DNA of 64,000 nucleotides. Source: Alphaproteobacteria bacterium (GTDB lineage: Bacteria > Pseudomonadota > Alphaproteobacteria > VGEJ01). The stretch covers positions 423,856 to 487,855 of the forward strand of contig CBDCMV010000003.1 in NCBI GenBank assembly GCA_965219135.1. Reading direction: 5' to 3'. Made by a program: the position numbers and the translations under genes. The notes under the pieces were generated by a model. That model worked only from the letters and a program-made list of their open reading frames with translations, did not search any database and was not told the DNA's origin. This document shows positions 1-64,000 of this stretch, one piece after another. How positions within the stretch are numbered: the first letter of the stretch is position 1; the number at the start of each line of letters is the position of its first letter.

Positions 1-1560
1 CCCGGTGGCCTTGGCGGTAAACGTGAGCGTGCCGTCAGCGCGACGCGCGGCGGCACCGTTGGCGCGGTCCTCCTTTCCGCCCTCGAAACCCCAGGGCGGG
101 TTCTTGGTGCGCTCAACGGCGATCGTTACCTCTGAATCCTCAAGCACGTGGAAGAACATGTCCATCCCCAGTCCGCCGCGATGCTCGCCCGGACTGCAGG
201 AATCCACCGCCAGCTCGACCCTTTCGAGAAGCCACGGGTTGCGAGCCTCCCACACCTCGATCGGCGAGAAGCGGGTCGCGGATTCGCAGATGTGCATCAT
301 GGTGCCGCCGTCGCCTCGGCTGTGTCCGCCCTGGCCCACCGGATGAGGCGATCCATCGGCCCACGCCTCGCCCGTCTTCTCGCGCACGCCCCACCACAGG
401 AGCGCGCAAATGTCGCCCCCCGACCACGCCGGTACCGCCTCGGGCATCGCCTTGGCGATGGCGTCGTAGATCACGTCCATCGCCTGCATCGAGGGCCAGC
501 CGTAAAGGAAGCACGGTGCCGGCGGCGTGGGATGGAACAGCGAGCCCTTGCGGGTGATCACCTTGAGCGGTCGGAACTGGCCCTCGTTCGGCGCCTCGGA
601 GTCCCCGGCGAGCACGCTGAGTGCGATGCGGGTGGCCGAAACGGTCTCGGGTAGCGGACAGTTGACCGGCCCGGCCAGCATGTCGGGGCAGCCCGAATAA
701 TCGACCCGCACCGTCGAGCCGTCGATCTCGACCACGACCTCGAAGGGGATCGGTTCGTCGTCCAGCCCGTCGTTGTCCATCTCGCCGTGGCCGACGTAGC
801 GGCCGTCGGGAAGGTTAGCGAAATAATTGCGGACGATCGCCTCGCCGTGATCGAACATGCGCTCGACCGATTTACCGAACTCGGCCAGCCCGAAACGCTC
901 GACGACATCAATAAGCGATGCCGCGCCGGCGCGCACGCCGGTTACCTGAGCGTTCATGTCGCCGGCCACCATCCGCGGCAGGCGCGAATTGGCGAGTACC
1001 GTGCGGTAGAGGTCCTCGTCGCGCTCGCCGCGACGGTAGAGCTTGATGCCGGGAAAGGTCGTCCCCTCTTGAAAGACATCCACGGTGTCCGTCGAATAGG
1101 GCGCCTTGCCGCCGATATCGAGCCAGTGACCCTTGATGGCGGCATAGCCGACAAGCTCGGTGCCGCCGAGGAACGCCGGCGTCACCATCGCCACGTCCTG
1201 CTGGTGCGAACCGGTGCCGTAGGGCCAGTTGTAGAGGATGACGTCGCCCGGCTCGAGCGCGTTCTCACCGCCGGAGGCCTCGACCGCCGCCTCGATGCAA
1301 AAACTCAGCGTGCCCATGAAGTGGGGCAGGCTGGGGGCTTGCGCAAGCAGCCTAAGATCGCGATCGTAGAGCGCGACCGCGAAGTCCAGCACCTCATAAA
1401 TGATCGGCGAAAACGCCGTGCGCACAAGCGCCCGCTTCATCTGGTTGGCCGCCGAATCGAGCGAGTGGCGAACGATCTCGGTCGTGACCGGATCCGCATC
1501 GGCGGTACCCGAGGTGCCACCGATGCCGGCCCTCGTGATGACGATCTCTGGCTCGCTCAT
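1..1560 (-). CDS. hydantoinase B/oxoprolinase family protein (3' end lies outside the window)
   Basis: Own translation of the minus strand. ATG at 1560-1558 (MSEPEIVITRAGIGG...) and the frame stays open to base 1, which is why it is absent from the ORF track. Contains blocks LEPGDVILYNWPYGTGSH, VDVFQEGT, AQVTGVRAGA, SPHPVGQGGH and EHRGGLG, typical of HyuB-type proteins. Clear paralog of the C-terminal part of ORF 13915..17319. Confidence 0.85.
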   Translation of the reverse strand, partial: MSEPEIVITRAGIGGTSGTADADPVTTEIVRHSLDSAANQMKRALVRTAFSPIIYEVLDFAVALYDRDLRLLAQAPSLPHFMGTLSFCIEAAVEASGGENALEPGDVILYNWPYGTGSHQQDVAMVTPAFLGGTELVGYAAIKGHWLDIGGKAPYSTDTVDVFQEGTTFPGIKLYRRGERDEDLYRTVLANSRLPRMVAGDMNAQVTGVRAGAASLIDVVERFGLAEFGKSVERMFDHGEAIVRNYFANLPDGRYVGHGEMDNDGLDDEPIPFEVVVEIDGSTVRVDYSGCPDMLAGPVNCPLPETVSATRIALSVLAGDSEAPNEGQFRPLKVITRKGSLFHPTPPAPCFLYGWPSMQAMDVIYDAIAKAMPEAVPAWSGGDICALLWWGVREKTGEAWADGSPHPVGQGGHSRGDGGTMMHICESATRFSPIEVWEARNPWLLERVELAVDSCSPGEHRGGLGMDMFFHVLEDSEVTIAVERTKNPPWGFEGGKEDRANGAAARRADGTLTFTAKATG

Positions 1561-1659
1561 AACTTCGCCTCCTTGGCCGCGAGGCCCGGGAGCGCCGCGG
1601 GCGGCGGCCCGTCCGTCGGGACCGGCCGCCGCCCGCTTAGTGTCGCCGAACGTCGCGCG

Positions 1660-3216
1660 TTAGCGCTTGGACCAGTACTTCGCTTCGTAGAACTGGCTCG
1701 ACTGGAAGTAGGTCACCCGTTTGTTCACGACCGCCGTGAAGTGCTCGGCGAAGACGTGAATCTTCGGTTGATCCGCGTACCACAGACTCGATATCTCCCG
1801 GTACATCTCGCGCTGCTTCGCCGGATCGGTCTCCCGCCTCGCCTTGTGCAGGATTTCGTCGGCCGCGGGGATGCATACCTCGCTCAGGTTGAAGCCGACG
1901 TTGCACAGGAGGTCGTAGCCGTGGAAGTAGCCCGCCTCAATGACGCCGGGTCCATCGAGCCGGATGTACGCCGGCGCGGTGTGGCTCTCGAGCGCCTCGA
2001 TGTACTGGGCGTTCGCGACCTTGCGGATGACGAGGTTGATGCCGAGCTCTTGCCACGTGTTCTGGGCGATCGTGGCAATCTGCTCAGCGACGTCATCGCC
2101 CTCCTGTAAGTACAGGGGCACCTCCACCGGCGTTTCGAGCCCCGATTCGGCCATCAACTGCTTGGCCTTGGCCATATCGAAGGTACGCGCCGGGGTCAGC
2201 GCCCCATCGTATTCGGGAAACGCCGGCGCCAGGGGCCCACCAAAGAGATCGCCGAAGCCGAAGGCGACGTTATCGAGAATCTCCTCGTAGGGTAGGGCGT
2301 GGGCGACGGCCATGCGCACCTTGGGATTGTCCCACGGCGGCTTGGAGTTGGGCAGGCCGATCTGCTGTGATTGCGTCGAAACCGTCGAGACGATGCGGCA
2401 ACAAGGATCGTCCCTGAGGCTATCGATCGCGTTCTTGGCCATGCCGAGCGTGATGTCGGCGTCTCCCGTGCGGGCCTGCAACAACAGCGTCGCACTGGTG
2501 TTGATCCAGTTGTAGACCACCGTATCGGCACCCGGACGCCAGCCGTGGTAATCGGGGTTGGCCTTCAGAACGGCCCGACTGTTGGGCTCGTATTCGGCGA
2601 GCGTGAACGGGCCCGAGCCCGCGGTGTGGGACGTCATCCACTCGTTCGGTCCGGTCACGACCCCGCCATGCTGGTCGACGACGGACTTGTCGACCAAAGA
2701 GGCGGCGGTCTGCGCCCAGTCCTGTAACGCGTTCTTGTCGGGCAGGTTGAGCGTGATCACCAGCTTGGTCGGACTTACCGCCTCGATGGTCTTGATCAAC
2801 GGCGGGTCGTAGAAGCCGTCATAGATGAAATAAGAGCCACAGCCGCCCATGTTGATGGAGCGCTCGAAGGAAAACTTAGCCGCAGCCGCGTCCATCGGAT
2901 GACCGCTCGGGAAGGCATAGCCGGCGGGCAGGATGAACGTGTAGACGAGGCCGTCGTCACTAATGTTGATGGCCCGGGCAAAGTGCGGGACCATGCTGTC
3001 GGTATTGGTTTCGGTACTGACCCCGTCGGGGTTGACCTTGTCGGCGTACTTGGTCAGCCGGGTATAGAAGTTTCGGACGAAGCTGTTCTCCCACGGCCCG
3101 CACGTCCAGCCCGGATCGAGTGTGGCCGGCGCCGGCGCGACGTTGACAACGAGTGTTTCATTAGTCCTGCGCCAGCGCCGCGTTGCCGGCGAGGCCCGCC
3201 AAGGCAATAGCAGCAA
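1660..3216 (-). CDS. ABC transporter substrate-binding protein, family 5 (peptide/nickel/opine type); signal peptide is in another frame
   Basis: 518-aa ORF with family-5 SBP features (..LVVNVAPAPATLDPGW.., ..YNWINTSATLLLQARTGDADI..). A strong SD (AGGGAGGA) plus ATG at 3238 encodes MRKNLFSIAAIALAGLAGNAALAQD and then hits TAA at 3163-3161, one frame off from the mature part. Confidence 0.85.
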   Translation of the reverse strand: MLLLPWRASPATRRWRRTNETLVVNVAPAPATLDPGWTCGPWENSFVRNFYTRLTKYADKVNPDGVSTETNTDSMVPHFARAINISDDGLVYTFILPAGYAFPSGHPMDAAAAKFSFERSINMGGCGSYFIYDGFYDPPLIKTIEAVSPTKLVITLNLPDKNALQDWAQTAASLVDKSVVDQHGGVVTGPNEWMTSHTAGSGPFTLAEYEPNSRAVLKANPDYHGWRPGADTVVYNWINTSATLLLQARTGDADITLGMAKNAIDSLRDDPCCRIVSTVSTQSQQIGLPNSKPPWDNPKVRMAVAHALPYEEILDNVAFGFGDLFGGPLAPAFPEYDGALTPARTFDMAKAKQLMAESGLETPVEVPLYLQEGDDVAEQIATIAQNTWQELGINLVIRKVANAQYIEALESHTAPAYIRLDGPGVIEAGYFHGYDLLCNVGFNLSEVCIPAADEILHKARRETDPAKQREMYREISSLWYADQPKIHVFAEHFTAVVNKRVTYFQSSQFYEAKYWSKR

Positions 3217-3304
3217 TCGAAAAGAGATTTTTTCTCATGAGTTCCTCCCTTTAACCTGTGGGGATCATTGCATCACGGGGAAGAAAGTCAACTTGGTTAT
3301 GGCC

Positions 3305-4348
3305 TTAGCACGATGCGGCCGATGACCTTGCCGGCGCGAAGGTCTGCGAGGGGCTCGATGCCTGCTCCAGCGGGCGGGTCTCGATCGGCGGCGGCGTGAT
3401 ACGTCCATCGCGCACGAGCGCCAGCATCTCGTGCGTCTCCTCGAGCGTGCCGACGAAAGAGCCGACGATGCGCCTGGCGCGCATCGGAATCAGCGGCAGC
3501 GCCAGACTCAAACTGCCGCCGAACAATCCAACAAGAACGAGCGTGCCGCCGCGCCGCAGCGAATCGAGACCCAACCGCGCCGTCGCCGGGGCGCCGACGA
3601 AATCGATCGCCGCTCCGACGCCCCCCTTGGCCAACTCGCGTACCTCGGCGGCCGCGTCCTCGCCGCCGGCGTCAATGGTGGCGTGGGCGCCCGCCTTGCA
3701 CGCGGCTTCAATTTTCCGCGGGTCGATGTCGGCGACGATAATCTTGTTATCGCCCATCGCCCGGGCAAAGCTGAGCGCCATCAGGCCGAGCCCTCCGGCG
3801 CCGATGATCAGGAGCTGGCGGCGTTTGTCGAACGGCATCACTTTCTTGAGCGCGGCGTAGCTGGTCACCCCCGAGCACGCGTAGACGCATGCCTTGGCCT
3901 CCGGGATGGCGGCGGCATCCAACAGATAGCGGGGATGCGGCACGGTGACGTACTCGCTGTAGCCTCCGGCGCGATGGGTGCCGAGAAATCGCGGCGTGGG
4001 GCATAGGTTCTCGGCGCCGTCGAGGCAGTCCTCGCATTCGTCGCAGCCGATCCATGGGTGCACCAGCCGCCGGCCGCCCACGGCCAAGCGCCCGCCGTCA
4101 GGCCCCACCGCGGCCACGTCGCCGACGATCTCGTGGCCCAGGGTGTGCGGCAGGGTGAAGCGCCCCGCGATGTCGATGCGTTGGCCCTCCCCGAGATCGT
4201 AAAACCCCTCCCACAGGTGCACGTCCGAGTGGCACACCCCGCAGGCCGTCACCTTCATCAGTACCTCCGTGCCTTGGGGTGGCGGCGGCTCGTCGGTGGT
4301 GCGCTCCTCGAGCGCCTCGCCGAAGGCGACGATTTGCATGCTGCGCAT
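3305..4348 (-). CDS. zinc-dependent alcohol dehydrogenase family oxidoreductase (C-terminal frameshift suspected)
   Basis: 347-aa ORF with GVCHSDVH, GHEIVG, a C-x2-C-x2-C-x7-C structural zinc site (CDECEDCLDGAENLC) and a GAGGLG Rossmann motif. The expected C-terminus ..PLADLRAGKVIGRIVLRP* is readable in another frame, ending at 3297. Confidence 0.88.
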   Translation of the reverse strand: MRSMQIVAFGEALEERTTDEPPPPQGTEVLMKVTACGVCHSDVHLWEGFYDLGEGQRIDIAGRFTLPHTLGHEIVGDVAAVGPDGGRLAVGGRRLVHPWIGCDECEDCLDGAENLCPTPRFLGTHRAGGYSEYVTVPHPRYLLDAAAIPEAKACVYACSGVTSYAALKKVMPFDKRRQLLIIGAGGLGLMALSFARAMGDNKIIVADIDPRKIEAACKAGAHATIDAGGEDAAAEVRELAKGGVGAAIDFVGAPATARLGLDSLRRGGTLVLVGLFGGSLSLALPLIPMRARRIVGSFVGTLEETHEMLALVRDGRITPPPIETRPLEQASSPSQTFAPARSSAASC

Positions 4349-4351
4349 GGG

Positions 4352-5293
4352 TCAGTACGTGACGGCGGTGGTCCAGGCCGGATCGCGGTGTTTGTCCCAG
4401 TAGAGATCGGTGAGGCGCCGGGTCATCCGCCCGGCGCGGCCGTCGCCGATCGCGCTATCGTCGATCCGCGTTACCGGCATGATGCCGCCGGCGGTCGAGG
4501 TGATGAAGACCTCATCGGCGGCGCGCAACGCCTCGGCCGGGACCGTGCGAACGTTCGTCGCGATCCCCAGTTCGGCGCACAGTTCGAGCGCCGTCTGGCG
4601 GGTAATGCCGTGCAAGACCCCGACCGCCGGCGTCGCTACCTCGCCCTCGGCAACGATGAAGACGTTGAAGCCGGGTCCCTCGGTAATGTCACCGCGCGAA
4701 TCGACCAAAATGACGTTCTCACCGCCGCGGTCGTAGGCATCGAACAGGCCGTTCACGAAATCAAGCCAGTGGTAGTTCTTGATCGTGGAATCCACCGCCT
4801 CGGGCGGAATGCGCCGTACCGAGCTCACGATCAGGCGGAGCCCGCGCTCGCGTTGCTCGGCATCGGCGACCCAGCTGAAGGGCAGTGAGAAGGCGTAGAA
4901 CCGATTGATCGCCGCGCGCGGGTCGCGCGCGAACGTCGGCGAGAATCCGCGGGTGCAGACCATCTCGACATAGGCCTCGCGCAGGCCCGAGCGGCGCACG
5001 CACTCGGCCAGTATGGCGCCAAGCTCGTCCTCGTCTACCGGCACCGCGAGCCGCAGCCGTGCCGCCGAGTTCATGAACCGGGCGATGTGCCTGTCGAGGC
5101 GAAAGAAGCGGCCGTCCCACACGTGGACCACGTCGTAGGTGGCGTCCGAGCGCAGGAACCCCCAGTCCAAGACCGGTATCTTGGCTTCGGTAACCGGGCA
5201 GTAGGCGCCGTCGATGTAGGCGATTCCGGGCAGCGACCCCTCGTGGGGCGTCGCTGAATCTCGTGCGGCGTCGAGATCGGATACTTGGCTCAT
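4352..5293 (-). CDS. class IV (branched-chain / D-amino-acid) aminotransferase family protein
   Basis: ORF 4352..5449; probable ATG at 5293 (MSQVSDLD..). Has class IV aminotransferase-like blocks (..DATYDVVHVWDGRFFRLDRHIARF.., ..EGPGFNVF.., ..EVFITSTAGGIMPV..). Confidence 0.85.
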   Translation of the reverse strand: MSQVSDLDAARDSATPHEGSLPGIAYIDGAYCPVTEAKIPVLDWGFLRSDATYDVVHVWDGRFFRLDRHIARFMNSAARLRLAVPVDEDELGAILAECVRRSGLREAYVEMVCTRGFSPTFARDPRAAINRFYAFSLPFSWVADAEQRERGLRLIVSSVRRIPPEAVDSTIKNYHWLDFVNGLFDAYDRGGENVILVDSRGDITEGPGFNVFIVAEGEVATPAVGVLHGITRQTALELCAELGIATNVRTVPAEALRAADEVFITSTAGGIMPVTRIDDSAIGDGRAGRMTRRLTDLYWDKHRDPAWTTAVTY

Positions 5294-5427
5294 TGGGCTC
5301 TCCAGCTTCGTCTCAAGCGCGCCAGTGTAGCCCATTATCACGCGCGGCGACACGCGGGCGACGTTCCCAGGTACGCCTGAGCCGTGGTATCGTGGATCAA
5401 AACGCAAGCACTGAAAGGGGCGAAGAG

Positions 5428-7155
5428 ATGGCGGGTGAGCACGGCACATCCGTTCACGCGTACGTACCCGAACTCGTCGACCAGTTGCGCCGCGGCGTAA
5501 TCTCCCGGCGCCAGTTCATGCGGACCGCCAGCCTGCTCGGCGTCACCGCCGCAACCGCGGCGATGCTTGGCGGCTGCGGCGAGGGCGAAGAAGAGGAGGC
5601 CGAGGCGCCCGCGCCCGAGCCGGAGGCCGCCGCTGAACCCGAGGCGCCCAAGGGGCCCAATATTGGCGGCACCCTCAGGGTGTCGATGCGGGTGCACGAT
5701 CTTGCGGACCCGGCGACGTACGTTTCGCCCGAGCAGGGGAATATCGCCCGCCACATGGTCGAGCCTTTGGTGCGGTTGAACAAAGACAACATCGCCGAGC
5801 CCTACCTCGCCGAGCGCTGGGAGGTGTCCGAAGACCTCAAGACCTGGACCCTGCACCTGCGCAAGGATGCCAAGTGGTCGAACTTCGACCAGGAAGTATT
5901 CAATGCCGATGACGTCGTCTTCAACTTCAAACGCTGGCTGGATCCCGCCCGGGGCTCGTCGAACGCGGTCCGTTTCGCCGCGCTGAACGCAAGCGGGGTC
6001 GAGAAGGTGGATGACTTCACCGTTCGCCTTCATCTCGACCGACCCGATCTGAGCGTGCCCGAGAGCTTGGCCGAGTACCCGGCCCTCATCCTTCACCGCA
6101 AGTTCGACGAGGAAGGCGGTGATTTGCCGGCCAACCCGATCGGCACCGGCCCATACAAGATCAGAGAGTATCGGCAGGGCGAGCACACCCTTTTGGAGCG
6201 GACGCGTGATCCGGCGTTCGGTTTCAAGGCCGAGTGGTGGGGCGGCGGCGGCTACCTCGACCGAATTCGATACTTCGATCATGGCGCCGATCCGGCCGCC
6301 TCGGTCGGCGCCTTGGTGGCGGACGAAGTCGATTTCAGCCACCACGTGGACGCGGCTCAAGCCGCGGTCGCGGCGGAATCGCCCGAGCTCGCGCTCTACG
6401 AGGCGGCCTCGGCGCACACCGGCGTCATGCGCATGAAGGTGACCGAGGCGCCCTTCGACCAGGCGGCGGTGCGCCGGGCGGTGCAGGCGTGCGTGGATCG
6501 CGACGCGCTGGTGATGGCGGTGAACGGCGGGTTCGGCGCCGCGGGCGAGGACCACCACGTGGCGCCCGTCCATCCCGACTACGCGCCACTTCCGAAACTC
6601 GCCCAAGACCACGAGCGCACACGGGCCCAGTTGGCCGAAGCGGGCCATGCCGGCGGCTTGGCGATCAGTATCGACTGCGCTGCCGAGCCGGTCTGGCACC
6701 AGGCGGCCTGCAACGCGCTGGCGGAGATGTGCGAACCCGCGGGCATCACCCTAACCGTCAATGTCGTCCCGCCCGATAGCTACGCCGAGCGGTGGCTGAC
6801 GACGCCGTTCGGGCTGACGGCGTGGGACCACCGCGGGCTTGGCATCCAAGTGCTAACCCACGCCTATCGCACCGGCGCGCCATGGAACGAGTCCTCGTAC
6901 GCCAACGAGGCATTCGATTCGCTATTGGACGAGGCTGGCGCGATCCTCGACCCCGTGGCGCGGCGCGGGGCGATGGAGAAGGTCGAAAAGACCCTCCAAG
7001 GCGACGCCGTGATGGTGCAGGCGCCGTGGCGGCCGGCGTTGTCCGCGGCCAACAAGCGGGTTCAGGACCTCTACGCCCACGCCGCGTCCGAGCAACACTT
7101 CAACTTTGTCTGGTTGACCGAATCGGTGCGCGGCAGACCCACCGCGGACACCTAG
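5428..7155 (+). CDS. ABC transporter substrate-binding protein, family 5, Tat-type signal
   Basis: In-frame ATG at 5428 (MAGEHG..). Twin-arginine-like SRRQFMRTASLLGVTAATAAMLGGC, then a family-5 SBP body. Confidence 0.85.
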   Translation: MAGEHGTSVHAYVPELVDQLRRGVISRRQFMRTASLLGVTAATAAMLGGCGEGEEEEAEAPAPEPEAAAEPEAPKGPNIGGTLRVSMRVHDLADPATYVSPEQGNIARHMVEPLVRLNKDNIAEPYLAERWEVSEDLKTWTLHLRKDAKWSNFDQEVFNADDVVFNFKRWLDPARGSSNAVRFAALNASGVEKVDDFTVRLHLDRPDLSVPESLAEYPALILHRKFDEEGGDLPANPIGTGPYKIREYRQGEHTLLERTRDPAFGFKAEWWGGGGYLDRIRYFDHGADPAASVGALVADEVDFSHHVDAAQAAVAAESPELALYEAASAHTGVMRMKVTEAPFDQAAVRRAVQACVDRDALVMAVNGGFGAAGEDHHVAPVHPDYAPLPKLAQDHERTRAQLAEAGHAGGLAISIDCAAEPVWHQAACNALAEMCEPAGITLTVNVVPPDSYAERWLTTPFGLTAWDHRGLGIQVLTHAYRTGAPWNESSYANEAFDSLLDEAGAILDPVARRGAMEKVEKTLQGDAVMVQAPWRPALSAANKRVQDLYAHAASEQHFNFVWLTESVRGRPTADT

Positions 7156-7170
7156 CCACCGGGCCGGTCG

Positions 7171-7189
7171 CGCAATTTGAATTGCGTTT
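7171..7189 (+). terminator. weak hairpin plus TTT after the SBP gene
   Basis: CGCAAT-TTGA-ATTGCG followed by TTT, 16 nt after the stop at 7155. The stem is short and AT-rich, so it could instead be an operator. Confidence 0.3.
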
Positions 7190-7239
7190 GAGTACCAGCC
7201 GAGCCACACTCGTTCAAGCTTTACCATGGGAGGAAGACA

Positions 7240-8295
7240 ATGAGAACATCATTCATCATCAGATCGGCCTGTGCCGCCCTCGGCTTCTTGGGCGTCATCG
7301 CGCTGACTCAGTCGGCTTCGGCCACCGGCGAGCTTCGCTTGGCTTTCTGGGAGGGCTATGGCGACGATGACTGGGTAGCCGAATTCGAATCGAACTTCGA
7401 TTGCAAGGCCAACGTCATCTACAACACCGACCTCGGCGACCTGTGGACCAAGATCAAGGCGACCGAAGGCAAGGACTACGACATATTCGCGCTCGATACG
7501 GGCGGGTCGCTAAAGTATTGGCAACACGGACTCACGCGGGCATGGGACTTGTCGAAGATTCCCAATACCAGCAATCAGCTGGCGGCGATGCAGGATCTCA
7601 CGCGGGTGCCCAACGCCATCCACGACGGCGAACCCTTCGGCATTCCGATGGCCTGGGGCTCCATGGGCATCATCTACGACGTCGACCAGGTGGTTCCGGC
7701 GCCGACGTCGTGGGATGCGCTTTGGGATCCGAAGTACAAAGGCAAGATTCTGGTGTCGGACTTCGACAGCGACATGATCACGATGGCGGCCCAGTCGCTC
7801 GGCATCAAGGATCCGTTCCATCTCACCGAGCCGCAACTTGCTCAGGTTAGAGAAAAGCTCGCCAAGCTGCTGTCGCACTCGAAGGCGATCTACAAGTCGG
7901 CGGAGGAGAGCCTACGGATGTGGGAGGAAGGCGACATCGTCATGATGTTCGCCAATCTCGGCGAACTGCAGGAGATCAACTTCAATGATGCCGGGCACAA
8001 CATCCGCTACATCTTCCCGGAAGAGAACGACACCTTCGCGTGGCTCGATGTGTTCTCGCTAACCGTCGGCGTCGAGCCGGGCAGTGAGCGTTACGAATGC
8101 GCCCATCATTGGGTCAATTTCTTCTTGCAGAAAAGGATCAGCGAGCAGATGACCGAGCGTTACGGCTATGGCAGCACCGTCAGTGCCGCGGCGTCGTATC
8201 GTCCGACCGATCGCGTGATCTGGAAGACCGATGTCGAGTCCGACCAGGGTCGTACCGACATGTGGAACGAGCTTAAGGCCTCAGCCAGCCAGTAA
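7240..8295 (+). CDS. spermidine/putrescine-type (PotD/PotF-like) ABC substrate-binding protein
   Basis: SD GGGAGGAAG upstream of the ATG, a signal peptide, and a PotD-like body. Paralog of 43178..44215. Confidence 0.85.
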   Translation: MRTSFIIRSACAALGFLGVIALTQSASATGELRLAFWEGYGDDDWVAEFESNFDCKANVIYNTDLGDLWTKIKATEGKDYDIFALDTGGSLKYWQHGLTRAWDLSKIPNTSNQLAAMQDLTRVPNAIHDGEPFGIPMAWGSMGIIYDVDQVVPAPTSWDALWDPKYKGKILVSDFDSDMITMAAQSLGIKDPFHLTEPQLAQVREKLAKLLSHSKAIYKSAEESLRMWEEGDIVMMFANLGELQEINFNDAGHNIRYIFPEENDTFAWLDVFSLTVGVEPGSERYECAHHWVNFFLQKRISEQMTERYGYGSTVSAAASYRPTDRVIWKTDVESDQGRTDMWNELKASASQ

Positions 8296-8561
8296 GCAGC
8301 TGGCAGTGGAACTGCGGCGGCCCCGTCACTTCGGTGGAACGTTCATCGCCTGCCGGGTGACGGGGACGACGCGGCGACGCGCCGGTTGGCAGGGCGATTA
8401 GTACGCGTACCGAGGCCCGTGGCGGCCTAGACAGCTTCGGCGGCAACAGGGCTCGCGGTCGTTTCGGCGCACCTGCCGGCATCGAGACCGCCGCTCGCCT
8501 GCGGCGTGGGGCGTGGGAGTTCTTCAACTACGGGCTCCCGGTCCTCATCATTTTCGTCCCT

Positions 8562-9341
8562 GTGGCCTCATTCTTGGTCCACAGCTTCTATCACGTCAAT
8601 ATCGAAGAGTTCGAGATCATCAAGAGCCCGCTGTCGCTGGTGAATTTCGAACGGCTGATCGCCGACCAGATCTACATTCCCCTCTTTCTGAAGACCTGCT
8701 GGCTGGCGGTCCAGGTGGCGCTGGTGTGCCTGGTGATCGGCTACCCGGTCGCCTACTTTCTTGCTTCGCTCGGTGGCCGCGTCAAGTACGCCGCACTCCT
8801 GATGTTCGTGATCCCGCTCTTGATGAGTTACCTCATCAAAATCTACGCGATCCAAGGGATGCTGGGGAAAACCGGTTTCCTCAACCACGGGCTGGTCTTC
8901 CTTGGCGTGCTGGACGAGCCGACCGACCTCCTTCTGTTCAACCTCACCGCCGTCAAGGTTGCGCTCGCCATTGCGATCCTGCCGTTTACCATCCTGCCCA
9001 TCTTCGTGTCGCTCGAGAAGATCCCGCCGGCGCTTCTCGAGGCATCGGCGGACCTCGGCGCGCGCTCGTGGCCGACCTTCCGCCGCATCATCGTCCCGAT
9101 GAGCCTGCCGGGCACGGTGGTCGGCGTCTCGTTCACCTTCGTGCTCGCGGTCGGCGACTTCATCGCGCCGCAGCTGGTCGGCGGCGTAAGTGGCTTCACC
9201 TATGGCCGCGCCGTCTACAGCCAGTTCGGCATGGCGTTCAACTGGCCTTTTGGTGCGACGCTGGCCGTCCTCCTACTCGTGGTGGTGTTGGGCGCGATGG
9301 TGCTGGCGGGTCGGCTCGGCCGGCCCAAGGGAGAAACCTGA
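8562..9341 (+). CDS. ABC transporter permease (PotB-like); true N-terminus unresolved
   Basis: 259-aa ORF with the EAA-type loop LEASADLGARSWPTFRRIIVPMS. The frame is open and looks coding upstream to 8361 but has no in-frame ATG/GTG/TTG there. Confidence 0.8.
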   Translation: MASFLVHSFYHVNIEEFEIIKSPLSLVNFERLIADQIYIPLFLKTCWLAVQVALVCLVIGYPVAYFLASLGGRVKYAALLMFVIPLLMSYLIKIYAIQGMLGKTGFLNHGLVFLGVLDEPTDLLLFNLTAVKVALAIAILPFTILPIFVSLEKIPPALLEASADLGARSWPTFRRIIVPMSLPGTVVGVSFTFVLAVGDFIAPQLVGGVSGFTYGRAVYSQFGMAFNWPFGATLAVLLLVVVLGAMVLAGRLGRPKGET

Positions 9342-10135
9342 TGGTCGGCAACGTGTACATGCGCTCGGTGCTCGGCGTCGTCGCCGCGATTACGCTTGCG
9401 ATCCTCTACGGGCCGCTGATCGTGATGGCGTTCTTCTCGTTCTTCACGAAAAAGGCCGGAGTCGTCCAGTGGGACAGTTTCACCTTCGATTGGTATGTCA
9501 AACTCGCCGGCAACAGCGATATTCTCGGCACCCTGGTCAATAGCCTGATGGTCGGTTTCGCATCGGTCTTTTGCGCGCTGGTGGTCGGGACGGTGTTCGC
9601 GATTCATTTCAACGGCTCACGAAGCCGCTTCCGCAACGTTTCCCAGATCCTGATATTTCTGCCCTTTCTGCTGCCGCCCATCATCACCGGATTGTCGCTG
9701 CTCATATTCTTCTTCGAGCTCGGCGTTCCGCGATCGTTGATTACGGTCGCTTTCGGCCACACCATCTTCGTTCTCGCGCTTTGCTACCGCGTCATCCTGT
9801 CGCGCTTGCAGGCGCTCAGCCGAAATATCCTCGAAGCATCCTATGACCTTGGCGCCAACCGCCGGCAGACGTTCTTCTATGTGCTGATGCCCAATATCCT
9901 GACAGCGATGGTGACGGCGGCGGTGCTCGCCTTCGCGCTCTCGTTTGACGAGACGCTGATTTCGCTGTTCCTGTTCGGCCAGGAGATGACGCTTCCGGTC
10001 CGCCTGTGGACGATGATGGTGCGACTCGGCATTACCCCTGAAGTGAACGCCCTGGTTACGCTGATCCTCGTGGTCTCGGCGGCTTTGTTTCTTGCCGTCG
10101 CGCGTCTGCTGCGCCAGGAGGTCGAGCGGGCGTAG
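9341..10135 (+). CDS. ABC transporter permease (PotC-like)
   Basis: ATG at 9341 overlaps the upstream TGA. Contains LEASYDLGANRRQTFFYVLMPN and several hydrophobic (probable transmembrane) stretches. Confidence 0.85.
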   Translation: MVGNVYMRSVLGVVAAITLAILYGPLIVMAFFSFFTKKAGVVQWDSFTFDWYVKLAGNSDILGTLVNSLMVGFASVFCALVVGTVFAIHFNGSRSRFRNVSQILIFLPFLLPPIITGLSLLIFFFELGVPRSLITVAFGHTIFVLALCYRVILSRLQALSRNILEASYDLGANRRQTFFYVLMPNILTAMVTAAVLAFALSFDETLISLFLFGQEMTLPVRLWTMMVRLGITPEVNALVTLILVVSAALFLAVARLLRQEVERA

Positions 10136-10143
10136 GAGACCCC

Positions 10144-11055
10144 ATGGCCCCGTCGGCCACAACCGGACCTGAGCCGCGAAACGTCGGCGCAATATCGCGC
10201 GTGCTGACCGCCATGGCGATGTTCGCGGCCGGCGATGCCACGCTAAAAGAGCTGGTGGCGACCTACGCGGTCGGCCAGGTGCTGTTCCTTTCCGGACTCA
10301 TCTCGCTCGCGGTCCTGGTGCCGATCATGTGGCGGGCAGGCGAGCTCGGCGAGATTCGCACCAAGCGGCCGATCGGCAATCTCCTGCGCGTCGCCGCCGG
10401 CCTCGTTGGCCAGATCCTGTTGGCGCTTGCGCTCAAACGCCTTCCCCTCGCCGACACGACGGCGATCATGTTCTCGGTCCCGCTCTTCGTCACCGCGTTC
10501 TCGGCACCACTGCTGGGTGAGCGCGTCGGATGGCGGCGCTGGAGCGCAGTGATCGTTGGTTTCGGAGGGGTGCTGCTGATCACGCGCCCGGGCATCGGCG
10601 CGCTCGATCCGGCGATGGTGCTCGCCATCGGCGCCTCGCTCGGGTTCGCGCTCATGATCACCGCGACCCGCTGGCTCAGCCGCACCGAGCGCAGCCTGCC
10701 GCTTTTGCTTTACATGATCACCGGCTATACCGTGTACGGCGCGGTGCTGACGCCGTTTCAATGGGTCACGCCGGCGGCTGCCGATTTCGCCTTGTTCGCC
10801 GCGCTCGGCGTATTCTACACGCTCGGTTACTACATGGAGGTCCGGGCCCTGAGCCTTGCCCCGGTGGGGGTGATCACGCCTTTCATGTATACGGCGCTGC
10901 TGTGGGCGGTGCTGTTCGGATGGTTGATCTGGGGCGAGTTGCCGGCAGCCAACGTTTGGGCCGGCGCCGCGCTCATGGTCGCGAGCGGCCTATACATCCT
11001 CTATCGCGAGATCAAAGCGCACACCGCGGCTGTGAGTGGGCCCGTCCGGCTCTAG
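10144..11055 (+). CDS. DMT (EamA-like) family transporter
   Basis: 303-aa hydrophobic ORF with a duplicated EamA-like architecture. Confidence 0.8.
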   Translation: MAPSATTGPEPRNVGAISRVLTAMAMFAAGDATLKELVATYAVGQVLFLSGLISLAVLVPIMWRAGELGEIRTKRPIGNLLRVAAGLVGQILLALALKRLPLADTTAIMFSVPLFVTAFSAPLLGERVGWRRWSAVIVGFGGVLLITRPGIGALDPAMVLAIGASLGFALMITATRWLSRTERSLPLLLYMITGYTVYGAVLTPFQWVTPAAADFALFAALGVFYTLGYYMEVRALSLAPVGVITPFMYTALLWAVLFGWLIWGELPAANVWAGAALMVASGLYILYREIKAHTAAVSGPVRL

Positions 11056-11076
11056 CGCGACCGCACTCGCGCAGCC

Positions 11077-11175
11077 CTAACCGTACTCCGGTGCGGTGTC
11101 GAAGTAGCGGACGCCGACGGCATAAGCGGCGTCCAGCGCCTCGCGCGCGGTGCTCGAGGGCTGGCGGCACGGTGC
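11077..11175 (-). pseudogene. aldo/keto reductase N-terminal remnant
   Basis: Own translation: ..PSSTAREALDAAYAVGVRYFDTAPEYG* (stop 11079-11077). This is the AKR signature ..A.d.G...FDTA..YG with nothing before or after it. It is wedged between the PhyH stop (11176) and the DMT stop (11055). Confidence 0.45.
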
Positions 11176-11630
11176 TCACCGAGCGCCGACGTAGCGGCCG
11201 TTCTTGAGGATCGGATCGGCGAACCAGCGCACCGCCGATCCGTCCTCGGTGTAGAGCGGCTCGGCGACGTACTGGCTGATGAAGGCGCGGCGCATGGCGC
11301 TCGAGCGATTCGGGCCCGAGCGGTGAAACATGGTGCTGGAGAACACCGCCACCCCGCCCGCGGGTAAGCGTACCGGTATTCCCGGATCGTCACCGAAGTA
11401 TCCAACTTTGTCGTTGAGTCCGGGCCGGATCACGTGCTCGACGCGCTCGCGCGTCCCGGCGCGCGAATAGGAGAGGACGTAGATGGTGCCGTTTTCCTCG
11501 CTCGCCGCGTCGATCGCGCACCAGACAGTCAGGTACGGCCGGTGCGAGTACGACACGTAGCCCGAATCTTGGTGCCAAGAGAAGGCACCGCCGCGTTCGG
11601 GGTATTTGATCACGAACTGGTTGTTGTGGA
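11176..11630 (-). pseudogene. phytanoyl-CoA dioxygenase (PhyH) family gene, 3' part, separated from its 5' part by a group II intron
   Basis: ORF 11176..11613 (..KYPERGGAFSWHQDSGYV..FHRSGPN..). The frame continues upstream to 11630 (..HNNQFV..). Confidence 0.8.
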
Positions 11631-13557
11631 GTGCGCCAGGCTAACTGGTGCCAGTGCAGCCGGTGAAAGTCCGGCGGGAAGGAGAAGGCTAGCCACCACT
11701 TCCACCCCGAGTCATGGGCCGTTATCCGCGAGGATGGGGGTCAAGCGTTGACAGGGGCGCGTGCGGGCAGGGCTATTGAGCACCGAAAGAGACTCATCCG
11801 GGATGCCGAGGCTTTTCCATAGGCCGAAGGTAGCATCTGGTCCACCGATATGGCGACTGGGGGGTCAGAATCCCGCGGTGTCTAAGAACCCATGCACGTA
11901 CGTACGCACTGCACCGGGACCTGGGAGGTCTCCATGCCATCCCGCTGTCGTGGCGGGGTCGCAGAGGAAAGGAGGAATCCGTAACCGATGATGCACGGCA
12001 TGGAGAAGTCAGACTCGGGAATAGTAGCTGTGAAGTCGGCGAACAAAGGGATGAGAGTCCCGGCGGAGTCGATGGAGCGAAGGACCGAGCCCAAGGGGAT
12101 TCTGGAAGGCCAAAGCACGCGCCGGACACAGGACCGGGAAAGCGTGACACAGGCGGCTGACCGGATACGGCAATTTGTACAACGGGAGCCACGGGAGCGT
12201 CTGACGACGCTTCTCCACCATGTCACGGTCGAAGCGCTGCGCTGGGCGTTCTTCGCGTTGAAGAAGGACGCGGCGGCAGGTGCGGATGGCATGACGTGGG
12301 GAATGTACGAGGGAAGGTTGGAAGGCCGGTTGGCCGACCTGCACGACCGCGTGCACTCGGGAGCGTACCGGGCGACGCCATCACGGCGGGTGAATATTCC
12401 GAAACCGGATGGCGGCACACGACCGCTCGGCGTCGCGGCCATAGAGGACAAGATAGTCCAGAAGGCTGTGGCGGAGATAATCCTGACGCCGATTTACGAG
12501 GCGGAGTTCCTGGGGTCCAGCTATGGGTTCCGGCCCGGGCGTGGGGCGCATGATGCGCTCGACGCGCTCGCGGCTGGGATCAAACGGCGCAAGATCAACT
12601 GGGTGGTGGACTGTGACATCCGTGCATTCTTCGACAACGTGTCGAGGAACTGGCTGGTCCGGTTTCTCGAACACCGCATCGCGGACAAGCGGGTTATCAG
12701 GCTCATCATCAAGTGGTTGAACGCTGGCGTCATGGAAGATGGAGAGTGGCGGGACAACCTGCGGGGAACGCCGCAGGCTCGGTGGCTTCACCGGTCTTGG
12801 CGAACATCTACCTGCACTATGTCCTCGACTTGTGGTTCCAGAAGAAGTGGCGCAGCCACGAGGTCGAAGGCGACGCAATCATCGTGCGGTACGCCGATGA
12901 TTTCGTGGTGGGTTTTCAGCACAAGCGGGACGCGGAGCGCTTCCTGAACGCCGTAAAGGAACGGTTCGAAAGCTTCGAACTGGACATACACCCCGACAAG
13001 ACCCGGCTCATCGAGTTCGGGCGGTTTGCCCTGAAAGACCGTCGGCAACGAGGGCAGGGCAGACCGGAGACCTTCGACTTTCTGGGCTTCACGCACTACT
13101 GCGCGAAAGACAGACGAGGGAGATTCCAGTTGGGGCGCAAACCGGTCGCGAGGCGCATGAGCCGGACACTGAAGCGGATTAAGGAGGCGCTACGCAGGCG
13201 GATGCACTGCAAGTCCAAGGAGACGGCAAGATGGCTGGGGAAGGTGCTCGACGGATGGCTCAACTACTACGCAGTCCCGAACAGCTACCGATACCTCGAC
13301 CGTTTTACTATCCGCCTGAAGCGACTGTGGTTGCGCACGCTACGCCTACGGTCGCAGAAGGACCGCACGACATGGGCCGATATCACGGCACTGACCAAGA
13401 CCCATTGGCCCAAGCTGGAAATCCGACACCCGTGGCCGGACCAACGATTTGCCGTCAGCGCTATGCGGGGCGGAACCCAAGGGAGGAGCCGGATGCCCTA
13501 GCGGGCCTGTCCGGATCTGTGCGGGGGGCGCTGGGCAACCAGCGACCCTACCGCGAT
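11631..13557 (+). mobile_element. bacterial group II intron (En-less RT/maturase type), plus-strand orientation
   Basis: 5' GTGCGCC at 11631. RT/maturase ORF in domain IV. Domain V-like hairpin at 13486..13517 (GAGCCGGAUGCCC-UAGC-GGGC-CU-GUCCGGAUC). Domain VI at 13518..13557 with a bulged A at 13550, 8 nt from the 3' end ..CGAU. Confidence 0.9.
11988..13501 (+). pseudogene. group II intron reverse transcriptase/maturase, split by a 1-nt frameshift
   Basis: ORFs 11988..12947 and 12713..13501. RT blocks RRVNIPKPDGGTRPLGV, YGFRPGRGAHDA and DIRAFFDNV, then ..LRGTPQ|GSVASPVLANIYL.., YADDFVV, and the maturase block LDGWLNYYAV. The frame changes at 12774-12778. Confidence 0.88.
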
Positions 13558-13822
13558 AGTACGCGCTCGCGCCCAACGTTGCGGCGCAGACCTCGGCCAT
13601 CTCGCGGCTCATGATCACGTCGCGGACGGCGGCCTGGCGCTCGTGCAAATTCTGAAGAAAATAACGGTCGTACTTGTGGCTGATGGTGTTGGCTTGGAAG
13701 GTGGACCCGTCGGCGGCCTTCCGGGTGACGATCTGATCGTCGACGAAGTGCGCGGCGCCCTCGCTGGATACCACCTCCGAGCCGTTGAACTCTTCGATCA
13801 GGGCGTCGCAGGCCGCCCCCAA
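13558..13822 (-). pseudogene. PhyH family gene, 5' part
   Basis: ORF 13346..13822 codes sensibly only down to ..AEVCAATLGASAY at 13559; below that it reads intron antisense. Confidence 0.75.
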
Positions 13823-13971
13823 CGCACCGACCTGGGTCCGCGACGGAGAATATCGAAGGCCCCCGAGCCGGACAAGCCTGGCGCCCCGTCGTTCCGCGGC
13901 GTGGTTGCTGCACCTTGAAATGGCACGTAAGCTTCCCCCGTGATGTCCGGATCCACCGCGGATTCCGCGAG

Positions 13972-16900
13972 ATGAAGTGCGCCGGCTGCGGTTGCACCGT
14001 GGCGGAGGATTTCAGCTTTTGCCCCAAGTGTGGCGAGAGCCTGTCGGCCGATTGCCCGGGCTGCGGCTTCACCTGTCCGCCGGAGTTCGCGTTTTGCCCG
14101 AAATACGGCACCTCGCTTGCGGCCGAGCCATCGCCGTCGCCGGCGCGCTCGCCACCGGCTTTCGCCGGTCGATCCGAGCCCACGACGCCCACGGGGGCGG
14201 ATCTGGCTGCCGCCGAATCCGACCGCCGTCCGGTCACCGTCTTGTTTGCCGACCTGTGCGGGTTTACGGCGCTGAGCGAGCGCCTCGATCCGGAAGACAT
14301 CCGGGCCCTTCAGAACGATTTGTTCGCCGAATTGACGGCCGCGGTGACCGACGTCGATGGGTTTGTCGAGAAGTACGTCGGCGACGCGTTGCTGGCGCTG
14401 TTCGGCGCCCCGGTGGCGCATGAAGACGACCCCGAGCGGGCGCTACGCGCGGCGCTGTCGATGTGCCGGCGCACCGCCGACCTCAGCAGCCATTGGCAAG
14501 ACCGCATCCGCGAGCCGCTGGCCCTTCACATCGGGGTCAACACGGGCCCCGTCGTGGCCGGTACCGTCGGTGCGGGCGCGGCCAACGCTTACTCGGTGAC
14601 CGGGGACACCGTGAACACGGCGGCGCGCCTGCAGTCTGCGGCGGCACCGGGTCAGATCCTGGTCGGCCCGGTCACCCATCGCCTGACCCGGAGCGTGTTC
14701 CAGTTCGAGGCGATGGGCGATCTCAGGCTCAAGGGCAAGGTCGAGGCCCTGTCCGCGCACCAGTTGCTGGGCGAGCTGGCGGGGGCCGGCCCCGCCCGCG
14801 GTCTCGAATCGCTGGGATTTACCGCACCGCTAATCGCCCGCACGGATGAGCTCGGCCGGATGGTGGCGGCGGCCGAGCACATGCGCGGCGGACAGGCCCA
14901 GGTGCTGCGCTTGGTGGGCGAGGCCGGCATCGGCAAGTCGCGGTTGATCGAGGCGTTTCTCGACTCACTCGCCGGGTCCGCCGCCGAGGGTACGATCGAC
15001 GTTCGCCGCGCCGGGTGTTCGGCGCTCGGCCACGAAACATACGGTCTGTTGGCCCATCTCCTTCGCGATGCCTATGGGCTTCGCGCCGACGCCGTGCCTG
15101 GCGAGGTCGAAGAAAAGCTCACCTCGGGGCTTGCGGCGGACGGCGCCGGTGCGGACGAGATTGCCCGCACGCTGCCGCCGCTCGCGTTCGTGCTCGGCAA
15201 CGACGCCGGCGCCGGTGGCCTCGAGCATCTTCAGCCTGAACAGCTGAGGCGCCAGATTCTCCACTCCGTACGCACCCTGGCCGAACGGCGGCTCGCGGAG
15301 CGCGGGCTAGCGCTGGTGGTGGAAGACCTGCAGTGGGCGGATGCCGCGTCGATCGAGGTCCTGCGATTTCTGGCCGATCGCCTGCACGACAAATCATTCA
15401 TGCTGGTCTTGACGCACCGCCCCGAATTCGACGCGGGGCCGCTGGCTGGCGGACACGCGACTCAAACCGCGATGCGACTTGCGCCGCTGTCGAAGGCGGA
15501 GAGTGATCAGATGGTGGCGGCCCTGTTGGGCGGTTCCGAGGATGGCCCTCCCGCCGCCGTGCGCGAGCGAATCATCGGTCGCGGCGGCGGCAGCCAACTC
15601 GTGCAGAGCGCGGCGGTCTTGGGTCCGACGTTCGAGGCGCGCCTCCTGCGCAGCGTCGCCCGCGCGCCGCAGGCCGTCGAGCAGGAGCTTGAGCTTCTGT
15701 GCGAGGCCGATATCGTCGAGGAAGTTGCGATGGAGACCGGTGCCGATCAGTGCTACCGCTTCACGCAGACGCTGGTACAGGAAGTCGTTTATCAGAATCT
15801 TCTGGTGCAGAGCCGTTCGGAGCAACATGGCGCGGCTGGCCGCGCCCTCCAGGCGATGCACGGTGGTGCGGTCCGTGGCCAGGGCAGCGAAGACGCTCTC
15901 GAGCCCGGCGATGTACTCCTCTACAACGTCCCCTACGGCGCCGGTTCGCATGCGCAGGACGCGGCGTTGGTTATGCCGGTGTTCTACGACGGCGAACTCA
16001 TCGGTTACTCGGCGATCAAGGCGCACTGGCTCGACATCGGCGCCAAGGATCCGTACTGCACCGATACCGTGGATGTTTTCCAGGAGGGGACCGTCTATCC
16101 CGGGATCAAGCTCTATAGCCGCGGCCAGCCGGTCGCCGATATCCACCGCGCCGTGCTCGCCAACTCACGGCTCCCGAAAACCCTTGCTGGCGACCTCAGC
16201 GCCCAGGTCACCGGCGTCCGCGCTGGCGCCGAAGGGCTAGTGCGCGTCGTCGAGCGGTTCGGCCTTGCGGCGTTCCGGCGCTCGGTCGCGCGCATGTACG
16301 ATCATGGCGAGGCCGTGGTGCGGCGCTACTTCGAGCGCATTCCCGACGGCCGCTACACCGCACGCGGCCAGCTCGATAGCGATGGCCTTGGCGATACGCC
16401 GATCCCCTTCGAGCTGGCCGTCGATGTGGAGGGTTCGACCGTCCGCATCGATTATTTCGACGCGCCCGACGCCGTGGCGGGGCCGATGAACTGCCCGCTC
16501 CCCCGCACGGTCTCGGCCAGCCGAATTGCGATCAGCATGCTTGCTGGCGGCTCCGAGGCACCGACCGAGGGGCACTTTCGGCCCATCGAAGTCCTCACGC
16601 GGCGCGGTTCGCTGTTCCACGCGATCTCGCCGATGCCGTGCTTCCTTTGCGGTCGCATCGCCATGCAGGCGATCGACGTGATCTATCAGGCGCTCGCGGC
16701 GGTCATGCCCGCGGCGGTGCCGGCATGGAGCGCATCCGACCTCTGCTCGCTGGTGTGGTGGGGCGCGCGCGAGGGATCGGGCGAGGTGTGGGCGGATGGC
16801 TCGCCGCACCCCGTGGGCCAAGGCGCTCACATCGCGGGAGACGGCGGCACGCTCATGCACATCGGCCAATCCGCCACCCGCATCTCCCCGGTCGAGGTGT

Positions 16901-17319
16901 GGGAGGCCAAGAACCCGTGGCTGCTCGAACGTGCCGAGCTCGCGCCGGATTCGTGTGGCGCGGGCACGCACCGGGGTGGTCTCGGCATCGATTATCATTT
17001 CCACATGCTCGAGGGCGCGTACCTGTCCGCGGCGCTCGAACGAACCAAGGTACCGGCATGGGGACTGGGCGGCGGCAGCGAGGGCCGCGCCAACGGGCTC
17101 CTCGTGCGCGCGCCGGACGGCACGCGAACGCCGCTTCGCGGCAAATCGACCCGCTATCGCCTGGCCAAGGGGACGACGCTCGAGCTCTGCTGCGGTGGCG
17201 GCGGCGGGTACGGTCCCCCGGCGGCGCGACCGCGCCACGCCGTCGAGGCCGATCTCCGTGACGGCTATATCACCGAGGACCACATCCGCCGCCACTATGG
17301 CGAAGCGCTGGCGGCCTGA
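13972..17319 (+). CDS. chimeric ORF: double zinc ribbon + class III adenylate/guanylate cyclase + P-loop NTPase, fused in frame to a 5'-truncated hydantoinase B/oxoprolinase
   Basis: ORF 13915..17319; probable ATG at 13972 (MKCAGCGC..). Contains RRPVTVLFADLCGFT..GDTVNTAARL, GEAGIGKSRL and LVVEDLQWAD. From about 15870 it switches to LEPGDVLLYNVPYGAGSH..AQVTGVRAGA..SPHPVGQGAH..THRGGLG. Confidence 0.8.
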   Translation: MKCAGCGCTVAEDFSFCPKCGESLSADCPGCGFTCPPEFAFCPKYGTSLAAEPSPSPARSPPAFAGRSEPTTPTGADLAAAESDRRPVTVLFADLCGFTALSERLDPEDIRALQNDLFAELTAAVTDVDGFVEKYVGDALLALFGAPVAHEDDPERALRAALSMCRRTADLSSHWQDRIREPLALHIGVNTGPVVAGTVGAGAANAYSVTGDTVNTAARLQSAAAPGQILVGPVTHRLTRSVFQFEAMGDLRLKGKVEALSAHQLLGELAGAGPARGLESLGFTAPLIARTDELGRMVAAAEHMRGGQAQVLRLVGEAGIGKSRLIEAFLDSLAGSAAEGTIDVRRAGCSALGHETYGLLAHLLRDAYGLRADAVPGEVEEKLTSGLAADGAGADEIARTLPPLAFVLGNDAGAGGLEHLQPEQLRRQILHSVRTLAERRLAERGLALVVEDLQWADAASIEVLRFLADRLHDKSFMLVLTHRPEFDAGPLAGGHATQTAMRLAPLSKAESDQMVAALLGGSEDGPPAAVRERIIGRGGGSQLVQSAAVLGPTFEARLLRSVARAPQAVEQELELLCEADIVEEVAMETGADQCYRFTQTLVQEVVYQNLLVQSRSEQHGAAGRALQAMHGGAVRGQGSEDALEPGDVLLYNVPYGAGSHAQDAALVMPVFYDGELIGYSAIKAHWLDIGAKDPYCTDTVDVFQEGTVYPGIKLYSRGQPVADIHRAVLANSRLPKTLAGDLSAQVTGVRAGAEGLVRVVERFGLAAFRRSVARMYDHGEAVVRRYFERIPDGRYTARGQLDSDGLGDTPIPFELAVDVEGSTVRIDYFDAPDAVAGPMNCPLPRTVSASRIAISMLAGGSEAPTEGHFRPIEVLTRRGSLFHAISPMPCFLCGRIAMQAIDVIYQALAAVMPAAVPAWSASDLCSLVWWGAREGSGEVWADGSPHPVGQGAHIAGDGGTLMHIGQSATRISPVEVWEAKNPWLLERAELAPDSCGAGTHRGGLGIDYHFHMLEGAYLSAALERTKVPAWGLGGGSEGRANGLLVRAPDGTRTPLRGKSTRYRLAKGTTLELCCGGGGGYGPPAARPRHAVEADLRDGYITEDHIRRHYGEALAA

Positions 17320-17535
17320 GTGGGGGAGGCGGTGAACCAACAAGACGAACGCGGGCTCTACCTGGTCTTCGGGGGCAAGGTCCAAGATCTGCGCGGCCAG
17401 GATTTCATGGCCCCCGATCTTCTCGACATTCGCGGCATCTTCGGTACCTATGACGAGGCCTTCGCCGCTTGGCGGGGGGCCAGTCAGGCGGCGGTCGACG
17501 ACGCCTTCATGAAATATGTGATCATTCGACTGTAG
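17320..17535 (+). CDS. DUF4170-like small protein
   Basis: 71-aa ORF (..LYLVFGGKVQDL..IRGIFGTYDEAFAAWRGASQAAVDDAFMKYVIIRL). It matches my recollection of the alphaproteobacterial DUF4170 pattern. Confidence 0.6.
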   Translation: MGEAVNQQDERGLYLVFGGKVQDLRGQDFMAPDLLDIRGIFGTYDEAFAAWRGASQAAVDDAFMKYVIIRL

Positions 17536-17544
17536 TGACCGCTT

Positions 17545-19134
17545 GTGCGTGATTTTCATTTTCCTGGCCGTTCGACGGTGCACGCGGTCAACGGCATGGC
17601 CGCGACCTCGCACCCTTTGGCAACCCTTGCGGCGATCGAAGTCCTGCGCGAGGGCGGCAACGCGATCGACGCCGCCGTGACGGCGAGCGCGGTCTTGTGC
17701 GCGGTCGAGGCCAAGTCCACCGGCATCGGCGGCGACTGTTTCGTGCTCTACGCGCCGGGCGGGCGCGGTCCGCTTATCGGTCTCAACGGCTCGGGGCGGG
17801 CGCCGGCACGGGCGAACGCCGAGTGGTTTCACGAGCGGGGCATCACGCGCATCGAGCCGCGCTCGGTGCATGCCGTCACGGTGCCCGGCGCGATCGACGC
17901 CTGGGCGCGCATCCTTGACGACCACGGCACCATGGGCCTCGACCGCTGCCTTGTACCCGCGATCCGATACAGCGAAGAAGGCGCGCCGGTCTCGCCGCGT
18001 ACCGCCTGGGACTGGATCGATCTGGTTGACGCGCTGAAAGCGGACCTGACCGCCAAGCGCATCTTTCTGCCCCGGGGCCGGGCGCCGCGCGTCGGCGAGA
18101 TTCACCGCCAACCCGAGCTCGGCAAGGTGCTCCGGACCATCGCCCGCAAGGGCCCCCCCGGCTTTTACCGCGGCGCCGTCGCGCGCGACATCGTCGGTTA
18201 TTTACGACGGCTTGGTGGACTTCACACCCTCGAGGACTTTGCCAACCACACCTCGGACTATGTGATGCCCATCCATACCCACTATCACGGCCACAAAGTT
18301 TGCGAGATTCCGCCCAACGGCCAAGGCATCACCGCCCTCATCATGCTCAACATCCTGCGCGGATTCGATCTCGGCGGCCTTGATCCCAACGGTTACAAGC
18401 GGTTGCACCTCGAGGCAGAAGCAGGGCGGCTCGCGTACGCCGCACGCGACGCCTTCGTCGCCGATCCTGGCGCCGCCAAAGTACCCACCGCGAGACTGCT
18501 CTCGAGGCGCCACGCCGAGTCCGAGCGCGCGCGCATCCGACGCGATCGTGCCATCACCGACCTCCGCCCAGCCTCGGCGTTGCCTCTCGTCGACACGGTC
18601 TACCTGACCGTCGTTGATCGCGACAGAAACGCGGTGTCCTTCATCAACTCGACGTTCTGGTCCTTCGGATCTGGACTGGTCAGCCCCAAGACCGGCGTGG
18701 TCTTGCAGAACCGCGGAGCCGGCTTCACCCTCGAGCCCGGCCACCCGAACTGCATCGGGCCGTCCAAGCGTCCGCTCCACACCATTATTCCGGGAATGCT
18801 CATGAAGGGGGCGCGCGCGGTCATGCCCTTCGGCGTCATGGGCGGCTACTACCAGCCGGCAGGACACGCACACCTGGTCTCCAACGTGCTCGACTTCGGC
18901 ATGGACCTTCAGGAGGCGATTGACTCACCGCGCGCCCTTCATATCGAAGGGGTGCTCAACCTCGAACGCGGTATCAACGACGAAACCGCGCGCCGCCTTC
19001 GCCGCCTCGGCCACAAGGTGAAGCGGCCCAAGGCGCCATTCGGTGGCGCCCAGGCGATCTGGATCGACGCGAAGGGGGGCACGCTGATCGGCGCGTCCGA
19101 ACCACGCAAAGATGGCTGCGCGCTAGGCTATTAG
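17545..19134 (+). CDS. ggt: gamma-glutamyltransferase
   Basis: 529-aa ORF with a GTG start. Contains ..GGNAIDAAV.., ..TGIGGDCF.. and the autoprocessing-region block DTVYLTVVDRDRNAVSFINS. Confidence 0.9.
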   Translation: MRDFHFPGRSTVHAVNGMAATSHPLATLAAIEVLREGGNAIDAAVTASAVLCAVEAKSTGIGGDCFVLYAPGGRGPLIGLNGSGRAPARANAEWFHERGITRIEPRSVHAVTVPGAIDAWARILDDHGTMGLDRCLVPAIRYSEEGAPVSPRTAWDWIDLVDALKADLTAKRIFLPRGRAPRVGEIHRQPELGKVLRTIARKGPPGFYRGAVARDIVGYLRRLGGLHTLEDFANHTSDYVMPIHTHYHGHKVCEIPPNGQGITALIMLNILRGFDLGGLDPNGYKRLHLEAEAGRLAYAARDAFVADPGAAKVPTARLLSRRHAESERARIRRDRAITDLRPASALPLVDTVYLTVVDRDRNAVSFINSTFWSFGSGLVSPKTGVVLQNRGAGFTLEPGHPNCIGPSKRPLHTIIPGMLMKGARAVMPFGVMGGYYQPAGHAHLVSNVLDFGMDLQEAIDSPRALHIEGVLNLERGINDETARRLRRLGHKVKRPKAPFGGAQAIWIDAKGGTLIGASEPRKDGCALGY

Positions 19135-19156
19135 CCGGGATCGTCCCGGCCAGCGT

Positions 19157-19455
19157 CTAGAAACTCGGGCGATCGACGCTCTCGGCGGACGGGACGCGTA
19201 CCCAGGCCTTGCCGACAGCGCGGATGCAACTCACGCCGCGCGGCGTGGTTACAACCATAGAGTCCAGGTACCGCGCGGCGAGACGAACATCTCGAAAAGC
19301 TTGCCGCTAGCGTCGAGGCCGGCCGAGACGGGCTGCTCGGAGTAGAATTTTGCGAGGTGAGCGGTGAGGACGCCGTGTCTCAAACACGTCTCCCTCGCCG
19401 CGGCCGGCACGGCCGCAAGCACCAAAGATAGAGCCAGTACGGCGCAAGTTTTCAC
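19157..19455 (-). pseudogene. small secreted protein, frameshifted near its middle
   Basis: GGAGG-N8-GTG at 19455, signal peptide KTCAVLALSLVLAAVPAAA, then ..SPRGTWTLWL* at 19249. The expected continuation VVTTPRGVSCIRAVGKAWVRVPS.. is in another frame and ends at 19157. Confidence 0.5.
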
Positions 19456-19576
19456 GGGCCGAACCTCCGGCCGAGCGTCGTTCCGGCTCGGTGCTACAGA
19501 CGTACAACGAGGTTGCACTTCACCGGATTCGTTTCAACTATATCGGGTGCGGGTTAAGTAACCCTTGACGCTGGAC

Positions 19577-20014
19577 TCAGGCGCGGACCTCGACCGGGGT
19601 GACCGGCCCGATGCGATCCTCGGCGCGGGCACGAGCTACCGTGTAGGCCAGCGCCCCGTCGCTTGCGAAGCCGGTGTCTTCGCGATCGTCGTGGGGCAGC
19701 ACCTGCTGGGCGATGAACTGCGCGATGAACTGGCTCGACGGCTTGGCGAGCGCGGGCGGTTGGCTCCGCCGCTCTCGTGGTTCGAGCGGTGCAAGCGGTT
19801 CCCGGCGATGCGGGGCGCTGCTCCGCGCGCGGGCCTCCAACGCCGCCCGGCGCGGGCGCCGGAAAAGCGCCTCTGTCTCTTCCTTCGACCCGTTCGAGCG
19901 GAAGCCCCGCGCAGGCGGCTCGAGGCGCGGGAAAGAGTCGTTTGCTGGCAGCGGTCGTCCGACGTTTTCGGGCGGCCCCTGCGGCAGTATCGAGACTGCA
20001 GAGATCGATGGCAC
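19577..20014 (-). CDS. hypothetical protein
   Basis: 145-aa ORF with a GTG start and GC-rich third positions, especially in the C-terminal half (..FIAQFIAQQVL..). I recognise no family and see no clear SD. Confidence 0.3.
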   Translation of the reverse strand: MPSISAVSILPQGPPENVGRPLPANDSFPRLEPPARGFRSNGSKEETEALFRRPRRAALEARARSSAPHRREPLAPLEPRERRSQPPALAKPSSQFIAQFIAQQVLPHDDREDTGFASDGALAYTVARARAEDRIGPVTPVEVRA

Positions 20015-20074
20015 GCTTAGTCGAACCAGGCTCGGTTAATCATCGGATCCTTGGCCCCAGATTTGTTTATTAAT

Positions 20075-21729
20075 CTAGGAGCGTGCGCTGCAGAAAGGTC
20101 CGCGCGGCAAAGTTGATAGCGGACGGGTTGTGGGTGGATTTGCGCAGGGGGAAGTATGATCCGATACGCCAGTTGCGTATGGGAACTCCAGATGCCGACC
20201 ACGTTTCGTGCCTACCAGCCGGACCAACCCTTGCTTTTGCCGCTGGACTTGCAGGAGTGGGTTCCCCCAGGGCACCTGGCTCATCACGTCAGCGATGTGG
20301 TCGATGCACTGGACTTGACGGCGTTCTATGCGCCCAACGAGGGGGACGGTCGACGCAACGCCCCCTACGAGCCGTCGATGATGGTCAAGGTGCTGATCTA
20401 TGCCTACGCGACGGGCACATTCTCCTCGCGCGCGGTGGCGAGGAAGCTGGAGGAGGAAGTAGCGTTTCGGATGCTCGCGGCGGGCAACTTCCCGCAACAT
20501 CGCACGGTATGTGAGTTCCGCCGCCGACATCTGGCGGAGTTCAGCGAGCTGTTTGTGGGGGTGGTGCAGGTGGCGCGCGAGATGGGACTGGCGCGGTTCG
20601 GCAAGCTCTCGGTCGACGGGACGAAGGTGCGAGCGAACGCGAGCAAGCGCAAGGCGATGAGCTATGAGCGGATGGGCAAAGAGGCGGCTCGCTTGCAGGC
20701 GGAGATCGAGGCGCTGCTGACGAAGGCGGGGATGGTGGACGCCGAAGAAGACGAGCGTTGGGGCGAGGATTTCCGGGGCGACGAGTTGCCCGAGGAGTTG
20801 CAACGCAGGGAGAAGCGCCTGGCGGCGATCCAGGCAGCCAAAGCGCGTTTGGAGGCGGCGCAACGCGGGCGCGACGATGAGCGCGGGCGCGAGCCTGGGC
20901 AGGACCGCAATCCCCGGGGCGGGCGGCCCTACAAGCGGGCCTACGGCGAGCCCGAGCCGAAGGCGCAGAGCAATTTCACCGATCCCGAGAGCCAGATCAT
21001 GAAGACCAGCAGCGAGGGATTCCAGCAGTGCTCCAACGCGCAGATGGCGGTCGATGGGGAGCACCAGATCATCGTCGCGACTCAGGTGGGGCCACAGGCC
21101 AGCGACCAGGGTCAGCTGGTGGGGATGCTCGACGAGATCAACGAGACGTTTGGGGTCGAGCCTGCGGTGGTACTGGCCGATGCGGGCTACTGCAACGAGC
21201 CGGATCTGTTGGAGCTGGAAGATCGCGGCATCGACGCGCACGTAGCGCTGGGGCGTGAAGGCAAGTCCCAGGTGGCGGTCGACCCGGCCCGGCTCCCTGC
21301 CACGCACCGCATGGGTGAGAAACTGGCGAGCCCCGCGGGCAAAGCCCGGTACGCGCAACGCAAGTGGCTCTCGGAGGCGCCGAACGGGTGGATCAAGGAG
21401 GTGCTCGGATTCCGACGATTCAGCCTGCGAGGCTTGGCGAAGGTGCGCGGCGAGTGGGACCTCGTGTGCTTGGCGTTGAACATCAAGCGGATGGGGACGG
21501 TGGCCACGTGCTGAGGCAGGTGCTGGCCTGCCAACGCACTTGCTCCGGGGCGCGCAGTGCCCATCGACCGCGTATGAAACGCGAATCTCTTCCGTTCCGG
21601 CCTTCCGGTCCGGGCTTTCCATCCCAGAGTCGGGCGGGCCAGATGTCCACACTCGGGCCAAAATCCAACCTCTCCGGCGGCCGCGCGCCAATCGCCCAAC
21701 ATCAAAACTTCTACGGCGCACGCTCCTAG
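20075..21729 (+). mobile_element. IS1182-family insertion sequence, copy 1 (complete)
   Basis: Terminal inverted repeats CTAGGAGCGTGCGC.. (20075) and ..GCGCACGCTCCTAG (21729) enclose a single transposase gene. The left end recurs at 62972 and, inverted, at 38862. Confidence 0.9.
20192..21514 (+). CDS. IS1182-family DDE transposase
   Basis: ORF 20156..21514; probable ATG at 20192 (MPTTFRAYQPDQPLLLPLDLQEWVPPGHLA..). Has the DUF772-like N-terminus, ..SVDGTKVRANAS.. and ..LADAGYCN.. Confidence 0.9.
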   Translation: MPTTFRAYQPDQPLLLPLDLQEWVPPGHLAHHVSDVVDALDLTAFYAPNEGDGRRNAPYEPSMMVKVLIYAYATGTFSSRAVARKLEEEVAFRMLAAGNFPQHRTVCEFRRRHLAEFSELFVGVVQVAREMGLARFGKLSVDGTKVRANASKRKAMSYERMGKEAARLQAEIEALLTKAGMVDAEEDERWGEDFRGDELPEELQRREKRLAAIQAAKARLEAAQRGRDDERGREPGQDRNPRGGRPYKRAYGEPEPKAQSNFTDPESQIMKTSSEGFQQCSNAQMAVDGEHQIIVATQVGPQASDQGQLVGMLDEINETFGVEPAVVLADAGYCNEPDLLELEDRGIDAHVALGREGKSQVAVDPARLPATHRMGEKLASPAGKARYAQRKWLSEAPNGWIKEVLGFRRFSLRGLAKVRGEWDLVCLALNIKRMGTVATC

Positions 21730-21738
21730 GCTGGTTCG

Positions 21739-22110
21739 ATGGGCGGCGTTGACGACAGACCACCGGTTTGGATTGGCCACGTGTTCTTGGAAGTGGCGAA
21801 ATTCCGCGAATTGTACAAGTTCTTCGGTTCGCTGGGAATGCGCCGCGTCGCCCGCTTCCCCGGACTCGCGGTGCTCGAGCTGCGCGGCGGGACGCACCTG
21901 GTGCTGCAAAGGTCCAAGAAAAAAGAGCCGGCGCCGGCCGATTTCGATCTCATGGTCGACGACCTGGCGGCGCAGCACGCGGCCCTCACGGGCGCCGGCT
22001 ACGCGCCCGGCCCGATCCGTCGCGGCCGCATCCACCGTTCCTTCGAGGTCGCCGAACCGTCGGGCCACACCATCACCTTCAGCGACAGCCACGTCGCCGG
22101 CCCGGTCTAG
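21739..22110 (+). CDS. VOC (glyoxalase/bleomycin-resistance) family protein
   Basis: 123-aa ORF (..IGHVFLEV..LELRGGTHLVL..GHTITF..). The ATG lies 9 nt after the IS1182 right end. Confidence 0.65.
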   Translation: MGGVDDRPPVWIGHVFLEVAKFRELYKFFGSLGMRRVARFPGLAVLELRGGTHLVLQRSKKKEPAPADFDLMVDDLAAQHAALTGAGYAPGPIRRGRIHRSFEVAEPSGHTITFSDSHVAGPV

Positions 22111-22202
22111 ACACAGGCCGACAGAGCGGCATTGCGGGGGCTTGCGGTTCCGCAACGCGCGGCCGAGACTGCGCTGTGCGATAGGAATGCGGTCGCGGGG
22201 CG

Positions 22203-23747
22203 GTGCTGCCGATGATGCCGAGCAAGATCGTCACGGCCGAGGCCGCGGCGGCCAAGGTGGTGGACGGGGCCACGGTCGCGGTGTTCGGCGGCGGTGGGGG
22301 GCTGGTCGAGCCATCGGCGCTGTTGGCGGCGCTCGAAGCGCGGTTCCTCGGAACCGGGCACCCCCGCGATCTCACGGTGGTGCATGCGCTTGGCATTGGC
22401 GACCGGGGCGAGCGCGGCATGAATCGCTTTGCGCACGAGGGCATGGTCCGGCGCGTCATCGGCGGCCACTGGGTGTGGTCGCCGCGCATGCAAGAGATGG
22501 CGCGCGACGAGAAGATCGAGGCCTATGTCCTGCCGGGCGGGGTGATCATGCAGCTCCTGCGCGAGATCGGCGCCGGCCGGCCCGGACTGATCACCCACGT
22601 CGGCCTCGCCACCTTCGCCGATCCCCGCCTCGAGGGCGGGCGCATGAACCGCCGCGCCGTCGAGCCGCTGGTCGAGGTCATCGAGATCGATGGCCGTGAG
22701 CTGCTGCGCTACAAGCCGTTTCCCGTCGACGTCGCGATCGTGCGCGCGAGCTCGGCCGATGACCAGGGCAACCTGAGCTTCCAAGAAGAACCGGCGAACC
22801 TCGGCGCGTTCGCGATTGCCTTGGCCGCGCACAACTCGGGCGGGGCGGTTCTGGCCCAGGTGCGCACCGAGGTCCTCTTCGGCACCCTGCCCGCGCGGGC
22901 GGTGCGAGTCCCCGGCGCGCTGGTCGACGCGGTGGCGGTCGATCCGGAACAATCGCAGAGCTACGACATCGTCTACGATCCGACGATCTCGGGCGAGCAG
23001 TGGGGCCCGGTACCGCCCGAGCCGGCCGAGGCCTTTGGAGTCCGTCAGGCGATTGCCCGGCGAGCGGCCGAGGAACTGCGGGACGGCGCCACCATCAACT
23101 ACGGCTTCGGCATCCCCGACGCAGTGGCCAAGCTGGTCGCCGCGCGGGGCGAGGCCGATCGCTATTACCAGACCATCGAGCACGGCACCTACGGCGGCAC
23201 GCTCTTGGACGGCATGCTGTTCGGCTTCGCGCGCAACCCCACCGCCATGATCGATGCACCCTCGCAGTTCGACCTTTACTCCGGCGGCGGCCTCGACATC
23301 GCCTTTCTCGGTTTCGGGGAGTTCGATGCAGCCGGAAACGTCAACGCGTCCAAACTCGGTGGGCTTACCGTCGGCCCCGGCGGCTTCCTCGACATCGCCC
23401 AGAACGCGCGCAAGGTGGTCTTCTGCGGGGCCTTCGAGGCCAAGGGGGCCGAGGTCGCGACCGGTGGTGGTCGGTTGGACGTCCGTCGTCACGGTGCGGT
23501 CAAGAAATTCGTGTCCGAAGTGGCCCAAGTTACCTTCTCCGGCGTCCAGGCGCAGCGCTCGCGCCAGGACGTGGTGGTCGTTACCGAGCGCGCGGTCTTT
23601 CGCCTCGCGCCCGAAGGCGTCGTCTTGACCGAGGTCGCCCCCGGCGTCGACCTCGCGCGCGACGTTCTCGACCGCATGGACTTCGCGCCGCTGCAGCCTA
23701 GCCCGCCGGCGGTGATGCCGGCGGCGCACTTCACCGCGCCGGCTTGA
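22203..23747 (+). CDS. acyl-CoA:acetate/3-ketoacid CoA-transferase family protein (YdiF-like)
   Basis: 514-aa ORF (..VAVFGGGGGLVEP.., ..HWVWSPRMQEMARDEKIEAYVLPGGVIMQLLREIGAGRPGLITHVGL..). Confidence 0.8.
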   Translation: MLPMMPSKIVTAEAAAAKVVDGATVAVFGGGGGLVEPSALLAALEARFLGTGHPRDLTVVHALGIGDRGERGMNRFAHEGMVRRVIGGHWVWSPRMQEMARDEKIEAYVLPGGVIMQLLREIGAGRPGLITHVGLATFADPRLEGGRMNRRAVEPLVEVIEIDGRELLRYKPFPVDVAIVRASSADDQGNLSFQEEPANLGAFAIALAAHNSGGAVLAQVRTEVLFGTLPARAVRVPGALVDAVAVDPEQSQSYDIVYDPTISGEQWGPVPPEPAEAFGVRQAIARRAAEELRDGATINYGFGIPDAVAKLVAARGEADRYYQTIEHGTYGGTLLDGMLFGFARNPTAMIDAPSQFDLYSGGGLDIAFLGFGEFDAAGNVNASKLGGLTVGPGGFLDIAQNARKVVFCGAFEAKGAEVATGGGRLDVRRHGAVKKFVSEVAQVTFSGVQAQRSRQDVVVVTERAVFRLAPEGVVLTEVAPGVDLARDVLDRMDFAPLQPSPPAVMPAAHFTAPA

Positions 23748-23750
23748 GCG

Positions 23751-24803
23751 ATGGCCGCGGTGCGCCTTGCGGTCATCGGCGCCGGCCGCATCGGCGCCCG
23801 CCACGCCAAGATGGCCGCGACCGAGCCAGCCTGCGAGCTGGTCGCGATCGCCGACCCGGACCCCGCCGCGGCGGCGCTGGCCGCCGAGGTCGGGGCGGCC
23901 CACTACGTGAGCCATGACGAGCTGTTGGACACCGCGCGTCCCGATGGCGCCATCGTGGCGGTGCCGACCGGCCTACACGCCGAGGTCGGTGTCGCCTGTG
24001 CCCGGCGCGGTGTCCACATGCTCATGGAAAAGCCGATCGCCGATTCGTTGGCCGCCGGCAGGCGCATCGTCGCGACGGCCGAGGCGGCCGGGGTGCGCGT
24101 GGCGGTCGGCCACCACCGCCGCTTCGACCCCGCGGTCGGGGGCGCGCAGGAATGCATTCGCGGCGGCGCCATCGGCACGCTGCTCGCGGTCTCGGTCATC
24201 TGGGCGGTGCGCAAGCCCGCAGCCTATTTCGACCTCGAATGGCGGCGGCAGCCCGGGGGCGGCCCGGTGCTGATCAACCTGATCCACGACATCGACTGTC
24301 TGCGCGCGATCTGCGGCGAGGTCGAGCGGGTCTACGCCGAAACCGGCCGCGTGGGCCGCGCGTTCGACGTCGAGGACACCGCCGCGATCGTGCTGCGCTT
24401 TGGCGGCGGAGCGGTGTGCACGATCACCGCCTCCGACGCCACCCCCTCACCGTGGGGCTGGGAGGCGGCGACCGGCGAGAATCCCTCGGCCGCGGAGACC
24501 GGCGAGGACTGCTACCGCTTCTTCGGCTCCAAAGGCGTGCTCGAGTTCCCGAGCCTTGCGCTCTGGCGCTACCGCGGCGGGGCGGCGGGGCCCGACGACT
24601 GGGAGATCCCGCTAGAGCGCGAGAGCGGGCCACCGGCGCCGCGCGCCGCGCTGGCGGCCCAGCTCCGGCACCTTTGCCGGGTGATCGCCGAGGGCGAGGC
24701 GCCGGTGGTCGACGGTCGCGAGGGGCTCGCGACGCTGGCCGCCACGGTCGCGATCCTCCACTCGGCCGAGCGGGGCACACCGGTCACGCCGGAGGCGGTG
24801 TGA
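23751..24803 (+). CDS. Gfo/Idh/MocA family oxidoreductase
   Basis: 350-aa ORF with N-terminal Rossmann motif RLAVIGAGRIGARHA and ..MEKPIA.. Confidence 0.85.
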   Translation: MAAVRLAVIGAGRIGARHAKMAATEPACELVAIADPDPAAAALAAEVGAAHYVSHDELLDTARPDGAIVAVPTGLHAEVGVACARRGVHMLMEKPIADSLAAGRRIVATAEAAGVRVAVGHHRRFDPAVGGAQECIRGGAIGTLLAVSVIWAVRKPAAYFDLEWRRQPGGGPVLINLIHDIDCLRAICGEVERVYAETGRVGRAFDVEDTAAIVLRFGGGAVCTITASDATPSPWGWEAATGENPSAAETGEDCYRFFGSKGVLEFPSLALWRYRGGAAGPDDWEIPLERESGPPAPRAALAAQLRHLCRVIAEGEAPVVDGREGLATLAATVAILHSAERGTPVTPEAV

Positions 24804-24805
24804 CG

Positions 24806-25240
24806 TCACGCGTTGGCGACCCACTTCAAGATATGGTCGGCGACCGCGACCAACGCACCGTCCTGGTTGGTTACCCGGACCTCGGCGGTCGAGCGGCGGC
24901 GCTTGGTATCGATCGCGCGGACGGTGTACTCGACCGTGATGGTGTCGCCCATGAACACCGCCCCAAGAAAGCGGATGCGATCGTAGCCCAGCGATACCGG
25001 GGTCTCGTGCGGGTCGTCGCGGCAACGCTGGATGGCCAGCGACGAGGCGGTCGACATATAGCCGACCGTCAACGCCCCGTGCGCCATCCTCCGCCCGTAA
25101 CGCGAGCGCGCCATGTACGCCGCATCGACATGATTGGGCGCGAAATCGCCGGTGATGCCGGCGAACAGGTAGACGTCGGTCTCGGAGACGGTCTTGCTGA
25201 ACGAGGCCTGATCGCCGACGGCGACGTGGAAGCTTTCCAT
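24806..25240 (-). CDS. MaoC-like (R)-specific dehydratase domain protein
   Basis: 144-aa ORF (..FAGITGDFAPNHVD..RMAHGALT..). Confidence 0.8.
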   Translation of the reverse strand: MESFHVAVGDQASFSKTVSETDVYLFAGITGDFAPNHVDAAYMARSRYGRRMAHGALTVGYMSTASSLAIQRCRDDPHETPVSLGYDRIRFLGAVFMGDTITVEYTVRAIDTKRRRSTAEVRVTNQDGALVAVADHILKWVANA

Positions 25241-25293
25241 GACCCTCCCTTTGCTGTCATCGTGATTGAGGTCTAACGGTTGCGACTCGGAGC

Positions 25294-26004
25294 ATGGGCG
25301 TCGATCTTAGCGGCACTACGACGGTGGTTACAGGCGGCTCGCGCAGCATCGGCAGGGCCATCGCCGACCATTTTGGCGATCTGGGATGCAGGCTCGTGGT
25401 GTGGGACATCGAGCCCCACGGGAGCGATGCGATGGCGGTCGACGTCGCCGACGAGGCGGCGGTGGATCAGGCGATGGCGGACACCGTGGAAGCGCTCGGT
25501 CACGTCGATATCCTGGTCAACAACGCCGGCGTCAATGGGCCCACCGTGCCTGCGTGGGACTATCCGCTGGCGGCGTGGCAGCGGGTCCTCGACATTGACC
25601 TTACGGGCACCTTCCTGTGCTGTCGCGCGGTGGCGCCACACATGCGGGCGCGCGGCGCGGGCCGCATCGTCAACGTCGCCTCGATCGCCGGCAAAGAGGG
25701 AAACGCCCAGGCCTGCGCCTACTCCGCGGCCAAGGCTGGCGTCATTGGCTTTACCAAGGCGCTCGCCAAGGAGCTGGTTGGCGATGGCGTCACCGTGAAT
25801 TGCGTGACCCCGGCGATGACCGAGACCGCGCTCTTGAACGAGATGACGCCGGACTACATCGAAGCGGTGCGGGCGTTGATCCCGATGGGCCGGCTGTGCG
25901 AGAGACACGAGATCGCGGCCATGGTCGCGTGGATCGCGAGCGCCGAGTGCAGCTTTACGACCGCCGCCGTCTTCGACCTTTCCGGCGGGCGCGCGACCTA
26001 CTAG
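25294..26004 (+). CDS. SDR family oxidoreductase (FabG-like)
   Basis: TGGSRSIG, NNAG and the YSAAK catalytic motif. Confidence 0.88.
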   Translation: MGVDLSGTTTVVTGGSRSIGRAIADHFGDLGCRLVVWDIEPHGSDAMAVDVADEAAVDQAMADTVEALGHVDILVNNAGVNGPTVPAWDYPLAAWQRVLDIDLTGTFLCCRAVAPHMRARGAGRIVNVASIAGKEGNAQACAYSAAKAGVIGFTKALAKELVGDGVTVNCVTPAMTETALLNEMTPDYIEAVRALIPMGRLCERHEIAAMVAWIASAECSFTTAAVFDLSGGRATY

Positions 26005-26013
26005 GGCGCGGTC

Positions 26014-26737
26014 ATGCTGGACGAGGCGCTCCTTTCGATCAACCAAGTGACGACCCTCGAGCAGTGGTCGCTGCGCCAAGCGATCGACGGCTACGCGCGG
26101 CACGGGGTACGGGCGATGGGGGTATGGCGTGACAAGCTGAGCGAGATCGGCGCCGCCGCCGCGGCCAGGTCGTTGCGCGAGGCCGGCATGACGGTGAGCG
26201 CCTACTGTGTGGGCGGCCTTCTTACGGCCTCGGGTAAGGAGGCATTCAGCGCCCGCCTCGACGACAACCGCCGCATGATCGACGAGGCGGCGGCGATCGG
26301 CGCCCCGCGCCGCCGGCGTCACCCTCGCCCTCGAACCCTTGCGCCCGATGCTGTGCGCGGCGCGCTCGGTGCTGACGACGTTGGCCATGGCCAACGACTG
26401 GTGCGATCGCCTGGGCGGCGGCGAGGAACTCGGCATCGTCATCGACGTCTACAACCTGTGGTGGGATCCCCAACTCGAGGCCGAAATCGCCCGCGCCGGG
26501 CCGCGCATCGTCGCCCTCCAGTTGTGCGATTGGCTGGCCGAGACCACGGATCTACGCCTCGACCGCGGCATGCCCGGAGACGGTGTGATCGACATCCCCG
26601 CGATTCGCCAGCGCGTGGAGGCCGCGGGCTACACCGGATGCCGCGAGATCGAGATATTTTCCGCCCGCGACTGGTGGAAACGCGACCCCGATGAGGTCGT
26701 CCGCACCGTCAAGGAGCGCTACCAGACAGCGGTATGA
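26014..26737 (+). pseudogene. sugar phosphate isomerase/epimerase (xylose-isomerase-like TIM barrel), frame change plus probable internal deletion
   Basis: ORF 26014..26694 is sensible up to ..MIDEAAAIGAP. ORF 26339..26737, with its upstream frame, is sensible from ..RAAGVTLALEPLRPM.. to the end. The junction is at about 26305-26312. Confidence 0.65.
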
Positions 26738-26820
26738 GCCGCTGGTGGCAGCTGTTTGCGCGGACCGTATCGGGGGCCTAGACTCCGTCTCGATCCATCA
26801 CGGTCAGGCCGGGAGGTTTC

Positions 26821-27900
26821 GTGAGAACACTCATCCTCTCCGCGGTCGCGGTCGCGCTACTCGGCGTGGCCCCGGTTCGCGCCGAAATCGCAATCGCCAT
26901 GGCCGGTCCGATGACCGGCACCTACGCGTGGATGGGAGAGCAGAACAAGCGCGGAGTCGAGGCGGCGGTGGCCGAAATCAACGCGCGCGGCGGGCTGCTG
27001 GGTCAAGAGATCCAGATGATTATCGGCAACGATGCCTGCGACTCCGCGCAGGCCGTCGCGGTAGCCAACAAGCTGGTTCACGACGGCGCCGTGTTTGTCG
27101 CCGGGCACTATTGCTCGCACACCTCGATCGCGGCGTCGCAGGTGTACGAGCAACACGGGATCCTCATGATCTCGCCGGCCTCGACGAATCCCAAGCTGAC
27201 CGACGAGGGCGGCGAGAACATCTTCCGTGTGGCCGGCCGCGACGATCTTCAGGGTGAGATAGCCGGCGACTATCTGGCCGATCAATGGGGCGGCGAATCG
27301 ATCGCCATCCTGCACGACGGAACGACGTACGGCAAAGGGCTGGCCGCGGCAAAAAAGCAGTTGAACGCGCGCGGTGCCACCGAGGCTATGTACGAGTCCT
27401 TCACCCCCGGCGAAAGCGATTACTCGGCGCTGGTTTCGCGGATGCAAGCCGCGGGCATAGAGGTTTTCTACGTCGGTGGGTATAGCACCGAGGCCGCACT
27501 GATCCTGCGCCAAGCGCGAACCCGAGGCTATGGCGCCCAACTCGTATCGGGCGACGGAATCGTGACCGAAGATTTTTGGCTGATCGCCGGAGCGGCGGGA
27601 GAAGGCACGATAATGACTTTCTTTCCCGATGCGCGCGGCAACCCCGAAGCGGCACACGCGGTAGACGCATTTCGTGCCCGCGGCTTTGAGCCGGAAGGTT
27701 ACACGCTCCACGCCTACGCGACGGTGCAGGTTTGGGCGCAGGCGGTTGAAAGAGCGGGAACCCTGGAATTGAGCGCGCTTCGCGACGAGCATTTCGATAC
27801 CGTGTTGGGGACGCTCGATTTCGATGAAAAAGGGGATGTCACCACGCCCAGTTTCGTATGGTACGTGTGGCGTGACGGCCACTACGTGCCACGGGATTGA
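26821..27900 (+). CDS. branched-chain amino-acid-type (LivJ/LivK-like) periplasmic binding protein
   Basis: SD GGGAGG plus GTG, a signal peptide, and ..IAMAGPMTGTYAWMGEQNKRGVEAAVAEINARGGLLGQ.. Confidence 0.88.
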   Translation: MRTLILSAVAVALLGVAPVRAEIAIAMAGPMTGTYAWMGEQNKRGVEAAVAEINARGGLLGQEIQMIIGNDACDSAQAVAVANKLVHDGAVFVAGHYCSHTSIAASQVYEQHGILMISPASTNPKLTDEGGENIFRVAGRDDLQGEIAGDYLADQWGGESIAILHDGTTYGKGLAAAKKQLNARGATEAMYESFTPGESDYSALVSRMQAAGIEVFYVGGYSTEAALILRQARTRGYGAQLVSGDGIVTEDFWLIAGAAGEGTIMTFFPDARGNPEAAHAVDAFRARGFEPEGYTLHAYATVQVWAQAVERAGTLELSALRDEHFDTVLGTLDFDEKGDVTTPSFVWYVWRDGHYVPRD

Positions 27901-27906
27901 CGCCGA

Positions 27907-28610
27907 ATGCTGGGGCGCATTCGAGTACGGGGTCGGCTGCTGCTGGCGTTCTTCGCCATCGCAAGTTTCGCAGTGTTGGCCGCTGCCGCAGCGATGTATT
28001 CGTTCCTCCAGGTCGGCGACGTGCTCAACCTGATCACCGAAGAGCGCGTCCCCTCGGCGCTCGCCTCTCAGGAGCTATCGAGACAAGCCGAGCGCATCGT
28101 GACCGTCGCTCCCGCGCTTCTAGCGGTTGGCACGGACGAGCAGCATACGCGGGTCTCCGCCGAGATCGCGGCGGCGGTCAGTCGGCTCGACGATCTGTTG
28201 GCCGAGGTTCGAGACCGTAGCGCAGACGCGCCCACGATGGATGACATCCTTCGCCGCGTGCAATTGATCGAGTCCAATCTCGAAGCCCTGGACGCGTTGG
28301 TCGCCAGGCGCCTGGCGGCCGATCGGCGAAAGCGGGAGTTGCTCCGCCAACTGGCTGACATCGATGTCGCCTTCCAGCGCCTGTTGGGCCCTGGAATCCT
28401 GACCCGAGAGGCGGAGGTGTTCGAGTTGCGAAGGGTCGCGAGAGAGCCGGATCTGTCGGCGGACGCACGGGCCGAGACGATCGAGCGGATGGTTGCTTCG
28501 ATCGCCGAGGGCCCGCAACTGCAGAGGGCGCGCGCGGAGACCTTGGCAATCAACCGAGCGCTACTGCAAACGGCTTCCGCCTCAAGTTTAGCCGAGCTGG
28601 AGGTCCTAAA
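27907..28610 (+). pseudogene. sensor histidine kinase, N-terminal sensor fragment
   Basis: A transmembrane segment (LLLAFFAIASFAVLAAAAAMY) plus a long helical sensor region. The reading frame runs into an IS5 end at 28611 and stops at 28632. Confidence 0.6.
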
Positions 28611-29153
28611 GGGCACCTCTAAGAATTGGTGAGTTGCCGGAGGATATTGTTTAACCAGGCTGTCACCAGCTCCAGCCATGCCGGAGCCGAGATTTTCGGG
28701 GTCTTCCACGCTCCAATTGAGTTATTTCCGCTTCAAGACCGTCCCCAGGCGGTCTTCTCCTCCGAGTATCGTCACACGGCCGCCGCGAGACGCTCCAGTT
28801 GGACCAGGCGGCGCATGTTGTAGGCGAGGTTCTTCAACCCGATCCGCGCCTTCGCCCGCACCAGCCCGACACTACGCACCAGCGTCCCGCCCATGTCGTT
28901 GCTCTGGGCCCCGAAGACATGCTCGACGCGGACCCGAACCGACGAACGGGTCTTGTTGCCTTGCTTCTCGCGCTCGCTCAGCGGCTTGTTGCGGCGGCCC
29001 TTGCGATGGATCCGGCTCCGCAACCCCTTCTCCTTCAGCATCGCCTCGATCTCCGCCGAGCGGTAAGCGCTGTCCGCCCACACACCCAAAGCCGTGTTGT
29101 CCCCATCCAGGATATCGTCGAGGACTTGGCTGTCGTGCTCCGCCGCGTCGCTC
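28611..29153 (-). mobile_element. partial IS5-family element (one terminus plus the last ~125 transposase codons)
   Basis: Collinear and near-identical to 58211..58753 of the complete copy, starting with the same terminal GGGCACCTCTAAGAATT. Identity is lost at 29154-29158. Confidence 0.9.
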
Positions 29154-29159
29154 GTATGG

Positions 29160-29586
29160 CGATCAATTCGGCATCAGATTCCGGTTGCGAGCTTCCGACG
29201 GCGCCAGTGTCCGAATCAACGGCGACCGCAATCGGCTCATTCAGCTGCTGAACAATTTGCTCTCCAACGCCGCCAAGTACTCGCCGAAGGACGGCGAGGT
29301 CGAGGTATCCATCGAGAGGCGCGATGCCGCCGTCCGTGTCAACGTGCGTGACAGAGGCCCCGGCATCCCCGAGGAGATTTGCGAGAATATGTTCGGCGAG
29401 TTCTACCAGGTCTACGCGAAAGGGGCCGATAGGCCAGGTGGCACCGGGCTCGGTCTGAGCATCGCCAAGTCCATCGTCGAGAGCCACGGGGACTCGATCG
29501 ACTACACCTCGGACGTCGACGTTGGGACCACGTTCTTCTTCGATTTGCCCGCGCAGTCCGCGGAGTCGCGGAGGAGCCAGGTTTGA
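29160..29586 (+). pseudogene. histidine kinase C-terminal HATPase_c fragment
   Basis: ..INGDRNRLIQLLNNLLSNAAKYSP.., ..DRGPGIPEE.., ..GGTGLGLSIAKSIVESHG.. No HisKA/H-box lies upstream. Confidence 0.75.
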
Positions 29587-29921
29587 CGCCGCCACTGAAC
29601 AAGATTCTGTATGCCGAGGACGAGCGACGAATCCAGTTCGTCACGAAGATGGCGCTGGAGCGGATTGGTGGGTTTACCGTCGCCATCTGCGCATCGGGCG
29701 CCGAAACCCTGAGAGTCGCACCGGAATTCCAGCCCGACCTCTTCCTGTTGGATGTCCGAATGCCCGGGATGAGCGGTCCGGAGGTTCTTGAGGCGCTGCG
29801 CCAACTGCCCGGATTGGAGAAGACCCCGTCCGTCTTCATGACGGCGAACGTCATGAAAGAGGACATCGAACGATATAAGGAGATGGGTGTTCTCGACGTG
29901 ATCGCCAAGCCGTTCGAGCCC
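29583..29921 (+). pseudogene. CheY-like response regulator receiver domain, 3'-truncated
   Basis: KILYAEDE..PDLFLLDVRMPGMSG..VFMTAN..VIAKPFEP. The ORF then reads through antisense cyclase sequence to 30557. Confidence 0.7.
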
Positions 29922-30536
29922 AGCCTTCACGAGCGGCGGCCCGCTGCCGATCGTGGCGTAGGCCAAACTTACCCCGTCACCGGCGGTGCAGAAGCGTATC
30001 TCCTGCTCGGGCGCGCCCGGGGTTCGCGGCCCGCCGGCGGCGGCGATGCCATAGAGGTGGACCGGTTGGGCGATGTTCTTGAGTTTGCGCTCGCCGAGAT
30101 CGACGAACGCGGCGGCCACCTTGCCCTCGACCTGGCGATGGGCCTCGCCCGAGATACACAATCCGCCCGGCTCGGCGGCCTCCTGCAAACGCGCGGCGAC
30201 GTTAACACCGTCGCCGAAAATATCGCCGTCCTCAACCACGACGTCGCCCAAGTTGACCCCGATTCGGAAGACGATTCTTTGGTCGTCACCTCCGGCCATC
30301 GCGTTTTGGACCGCGATGGCGCAACCGACGGCGTCGACGACGCTGGCGAACTCGGCCAGGAGCCCATCGCCCATCGTCTTAACGATGCGGCCGCGGTGCT
30401 CGGCGATCGCGGGGTCGATCACTTGGGCGCGGCACGCCTTGAGGCGCGCCAACGTCCCCGCCTCGTCGGCGCCGATGAGTCGGCTGTAGCCGACCATGTC
30501 GGCACTGAGGATTGCCGCCAACCGCCGTTCGGACAT
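29922..30536 (-). pseudogene. class III adenylate/guanylate cyclase with the start of an alpha/beta-hydrolase domain, 3'-truncated
   Basis: MSERRLAAILSADMVGYSRL..TMGDGLLAEF..FGDGVNVAARL.., then ..EIRFCTAGDGVSLAYATIGSGPPLVKA. After that the frame reads antisense response-regulator sequence. Confidence 0.75.
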
Positions 30537-30544
30537 GCCGGGTC

Positions 30545-31804
30545 TCAGGTCGCGTAGACGGCGCCCTTGCCGCGGGCCTCGATCTTGCCGGCCCTGACCT
30601 GGGCGACAACCTCGGCGAGGTCGGCGAGGTAGCGGTCTACCACCGCCGGCTCGTGCGAGGCATCGACGAAGAGATGGACCGAGTCGGGCTCCAGCCCGCG
30701 CATGGTCAGCCAGCCGCGCTCGGTCATGCCGTCATCGACGGCGAATATGTCGAGGTCTGGCGAGCCGTAGGCGATGAGGTAAGCATGGGGCTCGCCCCAC
30801 ACGCTGAGCCCGGGAATCGCGTTGAGGCCCGCGACCAGGGAATCGCGCGCCTTCAGGATCTTGTCGACGATGTGCAAGTAGCCTTCTTCGCCCAGATAGT
30901 GCGCGACCGCCCAGGCCGAGGCCAGGCCGCCGCCTGAACGCGAGCCGGTCAGATTGGTCGTCGAATAGACGCCCGAGGGCCATTCGTCGAAGGTGTAACG
31001 CTGATAGGCCTCGAGGGCGGCGTCGCGGAACAGGAGCGCGGACACGCCTTTGTTCGAGTAGCCGAGCTTGTGCACGTCGACTGAGATCGAGGTCACGCCG
31101 GGAACCGAGAAGTCGTAGTCGGGAAAGGTGTAGCCGAGTGTTTTGGCGAAGGGGAAGATGAAGCCGCCATGGCAGGCGTCGACGTGAAGCCAGAGGCCAT
31201 GCTCGGCAGCCAGCGCCGCGATTTCGGTTGCCGGATCGGTGACCCCGTAAGGGTACGAGGGCGCCGAGGCGACCAGCATGAAGGTGTTCGCGGTGATCGC
31301 GTCGCGCATCGCCTCGACATCGGCGCGAAAATCCACGCTGGCGGGAACGCGGACCGCCGTGAACCCCATCAGGTGAGCGCTTTTGTCGAACGCGGGATGG
31401 GCGGCGCGGGGCACGATGACCTCGGGCTGGCTCGCTTGGGGATGGGCGTCGCGGGCCCAGTCGCGGGCGGTCTTGACCGCCATCACGATGCTTTCGGTGC
31501 CGCCGACGGTAAGGCTGCCGATGGCGCCTTGAGGCGCGTTCATCATCTCCAGCAACATGGCGATCAGGTCGGTCTCGTAGCGGGAGAGGCTGGGGAAGGA
31601 CAGATTGCCGAAGAGCGCGTTGGTGTTGATGTAAAGCTGATAGGCCTGGTTGGCGACCGCCACCACGTCCTCGCCGGCGTAGTAGCTGCCGCCGCGGAAC
31701 GCGCGCTCCGAATACCACGGTGAATCGTCGCTCTTGGCGGCTTCCATCGCCGTTTTCACCTCGGCCCACGCCTTTCCGCGGGCCGGGAACTTGCGCTTAG
31801 GCAT
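30545..31804 (-). CDS. PLP-dependent group II decarboxylase-like protein (sphingosine-1-phosphate lyase / glutamate decarboxylase-like)
   Basis: 419-aa ORF (..TVGGTESI.., ..HVDACHGGF.., ..SISVDVHKLGYS.. with the PLP lysine). Confidence 0.8.
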   Translation of the reverse strand: MPKRKFPARGKAWAEVKTAMEAAKSDDSPWYSERAFRGGSYYAGEDVVAVANQAYQLYINTNALFGNLSFPSLSRYETDLIAMLLEMMNAPQGAIGSLTVGGTESIVMAVKTARDWARDAHPQASQPEVIVPRAAHPAFDKSAHLMGFTAVRVPASVDFRADVEAMRDAITANTFMLVASAPSYPYGVTDPATEIAALAAEHGLWLHVDACHGGFIFPFAKTLGYTFPDYDFSVPGVTSISVDVHKLGYSNKGVSALLFRDAALEAYQRYTFDEWPSGVYSTTNLTGSRSGGGLASAWAVAHYLGEEGYLHIVDKILKARDSLVAGLNAIPGLSVWGEPHAYLIAYGSPDLDIFAVDDGMTERGWLTMRGLEPDSVHLFVDASHEPAVVDRYLADLAEVVAQVRAGKIEARGKGAVYAT

Positions 31805-32654
31805 GGTTTGCCTCCTCGTCCTCGATACCTTGCCAGACCTCCCGGATCATGTCTTTGAGGGTCTGGGCCTCAAGCCAGCGGTCCGAGAGCTCGTAACCAT
31901 CGGCGCCGGTAATCGCATACTCCCTCGGTCCTAGCTCACAGGTAAAGGTGAGCGTCGCGTCGGCGGGCGCGCGTTTGCGCCAGTCGCGAATGCCGTACGC
32001 CCACCAGCCCATGAACAGGTCGAGCCATTCCTTGTGGTGGGGGAAGCTGATTTGAATCTGGACCTGTTCGCGGCTGGCGACGCGGCCGTGCAGCGCCCAG
32101 GCGTTGTCGAGAACGCGGCGAATGAGGGTGTGATTTGCTTCGTCGATCGGCCAGGCGAACTCGCGCCCGACGACGTAATGCGAGAGGTCGGCGGTGAGCT
32201 TGAGGTCGGGGAAGCACTCCAGAAGTTGGAGCGTGAAAAAAAGATCGGTGGTCATGAAATTGCGATGGGTCTCGACGTAGACCGGCACGCTCGCGCCCTC
32301 GGCCAATCGACGCACGCCCTCGAGGAAGGGAACGCACTCGGCCACCGAGTGCGGGCGGGGGCCGGGCAGGACATTGATGTGATCGGTCGCCTCGAGCCCG
32401 GCGACGCGATCAATCACCATTTCGAGCTCATCGAGTGTGTCGGGATATGTTTCGGACATGCAGCTCATGCCATGGGCGCGAAGGAATTCGTCGACCGTCC
32501 TGGCGTAGCCAAGGTCGGCCTGGACGTCCATGGCGACACCGTCGAAGCCGGCATCGCGAATCATCTCGAGCTGGCGGTCGAGCGGCCATTCTTGCCCATC
32601 GGGCCGGCGGCGCTCCATCGCCCATGTCGACTGGTAGACCAGCAGTTTTTGCAT
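31797..32654 (-). CDS. sugar phosphate isomerase/epimerase family (TIM barrel) protein
   Basis: ORF 31797..32867; probable ATG at 32654 (MQKLLVYQSTW..). The stop overlaps the downstream ATG. Confidence 0.7.
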   Translation of the reverse strand: MQKLLVYQSTWAMERRRPDGQEWPLDRQLEMIRDAGFDGVAMDVQADLGYARTVDEFLRAHGMSCMSETYPDTLDELEMVIDRVAGLEATDHINVLPGPRPHSVAECVPFLEGVRRLAEGASVPVYVETHRNFMTTDLFFTLQLLECFPDLKLTADLSHYVVGREFAWPIDEANHTLIRRVLDNAWALHGRVASREQVQIQISFPHHKEWLDLFMGWWAYGIRDWRKRAPADATLTFTCELGPREYAITGADGYELSDRWLEAQTLKDMIREVWQGIEDEEANHA

Positions 32655-32694
32655 GCCGAAGTCTACCAGATCACGGCGGCCAAAAAGGCTTAGT

Positions 32695-33606
32695 ATGGCG
32701 GGCATGAGCGACATCGTTGGTTTGGAGGCGGGGGATCTCAGCCTTGAGATCTGTCCGCCGTGCGGTGGCTCGATCGCCGCGTTTCGCTGGCGGAACGCGG
32801 GCAAGACCCACGATCTTCTGCACGCCGCCACCGCCCGGACCATCGCCGACCGCGAACCCCAGGGCATGGGGTGCTTCCCGCTCGCGCCCTATTGGGGCGA
32901 CGTTCAGGGCGGCGGCTTCACCTTCGCGGGCAAGCACTGGCCGCTCCCGCTCAATCATCCCTGGGAGCCGGTGCCGGTCCACGGCGAGGGCTGGATCTCG
33001 GAGTGGCGGGTGGCGGAAAGCACGGCTACCGGCGCTGTCCTCCAACTCGATCACCGTGGCGGGGAAGGCTTTCCGTTCCCCTACGGCGCACGCGAGCGCT
33101 TCGCGCTCACGCCGCGGTCGCTTCGGGTCGAGGTCGAGGTGATCAACACCGGGGATCGCGACATGCCCGCTGGCACGGGGCTGCATCCCTACTTCGATCG
33201 CACCGCCGACGCGATGTTGGGACTGGAAGCCGAACACGTACGCGAGGCGGGCGAGGGGCCGCCCGCGCCCGGACCGGTGCCGCCAGTGTGGAATTTTTCG
33301 ACCGCCAGGGTGCTCGACGCCAAGCCGTTCGAGGTTCTGTATTCGGGCTGGAAGGGCCGCGCCACCATCGCCTGGCCGACCCGCGGCGTCGCCGTGGTTA
33401 TGACCGCCGGTCCGCCCCTCGAGCACCTGTGCCTGTGGACGCCCGACGACCGGCCCTACTTTTGCGTCGAGCCGGTGAGCAACATCGCCGATGCGATCAA
33501 CCATTTCTCGCGCGGCGTATCGGGGACCGGTATCCGAGTCCTTGCCCCCGGCGAAAGCATCTCCGCCTGGGTCGCGTTCGAGCCCCAGAGGTGGGAGGGA
33601 GCCTAG
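32695..33606 (+). CDS. aldose 1-epimerase family protein
   Basis: In-frame ATG at 32695. Contains ..HGEGW.., ..TGLHPYF.. and ..YFCVEP.. motifs. Confidence 0.75.
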   Translation: MAGMSDIVGLEAGDLSLEICPPCGGSIAAFRWRNAGKTHDLLHAATARTIADREPQGMGCFPLAPYWGDVQGGGFTFAGKHWPLPLNHPWEPVPVHGEGWISEWRVAESTATGAVLQLDHRGGEGFPFPYGARERFALTPRSLRVEVEVINTGDRDMPAGTGLHPYFDRTADAMLGLEAEHVREAGEGPPAPGPVPPVWNFSTARVLDAKPFEVLYSGWKGRATIAWPTRGVAVVMTAGPPLEHLCLWTPDDRPYFCVEPVSNIADAINHFSRGVSGTGIRVLAPGESISAWVAFEPQRWEGA

Positions 33607-35426
33607 CTCGCGGTTTCCCGGAACTCGGCGATGGCCGCGAGGAAGGGGGCGGCGAAGTCGCGGAGCTTGGCTGCCCCGACCCCGTGCACCTGGGCGAACT
33701 CGTTCTCGTCGGCGGGCATCCGGCGCGCCATGTCGGCCAGCGCGCGGTCGGGGAAGATCACGTAGGCGGGGACGCCGCGGGCACGCGCCAGCGTCAGGCG
33801 GCATTCCTTCAAGGCGATGAACAACGCCGCTTGCGATTCAGATAGCTCGGCCTGGGGCGAACCGGGCTTGGGCGCCGCGGTGGCGGCGGGCCTCACGTCC
33901 TGGCGGTAGTGGAAGGTCTCCTCGCCGCCCAACAGTTCGCGTCCCCTGGCGGTGATGCTGAGTCCGCCATGGCCCCTGACGTCGAGCTGCAGGAAGCCGG
34001 TGGCCACCAGCTGGCGAAGGATCGAGCGCCACTGGTCCTTGGCGATGTCCTCACCCACCCCGTAGCTCGGTAGGCGGTCGTGCCCGGTCGCGCGCACCTT
34101 CTCGGTGTCGGCACCGCGCAACACGTCGATAAGGTGGGCCGCGCCGAATCGCTGCCCGGTGCGGTGCGCGACCGAGAGCGCCTTTTGCGCGATGACGGTG
34201 CCGTCCTCGACCCGCGGCGGATCATCGCACACGTCGCAATTACCACACGGCGTCGAGCCTTCGCCGAAATACGACAGCAGCGCCTGGCGGCGACACTCCG
34301 GCGATTCGCAAAAGGCGATCAGCAGGTCGAGACGCTTGTGCTCTCGCCGCCGATGCGCCTCGTCACCGCCCTCTTCTTCGATGAACGCGCGCCGCATGCG
34401 GATGTCGTCGAGGCCATACAGCATGTGTGCGTCTGCCGGCTCGCCGTCGCGGCCGGCGCGGCCGATCTCCTGATAATAGGCCTCGATGTTGGCCGGAAGG
34501 TCGGTGTGGTAGACGTAGCGCACGTCGGGCTTGTCGATACCCATCCCGAAGGCAATGGTGGCGACCATGACCACGCCCGGCTCGGTCATGAACGCGTCTT
34601 GGCTAGCGCCGCGCGCGCCCTTGTCCATGCCGGCGTGGTAGGCGAGAGCGCGAACGCCGGACTGGTTCAGGAATGCAGCGGTCGCTTCGGTCTTCTTGCG
34701 CGACAGGCAATAGACGATGCCGCTTTGGTTGACGCGAGCGCGCGCGAAATCGATCAATTGGCGTTTCCACTCGCGCCGCATCTCGACGCCGAGGCGAATG
34801 TTGGGGCGGTCGAAACCGGCGACGAATACATCGGCCTCGTCGGCGAACAGCTTGGCCGCAATGTCGCTGCGCGTCGCTTGATCGGCGGTGGCGGTGAATG
34901 CCGCGATCGCGACGCCGGGGAAGCGCTCGCCAAGGCGCGCCAGTTCCTCGTATTCGGGGCGGAACGCTGGGCCCCAGCGCGAGATGCAGTGGGCCTCATC
35001 GACGACGATGAGCCGCAGCGGCAGGCGGCCGAGCGCGCGCAGCATCACCTCGGTCATTAGGCGCTCCGGCGCCAGGTAGAGGAGTCGCACCTGACCCGCG
35101 GCGACCCGCCGCCAGCTGGCGATATTGGTTTCGCGGTCGCGCGAGGAATTGATGGTCTCGGCCGCCACGCCGGCGAGCCCGAGCGCCGCGACCTGGTCCT
35201 CCATCAGCGCCACCAGGGGCGAGATGACGACCGTCAGCCCGCCGCCGACAAGCGCAGGAATCTGAAAGCAGAGTGACTTGCCCGAGCCCGTCGGCATCAC
35301 AGCGAGCACGCTCGCCCCGGCGAGCAGCGCCGAGACCACCGGCTCCTGCCCGCCGCGGTAGGAATCGTAGCCAAACACGTCCTTGAGAACGCGGCGGGCT
35401 TCGGAACCGGGGTGCGGTTGGTCCAT
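33603..35426 (-). CDS. recQ: ATP-dependent DNA helicase RecQ
   Basis: 607-aa ORF with MPTGSGKSLCFQIPAL, DEAHCISRWG, the zinc-finger cysteines (CESPECRR..CGNCDVC), and RQC and HRDC regions. Confidence 0.93.
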   Translation of the reverse strand: MDQPHPGSEARRVLKDVFGYDSYRGGQEPVVSALLAGASVLAVMPTGSGKSLCFQIPALVGGGLTVVISPLVALMEDQVAALGLAGVAAETINSSRDRETNIASWRRVAAGQVRLLYLAPERLMTEVMLRALGRLPLRLIVVDEAHCISRWGPAFRPEYEELARLGERFPGVAIAAFTATADQATRSDIAAKLFADEADVFVAGFDRPNIRLGVEMRREWKRQLIDFARARVNQSGIVYCLSRKKTEATAAFLNQSGVRALAYHAGMDKGARGASQDAFMTEPGVVMVATIAFGMGIDKPDVRYVYHTDLPANIEAYYQEIGRAGRDGEPADAHMLYGLDDIRMRRAFIEEEGGDEAHRRREHKRLDLLIAFCESPECRRQALLSYFGEGSTPCGNCDVCDDPPRVEDGTVIAQKALSVAHRTGQRFGAAHLIDVLRGADTEKVRATGHDRLPSYGVGEDIAKDQWRSILRQLVATGFLQLDVRGHGGLSITARGRELLGGEETFHYRQDVRPAATAAPKPGSPQAELSESQAALFIALKECRLTLARARGVPAYVIFPDRALADMARRMPADENEFAQVHGVGAAKLRDFAAPFLAAIAEFRETAS

Positions 35427-35463
35427 CAGCGATGACTATGGAAGGGCGAGACGGCGGATCGTC

Positions 35464-36246
35464 CTAGAAGGTGGCCGACAGACCGCCGTCGACCGAAAGG
35501 ATCTGGCCGGTCATGTAGGCACAGTCCTCGGAACAGAGGAACAGCGCCGGACCGGCAATGTCGGCGGGTTGGCCGGGCCGGGCCACGGGAATCTTCCCAT
35601 ACTTCATGTAGACGTCCTTGAACCACTGGGTCTGGTGTTCGTGGACACCATCGGGCATCACGCAGGCGGGCGTGTCTATGAAGCCGGGCGCGATCGCGTT
35701 CACAAGGATGCCGCGCGGGGCGAGATCGACGGCGGCGGCGCGTGTCATGTTGACCAGACCGCCCTTGGCAGTGGCGTAGCCCATGGTATCGGGCCATGCT
35801 CGCAGACCTTGGATCGAGGCGATGTTGAGGATGCGCGGACAGGCGCTGCGCTCCAGGTGCGGCACCGCCGCCAGGATGCACAGGAGCGCGCCGTCGAGGT
35901 TGATGCGCAGCATGGTGCGGTACTGGTCGACGTCGAGGTTTTCGAACGCGGTGCCGTCCGAGAGCGCGGCATTGTTGACCAGGATGTCGAGGCCTCCCCA
36001 GCGCGCCGTCACCGCGGCCACCGCGGCCTCGACCGAATCGCGGTCGGCGATGTCGGTGGGGTGGGCGAACGCTTTTTCCGCTCCGCCCGTGCCCAGCGTC
36101 ACCGCCGCTTCCGCGGCGCCCTCGGCGTTGACATCGGCAATCGCGACCTTGGCGCCCTCGGCGATCAGCCGTTCGGCGATGCCGTAGCCGATGCCGCGCG
36201 CGGCGCCGGTGACGATGGCGACGCGGTCCTCAAGTCGTCCGGCCAT
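35464..36246 (-). CDS. SDR family oxidoreductase
   Basis: ATG at 36246 (MAGRLEDRVAIVTGAARGIG..), NNAA, YATAK. Paralog of 39282..40073. Confidence 0.88.
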   Translation of the reverse strand: MAGRLEDRVAIVTGAARGIGYGIAERLIAEGAKVAIADVNAEGAAEAAVTLGTGGAEKAFAHPTDIADRDSVEAAVAAVTARWGGLDILVNNAALSDGTAFENLDVDQYRTMLRINLDGALLCILAAVPHLERSACPRILNIASIQGLRAWPDTMGYATAKGGLVNMTRAAAVDLAPRGILVNAIAPGFIDTPACVMPDGVHEHQTQWFKDVYMKYGKIPVARPGQPADIAGPALFLCSEDCAYMTGQILSVDGGLSATF

Positions 36247-36369
36247 GTCGAACCTCCGGTGAAGATCGGTGTAGCGGCCCAGGCTAGGGGGCAACGATCC
36301 ACTTCTCAACCGCCACGGTGTCCAGTACGGTGCGCCCCGATCCGCAGGAGGCGCCGGGAGTTCCAGCCA

Positions 36370-37542
36370 ATGAAGATTACCGAGATCGAGTGTATCGTCC
36401 TCGTCATCCCCGACTATCGGACCGACGCCAATTCCTCAGCCCAAGACGACCTGGTGGTGAAGATCCACACCAACGAGGGGATGTTCGGGATCGGCGAGAC
36501 CGACACCAACCCGTGGGTCGCCAAGGCCATGATCGAGGCCCAGGGCACGCACCAGATCGGCCAGGGGCTGACCGAGATGCTGATCGGCGAGGATCCCCGC
36601 GATGTCGAGCGGATTTGGGAGAAGCTTTACGCCGGGTCATTGATGACCGGGCGGCGGGGCTTGGGCATCTGCGCCATCGGGGCGATCGACATGGCGTTAT
36701 GGGACCTGCGCGGCAAGATCGAGAACCAGCCCTGTTGGCGCCTGTTGGGCGGTGCCGCGCACAAGCGGATCACGCCTTACGCTTCGCTGCTGCCCGAGGG
36801 CGAGAATATCCCGGAGTACACCCAAAGCCTGGTCGAGCGCACCGTCGCCGCCCGTGATCTCGGTTTCAAAGCGGCCAAATTGGAAGTGCTGATCAAGGGA
36901 CCGTTCACCCATCACTCGATCAGCGTGGATGACGACGACGAGATCGTGCGCATCGTCGAAGCCTGCCGCAAGGCGGTCGGCCCTGATATGACGCTGATGC
37001 TCGACGTGCTCTATTGCTGGGGCGACTGGAAGAGCGCCCTCAACGTCTTCGCCAAGCTCGAGGAGAGCAATATCTACTTCGTCGAAACCCCGCTGCGGGT
37101 CGACGACTATGAGGGCTACACCAAGCTCACCGCGGCCTCGCCGATCCGGGTGGCGGCGGGCGAGTTGTTGAACAGCCGCTTTGAATTCCGCGAGCTGATG
37201 GATCGCGACGCGCTCGATGTGGTGCAGCCCGACGTGGGGCGCGTCGGCGGGCTGACCGAGGCGCGGAGGGTTGCGGTGGAGGCGCGCGACCGGGGACTGA
37301 CGGTGGTGCCGCACTGCTGGAAGACCGCCATCGGCATCGCCGCCTCGATGCACCTGGCCGCGGTTTCGCAGGCCTGCGAATACATCGAGTTCCTACCCCG
37401 CGAACTTTGCGACACGCGGCTCCGCACCGATCTCGTGCTCGAAGAGTATCCGGTGGTGGACGGCACCATGGCGCTTCCCGACCGGCCCGGGTTGGGCGTC
37501 ACGCTTAACGACAAGGCGATCGAAGAGTTCCGCGTCGCATGA
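36370..37542 (+). CDS. enolase-superfamily (mandelate racemase/muconate lactonizing enzyme family) protein
   Basis: ATG at 36370 (MKITEIECIVL..). The first ~330 aa of the track ORF 35383..37542 are SDR antisense. Paralog of 40075..41244. Confidence 0.88.
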   Translation: MKITEIECIVLVIPDYRTDANSSAQDDLVVKIHTNEGMFGIGETDTNPWVAKAMIEAQGTHQIGQGLTEMLIGEDPRDVERIWEKLYAGSLMTGRRGLGICAIGAIDMALWDLRGKIENQPCWRLLGGAAHKRITPYASLLPEGENIPEYTQSLVERTVAARDLGFKAAKLEVLIKGPFTHHSISVDDDDEIVRIVEACRKAVGPDMTLMLDVLYCWGDWKSALNVFAKLEESNIYFVETPLRVDDYEGYTKLTAASPIRVAAGELLNSRFEFRELMDRDALDVVQPDVGRVGGLTEARRVAVEARDRGLTVVPHCWKTAIGIAASMHLAAVSQACEYIEFLPRELCDTRLRTDLVLEEYPVVDGTMALPDRPGLGVTLNDKAIEEFRVA

Positions 37543-38414
37543 CCCCGCGCCCGATCTTCGAGGCCCGCGCGCGGGTCGGCGAGGGCCCGCTTTGGGTGCC
37601 CGATGAGCGCCGGCTCTACTGGCTCGACCACCTGGAGCCGGCTGTCCATCGGCTCGATCCCGAACGCGGCGAGGACCAGGTGCTCCCGCTCGGGCTCAGC
37701 GTCCAGACCGGTGGGCTGGTCCGGCGCGCACAGGGCGGCTTCGTTGTCGCCAAGCTCGACGGGCTGTTCTTTCTCGACGCCGCGGGGACGACGCTGTCGC
37801 CCTTCGCCGACCCCAAGGCGGGGCGCGAGGACACCTGCTACAACGACGGTAAGGTGGACCACCAGGGGCGACTTTGGATTGGCACCGTGCACGTGCCCGA
37901 GACCGACCCCGAGGGCAGCTTCTACCGCGTTGGTGCCGACGGCGGCCACGCGGTGATCGAGACCGGCTTCGTGGTTCCCAACGGGCCGGCGTTCAGCCCC
38001 GACGGGCGTACCCTCTACTTCGCCGACACCTTTGCCGGTGAGATCGTCGCTTACGACCTGGACCCGGCCACTGGCGAGGCCGCAAACCGCCGGCCGTTCG
38101 CGCGTGTCGCGGCCGAGGACGGCTGGCCTGATGGAATGACCGTCGATACGGAAGGCTTTGTGTGGAGTGCACACTGGGGCGGGTGGCGGATCACCCGCTA
38201 CGATCCACAAGGAAAGATCGAGCAGGTGGTGAGGTTCCCGGTGCCGCAGGTCTCGAGCTGCTGCTTCGGTGGCGAGGACTTGCGAACGCTATTCGTCACT
38301 ACCGCGACGGAAAGCATGTCGCAAGAGGACCTCGCCAAGGCGCCGCTCTCAGGTTCGCTGTTCGCCCTCGACACATCCGTCCAGGGAATCGCCGAGCCCG
38401 GCTTCGCCGGCTAG
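37539..38414 (+). CDS. SMP-30/gluconolactonase/LRE family protein
   Basis: 291-aa ORF (..GEGPLW.., ..NDGKVD.., ..PNGPAFSPDG..LYFADT.., ..DGMTVD..). Confidence 0.88.
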   Translation: MTPRPIFEARARVGEGPLWVPDERRLYWLDHLEPAVHRLDPERGEDQVLPLGLSVQTGGLVRRAQGGFVVAKLDGLFFLDAAGTTLSPFADPKAGREDTCYNDGKVDHQGRLWIGTVHVPETDPEGSFYRVGADGGHAVIETGFVVPNGPAFSPDGRTLYFADTFAGEIVAYDLDPATGEAANRRPFARVAAEDGWPDGMTVDTEGFVWSAHWGGWRITRYDPQGKIEQVVRFPVPQVSSCCFGGEDLRTLFVTTATESMSQEDLAKAPLSGSLFALDTSVQGIAEPGFAG

Positions 38415-38434
38415 GTTCCGCTTGAACGCCGGGC

Positions 38435-38809
38435 TTAGCTTCGGTGCGAGGTCAGCAGGAAGAATTCTTTGGGGCTCACCCGGCTTGCCGCGCCGGTGGG
38501 GCACGCGCGAACGCAGGCTGCGCCGCCCTCGACGTCCTTGCACATATCGCACTTGACGGCTTTCTTCGCCCCGTTCCCGCCATCCTTGACGCCGGCGGCG
38601 GAGGTCTTGCCGGGACCCGGTCCACGGCCGAAAAGCAGCCACTGCAGCAACCCCGGTTTGCCCGGAGGCTTGGCGGCCATCTGGATGACATCGTAGGGGC
38701 AGTTGCGCTCGCAGTTGCCGCAGCCGATGCACGTATCGGTGATGAAGACCTCGCCGTTCGGGGCGCGCTGCACGGAATTCGACGGGCAGTCGGACATGCA
38801 GTGGGGGTG
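38435..38809 (-). pseudogene. C-terminal 4Fe-4S dicluster fragment of an FAD-oxidoreductase/ferredoxin fusion gene
   Basis: ..CIGCGNCERNCPYD.. and ..CDMCKD..ACVRACPTGA.. Upstream it reads straight into the IS1182 end remnant. Confidence 0.7.
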
Positions 38810-38862
38810 CCCGTCCGCTATCAACTTTGCCGCGCGGACCTTTCTGCAGCGCACGCTCCTAG
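38810..38862 (-). mobile_element. 53-bp solo left-end remnant of the IS1182-family element
   Basis: Reverse complement matches 20075..20127 (CTAGGAGCGTGCGCTGCAGAAAGGTCCGCGCGGCAAAGTTGATAGCGGACGGG). Confidence 0.9.
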
Positions 38863-39090
38863 AACCTCTTCGCGGTGGCCGGCTTCGAACGGGAGGTCGC
38901 TGCGCAGCGGCAGCGCCGCCGGTTGCGCCATGACCAACTTGCCTTTCTGGTACTTTTCAACCGTATCGAACGGGTGCGCCGATCGATCGAGAACGACGTA
39001 GGAAATACCGAGTTCCTTGGCGCGGGCGCCAGCGCTCAAACCACCCGGACCCGCCCCCACGATTGCGATCGTAACGTCGGTGCTTGCCAA
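38863..39090 (-). pseudogene. N-terminal FAD/NAD(P)-binding fragment of the same oxidoreductase gene
   Basis: MASTDVTIAIVGAGPGGLSAGARAKELG.. continues to ..FEAGHREEVL and then enters the IS end. Confidence 0.7.
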
Positions 39091-39281
39091 CCGTGGCCTC
39101 CGCCGGCGTGTTGTCAGCCCACTCGATCAATCGCCGTGAGCCGGTCTGCGCCCCATGCATCGGGGTGGTGCCGCCACCCATCTCGTGGCTCGCATTGTAA
39201 GGCATCGCTCGCCCAGCGTCATTTCAAGACCGGTCACGCCCGCCCGAAACGGCCAACGGCGGATTTTTTCGGCCGCCGCTC

Positions 39282-40073
39282 TCAGAAGGTGGACGAGACG
39301 CCGCCGTCGACGAGGAGGATCTGGCCGGTGACGTAGCCCGAGTCATCGGAGCAAAGGAAGAATGCGGGGCCGGCGATATCCTCGGGCTGGCCGTAGTTGC
39401 CCAAGAGAATGCGCCCGTGTTTCACGTAGATTTCCTCGAACCACTCGGTCTTGAACTCGTGGCTGCCGTCGGGCAGCCGCGCCATCGGCGTGTCGATGAA
39501 ACCGGGCGCGATGGCATTGACGCGGATGCCCTTCGGCGCCAGATCGGCGGCCAGGCACCGGGTCATGTTGACGAGTCCCCCCTTGGCCGTGGAGTAAGGA
39601 AGCGAATCGCGGCTGCCGCGCACCCCCATGATTGAGGCAATGTTGAGGATGCGGGCGCACGGGCTCTCTTGCAGATGCGCGAGCGCCTCGAGGGTGCACA
39701 GATAGGCGCCGTCGAGGTTGACGCTTTGCATCTCTTTGTAGTCCTCCCAGGTCTGTTCGGCGAACGGCGTCATTGGCTCGGGCATCGCCGCGTTGTTGAC
39801 CAGAATGTCGAGCCTTCCCCAACGTTCGATCGTTGCCGCGACCATCGCCCTGACCGCCTCGCGGTCGGCGATATCCACGGTCTGCGCGAACGCCGCGTCC
39901 GCGTGCGCCTGGGCGAGCGCCGAAGCCGATTCTCGGACCAGCTCGGCGCGCTTGTCGGCCAGGCAGACCCGCGCCCCTTCGCTGGCGAAACGCGTGGCGA
40001 TGGCGTCACCGATGCCGCGCGCGGCGCCGGTGACGACGGCGACCCGGTCCTGTAGCCGTGCGCCCTGGCCCAT
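39282..40073 (-). CDS. SDR family oxidoreductase
   Basis: ATG at 40073 (MGQGARLQDRVAVVTGAARGIG..), NNAA, YSTAK. Confidence 0.88.
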   Translation of the reverse strand: MGQGARLQDRVAVVTGAARGIGDAIATRFASEGARVCLADKRAELVRESASALAQAHADAAFAQTVDIADREAVRAMVAATIERWGRLDILVNNAAMPEPMTPFAEQTWEDYKEMQSVNLDGAYLCTLEALAHLQESPCARILNIASIMGVRGSRDSLPYSTAKGGLVNMTRCLAADLAPKGIRVNAIAPGFIDTPMARLPDGSHEFKTEWFEEIYVKHGRILLGNYGQPEDIAGPAFFLCSDDSGYVTGQILLVDGGVSSTF

Positions 40074-40074
40074 C

Positions 40075-41244
40075 TCAGGCGACCTTGAAACGCTGGACGA
40101 CCTCGTCGTTAAGCTCGACGCCAAGGCCGGGTAGCGTGGGTGGGGCGATCGTCCCGTCCGCCAGGGTGAAAGGGTCCGAGGCGAGCTCCTTGCGTAGCGT
40201 CTCTTCGCACAAATCGGGCGGCAGATACTCGATGTAGGCGCAATGCTCGGTGGCAAAGGCGAGATGTGCGGTCGCGGTCACCGAAACCGCGGTCTTCCAG
40301 CAGTGGGGCACGATGGTGCGCCCGCGCTCGCGCGCCATGTCGCACACCCGCATCGCTTCGCCGAGGCCGCCGACGCGGCCCACGTCGGGCTGGGCGACGT
40401 CGATCTTGCCGCGGTCCATTAGCTCGGCGAACTCCCATCGGGTGGACAGCCACTCGCCGGCGGCGATCGGCATCGGCGCCTTGTCGTGAAGGCGCGCGCA
40501 TTCGTCGAGGTGGTCGGTCCAGATCGGGGTCTCCAGAAAGGTCAGGTCGAACTCGCCCCACTCGGAAACCGTCTTCAGCGCGGTGTCGGCGTCCGACCAC
40601 AGATATTGGACATCGACCATCAGCGCGATATCGGGGCCGATCGCTCGACGCACCGCGGCGACGACCTCGGTGTGGCGCTCGAAGGGCTCGTCGAGGCCCG
40701 AGTGGGCGTACGGTCCGTTCATGGTGACCTCGGCCTTGACCGCCTTGAAGCCCGACGCCACCGCCCGCTCGGCCCATTCGCAAAGCGAATCGCGGTAGGC
40801 CTCGAAGCTTTCGCCGGCGGGCTGGAGCGAGGCATAGGGCACGACGCGCGGCTGCGCCGCGCCGCCCAAAAGCTCGAAGATCGGTTTCCCCTCGACCTTG
40901 CCCTTGATGTCCCAGAGCGCGATGTCGACGGCACTGATGGCGTTTATCACGGCGCCGCGGCGGCCATTCATACAGCTGCCGACGTAAATCTCCTGCCACA
41001 GCCGGGCGATTTCGAGCGGATTCTGGCCCACCAGCATGTCCTTGATGCACCGGCCCATGGTGTGAGTTCCCGGCGCTTCGATACAGGCTTTGGCGATCCA
41101 CGGGTTGACGTCGGCCTCGCCGATGCCGAACACATCGTCGTCGGTGCGCACGACAACGATGAAGCTGTCCTGCGCCGAGGAGGTGAACGCGGGATTGAAG
41201 TCCGGCGCCAGCAAGACGTGGCACTCGATGTCGGTAATTTTCAT
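40075..41244 (-). CDS. enolase-superfamily (mandelate racemase/muconate lactonizing enzyme family) protein
   Basis: 389-aa ORF (MKITDIECHVL..). Confidence 0.88.
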   Translation of the reverse strand: MKITDIECHVLLAPDFNPAFTSSAQDSFIVVVRTDDDVFGIGEADVNPWIAKACIEAPGTHTMGRCIKDMLVGQNPLEIARLWQEIYVGSCMNGRRGAVINAISAVDIALWDIKGKVEGKPIFELLGGAAQPRVVPYASLQPAGESFEAYRDSLCEWAERAVASGFKAVKAEVTMNGPYAHSGLDEPFERHTEVVAAVRRAIGPDIALMVDVQYLWSDADTALKTVSEWGEFDLTFLETPIWTDHLDECARLHDKAPMPIAAGEWLSTRWEFAELMDRGKIDVAQPDVGRVGGLGEAMRVCDMARERGRTIVPHCWKTAVSVTATAHLAFATEHCAYIEYLPPDLCEETLRKELASDPFTLADGTIAPPTLPGLGVELNDEVVQRFKVA

Positions 41245-41248
41245 GAAC

Positions 41249-43087
41249 CTACTCGGTGCCCGAGAGCCGCAAGCGCGAGGCGACCGACAGGGTAAGAAGG
41301 CCGGAGACGACGATGATGATGGTCACCAGCGCGTTGATCTCTTCGGAGAAGCCGGTACGTATCATCGCCCATAGCCGAATCGGCAGGGTCGAGGTGTCAC
41401 CGACAAGGAACAGCGTGATCAGCGTCTCGTCGAACGATATGACGAATGCCAGCAGCGCCGCGGTCACCGCCGCGCTTCGCATGTGCGGGAACACGACGTA
41501 GCGGAACGTTTGCATTCCGCTCGCGCCCAGGTCCTTGGAGGCCTCGACGAGCGCCTGACTGAGCGCCTGCATGCGGGTCAGTAAGGTGCGGTACACCAAC
41601 GCCATGACGAACGCGGTATGGCCGATGATTACGGCGATCAGGCCGGTCGAGATACCCACCTCGCGGAAGAAGACCAGCATCGACAGGCCGGTGATGATCG
41701 GCGGCAGCAGAAACGGCATGAAGACGGCGAACTGGAGGATCTCGCGCAGCCGGCTCTTCGCGGTGCTGTAGTAATAAGCGATCGCGGTCCCGGCCACGAG
41801 CGCGGCCAAGCTCGCGAAAAGGGCGACGATCAAAGTCCTGACCAAAGCCCCGAGGATGCGCTTGTTGCCCACCAGCTCGATGTACGAGTTTACCGAGAAG
41901 CTTCCCCAATCGATGACCTGGCGCTTGCTCTCGAAGAACGACAGGATGCCGACCAGGAAGACCGGGGCGTAGAGAACGGCGAACGCGGCCAGCGTGACCA
42001 GGGCGAGCGCCCAGTAGACGAACTGGTCACGAACGATGACCCGCAGCGCCACCGTGATGGCCTGGAGGACGCGGTCCATGCTCCCGACCACCCGCGCCGC
42101 CACATCGGCGGCCACCTCCGTCGCGTTCGACAGCGCCCCGCCGAGGGTGCCTCGCGAGCCCCTGTTCATGCCGGTGTCCTGGATGAGTCGCGTGGCCACG
42201 ACGATGATGGCCAGCGAAACGACCAGAAGGATCATCGCCAAGGTTGCCCCGAACGGCCAGTTGAAGGCCATTCCGAACTGGCTATGAAGAACCCGGCCGT
42301 AGGTCAGGCCGTGGGTGCCGCCAACCATCTGCGGGGTCACGAAGTCGCCCAGCGCCAAGACGTAAGTGAACAGCCCGCCGCCCAAGACCCCCGGCAAGCT
42401 GAGGGGCAGGGTGATGCGCCGGAAGGTCTGCCACCAGCCGCCGCCGAGGTCGGCCGAGGCATCCGACAGGCTACGCGGGATGCGCTCGAGCGAGAGATAG
42501 ATCGGCAGGATCGCGAACGGCAGAAGGATCGCCGAGAGCGTGATCTGGACCGCCGTCAGGTTGAACAGAAACAGCTTCGAAGGCTCGTCGAGGATATCCG
42601 GGACCAGGAGCTTGTTGAGGAATCCGCGGAAGCCGAGGATGCTGCGGATCGCGTAGAGCTTGATGATGTAACTCATGAACATCGGGATGACTGAAATCAT
42701 CAGCAAGGCGTAGCGCCATCGCGGCGGCGAGCGATGGATGAAGTAGGCGACGCAGTAGCCGACCAGCACCGTGAAGGCCATGACCTTGAAGGCGAGCCAG
42801 CTGGTGGCGCCGAACACCGAGGTGTAGATGCGCCGTCCCGAGGAGCTTTCGGCGGTGAAGAGTTTGACGTAGTTCACGAGCGAGGGATCTTTGACGGTCG
42901 TGGTGCCGTCCATGTGCCAGAAGCTCGAGATCAGGAACGCGATCAGCGGGGCGATGACAAAGAACGCGGGCAGCAGGTAGATCAAGCCGACTGCGCCGCC
43001 GCGCAGCCACGGCACGAAGCTGGCGCTTCCCGCGAGGCCCAGAGGATTGGCCAGGTTCGCGCGGGGAAGGGCTACTCTGGATTCCAT
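41249..43087 (-). CDS. fused two-domain ABC permease (PotB-like plus PotC-like in one polypeptide)
   Basis: ORF 41249..43156; probable ATG at 43087 (MESRVALPRANL..). It has two EAA-type loops (SDASADLGGGWWQTFRRITLP and VEASKDLGASGMQTFRYVVFP) joined by a roughly 60-aa linker. Confidence 0.8.
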   Translation of the reverse strand: MESRVALPRANLANPLGLAGSASFVPWLRGGAVGLIYLLPAFFVIAPLIAFLISSFWHMDGTTTVKDPSLVNYVKLFTAESSSGRRIYTSVFGATSWLAFKVMAFTVLVGYCVAYFIHRSPPRWRYALLMISVIPMFMSYIIKLYAIRSILGFRGFLNKLLVPDILDEPSKLFLFNLTAVQITLSAILLPFAILPIYLSLERIPRSLSDASADLGGGWWQTFRRITLPLSLPGVLGGGLFTYVLALGDFVTPQMVGGTHGLTYGRVLHSQFGMAFNWPFGATLAMILLVVSLAIIVVATRLIQDTGMNRGSRGTLGGALSNATEVAADVAARVVGSMDRVLQAITVALRVIVRDQFVYWALALVTLAAFAVLYAPVFLVGILSFFESKRQVIDWGSFSVNSYIELVGNKRILGALVRTLIVALFASLAALVAGTAIAYYYSTAKSRLREILQFAVFMPFLLPPIITGLSMLVFFREVGISTGLIAVIIGHTAFVMALVYRTLLTRMQALSQALVEASKDLGASGMQTFRYVVFPHMRSAAVTAALLAFVISFDETLITLFLVGDTSTLPIRLWAMIRTGFSEEINALVTIIIVVSGLLTLSVASRLRLSGTE

Positions 43088-43125
43088 GATCACCGCACCG
43101 GGCGGCCGAGGGGACGCAAGAGGTA

Positions 43126-43153
43126 GGAGAGGCCGCCTATTGGCGGCCCCTCC
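43126..43153 (-). promoter_or_regulatory. intercistronic stem-loop between the binding-protein and permease genes
   Basis: GGAGAGGCCGCC-TATT-GGCGGCCCCTCC (11 bp plus one mismatch). It lies between the stop at 43178 and the start at 43087. Confidence 0.35.
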
Positions 43154-43177
43154 CAATCGTCGGAACCGCTTGCGCGG

Positions 43178-44215
43178 TTACTGCATCATCTCGGCCTTGA
43201 TCTCGACGTAGACCTCGACCCGCTTCTCGAAATCCTCGGGCGGCAGGAGATAGACTAGCTGATCGGCATAATCGAATCCGGGCGCCGGGATGACGGTGTT
43301 GCCGAATCCGAGCCGCTCGGTCAGCTCGCCCAAGACCCGCTCCTGGACGAAGAAATCGACCCACTTGTGCGCGAGATTGACGTCTTCGACGCCCGAGCTG
43401 ATCACCCAGGTATCGAGCCAGCCGATCGCCCCCTCGTCGGGGATGATGTACTTGACGGGCAGATCGCGGCTAAGCATCTCCAGCTCTTGGTATTCGCCCA
43501 TGGCGTACATCAAGACGATGTCGTTCTGCTCCCACACGTTGACCCCTTCCTCGAGGCCGGCGAAGTAGGTCAAGATGTTGTCCTGGAGCGACAGCATCTT
43601 AGTCTTGACCTGCTCGAACTCAGCGTCCGAGAGGTTGAAGGGGTCGTCCATGCCGAGGATGATCGCCGTGTTGGTGATGTTGTTGTTGGCGTCATCGAGG
43701 ATCGTTACCCGGCCCTTGTACTTGGGGTCCCACATGACCTCCCACGAGGTCGGCGGGTTGTCGCCGAACTCCTCGGTGTCATAGATCATGCCGATCGATC
43801 CCCAGGCGAACGGTACGCCATACGGCTTGCCGTCGAACTGGATCGCCTTGAGCTTGGTGATGTCGAAGGCGGGCAATAGCTTGGCCGAGTTGGGCGCCAA
43901 CGACATGTCGAACTCACGAATCAGACCCGCATCGTTGTAGCGGGGGTAGAGGCTGGTATCAATCATGATGACGTCGTAGTCCTTGCCCTGGGACCCCGAC
44001 TGCTTGGCGAACAATTCGTCCACTGCGCCGATGAAGGTCACGCGGACCTCGGCGTCGTACTGCTCCTCAAACTGCTCGAGCCAGTCGTCGTCGGCGTAGC
44101 CCTCAAAGGTGATGACGCGGACGACCCCCTCCTCCGCCTGGGCGAGCGTCGATAGCCCGACGATTCCAGCCGCCACCAAAGCGGCGCCTGTGAGCATAGA
44201 AACAAACTTTGTCAT
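43178..44215 (-). CDS. spermidine/putrescine-type (PotD-like) ABC substrate-binding protein
   Basis: ORF 43178..44248. SD GGAGGGAGGA upstream of the ATG at 44215 (MTKFVSMLTGAALVAAG..). Confidence 0.88.
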   Translation of the reverse strand: MTKFVSMLTGAALVAAGIVGLSTLAQAEEGVVRVITFEGYADDDWLEQFEEQYDAEVRVTFIGAVDELFAKQSGSQGKDYDVIMIDTSLYPRYNDAGLIREFDMSLAPNSAKLLPAFDITKLKAIQFDGKPYGVPFAWGSIGMIYDTEEFGDNPPTSWEVMWDPKYKGRVTILDDANNNITNTAIILGMDDPFNLSDAEFEQVKTKMLSLQDNILTYFAGLEEGVNVWEQNDIVLMYAMGEYQELEMLSRDLPVKYIIPDEGAIGWLDTWVISSGVEDVNLAHKWVDFFVQERVLGELTERLGFGNTVIPAPGFDYADQLVYLLPPEDFEKRVEVYVEIKAEMMQ

Positions 44216-44322
44216 GATCCTCCCTCCGATCGGGTTGCTTGGGTGCATATTCTCTCAGTGTATACTGACGATCCCTCCATGACCACCATGATTGGACCGA
44301 TCGCCGATGCCAGGAGCGCGAA

Positions 44323-45288
44323 ATGACGATTAGTGATGAAGATGTCCGGCGCTATCTCGATGACGGCTTGCTGATCGTCGAGGACCTGTTCGCCAAGTCC
44401 GAACTCGAGCCGGTGTTGCAGGCCATCGAAGGCATCGTCGACGAGATGACCGAGCGTCTGCACGCCGCCGGGCGGATCACCGACAAGCACGCCGACAAGG
44501 GCCTGTACGAGCGGATGACGGCGCTGGAGAACGATTATCCCGGCGCCGCGCTCCTGGTCCACCTGCGCGGGATCATGGAGCCGGCCATCGCCGACTTGTG
44601 GTCGGGCGAACGCCTGCTCGGCGTCGTCGAGCGCTTGATGGGTCCCGACATTGCCGGCTATCCGGTTTGGAACATCCACCCCAAGACGCCCCACCCCAAG
44701 GTCGCGCTCAATCCCCACACTCAGACCCCGGCCGGGAACTTCATGTCGACGCCCTGGCACCAGGATTCGGCCTTCTACACCGAGGACGGCACGGAAAGAC
44801 TGTTCACGGTCGCGGCGTGGATTCCGCTGTTGGACATCAGGATGGCGAACGGGCCGTTGCAAGTGCTCCGAGGCGGTAATCGCGCCGGCCTGTTGCCCCA
44901 TCACCTTGCCGCGACGCACGGCGACGAGGGTTCGTTCCACCTGTACATCGAGGAAGACGACCTGCCCGAGGGCGAGATCGTCACCTGCGAGGTGAACATG
45001 GGCACGGTGGTTTTTTTCTATCAGATCACGCCCCACCGGGGGCTCGAAAACACCTCCGACAAGGTCAGGTGGACGCTCGATCTCCGCTGGCGCCAGCCCG
45101 GGATTTACCAGGGCCACGAGGACCGTCCTCCGGTCACTATGCGGCGTGGCGACGATCCCGCTTTTCGCCCCGATATGGCGGCCTGGATTGCCGCCGACCG
45201 CGCGCGTTTCGCCGAATACGTCGGGCGGGCCGAGGGCGATGAATTCGACACCACCGTCACCGGCGAGTGGATGGAGCGCTGGAGCTGA
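44323..45288 (+). CDS. phytanoyl-CoA dioxygenase (PhyH) family protein
   Basis: 321-aa ORF with ..WHQDSAFY.. and a downstream His. Confidence 0.85.
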   Translation: MTISDEDVRRYLDDGLLIVEDLFAKSELEPVLQAIEGIVDEMTERLHAAGRITDKHADKGLYERMTALENDYPGAALLVHLRGIMEPAIADLWSGERLLGVVERLMGPDIAGYPVWNIHPKTPHPKVALNPHTQTPAGNFMSTPWHQDSAFYTEDGTERLFTVAAWIPLLDIRMANGPLQVLRGGNRAGLLPHHLAATHGDEGSFHLYIEEDDLPEGEIVTCEVNMGTVVFFYQITPHRGLENTSDKVRWTLDLRWRQPGIYQGHEDRPPVTMRRGDDPAFRPDMAAWIAADRARFAEYVGRAEGDEFDTTVTGEWMERWS

Positions 45289-45310
45289 GCCGTCCATCGG
45301 CGGTCCGCCC

Positions 45311-46450
45311 ATGAGTGATCTCGATATCGAGCGGGTGCGAATCTACGCGGTCGGGCCCGAGACCGAGCGCTACACCTGGGCGACCGACCACACCGAGCAG
45401 TTCGTCACCAACACCATCGCCCGGATTACCACCAAGGGCGGGCTCGAGGGTGTGGCCGGGGCCATGAGCGTCAACGAATTCGGCTTCTCGGCCGCGGTCG
45501 CCGAGACTATGCGGCCGATGGTCCCGCACCTGATCGGCGCCTCGGCCGCGGACCGCGAAGCGCTGTGGTACCGGTTGCGGCCCTTCGACCTGCCGCTGGC
45601 GCCGCAGGCCAACGCCATCCTCGACATCGCGCTCTGGGATCTGGCGGCCAAGCACGCGGGACTTCCGCTTTACCAGATGCTGGGCGGTCCGCGCCCGAAG
45701 ATCCTGTCCTACGCCAGCACGCCGCTTCTGCACACGACCGAAGCCTATGTCGATTATGTGGCGCAACTGCGTGAGCAGGGCTTCACCGCGGTGAAATTCC
45801 ACTGTTGGTGCGAGTACGAACAAGACATGGCGATGGCGCGCGCGGTGCACAAACGGTTCGGCGATTCCGGCATTCGCTTCATGCTCGACGTCGAGCAGCG
45901 CTACACCCGCGAGGAAGCGCTCAGGGCGGGCCGCGAACTGAGCGAGCTCGGCTACCGCTGGTTCGAGGCGCCGCTGCCCGATTTCGATTTCGAGGGCTAC
46001 CGCGAGCTCAAGCGAAGCGTCGACGTGCCGATCATCGCCAACGGCAACTGGATCCTCGATGCGCGGCTGATCGAGGTGGTCATCGATATGGACTGCTGGA
46101 CCGACGTGCGCGTCGATACCACGGTCGCCGGCGGCGTCACGCCGATGCAGAAGGTCATGGCGGTGGCCGAGGCCCACGGGATGAACGTCGAGATTCAGAG
46201 CTGGGGCTATACGCTGACCCAGGCCGCCAACCTGCAGCTCATGCTGGCCCACCACAACTGCACTTACTTCGAGCAGCCGATGCCGTACGAAGCGCTGGAG
46301 TACGGCGCACTCGACGTGATCCGCACCGATGCGCAAGGCTACGTCCACGCGCCCGACGGGCCCGGTCTTGGCGTCCGCACCGACTGGGATGCCGTCGAAG
46401 CGGCGGCGTTCCTGACCTACGAAGTGCCCACCGCCGCTAAGGCGCTATGA
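45311..46450 (+). CDS. enolase-superfamily protein (third copy, divergent)
   Basis: In-frame ATG at 45311 (MSDLDIERVRIYAV..). Confidence 0.85.
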   Translation: MSDLDIERVRIYAVGPETERYTWATDHTEQFVTNTIARITTKGGLEGVAGAMSVNEFGFSAAVAETMRPMVPHLIGASAADREALWYRLRPFDLPLAPQANAILDIALWDLAAKHAGLPLYQMLGGPRPKILSYASTPLLHTTEAYVDYVAQLREQGFTAVKFHCWCEYEQDMAMARAVHKRFGDSGIRFMLDVEQRYTREEALRAGRELSELGYRWFEAPLPDFDFEGYRELKRSVDVPIIANGNWILDARLIEVVIDMDCWTDVRVDTTVAGGVTPMQKVMAVAEAHGMNVEIQSWGYTLTQAANLQLMLAHHNCTYFEQPMPYEALEYGALDVIRTDAQGYVHAPDGPGLGVRTDWDAVEAAAFLTYEVPTAAKAL

Positions 46451-47408
46451 AGTTCGTGGTCACTGGCGGCGCCGGATTCATCGGCCGCCGGGTCTGCCGA
46501 GCCATCGCGGCCCGCGGCATACCGCTGGTCGTGGTCGACACCGCGCCGGCGCCGGCGGCGATCGAGGTGCTGGGCGGGCAATCGGATCAGGTGGAATTCC
46601 TCGACACCGACATCGCCGAGCCCGATGCGGTGACGGAGATCTTCCACCGTCACCCCGACGCGACCCACGTCATCCACCTTGCCTACCTTATGAGCGCCGA
46701 GGTCGAGGCCGACCCCGTGCTGGGCGCCAAGATCAACGTGGTCGGCACGACCGCGGTGTTCGAGGCAGCGGCGCGCGGCGCGCTCGCGCGCGTGGTGTTC
46801 GCGAGCAGCGAAGCCTATTACGGGGCCCATCAAAGCGACTACGGCAACCGCGACGTGGTCGAGGACGATGGCTGTGGACCGACGCGCCACACCTTCATCT
46901 ACGGCGTGATGAAGCAGCTCAACGAGTTCGTCGGCGGGAAATATGCGGCCAAACACGGCCTCGGATTGCCTGTCTGCGCCCGCCGGTGGTGTTCGGCCAC
47001 GGCCGCAAATACGGGTCCCTGCTGTGGAGCGAAGACTTTATTTCCGGGCCGGCCGTGGGGCGCGCGGTGTGTTTGCCGTTCCCGCCCGAGACCACCGACT
47101 GCTGGCTCTATGTCGATGACTGCGCCGAGCAGCTGGTGCGGATGGCGCTGGCGCCGAGCCTCGAGTATTTTGCCTACAACGCCGGCGGCGCGAGCGTACG
47201 CGCGGCGGAACTCGCGGCGCTGATCCGGCGCTGGATGCCCGAGGCCGAGATCGCGTTCGACGCGGACAAGCCGCCGACCCCGTTTATCGAGCGCATGGAC
47301 GGCCAGAGGCTCGCGGGCGAGATCGGCTTCACGCCGCGGCCGCTGGCCGAAGGGGTGCGCGCCCACCTGAACGAGGCACGCTCGGCCGCCGGCCTCGATC
47401 CGGTCTAA
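46447..47408 (+). pseudogene. NAD-dependent epimerase/dehydratase family gene with a 1-nt frameshift
   Basis: MKFVVTGGAGFIGRR.. runs to ..KYAAKHGLG in frame 1. It continues IACLRPPVVFGHGRKYGS.. in another frame (ORF 46986..47408). The switch is at about 46963-46968. Confidence 0.75.
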
Positions 47409-47418
47409 GGGGAGGTTC

Positions 47419-47771
47419 ATGGAGCCGTTCACTGCCACCGTCACCGGCAACTATCCGCGCCCGGTCGCCCCGACGGATACGTTGAAAAAGCCCTCGGTCC
47501 CGCCGGAAGTGGCTCGCGACATGATCCGCTGGGCGGTGGGCGTGGTCTCGCTGGGGCTCGAGGTCGTCACCGACGGCGAGGGCTATCGCGAGAACATGTA
47601 CTGGTTCTACCAGATGCGGCTCGGTGGCGTGAGCACCGACGACATGGTGCACAAGAGCTTCGGCGAGGCCGGCTTCGGCATCGAGTGCGCGCGGGTGACC
47701 GGCAAGATCGGAAACCCCGATTGGCGGCTCGCCGAGAAGTGGAAGACGGCGCGCGAAGCGGCCCCGGCGGG
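47419..47771 (+). pseudogene. cobalamin-independent methionine synthase-like (Meth_synt_2 family) N-terminal fragment
   Basis: SD AAGGGGAGG plus ATG; ..TGNYPRP.., ..VVTDGEGYRENMY.. It is cut off at 47771 by IS-derived sequence. Confidence 0.6.
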
Positions 47772-47831
47772 CTGGACTTGACGGCGTTCTATGCGCCCAA
47801 CGAGGGGGACGGTCGACGCAACGCCCCTACG
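47772..47831 (+). mobile_element. 60-bp internal scrap of the IS1182-family transposase gene
   Basis: Matches the stretch starting at ~20309 of copy 1 (CTGGACTTGACGGCGTTCTATGCGCCCAACGAGGGGGACGGTCGACGCAACGCCCC..), with one C missing from the C-run. Confidence 0.85.
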
Positions 47832-48694
47832 GTGGACTTTTGCGCGACAAGACCCGACCCTCGCGCATCCCGCCGCTGCCTGGTGCCATTGTCAAGCGGG
47901 TGGTCGAGTTGACCTCCACCGAACCGCCCGGAGAGACGACGCACTGGACGGCGGCGGCGATGGCCAAGGTGGTCGGGATCAGCATCAGCTCGGTGCAGCG
48001 GGTTTGGCAGGCTCACAAGCTCCGTCCGCACCGGGTACGCCACTTCAAGCTCTCCACCGACCCCGAGTTCGTCACTAAGCTGCGCGATATCGTCGGTCTC
48101 TACGTCGATCCGCCCGCCCATGCCGTCGTGCTGTCGGTGGACGAAAAGAGCCAGATCCAGGCCCTCGACCGCACCCAGCCGGGGCTGCCGCTGAAGAAGG
48201 GACGCTGCGGGACGATCACCCATGACTACAAACGGAACGGCACGACGACGCTGTTTGCCGCCCTCGACGTCCTGGAAGGCAAGGTGATCGGGCGCTGCAT
48301 GCAGCGCCATCGGCACCAGGAGTTCATCCGCTTCCTCAACGCCATCGAGGCCGAAGTGCCGGCGGGCAAGATCGTCCACGTGATCCTCGATAACTACGGC
48401 ACTCACAAGCATCCCAAGGTCGTGGCCTGGCTCGAGCGCCACCCTCGGTTCGTCTTTCACTTCACGCCGACCTCTTGCTCCTGGCTCAATGCCGTCAAAA
48501 CCTTCTTCGCCAAGCTCAGCAAACGCCGACTCAAAAGAGGAGTGTTCCACTCGATCGTCAATCTCCAGACCGCCATCAACCGCTTCATCGCCGAAACCAA
48601 CGACGACCCCACACCGTTCGTTTGGACCGCCAATCCCAACAAGATCGTCGCCGCCGTCAAACGTGGGCACCAAGCGTTAGATTCGATCCACTAG
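47832..48694 (+). mobile_element. IS630-family transposase gene lacking its 5' end and both IS termini
   Basis: ..GLLRDKTRPSRIPPL.., ..VLSVDEKSQIQALDR.., ..ILDNYGTHKHPKV.., ..TPTSCSWLNAVK.. The usual N-terminal HTH region is absent. Confidence 0.85.
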
Positions 48695-49105
48695 GTCGCG
48701 CGGGTCCATTTACCGTTCACCCACGGCGATTTCTTCCCGTCTTCGAGTCTGAAGACATCGTAGGTGAACTTATCGGGCGAGGGGTTGCGCCACTCCTCGA
48801 CCGATTGGATCTCGGTCCCGTCGGGCGTGAACGTCGTGTTCTCCCACTCCATCCCATAGTCCGATGGCCGGCCCACGATGTTGAAGTGCGAAACCGGCAT
48901 GTCGATGCCGACGGCGAAGCCGGTGGTCTTGGGTCGCCGGGTCCCAGTAGTAGGCGCCTTCCGAGACCGGCTTCCAGCCCGATCCATTCTTGAAATAAAG
49001 CATCGATCGGACCACCCGCCGGTCCAGGCCCCAGGAAAGCTCTTGTTTGGCCTGCCCATCCTCTGATTCCCACGTGCCGATGAATGCCTCGAGCGCTTCC
49101 AACAT
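48691..49105 (-). pseudogene. small conserved hypothetical protein, frameshifted
   Basis: MLEALEAFIGTWESEDG..GAYYWDPAT (ORF 48770..49105) continues as ..TTGFAVGIDMPVSHFNIVG..KFTYDVFRLEDGKKSPWVNGKWTRAT* in the frame of ORF 48691..49326. Confidence 0.55.
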
Positions 49106-49184
49106 GATTCTTCACCTCTGTGCGTGGCTAAGACAAGCCAGGGTAGCGATTGCCCCTGGGTGCGTATTGGACGTTTGTTACCGC

Positions 49185-50021
49185 TCAGCCAAGCGGGATG
49201 AAGAGCCCACTCGGGTCCTTGCCCGGCGCGAGGTGGTGGTGGTGGCGCACAGAATATGTGGTCGGGCTGCCCCCGCTTAGCGCGGCGAATTCGCGATTGA
49301 AGTGCGACTGATCGAAGTACCCGCACTGGAGCGCGACCTCCGGCAGGCAGTGGGGGCTGCCGCCGCCCAACAGTGAGAGCGCCCGGTTGAAGCGGCGAAT
49401 CCGCGAATAGACCTTGGGCGGCAGGCCAACGCGGCGCTTGAAGATCGCGCCGAGGTGTTTTCGACTGACCCCCAGGTCGTCGGTGATCGCGGCGATCGAC
49501 GACGCATCGGCGTTCGACAGGCGGGCCACCGCATATTGGACCGGGCTGAGCACCGTTCCGACGTCGCGCAAACGGCGGACGAGGAACCGCTCGATCGCCG
49601 CGATTCGTGATCTCGCGCTAGGCGCGTCGTGAAGGCGTGCCCGAAGGAAGCCCGCCTCGGCTCCGACCACAAGTTCCGCGTCGATGGTTTGGTCCGCAAG
49701 CTCGCCACAGTGGAGGTTGAAGAAGGGCGTGACGCCCCAGGGTCGGAACGTGACGCCCACGACATGGGTTTCGGCCAACGGTTCGTTGACCATGAACGTT
49801 GCATGCGGCCCGACGAACCACGCGTCGCGATTGATCCGGCCATCGGGATACGCGGCGGCGCTGGTGCGGAAAGGTGCGCCGAGATTGAAAATCAAGATTG
49901 TCTTGCCGTTGGGCAAGATCCGCTCGGCGCGATAGGGGATGCGCCCGCGCGCGTGCCAGATCGCTTCGACGAATGCGGCAAGGGGCGGCCCTGGCGCGAC
50001 CGAGTCGAAGTGGAACCTCAC
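49185..50021 (-). CDS. AraC family transcriptional regulator
   Basis: 278-aa ORF with a C-terminal AraC-type HTH (..IAAITDDLGVSRKHLGAIFKRRVG..ALQCGYFDQSHFNREF..). Confidence 0.88.
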   Translation of the reverse strand: MRFHFDSVAPGPPLAAFVEAIWHARGRIPYRAERILPNGKTILIFNLGAPFRTSAAAYPDGRINRDAWFVGPHATFMVNEPLAETHVVGVTFRPWGVTPFFNLHCGELADQTIDAELVVGAEAGFLRARLHDAPSARSRIAAIERFLVRRLRDVGTVLSPVQYAVARLSNADASSIAAITDDLGVSRKHLGAIFKRRVGLPPKVYSRIRRFNRALSLLGGGSPHCLPEVALQCGYFDQSHFNREFAALSGGSPTTYSVRHHHHLAPGKDPSGLFIPLG

Positions 50022-50410
50022 TCCTCGGCAAGTCCGGGGCCGGCCGTCCCCGGGTTAAGGTCCTGGGCGAAGGCAATAAGGTGGCCGTCGGGGTCTCGGA
50101 CATCGATCTCGCGCATGCCGTAGAGCGTCTCCTCGGGCCCCCGTTCGACCGCGACGCCGGCCGCCCTGACCTCGCTCAACAGATCATCGACCGCCGCGAC
50201 GTAGACGTACGCCGCCCAGTATTGGTTGATCGGCAGCGGTCCCGGGTCGCGCGCGCGGTCGAGAGCGATCGTCACCGGGCCACGCTGAACGATGCAAAAC
50301 TCGGGTCCATCGCCCCAGGTCCCGTGGGAAGCAAACCCGAGCTGGTCACAGTAGAACGCCTCGCTACGGCTCACATCTCTCACCTGAAGTACGGGCATGC
50401 ACCGAATCAT
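50018..50410 (-). CDS. VOC (glyoxalase/bleomycin-resistance) family protein
   Basis: ATG at 50410 (MIRCMPVLQVRDVSRSEAFY..). The upstream part of track ORF 50018..50662 is not convincing. Confidence 0.8.
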   Translation of the reverse strand: MIRCMPVLQVRDVSRSEAFYCDQLGFASHGTWGDGPEFCIVQRGPVTIALDRARDPGPLPINQYWAAYVYVAAVDDLLSEVRAAGVAVERGPEETLYGMREIDVRDPDGHLIAFAQDLNPGTAGPGLAEE

Positions 50411-50425
50411 CGAAGCTCCGTCATC

Positions 50426-51402
50426 GTGATCTCGCCTTCGTGGGCGGCTTCCAGCACTTATCTGTTCGCACTTTCGCTGCCGCTGGCGGCCATTGTCGGA
50501 TTCGCCGCCCATCGCGCCAGCGTTTGCAACGTGAGGGCCGTCGAGGAGGTGGTGCGCGAGCGACGCGCGGACATGTTCGGTGGCTTCGCGAAGACCGTGT
50601 TGTGGGCGATGGGCATCACGCTGGCGCTCGCCTACCTGCTGCCGGACAGCCCCACCATCCACGCGGGTTTCGCGGTTTCGCTGATCTCGCTCACGGGCGG
50701 GTTGATCTGCGGTGTGGGCATGGCTCTCAACGGCGGATGCGCCTTCTCGACGCTCAGCCGGCTCGGCGATGGCGCGATGCTGGTCACGCTTGCCGCATTC
50801 GTCAGCGGCGCCGCGGCCTTCGCGCCGCTAATTGCACTTTGGGACTCAGCGCCGGCGGCATCCTCGTCATTCGATCCCACGGCCACGTGGGTCGCGGTCC
50901 TGACCTCCGCCCTCGGGATCTGGGCGGCGTGGGAGATATTTCGCCTCCTGCGCAGCAGGCCTGCTGGACGCCCGCTGGCCCGGTTGGCATTGGCAAGCCG
51001 CTATACGCTGGCCGCCTCGGCGCTCCTGATGGGTCTCGCCAACGGGCTGGTCTTCGCAGTGAACGGGAGCTGGACGTACACGAGCGTGCTCGGCCAGGGC
51101 GCGCGTCGGCTGGGCGAGGGCGGTCCGGCGCCCTCAGCCGCGGCGTGGGCGCTGTTCGCGGCCTTTTTGCTGGGCATGTGATCGGTTCCTCGGCGCAGCG
51201 CGGCAGCTTCCGGCCGCGCAGGCGCCCGCAACTGCGCTGGCTACGCAATCTCTTCGGCGGCCTGCTGATGGGCTGCGGCGCGTCGATGGTGCCGGGCGGG
51301 AACGACGCGTTTTCGCCACACGCCGGCCCGGCCTACCTCGCCATGGTCCTGGGGATCGCCGCGATTGTCGTGCTTTTCGGTCGACGGCGCGCGACTGCCT
51401 GA
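50426..51402 (+). pseudogene. YeeE/YedE family sulfur-compound transporter, frameshifted
   Basis: ..ICGVGMALNGGCAFSTL.. ends at ..FLLGM* (51181). It continues (V)IGSSAQRGSF..LFGGLLMGCGASMVPGGND.. in the frame of ORF 50440..51402. Confidence 0.65.
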
Positions 51403-51443
51403 AGGCGGTCCCTACTCCAGCGTCTCCCCGGCCCACTAGGCCT

Positions 51444-51917
51444 TCATGTCCTCGCGGTGTGATATGTGGGCGCCGGTGAGGCGGGACCCGGCAACGCCGC
51501 GACCTTGTCGCTGTCGGGGTACTCACAGACCTCGGGCCGAATCATCGTCCTGATCGAGAGGTAGCGGAGCTCGGCGTCCGAGGTATTCCTGATCTGATGC
51601 GCCGAGCCCACCGGCGCGGCGATCACGTCGCCTTGTCGGATCGGGTACTCCTGGCCGTCGTGGCGCAGCGTTCCCCGGCCCGATAGCACCACGAACATCT
51701 CCTCGTTCGCATGGTGCGAGTGGTAGGGGAACATCGTCTTGCCCGCCGGGACCACCGCCAGCGAGCAACCGAGGCGCTCGGCGCCAATCATCGGGCCGAG
51801 CCGCGCGGATCGAATTCCCTTGGCATACTCCGGCATCGCGTCGGGAAACCCGTTGGGCCCTTTGAAGTGCTCCTGCAGCGGGGCGTCCTCGATGTTCGTG
51901 ATGGGTGGCGTCGCCAT
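51444..51917 (-). CDS. cupin domain protein
   Basis: 157-aa ORF (..FPYHSHHANEEMFVVLSGRGTL..GSAHQIRN..). Confidence 0.8.
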   Translation of the reverse strand: MATPPITNIEDAPLQEHFKGPNGFPDAMPEYAKGIRSARLGPMIGAERLGCSLAVVPAGKTMFPYHSHHANEEMFVVLSGRGTLRHDGQEYPIRQGDVIAAPVGSAHQIRNTSDAELRYLSIRTMIRPEVCEYPDSDKVAALPGPASPAPTYHTART

Positions 51918-52018
51918 GTTCCCTTCCTCACCGCTTTGTTGGTCCGCCTCTCATCATTGGCCGCCGGCCGATCTATACTATCGGTGAGGACGTTCACGAC
52001 GGGGACTTGGCGGGCGAC

Positions 52019-52807
52019 ATGGCGGGGGAACTGGACGGGAAGATCGCGGTCATTACGGGCGGCAGTCGAGGGATCGGGCGCGCCATCGCTGCGAGGTTGG
52101 CGGCCGAGGGCGCGGATAGCCTGCTGGCGGCTCGCAGCAAGCAGGACTTGCGCGGCGCCGCGGCCGAGATTGCCGGGGCGAGCGGGCGCCGCGCCGAGTA
52201 TTTCGCCGGCGATCTTCGCAGCCTGGGCGGTTGCCAAGCGCTCGCGGAAACCGTCGAGCGGGCCTACGGCGCCGTCGACATCCTGGTGAACTGCGCGGGC
52301 GCCACCCAGGGCGGCCCCTTCCTCGAGGTCGACGACGAGGTGTGGGATGATGGTTTCGCGCTCAAGTTCTTCGCCTGCGTGCGGCTCTCGCGCCTGCTGT
52401 GGCCGATGCTCCGGGAGCGCCGCGGCAGCGTGATCAACATCGTCGGCGGCTTCGCGCGGACCCCGGATCCCGATTTCATGATCGGCGGCGCGGTCAACGC
52501 CGCGATGGCCAACTTCTCCAAGGCGCTGGCCGGCCAGGGCTTGCGCGACGACGTCAACGTCAACGCCGTTCATCCCGGCTCGACGCGCACCGATCGGCTG
52601 GTCGGGATCATCGGGACCCAGGCCGAGCTTGCAGGGATTACGCCGGAAGACGCGGAACGCGTACGAATCGAGTCCGAAGGCGTTCGCCGCTTCGCCGAAC
52701 CCGCGGATGTCGCCAACTTGGTGGCGTTCCTGTGTTCGCCGGCCGCGCGCCACATCCAGGGCGCCGCCATCGCTATCGACGGCGGCGCCACCAAGGGGGT
52801 GTACTAG
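52019..52807 (+). CDS. SDR family oxidoreductase
   Basis: ATG at 52019 (MAGELDGKIAVITGGSRGIG..). Confidence 0.85.
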   Translation: MAGELDGKIAVITGGSRGIGRAIAARLAAEGADSLLAARSKQDLRGAAAEIAGASGRRAEYFAGDLRSLGGCQALAETVERAYGAVDILVNCAGATQGGPFLEVDDEVWDDGFALKFFACVRLSRLLWPMLRERRGSVINIVGGFARTPDPDFMIGGAVNAAMANFSKALAGQGLRDDVNVNAVHPGSTRTDRLVGIIGTQAELAGITPEDAERVRIESEGVRRFAEPADVANLVAFLCSPAARHIQGAAIAIDGGATKGVY

Positions 52808-52905
52808 GCCGCGTACCCATTGTCGCGTAGCCAGGTGCGCATGGCCGCGAGACGGACCATCGCGAGATAGCGGCTGATCGCTGGATCCTTTGACGTGGTT
52901 GCAAG
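52804..52905 (-). pseudogene. possible C-terminal remnant of an IS5-family (IS427/IS1031-type) transposase
   Basis: ..LATTSKDPAISRYLAMVRLAAMRTWLRDNGYAA* resembles the ..IATRYDK.A.NYLA.V.LA...IWL tail of that group. Its stop shares a CTAG with the SDR stop. Confidence 0.3.
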
Positions 52906-53004
52906 CGCAAGGTGTTCCGCGTGACTCCTAAGGACGATCCTGCGAGATTCTTGCGTACATTGTGTATTCATTGATCGTACTTGCCACACGGGAGGAGAGC
53001 TAGA

Positions 53005-54114
53005 ATGAAAGACGAACGCGGCGAACTCGACAATGCAAATGAGAAGTCATCGGACGGCGTGAGTCGCCGCGACGTTATGAAGACCGGAATGATTGCCGGG
53101 GGCGCCGCAGCCCTCGGCGCGGCCTCGGTGCCGCTCTTCGCGCCGGCCGCGATGGCCGAGGTCGGCCTCGGGCCGCCGCGAAAGATCATCTGGGTCACCC
53201 ACCAGATAGGGGAGTGGAACATCGCGCTCGAGACCGGGTTCACCGATTTCGGCGAGAAGGCGGGCTGGACCTTCCAGAAGATCGGGGTCCCGGGCGGGGC
53301 ATGGAGCGCCGAGGAAAATGTCAACCGGGTCAAGCAGGCGATCCAGATCAAGCCCGACGTGATCGTCGCACCCATCCTCGATCTCGCGATGGAGCCTGTC
53401 CTCGAAGAGGCCGAGGAGGCCGGCATCCTGGTCCTCGTAAACAACACGATCATCGAGGAGGTGCAGGCCCGCCACGTCCACTGGGGCTACGTCGGCGCCA
53501 CCGGTCACGCGCAGGGCTTGATCATCGGACGCACGCTGATCCCCGACCTGATCAAGAAGGGCCGGAAGGGAGGCGTGTTGAGCTTTGGCAACCACGCACC
53601 TGCGAGCCCGTTTCTAGTAGCTCGCAGGGAAGGAGTCGCCGACGCCGCCGCGGAGGCCAACGAGAGAGAGGGCACGAACTTCGTGGTGGAAGAGTTCCTA
53701 GACCACGCCGACGACATGGCCCAGTCGGTACCGCTCTACTCGACCAAGATGAGAGGCCTCGGAGACGACCTTGCCGCCTTCACCCCCAGCGGCTACCAGA
53801 GCATGGTGGCCGCGTATCGCATGCTCGAGGACGCCGGAAGGGCTCCGGGCGAAGTCCCCGTCGCCGGTCCGGACACCGGACCAGACATCATCGAGGGCAT
53901 CGAGAAGGGCTACATCTCATTCGCCGTCGATCAGGAACTCTACAATCAGGGCTATCTGCCCGGCCCCGTCGCCTGGGCGCGGTTGGAGCGGGGTAACCTA
54001 CCGCCGATCATGAATACCGGCACAGCCGTGGTGACCAAGGACAACCTTGATCTCTTCAGTTGGCGCTCGGAGATCATTCTCGCCCGGGCCAAGGAGCTGG
54101 GCATTCGGTTGTGA
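53005..54114 (+). CDS. sugar-type (periplasmic binding protein/LacI-like fold) ABC substrate-binding protein, Tat signal
   Basis: SD GGGAGGAGAG plus ATG at 53005; SRRDVMKTGMIAGGAAALGAASVPLFAPAAMA. Confidence 0.8.
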   Translation: MKDERGELDNANEKSSDGVSRRDVMKTGMIAGGAAALGAASVPLFAPAAMAEVGLGPPRKIIWVTHQIGEWNIALETGFTDFGEKAGWTFQKIGVPGGAWSAEENVNRVKQAIQIKPDVIVAPILDLAMEPVLEEAEEAGILVLVNNTIIEEVQARHVHWGYVGATGHAQGLIIGRTLIPDLIKKGRKGGVLSFGNHAPASPFLVARREGVADAAAEANEREGTNFVVEEFLDHADDMAQSVPLYSTKMRGLGDDLAAFTPSGYQSMVAAYRMLEDAGRAPGEVPVAGPDTGPDIIEGIEKGYISFAVDQELYNQGYLPGPVAWARLERGNLPPIMNTGTAVVTKDNLDLFSWRSEIILARAKELGIRL

Positions 54115-54156
54115 CGTCATAGGTTCTGCAGGATCTTGAGCCGCACGCGACAAACG

Positions 54157-54187
54157 GGCGCCCCTCGGACTTGATCCGAGGGGCGCC
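54157..54187 (+). terminator. GC-rich hairpin after the binding-protein gene
   Basis: GGCGCCCCTCGG-N7-CCGAGGGGCGCC, a perfect 12-bp stem 43 nt after the stop. There is no T-tract. Confidence 0.55.
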
Positions 54188-54308
54188 GCCGGAGCCAGCC
54201 CCCGCAGGGGCGAGGGGTCTGATCGCGCGTGCCGCGGCCCGGCATTTATGGTAGAACTCCGACGGGGGAGTCCTTTGCTTTTGAACGGACAGAGCTAGGG
54301 GTAGCCTG

Positions 54309-55394
54309 ATGGCCGATTCCAGGGATTACAGCCTCAACGGAGCGGAGACCAAGCGTGCGTTCGACGAGGGGTTGATCTCGGCCGAGTGGTACCGGCCGCC
54401 GATCCCACGCGAGCGGATGAAGCAGCTGATGAAGCGCAGCGACTTTCCGGCGCTCTGGCACATCCTGCTGTGGTTCTCGCTGATCATCGGTGCGGGCGTC
54501 GTCGCCTTTCTCCTCTGGCCCTCGTGGTGGGCGGTGCCGGCGTTCTGGGTCTACTCGACCCTCGTGGTCGGCTCCGCGGATGCCCGCTGGCACGAGAGCG
54601 GTCACCGCACCGCGTTCAAGACCGAGTGGCTGAACGACGTCATCTACCACTACGCGGCGTTCATGCTGCTGCGTGAGCCGGGGACTTGGCGCTGGAGTCA
54701 TACCCGGCACCACACCGACTCGCTCATCGTCGGCCGCGACGTCGAGATCCTGACCCATCGGCCGCCGAGCTTCGGGAAGCTGTTCCTGCTCGTGTTCAAC
54801 CTCCTGCAGCTGGACCCCAGGGGCGGGCCGGGGACGCTGCGGAACACCTTTACCCATGCGCTCGGCATCAAGACCTTCCCCGAGAGCGACTTCGTTCCCG
54901 ATACCGAGTGGCCGAAGGTGTTCTTCGCGGCAAGGATATGGGTGCTTCTGTGGGCGGCGGTCGTTGCCCTGGCCATCATCTTCGAGACGGTCCTGCCCCT
55001 CCTCTACATCGGGCTGCCCTATTTCGTCGGCTTCTGGTTGATCCCTTTCTTCGCCATCACCCAGCACTCGGCGATGGGCGAGGACGTTCTCGACCACCGG
55101 CTCAACACGCGCACGGTCTACATGAATCCGGTGTTCCGGTTCCTCTACCTCAACATGAACTATCACATCGAGCACCACATCTGGCCGATGGTGCCCTATC
55201 ACGCGCTGCCCAAGCTGCACGAGGAGGTCAAGGCGTACATGCCCCCGCCATTCACGACCACCTGGTCGGCGTGGAGGGTGTTCATTCCCGCGCTGATTCG
55301 CCAGCGCCGCGAGCCCGGCTGGTGGTTGCGCCAGGAGCTGCCCGAGGATACGCGCGAGGAGCCGGCCGCGGCCGAGACGGTGCCAGCCACCTGA
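54309..55394 (+). CDS. fatty acid desaturase family membrane protein
   Basis: Three histidine boxes: HESGH, HTRHH, HIEHH. Confidence 0.88.
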   Translation: MADSRDYSLNGAETKRAFDEGLISAEWYRPPIPRERMKQLMKRSDFPALWHILLWFSLIIGAGVVAFLLWPSWWAVPAFWVYSTLVVGSADARWHESGHRTAFKTEWLNDVIYHYAAFMLLREPGTWRWSHTRHHTDSLIVGRDVEILTHRPPSFGKLFLLVFNLLQLDPRGGPGTLRNTFTHALGIKTFPESDFVPDTEWPKVFFAARIWVLLWAAVVALAIIFETVLPLLYIGLPYFVGFWLIPFFAITQHSAMGEDVLDHRLNTRTVYMNPVFRFLYLNMNYHIEHHIWPMVPYHALPKLHEEVKAYMPPPFTTTWSAWRVFIPALIRQRREPGWWLRQELPEDTREEPAAAETVPAT

Positions 55395-55538
55395 GACCTG
55401 CTCACTCGCGAGACGGTGGTCGAGAAACGGCCGCTCCTGTGGCGTTGCCCCATGGCGCGTTCCGCGGGTCCGGGGTTCGCATCCCGAGCGCCCAGCACGA
55501 CAAGGTCCAGGGAAGCAGGCCAATCACGAGGAGGAACC

Positions 55539-56333
55539 ATGCAAACGGCCCGCAAGACCGTCGCCGACATGCGCGCTCTCAAGGGCAAGCGGCAGCTTTC
55601 CATGCTTGCCCCGGACAACCTCGACGAGGCGCGGGCGGCGAGCGCCACCGGCATCGACATGCTCTCGATCTCCGAGGAGTTCTGGACACCCGAGATGCGC
55701 GAGGCCGCCGGGTGTTGCTTCGTGCAGGTCGCCTTGATCTACGGCCAGCGCTGCACCTACGAAGACAACATCCGGGCGGCGCACGCGATGGTCCAGCTTG
55801 GCGCCGATTCCGTCTATTGCGCAGCGAGTCTTGAGATCATCCGCAGGCTGGCCGCCGAAGGCATCCCGGTGGGGAGCCATGTCGGGCTGATTCCGTCGAA
55901 ATGCACCTGGACGGGCGGGTTCGTCGCCGTCGGCAAGACCGCCGACACCGCCATGATGGTGTATGAACAGACCAAGGCGCTGGAGGAGGCCGGCGCGTTT
56001 TCCGCCGAGATCGAGGTGGTGCCCGATCGGGTCGCGGCGGAGATCACCAATCGCACCTCGTTGGTGATGCTTTCGATGGGCGCCGGATCCGGCTGCGACG
56101 CCCACTATCTCTTCGCCGAGGACGTGCTGGGCTATACCCGCGTGCATCGGCCGCGCCACGCCAAGGTCTACCACGACTTTCAAGCCGAGTACGACCGGCT
56201 GCAAAAGGAGCGCATCGCTGCCTTCAAGGAATACGCGGTCGATGTCGACTCGGGCGCCTATCCCCAACCGCAGCACATCGTGCCGATCGCCGACGACGAG
56301 TTCGAGGCGTTCATGGGCAGACTGCCCACGTAA
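55539..56333 (+). CDS. 3-methyl-2-oxobutanoate hydroxymethyltransferase (PanB)-like protein
   Basis: SD GAGGAGGA plus ATG at 55539 (MQTARKTVADMRALKGKRQLSML..). The overall layout is PanB-family, but divergent. Confidence 0.65.
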   Translation: MQTARKTVADMRALKGKRQLSMLAPDNLDEARAASATGIDMLSISEEFWTPEMREAAGCCFVQVALIYGQRCTYEDNIRAAHAMVQLGADSVYCAASLEIIRRLAAEGIPVGSHVGLIPSKCTWTGGFVAVGKTADTAMMVYEQTKALEEAGAFSAEIEVVPDRVAAEITNRTSLVMLSMGAGSGCDAHYLFAEDVLGYTRVHRPRHAKVYHDFQAEYDRLQKERIAAFKEYAVDVDSGAYPQPQHIVPIADDEFEAFMGRLPT

Positions 56334-56480
56334 CAAATCCGAGTGCTTCCGCGCAGCCGCCTAGTGATTGCGCCGTGTCTTGATTTGCGGCCGATTGAGC
56401 GGGCGCGGCGATCGCTTGACTTCGGGAAGGGGCGGCTGCAACACTCATGATCTCTGAACAATACCGCTAGGGAGGACACG

Positions 56481-57452
56481 ATGAACACAGTACGAACCGT
56501 TCTTGCGGCTCTGGCGGCGGGATTGGCCCTGATGGTGGTCACTTTCTCCGCTCAAGCCCAAATCAAGGACCCCAACGAGACGCTGCGGGTCACCTTCATC
56601 ATTCACTGCTGCGAGGGCAACGCCTTCTGGGAGCCCTTGCTCCATGGTGCCCGCGAGGCGGCCGAGCTTCACAACGTCGACATCGACTTCCAGAACGCCG
56701 ACAACGACGCCGAACGCAACCGGAACCTCATCATTACGGCGATCGCCAACAAGGTGGACGGGATCGTGGCGATGGATCCGGTCGAGGGTGCGTTGACCGA
56801 TGCTATCCAACAGGCACGCGATGCTGGCATCTCGGTCATGACCTCGAACGTAGACGATCCGCAAGGAGGCGGAACCGGCGGAACCGCGCGCATCGCCTAT
56901 GTTGGGGCGAAGCCCTTCAACCAGGCCTACCTGATGGCGAAGACCCTGATCGACAAGTACGGGCTCGGCGAAGGGGATCATTGCCTGGTTCCGGCGCACG
57001 ATCCTTCGTTGCATCACATCGAGCAGCGGATTCTCGGGGTGAACAAGGCGCTGGACGAGCACGGCATTACCTCGGATCCGCTCCACGTCGGATTGATCAT
57101 CGATGAGGTGACCAGCTTTATCTCCGAGTATCTGGTGGCCCATCCCGAAACCGACTGCGTCGCCTGCACCGGGTGCCAGGGGACCGTCCCCCAGGCCATC
57201 GAAGAGGCCGGCCTGGATCGGCTGCCCAACGGGGACGTCGACGTGAACCCGCGCGTGATGGCAAACATCAAGGACGGGCTGACCGACGCTGTCGCCGACC
57301 AGCAACCCTTCTGGCAAGGTTTCATGCCGGTCGTGTTCATCGCCTACAACGTCCGCTACGGACTGATCCCTGGCGATATGGACACGAGCGCGGGGTTGGT
57401 CTCTGAGGAGAACGCGATCTACGCCGAGACGTACGCGGTGAAGTACCGCTAG
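56481..57452 (+). CDS. sugar-type ABC substrate-binding protein
   Basis: SD GGGAGGA, a signal peptide, and a periplasmic binding protein fold pattern. Confidence 0.8.
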   Translation: MNTVRTVLAALAAGLALMVVTFSAQAQIKDPNETLRVTFIIHCCEGNAFWEPLLHGAREAAELHNVDIDFQNADNDAERNRNLIITAIANKVDGIVAMDPVEGALTDAIQQARDAGISVMTSNVDDPQGGGTGGTARIAYVGAKPFNQAYLMAKTLIDKYGLGEGDHCLVPAHDPSLHHIEQRILGVNKALDEHGITSDPLHVGLIIDEVTSFISEYLVAHPETDCVACTGCQGTVPQAIEEAGLDRLPNGDVDVNPRVMANIKDGLTDAVADQQPFWQGFMPVVFIAYNVRYGLIPGDMDTSAGLVSEENAIYAETYAVKYR

Positions 57453-57480
57453 CGCCGTTTTCGTATTGTCGACTTTGCTT

Positions 57481-57514
57481 GGCGGCGCGGCCCCGCGCTT
57501 GGGGTCGCGCCGCC
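57481..57514 (+). terminator. GC-rich hairpin after the binding-protein gene
   Basis: GGCGGCGCGGCCCC-GCGCTT-GGGGTCGCGCCGCC (14 bp with one G-T pair), 29 nt after the stop. Confidence 0.55.
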
Positions 57515-57769
57515 GGCTCAGCGCGCCGCCACCACCGTGAAGGCCGCGCGCGTGACCGTGTGGGCCGGGTTGGATCACTTTTCAGGTCCGCAATGGGTCA
57601 TCACCGGAAGTACGTCGGGAGCCGTTCGCAGGTCGGCTTCGCGGCCGATAGCGGACCTCCGTGACCGAAAACGTCCGGTTAGGCCGCGAGCGTGTTGCAA
57701 AACTCTCGTTGTGTATTTGGCCAGAGCGTGATTCTGTCATTGAGGCATGGGCAGTAACGGGTTCGGGCG

Positions 57770-58210
57770 ATGATGGGTCGGCGAGAGCAGGGGCAGGGAG
57801 CGCTTTTCTACGAGTTCAGCCTCGATGAGGTGGTCCCGCCTGATCACCTTGTTCGCAAGATCGACGCGGTTCTCAACCTCGGCTGGGTGCACCAGGAGCT
57901 TGAGCCCTACTACTCTCACACCGGCCGGCCTTCGGTCGCCCCGGAGCTGGCGTTGCGGATGTTGATCGTCGGCTACGTGTTCGCGCTGCGCTCGGAGCGA
58001 CGCCTGTGCGCCGAAGTGCAGGTGAACCTCGCCTATCGCTGGTTCTGCCGCTTGGGTATCGAGGATCGGATCCCCAACCATTCTGTGTTCTCTCGCGCCC
58101 GGCACGAGCGGTTTCGCGAGAGTGAGGCGTTACGTCGGGTGTTTGAACGCGTGGTGGCAGGTGTATCGCGACGGGCCGGGTCGGTGGTGAGGCGTTCTCC
58201 ATCGACGCAA
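57770..58210 (+). pseudogene. transposase of the outer IS, 5' part (also frameshifted)
   Basis: MMGRREQGQGALFYEF..GRPSVAPELALRMLIVGYVF..NLAYRWFCRLG.. The frame slips at about 58157-58165: ..ERVVAG / CIATGRVGGEAFSIDA. Confidence 0.8.
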
Positions 58211-59497
58211 GGGCACCTCTAAGAATTGGTGAGTTGTCGGAGGATATTGTTTAACCAGGCTGTCACCAGCTCCAGCCATGCCGGAGCCGAGATTTTCGGG
58301 GTCTTCCACGCTCCAATTGAGTTATTTCCGCCACAAGACCGTCCCCAGGCGGTCTCCTTCTCCGATTATCGTCACACGGCCGCCGCGAGACGCTCCAGTT
58401 GGACCAGGCGGCGCATGTTGTAGGCGAGGTTCTTCAACCCGATCCGCGCCTTCGCCCGCACCAGCCCGACACTACGCACCAGCGTCCCGCCCATGTCGTT
58501 GCTCTGGGCCCCGAAGACATGCTCGACGCGGACCCGAACCGACGAACGGGTCTTGTTGCCCTGCTTCTCGCGCTCGCTCAGCGGCTTGTTGCGGCGGCCC
58601 TTGCGATGGATCCGGCTCCGCAACCCCTTCTCCTTCAGCACCGCCTCGATCTCCGCCGAGCGGTAAGCGCTGTCCGCCCACACACCCAAAGCCGTGTTGT
58701 CCCCATCCAGGATATCGTCGAGGACTTGGCTGTCGTGCTCCGCCGCGTCGCTCACATGATAGCGCCGCACCAGCTTGTGCCGACGGTCCACGTTGACATG
58801 GTTCTTGTAACCGTAATGGCTCTTGCCGTGCTTCTTAGTCCACCGCGCCTCGACATCCTTTTGGCGCCGCTTTGCCGGCTTGTCCTCCCAGCCTGCCGGC
58901 GTCTCGCCCGCCTTTATCCGCGCGTTCTCCTCGCGGCTGTTGCGCTGTTTGGGTACCGCCACAATCGAGGCGTCGATGATCTGGCCGCCCATCGCCAGAT
59001 AGCCCTGATCCTTCAGGTAGCCATCGAACGTCTCGAATAAGGCCTCGATCACGCCAGCTTGCGTTAACTGTTCGCGGTACAGCCACACCGTCTTGGCGTC
59101 GGGAACCCGGCCCTCCAGACCCAACCCCAGAAATCGCATGAACGACAGGCGGTCACGGATCTGATGCTCAACTTGGTCATCCGAGAGATTGTAGAGCGCG
59201 CACAGAATGATCGTCTTGAACATCACAATCGCATCCCACGGCTTGCGTCCCGCCCGCGATTTACGCGCCTTGTCCGCACACCGCCACACCGCCTCAAGAC
59301 GCGCGCGCAAGTCTTCCCACGGAACCACCCCGTCGATCTTCAAAAGCGGCTCGTTCTTGGCGTCAAGACCGGAATACCGGTTCCCAAGATCGAAAAACCC
59401 CATCTGACCCATCAACCACGCCTCCCGCTATCAACAAATCGGCAACCCGATTCTAAATCGACGACGCCCGAAAAAGGAGAATTCTTAGAGGTGCCCG
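58211..59497 (-). mobile_element. IS5-family (IS5 group) insertion sequence, complete, nested
   Basis: 17-bp perfect terminal inverted repeats GGGCACCTCTAAGAATT. 4-bp direct repeat GCAA at 58207..58210 and 59498..59501. Confidence 0.92.
58372..59415 (-). CDS. IS5-family DDE transposase
   Basis: 347-aa intact ORF (..IIDASIVAVPKQRN.., ..VWADSAYRSAE.., ..RVRVEHVFG..). Confidence 0.92.
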   Translation of the reverse strand: MMGQMGFFDLGNRYSGLDAKNEPLLKIDGVVPWEDLRARLEAVWRCADKARKSRAGRKPWDAIVMFKTIILCALYNLSDDQVEHQIRDRLSFMRFLGLGLEGRVPDAKTVWLYREQLTQAGVIEALFETFDGYLKDQGYLAMGGQIIDASIVAVPKQRNSREENARIKAGETPAGWEDKPAKRRQKDVEARWTKKHGKSHYGYKNHVNVDRRHKLVRRYHVSDAAEHDSQVLDDILDGDNTALGVWADSAYRSAEIEAVLKEKGLRSRIHRKGRRNKPLSEREKQGNKTRSSVRVRVEHVFGAQSNDMGGTLVRSVGLVRAKARIGLKNLAYNMRRLVQLERLAAAV

Positions 59498-59501
59498 CAA
59501 G

Positions 59502-60462
59502 CCTGATCAAAGCCGATGTCGATAAGATGAAGCGCGTGCCGGGCGGCACGCCGAGCGATGGACCGGCCTCGCAAGAAGCGTCCCGCGCCGTGCGCAAGTA
59601 TCTCGCAGCGCTCGATGCGGCGCGCGGCGAAGGCCAGGACGGGGGTGGCGATGGCGATGGTAGCGAGCGCAGCAAAGGCAAGCCGCAGAAGGCGATCTCG
59701 CTGACCGACCCACAGTCAGCGTGGGTCGCCAGGAAGGATGCGAAGCCGTTCTTCGCCTACGACGCGAACTCCCTGATCGATAACAAGCTCGGCATCATCA
59801 TCGACGCCGAGGGCAGCCGCGCCAATCGCACTGACGAGATTGCCGTCGCCGCGAAAATGGTGGAGCGAGTGGAGCGCCGCTTCGGCTTGAGGCCTGAGCG
59901 GATCGCCGGCGATACCGCTTATGGGGCGGCACGGCTCCTGAAGTGGCTGTGGGACCGAGGCATCACCCCGCACGTGCCGGTCTGGGACAGGTCGAGGCCG
60001 CCGGGCGGGCGGTTCACGAAGGAGGACTTCGTCTTCGACCGTGAGCGCAACGTCTACATCTGCCCGGCTGGAGCCGAGCTCACACACTCCGGCATCATTG
60101 ATCAGGGGCGTATCCTGCCCTATCGGGCGAGCAAGAAAGATTGCTCGAGCTGCGCGCTCAAACCCAAATGCACGACGGCGGTCGCACGAAAGGTCTCCCG
60201 CGACATCGATGAAGACGTGCGTGACCACATCCGCGCACTCGCCAACACAGAGGCCTTCCAGCTCTCGCGCCGCGAACGCAAGAAGGTGGAGGTGAAGTTC
60301 GCCCATATGAAGGGCATCCACCAGCTCGACCGACTGCGCCTGCGTGGGCTCAATGGCGCGAAAGACGAGGTGCTGCTCACCGCAACGGCCCAGAACCTGA
60401 GATCGCTCGCGAAGCTACTCTTCAAGGCCCCGCCAAGACCCGCAATCGAGTGTGTTACGTAG
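59502..60462 (+). pseudogene. transposase of the outer IS, 3' part
   Basis: ..LIKADVDKMKRV..IIIDAEGSRAN..IAGDTAYGAA..YICPAG..CSSCALKPKCT..KVEVKFAHMK.. Confidence 0.8.
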
Positions 60463-60659
60463 GCGGCATGCCGGCTCGCACCCCCTCTCACCCAACCCGG
60501 CCAGTGCCGAAATCCGGCACCACGAGCCAGATCATAAGCCGGAAATCGCCGACGAGTTTTGCAACACGCTCGCCCAGAGAGCGGACGTGCCCCGACGGGG
60601 TCCTAAACAGCCGCTGATAGCCAGAAGCGGACACCCCATCGGCAGAAATATGACGAGCG

Positions 60660-61532
60660 CTAGAAGTTAGTCCTCAATGGCGGTTGCGGCTTCGCACGCT
60701 GGCCGATCGCCATTTCGCGGCGCGTAATGTAGACGCCGGCCGTCGCGACGATGGCGGCGCCGATCCAGACCGCCGGCTCGGGTGCCTCCCGCCACAGTAT
60801 CCAGCCGAAGACGGAGGCCCAGATCAGCGCGCTGTAATCGAACGGGGCGACGACGGCAGCCGGCGCATTTCGAAAGGCGACCACCAAGAGGTAGGCGCCG
60901 CTCCCGCCCGCGATGCCGACCAACACAAAGAGCGCCAGGTCGCCGCTGGAGGGCGTCTGCCAAGCGAGACCCGCGAACGGCAGGCTCGCAAGGCTCACGA
61001 TCACCGTGGTGTGGGTCACCAGGGCGACGTCGGTTTCGGTCCTTGTCAGCCGTCGCGTGAGCAGCATGGCGAGCGCGGCGATAAACGCCGAGGTCAGGAC
61101 CAAGAGGGCTTCCGGGCGGAAGGCCTCGGTGCCGGGCCGCACCATGATAAGCGCGCCCATGAACCCAATGATGACCGCGGCCCACCGCCGCACGCCGACG
61201 GCCTCGCCCAAGAGCGGGCCCGAAAGCGCGGTGATGAAAAGCGGTAAGGTGAACGTGACCGCAATCGCCTCGGCCAGCGGCAGGCCGCGCAAGGCCGTGA
61301 AGAACAAAAGCATGCTCGCAAACAACAGACCGCCGCGAAGCGCGTGTGCGAACGGGCGCCGCGTCCGTAGCGCCGCAAAGCCGCCACTCCGCCAGACGAA
61401 CACGGCGACGGGGATCAGCCCGAAGAAATGCTGGAAGAAGACGATCTGAACCGGCGCATAGGACTGGCCGAGCCACTTGGCCGTGGCGTCCACGATAGCG
61501 AAAAGGAATACGCCCGCCACCATGCTCACCAT
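60660..61532 (-). CDS. DMT (EamA-like) family transporter
   Basis: ORF 60660..61688; probable ATG at 61532 (MVSMVAGVFLFAIVDATAKW..). The upstream extension is Arg/Ala-rich. Confidence 0.78.
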   Translation of the reverse strand: MVSMVAGVFLFAIVDATAKWLGQSYAPVQIVFFQHFFGLIPVAVFVWRSGGFAALRTRRPFAHALRGGLLFASMLLFFTALRGLPLAEAIAVTFTLPLFITALSGPLLGEAVGVRRWAAVIIGFMGALIMVRPGTEAFRPEALLVLTSAFIAALAMLLTRRLTRTETDVALVTHTTVIVSLASLPFAGLAWQTPSSGDLALFVLVGIAGGSGAYLLVVAFRNAPAAVVAPFDYSALIWASVFGWILWREAPEPAVWIGAAIVATAGVYITRREMAIGQRAKPQPPLRTNF

Positions 61533-61962
61533 CCCGAGTCCGATTCGATCGGCGGCCGCGGGCGCCGATGCAGGCGCGGCCCTCACAAGGGCGGCCTGGG
61601 GCAAAGGAACTCGGTCACGGTCTCTCTTTCCACCCACTCCCTCGGAGGCTGCCGTGCGGGGCCAAGACGTGACTCCTAGCACTTTCATTCGCCGCTACAT
61701 AGCGCCGAAGCATAGCTCGATGAAGTCCGCTAATAGCTAGAAGCAGAGATTAATCGGCCTGGGTCGGAACGTCCGCTATTAGCCGACAGCGGACTTTCAC
61801 AAATGCCTCACAACCGGTTTGCAGCAGCCACGGCCACCGGCTGACGTATTTTCTGATTGCTACGGAAGCGAAGCCGTGGTGATTCTAGCCGGTCCGACGA
61901 GGTCTGTCTGCCGCAGCGCGGGCGGTGATCGCAGATGACGACGGCGGGCGGGGAATCTCTAA

Positions 61963-62868
61963 ATGCACAATGCCGTCCTCTATGGCACCGCCGTCATGTC
62001 CTGGGGCCTGACGGCATTCGCGATCAAACTCCAGCTCGCTATCGTTGAGCCCGAGATGGGGGTCGCCTACCGTTTCGGGCTGGGTGCCGTTCTCCTTCTC
62101 CTCTGGTGCCTGTGGCGCCGGCGGTCGCTCAGGTTCAGCTTGCGCCAGCATCTGTTTATCGCCCTTCAAGGCGTGCTGCTGTTTTCGTTCACCGATATCG
62201 CGGTCTACAACGCTATCGCGCGCGTGACCTCGGGACTGGTGCCGCTGGTCTTCTCGCTTCTACCCATAGCCACCATTCTTATCGGTGCCCCTTTGATCGG
62301 CCTGCGGGTCCGCCCGCGCGTCGTCGTCGCTGCCGTCGTGGGGCTGACCGGCATCGCAATGGTGTTCTCCCCCGAGCTCGATGGCTTCGATCTCTCGAGT
62401 GCCGGCCTGGTCGGTCTGGGTCTGGCCCTTGCAGGCGTGCTCTCGCAGGCGCTCGGCAACATCACCGCTGCGCGAAACTTCGGCGCCGGCCTGCCGGTGC
62501 TGGAGACCACGGCGATTGGCATGGTCTACGGCGCGGGCTGCTCCTTCGGCATCTCGCTGGCACTCGGCGGCACGCCGACTTGGGATTTCTCGGTGACTTT
62601 CATCGGCGGCTTTCTCTGGGTCGCCGTGTTAGGAACCGCGGTCGCGTTCATGTGCTACCTCATTCTGCTCGACCGCATCGGCCCCGACAGGGTCGCCTAC
62701 ATCGTCCTCCTGGTTCCGGTCGTCTCGCTCACCATTTCGAGCGTTTTCGAGGATTACGAGTGGACCGCGGTCTCGCTCGTGGGCGCCGCCGTAGTTCTGG
62801 CCGGCAGCGTCGTGGCGCTCGGCAAGACGGGGCGGGCTGAGCCGGTGGGGGCAACGCGGAAGCCTTGA
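61963..62868 (+). CDS. DMT (EamA-like) family transporter
   Basis: 301-aa hydrophobic ORF, divergent from 60660..61532. Confidence 0.8.
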   Translation: MHNAVLYGTAVMSWGLTAFAIKLQLAIVEPEMGVAYRFGLGAVLLLLWCLWRRRSLRFSLRQHLFIALQGVLLFSFTDIAVYNAIARVTSGLVPLVFSLLPIATILIGAPLIGLRVRPRVVVAAVVGLTGIAMVFSPELDGFDLSSAGLVGLGLALAGVLSQALGNITAARNFGAGLPVLETTAIGMVYGAGCSFGISLALGGTPTWDFSVTFIGGFLWVAVLGTAVAFMCYLILLDRIGPDRVAYIVLLVPVVSLTISSVFEDYEWTAVSLVGAAVVLAGSVVALGKTGRAEPVGATRKP

Positions 62869-62971
62869 CCGTGTCAGGTCCGAGCGGCTTGCCGAGGAGG
62901 CCGGCTTCGATGCCGAGATTTTAGATCTTCCGCAGCCCCGCCCGCTGATCCGCCACCGATCATGCAGCGCC

Positions 62972-64000
62972 CTAGGAGCGTGCGCTGTAGAAAGGTCCGC
63001 GCGGCAAAGTTGATAGCGGACGGGTTGTGGGTGGATTTGCGCAGGGGGAAGTATGATCCGATACGCCAGTTGCGTATGGGAACTCCAGATGCCGACCACG
63101 TTTCGTGCCTACCAGCCGGACCAACCCTTGCTTTTGCCGCTGGACTTGCAGGAGTGGGTTCCCCCAGGGCACCTGGCTCATCACGTCAGCGATGTGGTCG
63201 ATGCACTGGACTTGACGGCGTTCTATGCGCCCAACGAGGGGGACGGTCGACGCAACGCCCCCTACGAGCCGTCGATGATGGTCAAGGTGCTGATCTATGC
63301 CTACGCGACGGGCACATTCTCCTCGCGCGCGGTGGCGAGGAAGCTGGAGGAGGAAGTAGCGTTTCGGATGCTCGCGGCGGGCAACTTCCCGCAACATCGC
63401 ACGGTATGTGAGTTCCGCCGCCGACATCTGGCGGAGTTCAGCGAGCTGTTTGTGGGGGTGGTGCAGGTGGCGCGCGAGATGGGACTGGCGCGGTTCGGCA
63501 AGCTCTCGGTCGACGGGACGAAGGTGCGAGCGAACGCGAGCAAGCGCAAGGCGATGAGCTATGAGCGGATGGGCAAAGAGGCGGCTCGCTTGCAGGCGGA
63601 GATCGAGGCGCTGCTGACGAAGGCGGGGATGGTGGACGCCGAAGAAGACGAGCGTTGGGGCGAGGATTTCCGGGGCGACGAGTTGCCCGAGGAGTTGCAA
63701 CGCAGGGAGAAGCGCCTGGCGGCGATCCAGGCAGCCAAAGCGCGTTTGGAGGCGGCGCAACGCGGGCGCGACGATGAGCGCGGGCGCGAGCCTGGGCAGG
63801 ACCGCAATCCCCGGGGCGGGCGGCCCTACAAGCGGGCCTACGGCGAGCCCGAGCCGAAGGCGCAGAGCAATTTCACCGATCCCGAGAGCCAGATCATGAA
63901 GACCAGCAGCGAGGGATTCCAGCAGTGCTCCAACGCGCAGATGGCGGTCGATGGGGAGCACCAGATCATCGTCGCGACTCAGGTGGGGCCACAGGCCAGC
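62972..64000 (+). mobile_element. IS1182-family insertion sequence, copy 2 (runs off the window end)
   Basis: Same left end as 20075 with one mismatch noticed (GCTGTAG vs GCTGCAG). Track ORFs 62962..63411, 63301..63549 and 63559..63807 give the same protein sequences as their copy-1 counterparts. Confidence 0.92.
63089..64000 (+). CDS. IS1182-family DDE transposase (3' end outside the window)
   Basis: Same reading frame and sequence as 20192..21514. It is absent from the ORF track because no stop is reached. Confidence 0.88.
   Translation, partial: MPTTFRAYQPDQPLLLPLDLQEWVPPGHLAHHVSDVVDALDLTAFYAPNEGDGRRNAPYEPSMMVKVLIYAYATGTFSSRAVARKLEEEVAFRMLAAGNFPQHRTVCEFRRRHLAEFSELFVGVVQVAREMGLARFGKLSVDGTKVRANASKRKAMSYERMGKEAARLQAEIEALLTKAGMVDAEEDERWGEDFRGDELPEELQRREKRLAAIQAAKARLEAAQRGRDDERGREPGQDRNPRGGRPYKRAYGEPEPKAQSNFTDPESQIMKTSSEGFQQCSNAQMAVDGEHQIIVATQVGPQAS

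Follow-up and report, generated by a model that had tools for sequence, protein, structure and literature searches.

The window analysed here, 64,000 nt of contig CBDCMV010000003.1 (GCA_965219135.1), carries a minus-strand PhyH gene that is split into two parts by a full-length group II intron on the plus strand (Table 1). When 13558 is connected to 11630 on the minus strand, the translation reads ..EVCAATLGASAY-F-HNNQFVIKYPERGGAFSWHQD.., its phenylalanine codon being divided as T|TC, and the resulting product of 239 aa matches Pfam PhyH (PF05721) with 81.1 bits. The iron-binding residues H108, D110 and H191 occupy invariant columns of the alignment. Two paralogs encoded elsewhere in this genome, together with ten homologs from databases (49–59% identity, alignment A1), run through the junction without interruption, ..AYFHFEEFVVKYP..FSWHQD, reading AYFH.E.FVVK..FSWHQD where the joined PhyH reads ..GASAY-F-HNNQFVIKYPERGGAFSWHQD. 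The restored frame and the continuity of the homologs bear out the initial annotation, in which both intron boundaries had been fixed to the nucleotide. An intronless allele of this gene, which the same annotation had proposed to look for, was not found among 40 related genomes, where the best match is a sequence of the same genus at 57% identity, or in a database of 5.8 billion proteins (best match 60%), and the empty state of the site is deduced from paralogs at 55–60% identity.

Table 1. Features of the split PhyH gene and of the intron. Positions are those of the 64,000-nt window of contig CBDCMV010000003.1 (GCA_965219135.1).
Feature	Position	Strand	Description
PhyH, 3' part	11176–11630	-	HxD...H iron-binding residues and stop codon; Pfam PhyH 70.5 bits
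5' exon target elements	11618–11630	+	IBS2-like TGGTT (11618–11622), GT spacer, IBS1 TGTGGA (11625–11630)
Group II intron, full length, IIB-type	11631–13557	+	1,927 nt; 5' GTGCG to 3' ..CGCGAT
Domain I core	11666–11890	+	Rfam RF02005 (group-II-D1D4-6), 168.4 bits, E = 7.7e-50, full model length
EBS2	11791–11795	+	GACTC; 5/5 pairs with the canonical IBS2 GGGTC
EBS1	11816–11821	+	TCCATA, loop of hairpin CCGAGGCTTT-TCCATA-GGCCGAAGG
EBS3	11883	+	T in GTCTAAGAA; partner is the first 3' exon base
RT/maturase ORF, in domain IV	11988–13501	+	Two frames, 11988–12947 and 12713–13501
1-nt deletion site	12774	+	One A lost, CCGCAAGGC -> CCGCAGGC
Domain V	13485–13518	+	AGC triad, 2-nt bulge; 13 pairs, 4 compensatory, 100% paired
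Domain VI	13520–13555	+	Bulged branch-point A at 13550; 15 pairs, 5 compensatory
IBS3	13558	+	A, first base of the 3' exon
PhyH, 5' part	13558–13822	-	TTG at 13822 through the split Phe codon

The identity of the element as a group II intron, as first annotated, is confirmed by the match to RF02005 (gathering cut-off 49 bits), by covariation in domains V and VI, and by the RVT_1 and GIIM domains of its protein. Its ends, GTGCG at 11631–11635 and AT at 13556–13557, fit the 5' GUGYG and 3' AY of such introns, and both are set by the restored PhyH frame together with an alignment with 79 related loci. Among 16 distinct relatives, 98.7% of the cells in domains V and VI are paired, compared to 33–48% when the partners are slid, and there are compensatory changes in nine pairs of the two domains together. 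The triad G of domain V faces A and not U, a feature found throughout the family including an intron on an enterobacterial plasmid, and the bulged A of domain VI, at 13550, lies where it is expected in such introns, 7–8 nt from the 3' end. A IIB-type ribozyme is indicated by the presence of EBS2 and by the location of EBS3 in an internal loop of domain I, its partner being the +1 base of the 3' exon; the placement of a terminator hairpin upstream of the intron, as in IIC introns, is not seen. A promoter and terminator scan of 11000–14200 gave nothing exceeding the shuffled expectation. The insertion has no target-site duplication, as expected from reverse splicing.

The open reading frame in domain IV encodes a reverse transcriptase/maturase that is now divided, with RVT_1 profile positions 1–121 in one ORF piece and positions 121–204 plus GIIM in the other. 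The frameshift falls just upstream of the ..SPVLANIYL block, in what is an AA dinucleotide in 5/5 of the closest relatives; the deletion could be due to an assembly error, although the context contains no long homopolymer. The stop codon of the ORF, TAG (13499–13501), lies in the loop of domain V, about 90 aa past the end of the GIIM match. An endonuclease (D/En, HNH) domain was not found, Pfam giving only RVT_1 and GIIM for this protein and for over 100 homologs that measure about 500 aa. The intron-encoded protein (IEP) is therefore endonuclease-less, a property shared by classes C, D, E and F (PMC4424553), and may belong to an E-like or an F-like ORF class. Another intact IEP or intron of the family was not detected in the genome, where the next-nearest reverse transcriptases are 37% identical. 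Since the RT gene has lost one base and the genome holds no intact family copy, the intron copy is predicted to be immobile at present.

The elements for target recognition were placed by covariation across about 20 lineages, with a permutation test on 18 of them (20,000 shuffles). EBS1 pairs with the lineage's own 5' exon at 5.67 of 6 positions on average, against 3.03 after shuffling, and EBS3 pairs with +1 in 17 of the 18 lineages; in neither case was a value as high reached in any of the 20,000 shuffles. EBS2 shows a compensatory change in one of the other copies in the genome (copy D, below), with GATTC opposite GGATC. The register of EBS2 and IBS2 shifts by 1–2 nt among lineages, and in some, such as L030, the pairing is not evident. 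Two EBS candidates proposed earlier had to be discarded as they lie in stems conserved across lineages having different targets; TCCAC (around 11840) is in a hairpin stem shared by lineages with unrelated targets, and CCAGT (around 11650) is part of the conserved 5' hairpin GGCTAACTGG..CCAGT. At the PhyH site EBS1 pairs at 6/6 positions (one G.U), EBS3 at 1/1 and EBS2 at 4/5 (two wobbles). A contribution of EBS2 to the choice of this site is plausible, though not proven.

Further copies in the genome, which the initial annotation had proposed as a means to define the homing site, number three, and each lies in antisense orientation within an IS66-family transposase gene, at ..VYFHIDPSRS... Copy B comprises intron nt 1–793 and is 99.9% identical to the PhyH copy, copy C consists of fragments with 99.3 and 100% identity, and copy D, with 94.6% identity, has been invaded by another intron; when the two inserts are removed in silico, the IEP of copy D is an uninterrupted frame of 505 aa. 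The introns of B and C are near-identical while their IS66 flanks are unlike, so that the two represent separate homing events. The canonical site is ..GG(G/A)TCGAT(A/G)TGGA|AGTA(A/G)AC on the antisense strand of the IS66-family transposase gene, covering the codons VYFHIDP, which in an uninterrupted IS66 copy lie inside the domain DDE_Tnp_IS66 (Pfam, 189.3 bits). It is also occupied at loci L009–L013, L015, L016, L039, L046 and L062, where the IEPs are 93–97% identical, and at L014 (IEP 95%) the 5' exon is the same as the canonical one. The relative at L016 is an intact copy with 98% identity. A census of targets in the genome returned eight canonical sites that are empty, and only two further TGTGGAAGTA sites, also empty; one of the latter was examined and has a poorer IBS2 match.

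What the PhyH site has in common with the canonical site is confined to TGTGGA|AGTA, to identical Y-F-H codons and to a partial IBS2, and judged from this comparison it is an ectopic look-alike and not a homing site. The sister paralogs of PhyH contain GTGGA|AGTAG, with weaker pairing to EBS1 at -6 and to EBS2, and are empty. The PhyH copy, B and C all point the same way as the inferred movement of the replication fork, which fits insertion into the lagging-strand template; given a weak GC skew, the agreement is only suggestive. For copy D the orientation relative to replication is ambiguous.

We consider it probable (about 0.87) that an endonuclease-less IIB-type intron, the normal target of which is the antisense strand of IS66 transposase genes, was reverse-spliced ectopically opposite this PhyH paralog. 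The A-Y-F-H codons of PhyH, the same as at the IS66 site, supply TGTGGA|AGTA, and a full EBS1 helix with one G.U, the EBS3 pair and four of the five EBS2 pairs would have been sufficient for a rare ectopic insertion. Priming would presumably have come from the replication fork, the route typical of retrohoming by endonuclease-less introns. The insertion should be recent since the copy is 99.3–100% identical to two damaged IS66-borne copies, and the loss of one base in the RT gene would have followed it. As annotated at the outset, a plus-strand intron in a minus-strand gene cannot be removed from the PhyH mRNA; the transcript holds only the reverse complement of the intron and thus no ribozyme, so that the reading frame stays permanently interrupted. 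The earlier description of PhyH as a knockout stands as far as disruption of the reading frame is concerned, whereas the loss of a working gene is less certain because the conserved N-terminus is missing. With both intron and PhyH broken, the locus is a case of ordinary genome decay.

The state of PhyH when the intron arrived is the point at which a different history comes closest to even odds, namely that the gene was already a pseudogene which had lost its 5' end by the same local rearrangements that made a chimera of its neighbour. The joined PhyH aligns with its homologs, which are 266–285 aa at full length, from about their residue 30 onward; similarity to them begins around 13831–13840, the blast match starts at 13831, and the conserved N-terminal region of about 30 aa (QFREEGYFLLP..) was absent when the whole window was searched in all frames. 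The sole in-frame start is a TTG within the conserved region, the adjoining gene is a chimera produced by deletion, many other lesions are present in the window, and two close paralogs contain internal stops, indicating a redundant family already in decay. On the other hand, the remaining 717 nt contain neither stop nor frameshift, and all 57 invariant columns of an 11-sequence alignment are kept, HxD...H included, which argues for selection that lasted until recently; either the truncation or the insertion may have come first.

An unlikely reading is that the intron in PhyH remains active and can splice from antisense transcripts and move, the frameshift being either an error of the assembly or made good by a protein supplied in trans. 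The ribozyme parts do look intact (GTGCG, the three EBS elements, domain V and the branch A of domain VI), and the 99.3–100% identity with copies B and C speaks of recent movement, but the deletion lies in an AA dinucleotide conserved in all five relatives rather than in a long homopolymer, and other real lesions occur in the genome, with kilobase deletions and IS insertions. As to supply in trans, group II maturases are in general specific to their own intron, and the genome has no second intact IEP of the family, its nearest RTs being 37% identical. That eight canonical homing sites are still empty also speaks against an active intron. Far less probable still is that the arrangement was created by the assembler, which could be misled by an intron repeated at four loci into misplacing the repeat between the PhyH halves, or that an IS66-borne copy brought the intron in through homologous recombination instead of reverse splicing. 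On either side of the intron lies one half of a single gene, the halves join without a lost or extra base at the intron ends, no IS66 sequence is present in the flanks, and the site fits EBS1 and EBS3 like a target of reverse splicing.

Ectopic reverse splicing from a transposase-borne site has a close parallel in RmInt1 of Sinorhizobium meliloti, a IIB-type intron with a class D IEP and ISRm2011-2 as target, which likewise has an RT/maturase without D/En, recognizes its target via EBS1, EBS2 and EBS3, and has its cognate site in an IS transposase gene. That site is in the sense orientation of the ISRm2011-2 transposase gene, whereas in the present lineage the target is the antisense strand of an IS66-family tnpC, and the present IEP differs by its length of about 505 aa, which includes a long extension at the N-terminus. 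Now and then RmInt1 inserts ectopically, for the most part into the lagging-strand template, and in a subsequent extinction phase its copies are mutated and fragmented (PMC5894124, PMC1802570). Among homologs of the IEP on S. meliloti plasmids, the best has 58.6% identity and is possibly the protein of RmInt1. An intron annotated as ltrA and common on Klebsiella pneumoniae and E. coli plasmids (for example NZ_MW598243.1, L091) also matches RF02005 (186.6 bits), has an IEP with 53.5% identity across 97% of the length, and shares domain V, GGAGCC...GGGATCT with the triad G opposite A, and domain VI. It differs in its target, ..ATATGTACA|GTGCG...GCGAC|ATG, which is apparently intergenic, in a 5-nt domain V loop, and in an ORF that is intact in the copy examined.

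Cognate insertion opposite to the transcription of the surrounding gene is known from the IIC-attC introns (PMC7923331, PMC3001079), which in consequence behave as pure retroelements and not as spliced introns, and which the present intron would resemble in this respect. Those are IIC ribozymes without EBS2 that recognize a DNA stem-loop and a short IBS1/IBS3, unlike the IIB-type intron here with its EBS2 and 6-bp EBS1. With the IIE/IIF introns (Nagy et al. 2013, PMC3753933) the present intron shares a small IIB-like ribozyme, which measures about 415 nt here once the ORF is subtracted, an IEP lacking an endonuclease and, adjoining the EBS1 hairpin, an additional terminal hairpin in Id3. The 5-nt domain V loop diagnostic of these is not evident in the present intron (GCCC-TAGC-GGGC), and inspection of the alignment by eye gave no convincing complement as alpha-alpha' partner for the loop of the second Id3 hairpin.

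That bacterial group II introns act as retroelements and sometimes insert off their cognate site is already known, and as a single locus that adds a further pseudogene to a genome in visible decay, the case is of small importance. Its value is that of a cleanly resolved example, in which a cognate site, eight empty cognate sites, an ectopic site and two unoccupied near-miss sites occur in one genome, the pairing rules of EBS1, EBS2 and EBS3 are fixed by covariation, and the choice of this PhyH paralog over its sister paralogs can be read from the sequence. For intron ecology and targetron work the family may be of interest, being abundant and multi-copy in long-read metagenome-assembled genomes of several phyla and including one sub-lineage that homes antisense into IS66 transposase genes.

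A normal target lying antisense within a transposase gene is mildly unusual, and a literature search for group II introns antisense in IS66 found nothing relevant. We regard it as rather doubtful that the sub-lineage, by adopting the antisense strand of the IS66 transposase gene as its cognate homing site, has become a permanent inactivator of the IS66 copies. If this were the case, the lineage would never be spliced from the mRNA of its IS66 host, it could be a source of antisense RNA against IS66 in IS-rich genomes of the symbiont type, and its spill-over onto look-alike Y-F-H codons would add to gene loss. In the seven sister lineages sampled, the introns are in sense orientation in host genes, five of which are transposase genes.

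A complete group II intron (copy W) is located at 11631–13557 on the plus strand, with the ends 5' GTGCG and 3' ..CGCGAT, and the Rfam domain I model RF02005 matches 11666–11890 over its full length (168.4 bits, E = 7.7e-50). Aligned over 17 related introns (16 distinct rows), the structure of domains V and VI is 98.7% paired, versus 33–48% when the partners are slid by 1–3 columns, and nine pairs show compensatory changes. The full-length match and the covariation thus bear out the group II intron proposed in the initial annotation. The EBS3-IBS3 arrangement of the family is that of IIB introns, and the ribozyme parts of copy W appear intact. The AGC triad of domain V has a G opposite an A (GGAGCC...GGATCT) in all 17 aligned family members and in an enterobacterial plasmid intron (L091 2934–2970), and is a family trait, not damage to copy W. 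Many multi-copy, apparently mobile lineages of the family start with GAGCG and not with the consensus GUGYG; such starts are found in copy D (C2:47292) and in loci L009–L015, L018, L029–L047, L054, L059–L061 and L066–L070, and copies W, B and C all start with GTGCG.

Features of the intron in the PhyH gene and its further copies in the genome (window positions, or contig positions where C2 or C3 is given)
Feature	Position	Strand	Remarks
EBS2 GACTC	11791–11795	+	pairs with GGGTC at -13 to -9 of the canonical site
EBS1 TCCATA	11816–11821	+	perfect complement of canonical TATGGA; TGTGGA paired with one G.U
EBS3, base in GTC-T-AAGAA	11883	+	pairs with 3' exon base 1 (17 of 18 lineages; no shuffle out of 20,000 as high)
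IEP ORF piece 1	11988–12947	+	RVT_1 profile positions 1–121
IEP ORF piece 2	12713–13501	+	RVT_1 profile positions 121–204, plus maturase domain GIIM
Domain V hairpin	13485–13518	+	fold of last 80 nt
Domain VI hairpin	13520–13555	+	bulged A at 13550; fold of last 80 nt
Copy B	C3:1078265–1077473	-	intron nt 1–793, 99.9% identity, then cut by IS end
Copy C	C3:286221–287030	+	nt 1–143 and 302–627, 99–100% identity, IS3-like scrap between
Copy D	C2:47292–53001		94.6% identity, two interruptions

When 13558 is joined to 11630 on the minus strand, the frame reads ..EVCAATLGASAY-F-HNNQFVIKYPERGGAFSWHQD.., in which the Phe codon is divided into T and TC, and the PhyH product has 239 aa (Pfam PhyH, 81 bits). 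Across the junction the genome's own paralogs read ..EAYFHFEEFVVKFP..FSWHQD.. and 10 database homologs, with 49–59% identity in the alignment, are collinear over it, so that both boundaries proposed earlier are right to the nucleotide. No target duplication is found at the insertion. As the intron is antisense, the ribozyme is present in the PhyH transcript only as its reverse complement and the transcript cannot be spliced, in agreement with the initial annotation, whose overall interpretation is supported; the intron in PhyH is real. The insertion cuts the ORF in two, an N-terminal piece of 89 aa that continues into junk and a C-terminal piece of 145 aa. The 5' end of the gene is also incomplete: the homologs are 266–285 aa and start ..QFREEGYFLLP.., similarity to them begins only at about 13831–13840, the missing N-terminal segment is encoded in no upstream frame, and the sole in-frame start is a TTG at 13822. 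The remaining 717 nt are stop-free and keep all columns that are invariant in an 11-sequence alignment, including HxD...H. Right past the stop the frame continues on the minus strand (about 11070–11175) as ..AREALDAAYAVGVRYFDTAPEYG up to a further stop, and by its sequence this looks like an orphan aldo/keto reductase N-terminus, a further gene scrap. The neighbouring long ORF (13915–17319, plus strand) has a zinc-ribbon/cyclase/NTPase front fused to a hydantoinase B back.

A BLAST search with the intron against the genome (4.8 Mb, 3 contigs, the window being C3:423856–487855) gave three further copies, B, C and D, with the common 5' exon ..GG(G/A)TCGAT(A/G)TGGA^ (^ marks the insertion point) and, in copy D, the 3' exon ^AGTAGACC. 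The opposite strand at this site encodes ..WLWTSVSPDAVYFHIDPSRSAEVA.., part of a transposase that in an uninterrupted copy matches Pfam DDE_Tnp_IS66 with 189 bits, and all three copies are antisense to the IS66 transposase gene. Copies B and C are near-identical introns in differing IS66 flanks, which indicates that each homed independently, as opposed to one IS multiplying with its passenger. An IS3-family element (C3:1077373–1077472; C3:286364–286705), whose end reads TGGCCTGCCCCCGATTAGTGG.. and whose OrfA reads MSRKRYTPEQIISMLREAEV.., truncates copy B at nt 793 and is present as a scrap of about 340 nt within copy C; IS activity has been destroying intron copies. Copy D (L088, G000:C2:45500–54500) has been invaded by a group II intron of a different type, giving a nested intron-in-intron inside an IS66 element. 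The invader matches RF02003 twice (L088 2157–2339 and 3031–3213, 49.8 bits each), indicating a partial duplication, and has a 436-aa IEP in an uninterrupted ORF (L088 4565–5875). Eight canonical sites (GGATCGAT[AG]TGGAAGTAGAC) in IS66-family elements on C3 are unoccupied (1809172, 1964633, 1988426, 2083028, 2086637, 2358517, 3639033 and 3701710), and at least two of these elements have the full-length 837-aa transposase ORF.

The exon-binding sites were mapped in an alignment of 23 introns, taken from lineages with differing exons, over their first 380 nt. EBS1 is the loop of the hairpin CCGAGG-N-GGCCGAAGG and varies along with the six exon bases next to the intron; of its 6 bases, 5.67 pair with the lineage's own exon over 18 distinct lineages, versus 3.03 with exons shuffled among introns, and none of 20,000 shuffles is as high. 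A compensatory change in EBS2 is seen in copy D (GATTC opposite GGATC). The register of EBS2 moves by 1–2 bases in other lineages and the pairing is not seen in every one, which makes it the weakest of the three assignments. TCCAC near 11840 and CCAGT near 11650, the EBS candidates of the initial annotation, both lie in stems that are conserved whatever the target and are rejected.

On the intron's strand the PhyH site reads ..CTGGTTGT-TGTGGA^AGTACGCG, with EBS1 paired at 6/6 positions, EBS3 paired, and EBS2 at 4/5 including two wobbles. The stretch TGTGGA^AGTA is common to this site and the IS66 site, since Tyr-Phe-His is encoded as TAC-TTC-CAC in both genes. Ten T(A/G)TGGAAGTA sites in the genome are unoccupied: the eight canonical IS66 sites, one in an IlvD-like gene, where the IBS2 match is poorer, and one in a hydantoinase-B-like gene. 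The two nearest PhyH paralogs, both empty, have AAGTGGA^AGTAG; position -6 is mismatched and EBS2 pairs at just 2/5 positions. Of the sites examined outside IS66, the PhyH paralog of the window thus mimics the homing site best, which fits ectopic retrohoming and not a second cognate site.

The IEPs of the family are about 500–505 aa with RT and X domains only, and the ORF terminates within domain V; an HNH region is absent from the IEP of copy W and from the listed homologs. Introns with an endonuclease-less IEP are unable to cleave the second DNA strand. RmInt1 and other such introns reverse splice into transiently single-stranded DNA at the replication fork, with the nascent strand as primer (PMC5894124, PMC7923331), and copy W would have entered PhyH by this route. 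By a weak cumulative GC skew, copies W and C (plus, 0.29–0.44 Mb) and B (minus, 1.08 Mb) are co-oriented with fork movement, the bias expected for endonuclease-less introns and the one datum that favours the fork route; copy D is ambiguous.

The RT gene of copy W has lost one A at 12774 (CCG-CAA-GGC-TCG to CCGCAGGCTCG), so that the YADD half of the RT is frameshifted. AA is kept at the equivalent position in all five closest relatives. An assembly error is a possible source of the deletion; the site is not a long homopolymer. As copies B and C are truncated and copy D is interrupted, the genome has no other intact member of the family, and its next-nearest RT genes show just 37% identity to the IEP. 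The empty cognate sites are consistent with an element that is no longer moving.

Copy W is a typical bacterial group II intron acting as a retroelement, and its insertion in PhyH adds no new mechanism. The closest well-studied analogue is RmInt1, an endonuclease-less, IIB-type intron with its home in an IS transposase gene, occasional ectopic hits and an extinction phase with mutated and fragmented copies (PMC5894124). Among the annotated relatives reached, the closest is the ltrA intron, which is common on plasmids of Klebsiella and E. coli; its IEP is 53.5% identical, and it has the same RF02005 match and the same unusual G.A opposition in the domain V triad. Antisense insertion, as in the IS66 sub-lineage of copy W, is known from IIC-attC introns (PMC7923331). 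Three points are of some interest: the logic of cognate versus ectopic target is fully resolved, this sub-lineage homes antisense into IS66, and the family is abundant in long-read metagenome-assembled genomes from several phyla.

A search over 185,579 species genomes gave 79 intron loci. The closest relatives, with 93–97% IEP identity, are found in other alphaproteobacterial metagenome-assembled genomes; ten occupy the same IS66 site ..GGGTCGATATGGA^AGTA(A/G)AC, two with ^AAGAGAC, and L014, the eleventh, shares the 5' exon. Seven sister lineages were sampled, L029 through its exon motif and the rest through Pfam searches of their joined flanks. L029 is located in IS66 tnpC at ..HADETGW^RVQ.., and the other six in IS5/IS1182-like, IS4-like and IS256-like transposases, an MmeI-type enzyme and an MFS transporter. 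All seven are in sense orientation, indicating that the sub-lineage of copy W, with its antisense target, is the exception in its family. One sister lineage (L020–L025; IBS1 G[CA]T[TC]AC, IBS2 GATC-like) is present at six different sites in one genome, and the two checked by Pfam are ordinary genes, for an MmeI-type restriction-modification enzyme and an MFS transporter, with the intron in sense in both; its target specificity looks relaxed. The metagenome-assembled genomes with loci L009–L087 (IEPs 68–97% identical) carry the labels Alphaproteobacteria, Binatia, Vicinamibacterales, Entotheonella, Longimicrobiales, Rariloculaceae and Chloroflexi. Copy numbers are high, with more than 25 loci within one genome, and the distribution suggests horizontal spread in a shared habitat. 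In L032, L035, L036, L045 and L075 (about 2574–2604), all from related genomes, the final 30 nt of a second copy serve as the 5' exon (..CCCTACCGCGAT^GAGCGCCAGG). The introns thus stand head to tail in tandem, which could stem from recombination, homing beside a resident copy, or assembly.

Follow-up and report, generated by a model that had tools for sequence, protein, structure and literature searches.

A long open reading frame in the 64,000-nucleotide stretch of alphaproteobacterial DNA analyzed here (the window) joins a nucleotidyl cyclase and P-loop NTPase to most of a hydantoinase B protein (HyuB). We conclude that this chimeric frame is very probably a young deletion scar, and that it reflects ordinary decay of the genome rather than a protein of a new kind. 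This conclusion rests on a nearly identical sister locus in which the genes are separate and from which the window differs by a clean 2149-bp gap, on the full-length hyuB genes of five relatives, and on the absence of the architecture from every other protein and genome locus that our searches returned.

The initial annotation had described a single 1134-aa frame with zinc-ribbon, cyclase, P-loop NTPase and HyuB parts, and both direct reading of the sequence and Pfam bore this out. The domains follow one another in the order double zinc ribbon (DZR, residues 22-63), class III cyclase (Guanylate_cyc, 105-277), AAA_16/STAND NTPase (306-497) and Hydantoinase_B (658-1102, E-value 7.4e-115). The domain scan that had been proposed for placing the boundary thus has Hydantoinase_B beginning at profile position 74, and the match covers only positions 74-519 of 519. 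Because homologues begin with MKC.GCG, we prefer the ATG at 13972 (MKCAGCG...) as the likely start, which gives a product of 1115 aa (P0121); exactly this protein is recorded from one 3.76-Mb contig.

Table 1. Features of the chimeric frame and its surroundings, in window coordinates.
Feature	Position	Strand	Basis
Remaining part of lineage-specific island (7006..13667 of the sister locus L001, 6.66 kb)	11069..15867		Homology break against five relatives
Second window-specific deletion, 78 bp	13836..13837		Comparison with L001
Chimeric ORF, 1134 aa from TTG 13915	13915..17319	+	ORF call, Pfam
Double zinc ribbon, three intact CxxC pairs, fourth motif CPKY	13978..14106	+	Pfam DZR
Class III nucleotidyl cyclase domain	14227..14745	+	PF00211, 5.5e-28
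AAA_16/STAND-type P-loop NTPase, Walker A and Walker B	14830..15405	+	PF13191, 1e-16
Remnant of NTPase helical/winged-helix region	15406..15867	+	Homologue comparison
Deletion joint, 2-bp GG microhomology present in both parents, inside codon GGT (Gly651), in frame	15865..15866	+	Alignment with L001
3' 84% of hyuB, residues 92-574 of a 574-aa protein	15868..17319	+	Pfam, alignments, comparison with L001
DUF4170 gene, conserved partner downstream of hyuB	17320..17535	+	L001 and relatives
Gamma-glutamyltranspeptidase (GGT) gene, conserved 3' of hyuB-DUF4170	17545..19134	+	L001 and relatives

The syntenic locus L001, on a 1.72-Mb metagenome contig, is 99.8% identical to the window over 20 kb and has three separate genes here, whose products are a cyclase-STAND-TPR protein, a peroxiredoxin of the AhpC/TSA type and a HyuB complete at 574 aa. 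Aligned with this locus, the window shows a single clean gap of exactly 2149 bp (11773..13921 of L001). An in-frame deletion joining two co-oriented genes had been predicted from the window by itself, and the gap lies at the predicted place; the two parent genes were indeed joined, but they were not neighbors, since the AhpC/TSA gene stood between them. The switch from one parent to the other had been put at about 15865-15875, and the alignment narrows that region to the joint in Table 1. A search for a pair of repeats bracketing the breakpoints found none, the identity there amounting to only 2 bp, and we therefore rejected repeat-mediated recombination and assembly collapse. Both breakpoints cut into conserved folded regions of the parent proteins, not into linkers.

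We propose that the common ancestor of the window and sister strains carried a 6.7-kb accessory island between EamA and hyuB-DUF4170-GGT, which would have held a PhyH-like gene, a group II intron, the zinc-ribbon/cyclase/STAND/TPR gene and the AhpC/TSA gene. A single illegitimate deletion of 2149 bp at the 2-bp microhomology would then, in the lineage of the window, have taken the 3' portion of that cyclase gene with all of its TPR repeats, the entire AhpC/TSA gene, a short spacer and hyuB codons 1-91. The in-frame joint would be a one-in-three chance, and translation from the ATG at 13972 would continue into hyuB codons 92-574.

What remains of the island in the window is a PhyH-like gene on the minus strand, split by a group II intron on the plus strand, and the cyclase gene on the plus strand; the AhpC/TSA gene is gone. 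Homology to five further relatives ends at the end of EamA and restarts at the start of hyuB, and these relatives have the arrangement EamA-(AKR)-hyuB-DUF4170-GGT with a full hyuB. The island has also accumulated other damage. Eight of the nine indels that distinguish the two strains lie within the island, of which 4.7 kb is aligned, as against 15.8 kb of flanking core, where the only indel is a 6-bp intergenic one; all five 1-bp indels are inside the island (chance about 6e-4). Indels private to the window strain include a 1-bp RT frameshift and the 78-bp deletion upstream of the chimeric frame, which deprives the divergent PhyH-like gene of its ATG and about 24 codons; those private to the sister strain are a 115-bp deletion and two frameshifts. 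A scan for promoters and terminators over 13400-17700 gave nothing above shuffled expectation, the sigma-70 consensus being a poor model for a GC-rich alphaproteobacterium.

The confinement of indels to this unconstrained island points to a real mutation under relaxed selection and not to a random assembly error, and we infer that the 2149-bp deletion is biological. The competing account, in which the true genome still holds the 2149 bp and the joint reflects a read path that is chimeric or rare, or a minority haplotype, draws on the fact that the junction is known from one contig only (the fused protein has no entry in the gene-position index) and on the probable origin of that contig in a metagenome assembly, which often mixes strains. 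In the JGI metagenome contigs, a 36-mer spanning the joint had 0 exact matches and the undeleted breakpoint likewise had 0, a result that favors neither allele. Given that only 2 bp of identity and no collapsible repeat lie at the breakpoints, and that both strains carry private island indels while the core flanks are nearly free of them, we consider an artefact improbable. The opposite polarity, with an ancestral fusion that was split in the sister strain by a 2149-bp insertion, is suggested by nothing more than the fact that comparing two sequences is formally symmetric. Such an insert would have to bring with it a whole AhpC/TSA gene, precisely the TPR tail that has homologues in about 114 cyclase-STAND-TPR proteins, and HyuB residues 1-91, which 13 relatives without any cyclase gene have in near-identical form; the outgroup comparison refutes this polarity, and we give it practically no chance.

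The cyclase-NTPase half still carries its central motifs. The nucleotidyl cyclase assignment held in Pfam, and the sequence itself reads FADLCGFT, GDALLALFG, a Lys and GDTVNTAARL; the metal-binding Asp residues in the first two of these, the Lys, and the Asn and Arg in the last are what we take to be the class III cyclase catalytic residues. Walker A (GEAGIGKS) and Walker B (LVVEDLQWAD) of the P-loop NTPase were confirmed as well. Four Cys pairs had been claimed for the zinc ribbon, of which three are intact; the fourth motif is CPKY, with Cys64 changed to Tyr (codon 14104-14106) in a column that is Cys in 114 of 114 homologues. A 55-aa segment (consensus PLFLEEIVR...LDRLP), kept in all 114 homologues, has been lost in frame between 15594 and 15595. 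This loss is common to the window and the sister locus and is older than the 2149-bp deletion. Altered residues occupy 20 of 194 conserved columns in this half, 3.4 times the usual number (mean 5.9), and the sister copy of the cyclase gene has two frameshifts. Together with C64Y and the 55-aa loss, these changes show that decay of the cyclase gene had set in earlier than the 2149-bp deletion. The TPR-like tail, reported as missing, is indeed absent, with no Pfam match to TPR repeats in the chimera; the sensor (about 440 aa) is present in the sister gene and lies within the deleted stretch.

The HyuB half is homologous to CapB (E-value 2e-50) and to N-methylhydantoinase (1e-75), and residues 652-1134 of the chimera are 99% identical to the full-length HyuB ortholog of the sister strain. 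The absence of the HyuB N-terminus was borne out by that 574-aa protein, which aligns with 13 relatives across the 91 residues missing from the window. His679, Asp682 and His704 of the chimera, equivalent to His99, Asp102 and His124 of CapB, are kept. The Asp-His-Asp-His metal tetrad is nevertheless incomplete, because its first Asp, HyuB Asp59 (CapB Asp41), was deleted. Mapping on CapB shows that residues 1-91 also hold the first long helix and residues of the pocket and tunnel. In CapB, the D41A substitution yields an inactive and less stable enzyme, and the interface with CapA is made by the first long helix (PMC8453981).

Two window-derived HyuB substitutions, G98S and T478S, fall at sites invariant in the 13 relatives, which is no more than suggestive. 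The HyuB part differs from the sister locus by only 5 SNPs (3 non-synonymous and 2 synonymous) and the cyclase coding part by 1; the adjoining intact genes have the same ratio of roughly 1:1, and these SNPs are too few to give a dN/dS comparison any power. The window has a second hyuB copy at 1..1560, running off its edge. The claim that the chimera aligns with this paralog from about residue 90 of the latter stood (60% identity), with the correction that the copy is on the minus strand. A tblastn match to the paralog from residue 605 of the chimera was discarded, as its first 45 columns are noise and true identity begins at residue 651, in agreement with the sister locus. No hyuA was found beside either hyuB copy, as had been stated, nor by tblastn anywhere in the 64-kb window or in nine compared loci (L001-L009); in most distant loci, hyuA lies immediately 5' of hyuB.

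We searched for the same architecture at several levels. No protein matched both halves among the top 120 word-index matches or among the best 150 representatives inspected from an exhaustive search of 1.84 billion, in which the best score was 582 bits, whereas a true homologue of the fusion should exceed 1000. A search of 185,579 species genomes gave 78 species-representative genome loci, none of which covers both halves, and in the chimera's own 90% cluster of 18 members the other 17 are all ordinary, unfused HyuB. The search for the fusion versus separate orthologs that the initial annotation had suggested therefore found the fusion in none of these other proteins and loci and the separate genes in the sister locus.

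The more exciting proposal in that annotation was a new architecture, a STAND-like NTPase with an amidohydrolase-like domain in place of its C-terminal sensor module. As a working protein this would be a STAND-type cyclase in which a HyuB-derived ligand-sensing or oligomerizing domain stands in for the TPR sensor. The frame does run for 1134 codons with no stop, Walker A and B are intact, as are the catalytic residues of the cyclase and three of the four HyuB metal ligands, and the fused frame lies directly upstream of DUF4170-GGT. Against the proposal stand the searches above, which returned no second protein or genome and no two-half homologue, the 99.8%-identical sister strain that keeps the genes apart, breakpoints that cut folded regions of both parents, the loss of the metal ligand and partner helix, and a cyclase that was already decaying, to which G98S and T478S may be added; we regard it as unsupported and very unlikely. 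A more specific version, in which the chimera would be transcribed from the cyclase promoter, would be stable, and would dimerize in CapB fashion through its 480 HyuB-derived residues so as to pair two cyclase domains, is likewise very unlikely. If it were true, the product would be a newborn cyclase, constitutively active or responsive to a metabolite, and the locus a case of gene birth by deletion within 0.2% divergence of its unfused ancestor.

The deletion-scar interpretation implies instead that any product made would most likely have no function. The HyuB part of it would lack one of four essential metal ligands, the A-subunit docking helix and a nearby A subunit, and its cyclase-NTPase part would lack the sensor repeats, part of the winged-helix region and one zinc ligand. 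Since the cyclase catalytic residues and Walker motifs are intact, the chimera could at most retain an unregulated basal cyclase activity. For a deletion specific to one strain of an uncultured alphaproteobacterium, in an accessory island, the general import is small. From its hyuB-DUF4170-GGT cluster the strain has lost the hyuB that is conserved elsewhere, together with an AhpC/TSA peroxiredoxin. The locus also offers a clean before-and-after pair, at nucleotide level, for a microhomology deletion that yields an in-frame chimera, and it calls for caution in annotation, because the 1115-aa product has entered protein catalogues through automatic pipelines and surveys of domain architecture could count a "cyclase-STAND-hydantoinase" architecture.

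Zinc-ribbon/cyclase/AAA_16/TPR proteins of about 1090 aa, with a MalT-like STAND NTPase, are widespread in Rhizobiales (Sinorhizobium, Mesorhizobium, Bradyrhizobium), NC10 and Rokubacteria. Residues 1-651 of the chimera resemble them at 45-57% identity, with the same domain order and the same catalytic and Walker motifs, but the chimera lacks their TPR sensor and 55-aa NPLFLEE/winged-helix segment and has Tyr in place of the eighth zinc-ribbon Cys. A literature search on this family found no relevant work. Mycobacterial cyclase-ATPase-HTH proteins such as Rv0386 have a related plan. Like hydantoinase B, oxoprolinase B and caprolactamase beta (PF02538; PDB 6YRA chain B; 7HK5), the chimera keeps the His-Asp-His of the metal site; unlike them, it has neither residues 1-91, with Asp59 and the A-subunit helix, nor an A subunit gene nearby. 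Natural HyuA-HyuB single chains (the 1288-aa N-methylhydantoinase 7HK5; P0149, P0161) likewise place Hydantoinase_B at the C-terminus of a long fusion, but there the partner is the ATP-hydrolyzing HyuA, to which HyuB is coupled in function, and HyuB is complete, whereas here the partner is an unrelated signaling protein and HyuB is truncated.

The chimera also resembles chimeric ORFs and pseudogenes made by deletion, with breakpoints within two ORFs, very short microhomology, loss of the intervening genes, restriction to one strain and a decaying region around them. Spontaneous deletions between co-oriented neighbors make such chimeric ORFs and pseudogenes, RD-type deletions in mycobacteria being an example, and Mira, Ochman and Moran reportedly described a deletional bias in bacterial genomes in 2001. 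The present chimera differs from these in nothing essential; it is notable only for its in-frame joint and for the survival of the states before and after the deletion at 99.8% identity.

Comparison of the window with L001, a sister locus in which the parent genes are still separate, demonstrated to the nucleotide the simpler reading of the initial annotation, a deletion fusing two genes in frame. The best database match of the chimeric ORF, P0001, is encoded at L001 on a 1.72-Mb ENA metagenome contig; it is identical to ORF residues 102-651 and then continues into TPR repeats. Window positions 4064-24669 are collinear with L001 at 99.8% identity. L001 carries, in order, the cyclase-STAND-TPR gene, an AhpC/TSA peroxiredoxin gene (219 aa), a full hydantoinase B gene, hyuB (574 aa), DUF4170, and gamma-glutamyltranspeptidase (GGT), so that the parents were not adjacent but had the AhpC/TSA gene between them. 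L001 11773..13921 (2149 bp) is missing from the window, and the joint places hyuB sequence from residue 92 (AVRGQG...) directly after ...AMHGG of the cyclase gene. At the breakpoints GG is all that the parent sequences have in common, and no repeat pair was found around them. A single microhomology-mediated (illegitimate) deletion made the ORF, taking the TPR sensor, AhpC/TSA, and the 5' end of hyuB; this accounts for the TPR-like tail, present in L001, and the HyuB N-terminus (91 residues) that had been reported absent. With a prior of one in three, an in-frame joint calls for no particular explanation.

Coordinates of features in the window
Feature	Position	Strand	Remarks
Chimeric ORF	13915..17319	+	1134 codons
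Deletion joint	15865/15866		within codon GGT, Gly651
Group II intron	~11600-13560; Rfam match 11666-11890	+	directly upstream of chimeric ORF
RT ORFs of group II intron	11988..12947 and 12713..13501	+	
PhyH-like dioxygenase gene halves	~11176-11613 and 13346-13822	-	apparently split by antisense group II intron
IS with DDE_Tnp_1/DUF772 transposase	~20156-21514	+	
Second hyuB	1-1560	-	60% identical paralog
SBP_bac_5 solute-binding gene	1663-3234	-	adjoins second hyuB

The ORF has the extent first described, and the HMM scan returned the expected domain order. Pfam placed the double zinc ribbon (DZR) at residues 22-63, the class III cyclase domain at 105-277 (E 5.5e-28), the AAA_16 NTPase at 306-497 (E 1e-16), and Hydantoinase_B at 658-1102 (E 7.4e-115), the last matching only profile positions 74-519 of 519. 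NCBIfam assigned the C-terminal part to caprolactamase beta, concordant with Pfam, and the N-terminal part to a partial TOMM kinase/cyclase. Translation likely starts at ATG 13972 (MKCAGCG...), judging by homologous sequences.

In five more distant relatives (L002, L003/4/5, L006, and L084; HyuB ~91% identical), full hyuB, DUF4170, and GGT come after EamA, with or without an intervening aldo-keto reductase gene, and none of these loci has the cyclase, AhpC, PhyH, or intron. Because DNA homology between L001 and these relatives ends with the end of EamA and restarts at the start of hyuB, L001 7006..13667 constitutes a lineage-specific island of 6.66 kb. Within it lie a minus-strand PhyH-like gene that appears to be interrupted by the antisense group II intron (Pfam PhyH matches the C-terminal half only, at profile positions 98-213), the cyclase gene, and AhpC/TSA. 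In L002 and L006 an aldo-keto reductase gene fills the gap between EamA and hyuB; at the left edge of the island, an 85-bp remnant (L001 7009-7092; counterparts L002 7608-7692 and L006 5385-5469) matches the 5' part of this gene at 90% identity, which suggests that the island replaced it.

Could the joint be an artefact, physically unreal in the organism? The exact 1115-aa protein, read from ATG 13972, is recorded once, on a 3.76-Mb contig in NCBI and ENA, and JGI scans matched neither the deleted nor the undeleted allele. Of the indels between the window and L001, however, 8 of 9 fall within the 4.7 kb of aligned island, versus a single 6-bp intergenic indel in 15.8 kb of flanks; all five 1-bp indels are in the island (chance under random placement ~6e-4), and SNP density is alike within it and outside. 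Besides the 2149-bp deletion, the window side has a 78-bp deletion at 13836/13837 that takes out the PhyH-like start codon and ~24 codons. It has also lost 1 bp at 12775, which puts the intron RT out of frame; in L001 the frame is intact there. On the L001 side, 115 bp at the RT N-terminus (window 12000-12114) are deleted, and a 1-bp deletion cuts the cyclase domain off from the zinc ribbon; the L001 cyclase gene has a further frameshift near the TPR C-terminus, within the stretch missing from the window. Both intron copies are damaged, each differently. The pattern reads as the signature of real mutations building up in unconstrained DNA, and we infer that the deletion is biological; an artefact is unlikely.

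A second copy of the IS lies at the window end (62972-64000, 99.6%), with terminal fragments of it as short matches at 38810-38863 and 47772-47831, and the relatives' loci are crowded with IS1595, IS21, Mutator-type, and IS5-like elements. These copies and loci suggest an IS-rich, actively rearranging lineage.

The initial annotation had also entertained a new protein architecture, which the database searches did not support. In a word-indexed search of 5.8 billion clusters, the matches listed each covered no more than 48-59% of the query, and all belonged to a ~1090-aa zinc-ribbon/cyclase/AAA_16/TPR family. P0122, a HyuB cluster representative that matches 43% of the query at 99% identity, was absent from the matches listed, although its expected score was far over the listing threshold. 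The cluster with the window's own protein may have been masked in this search, and was covered by exact-sequence look-up. An exhaustive HMMER search of 1.84 billion representatives (top score 582 bits) confined each best stretch to one half, and phmmer of both halves against all 270 retrieved proteins found no protein matching both; the long HyuB matches were HyuA-HyuB fusions. Among 78 loci from species-representative genomes, not one covered both halves, and in the ORF's own 90% cluster (n = 18) the window protein alone is fused.

Nor is it at all probable that the chimera has gained a function. Basal cyclase activity may be possible, since the cyclase catalytic residues and Walker motifs are kept. 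Against 114 full-length homologues, the ORF lacks a 55-aa segment (PLFLEEIVR...LDRLP) found in 114/114, and the eighth zinc-ribbon Cys, invariant in homologues, is Tyr; of the four Cys pairs first reported, the fourth reads CPKY, not CPKC. At columns conserved in at least 90% (n = 194) the ORF deviates at 20, whereas the homologues average 5.9 (sd 4.1). The cyclase gene was degenerating before the 2149-bp deletion, because L001 has the same 55-aa loss and C-to-Y change. At 0.2% divergence, dN/dS of the halves had no power, and neither a promoter scan nor a literature search on the cyclase-STAND-TPR family gave anything useful. Elsewhere in the window, a class III cyclase-like coding region (~30027-30551, minus strand) is 28% identical to the ORF cyclase domain (tblastn E 6e-8). 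The ORF is a deletion scar of an ordinary kind, and a very recent one, within a decaying accessory island; its product is probably inactive and would be no more than an unregulated cyclase. This hyuB is effectively lost from the strain, with the paralog remaining at the window start, and the cyclase gene's transcription signals now lie upstream of DUF4170-GGT.

The paralog was present where first described, on what proved to be the minus strand. As had been noted for the window, no HyuA homologue was detectable there or in L001-L009; in most of the distant loci hyuA lies immediately 5' of hyuB. The second hyuB and SBP_bac_5 form a pair without hyuA that also occurs in the relative L084, and one of the clade's orphan hyuB genes always has DUF4170 and GGT downstream. 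There seem to be several "orphan" HyuB genes near peptide/solute transporters in this alphaproteobacterial clade, and these settings hint at an uncharacterised gamma-glutamyl or lactam-related role.

In caprolactamase CapB all four metal ligands are essential, since changing any of them to Ala abolishes activity and lowers thermostability, and CapB meets ATP-hydrolysing CapA through the first long helix of its N-terminal Greek-key domain (PMC8453981). The 91 missing HyuB residues are nearly invariant in 13 relatives and align without gaps to CapB (6YRA_B), with HyuB Asp59, within this stretch, corresponding to CapB Asp41; ORF His679, Asp682, and His704 correspond to CapB His99, Asp102, and His124. 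Unlike CapB, the HyuB half of the ORF has three of these ligands without the Asp41 equivalent, and is without the first 91 HyuB residues.
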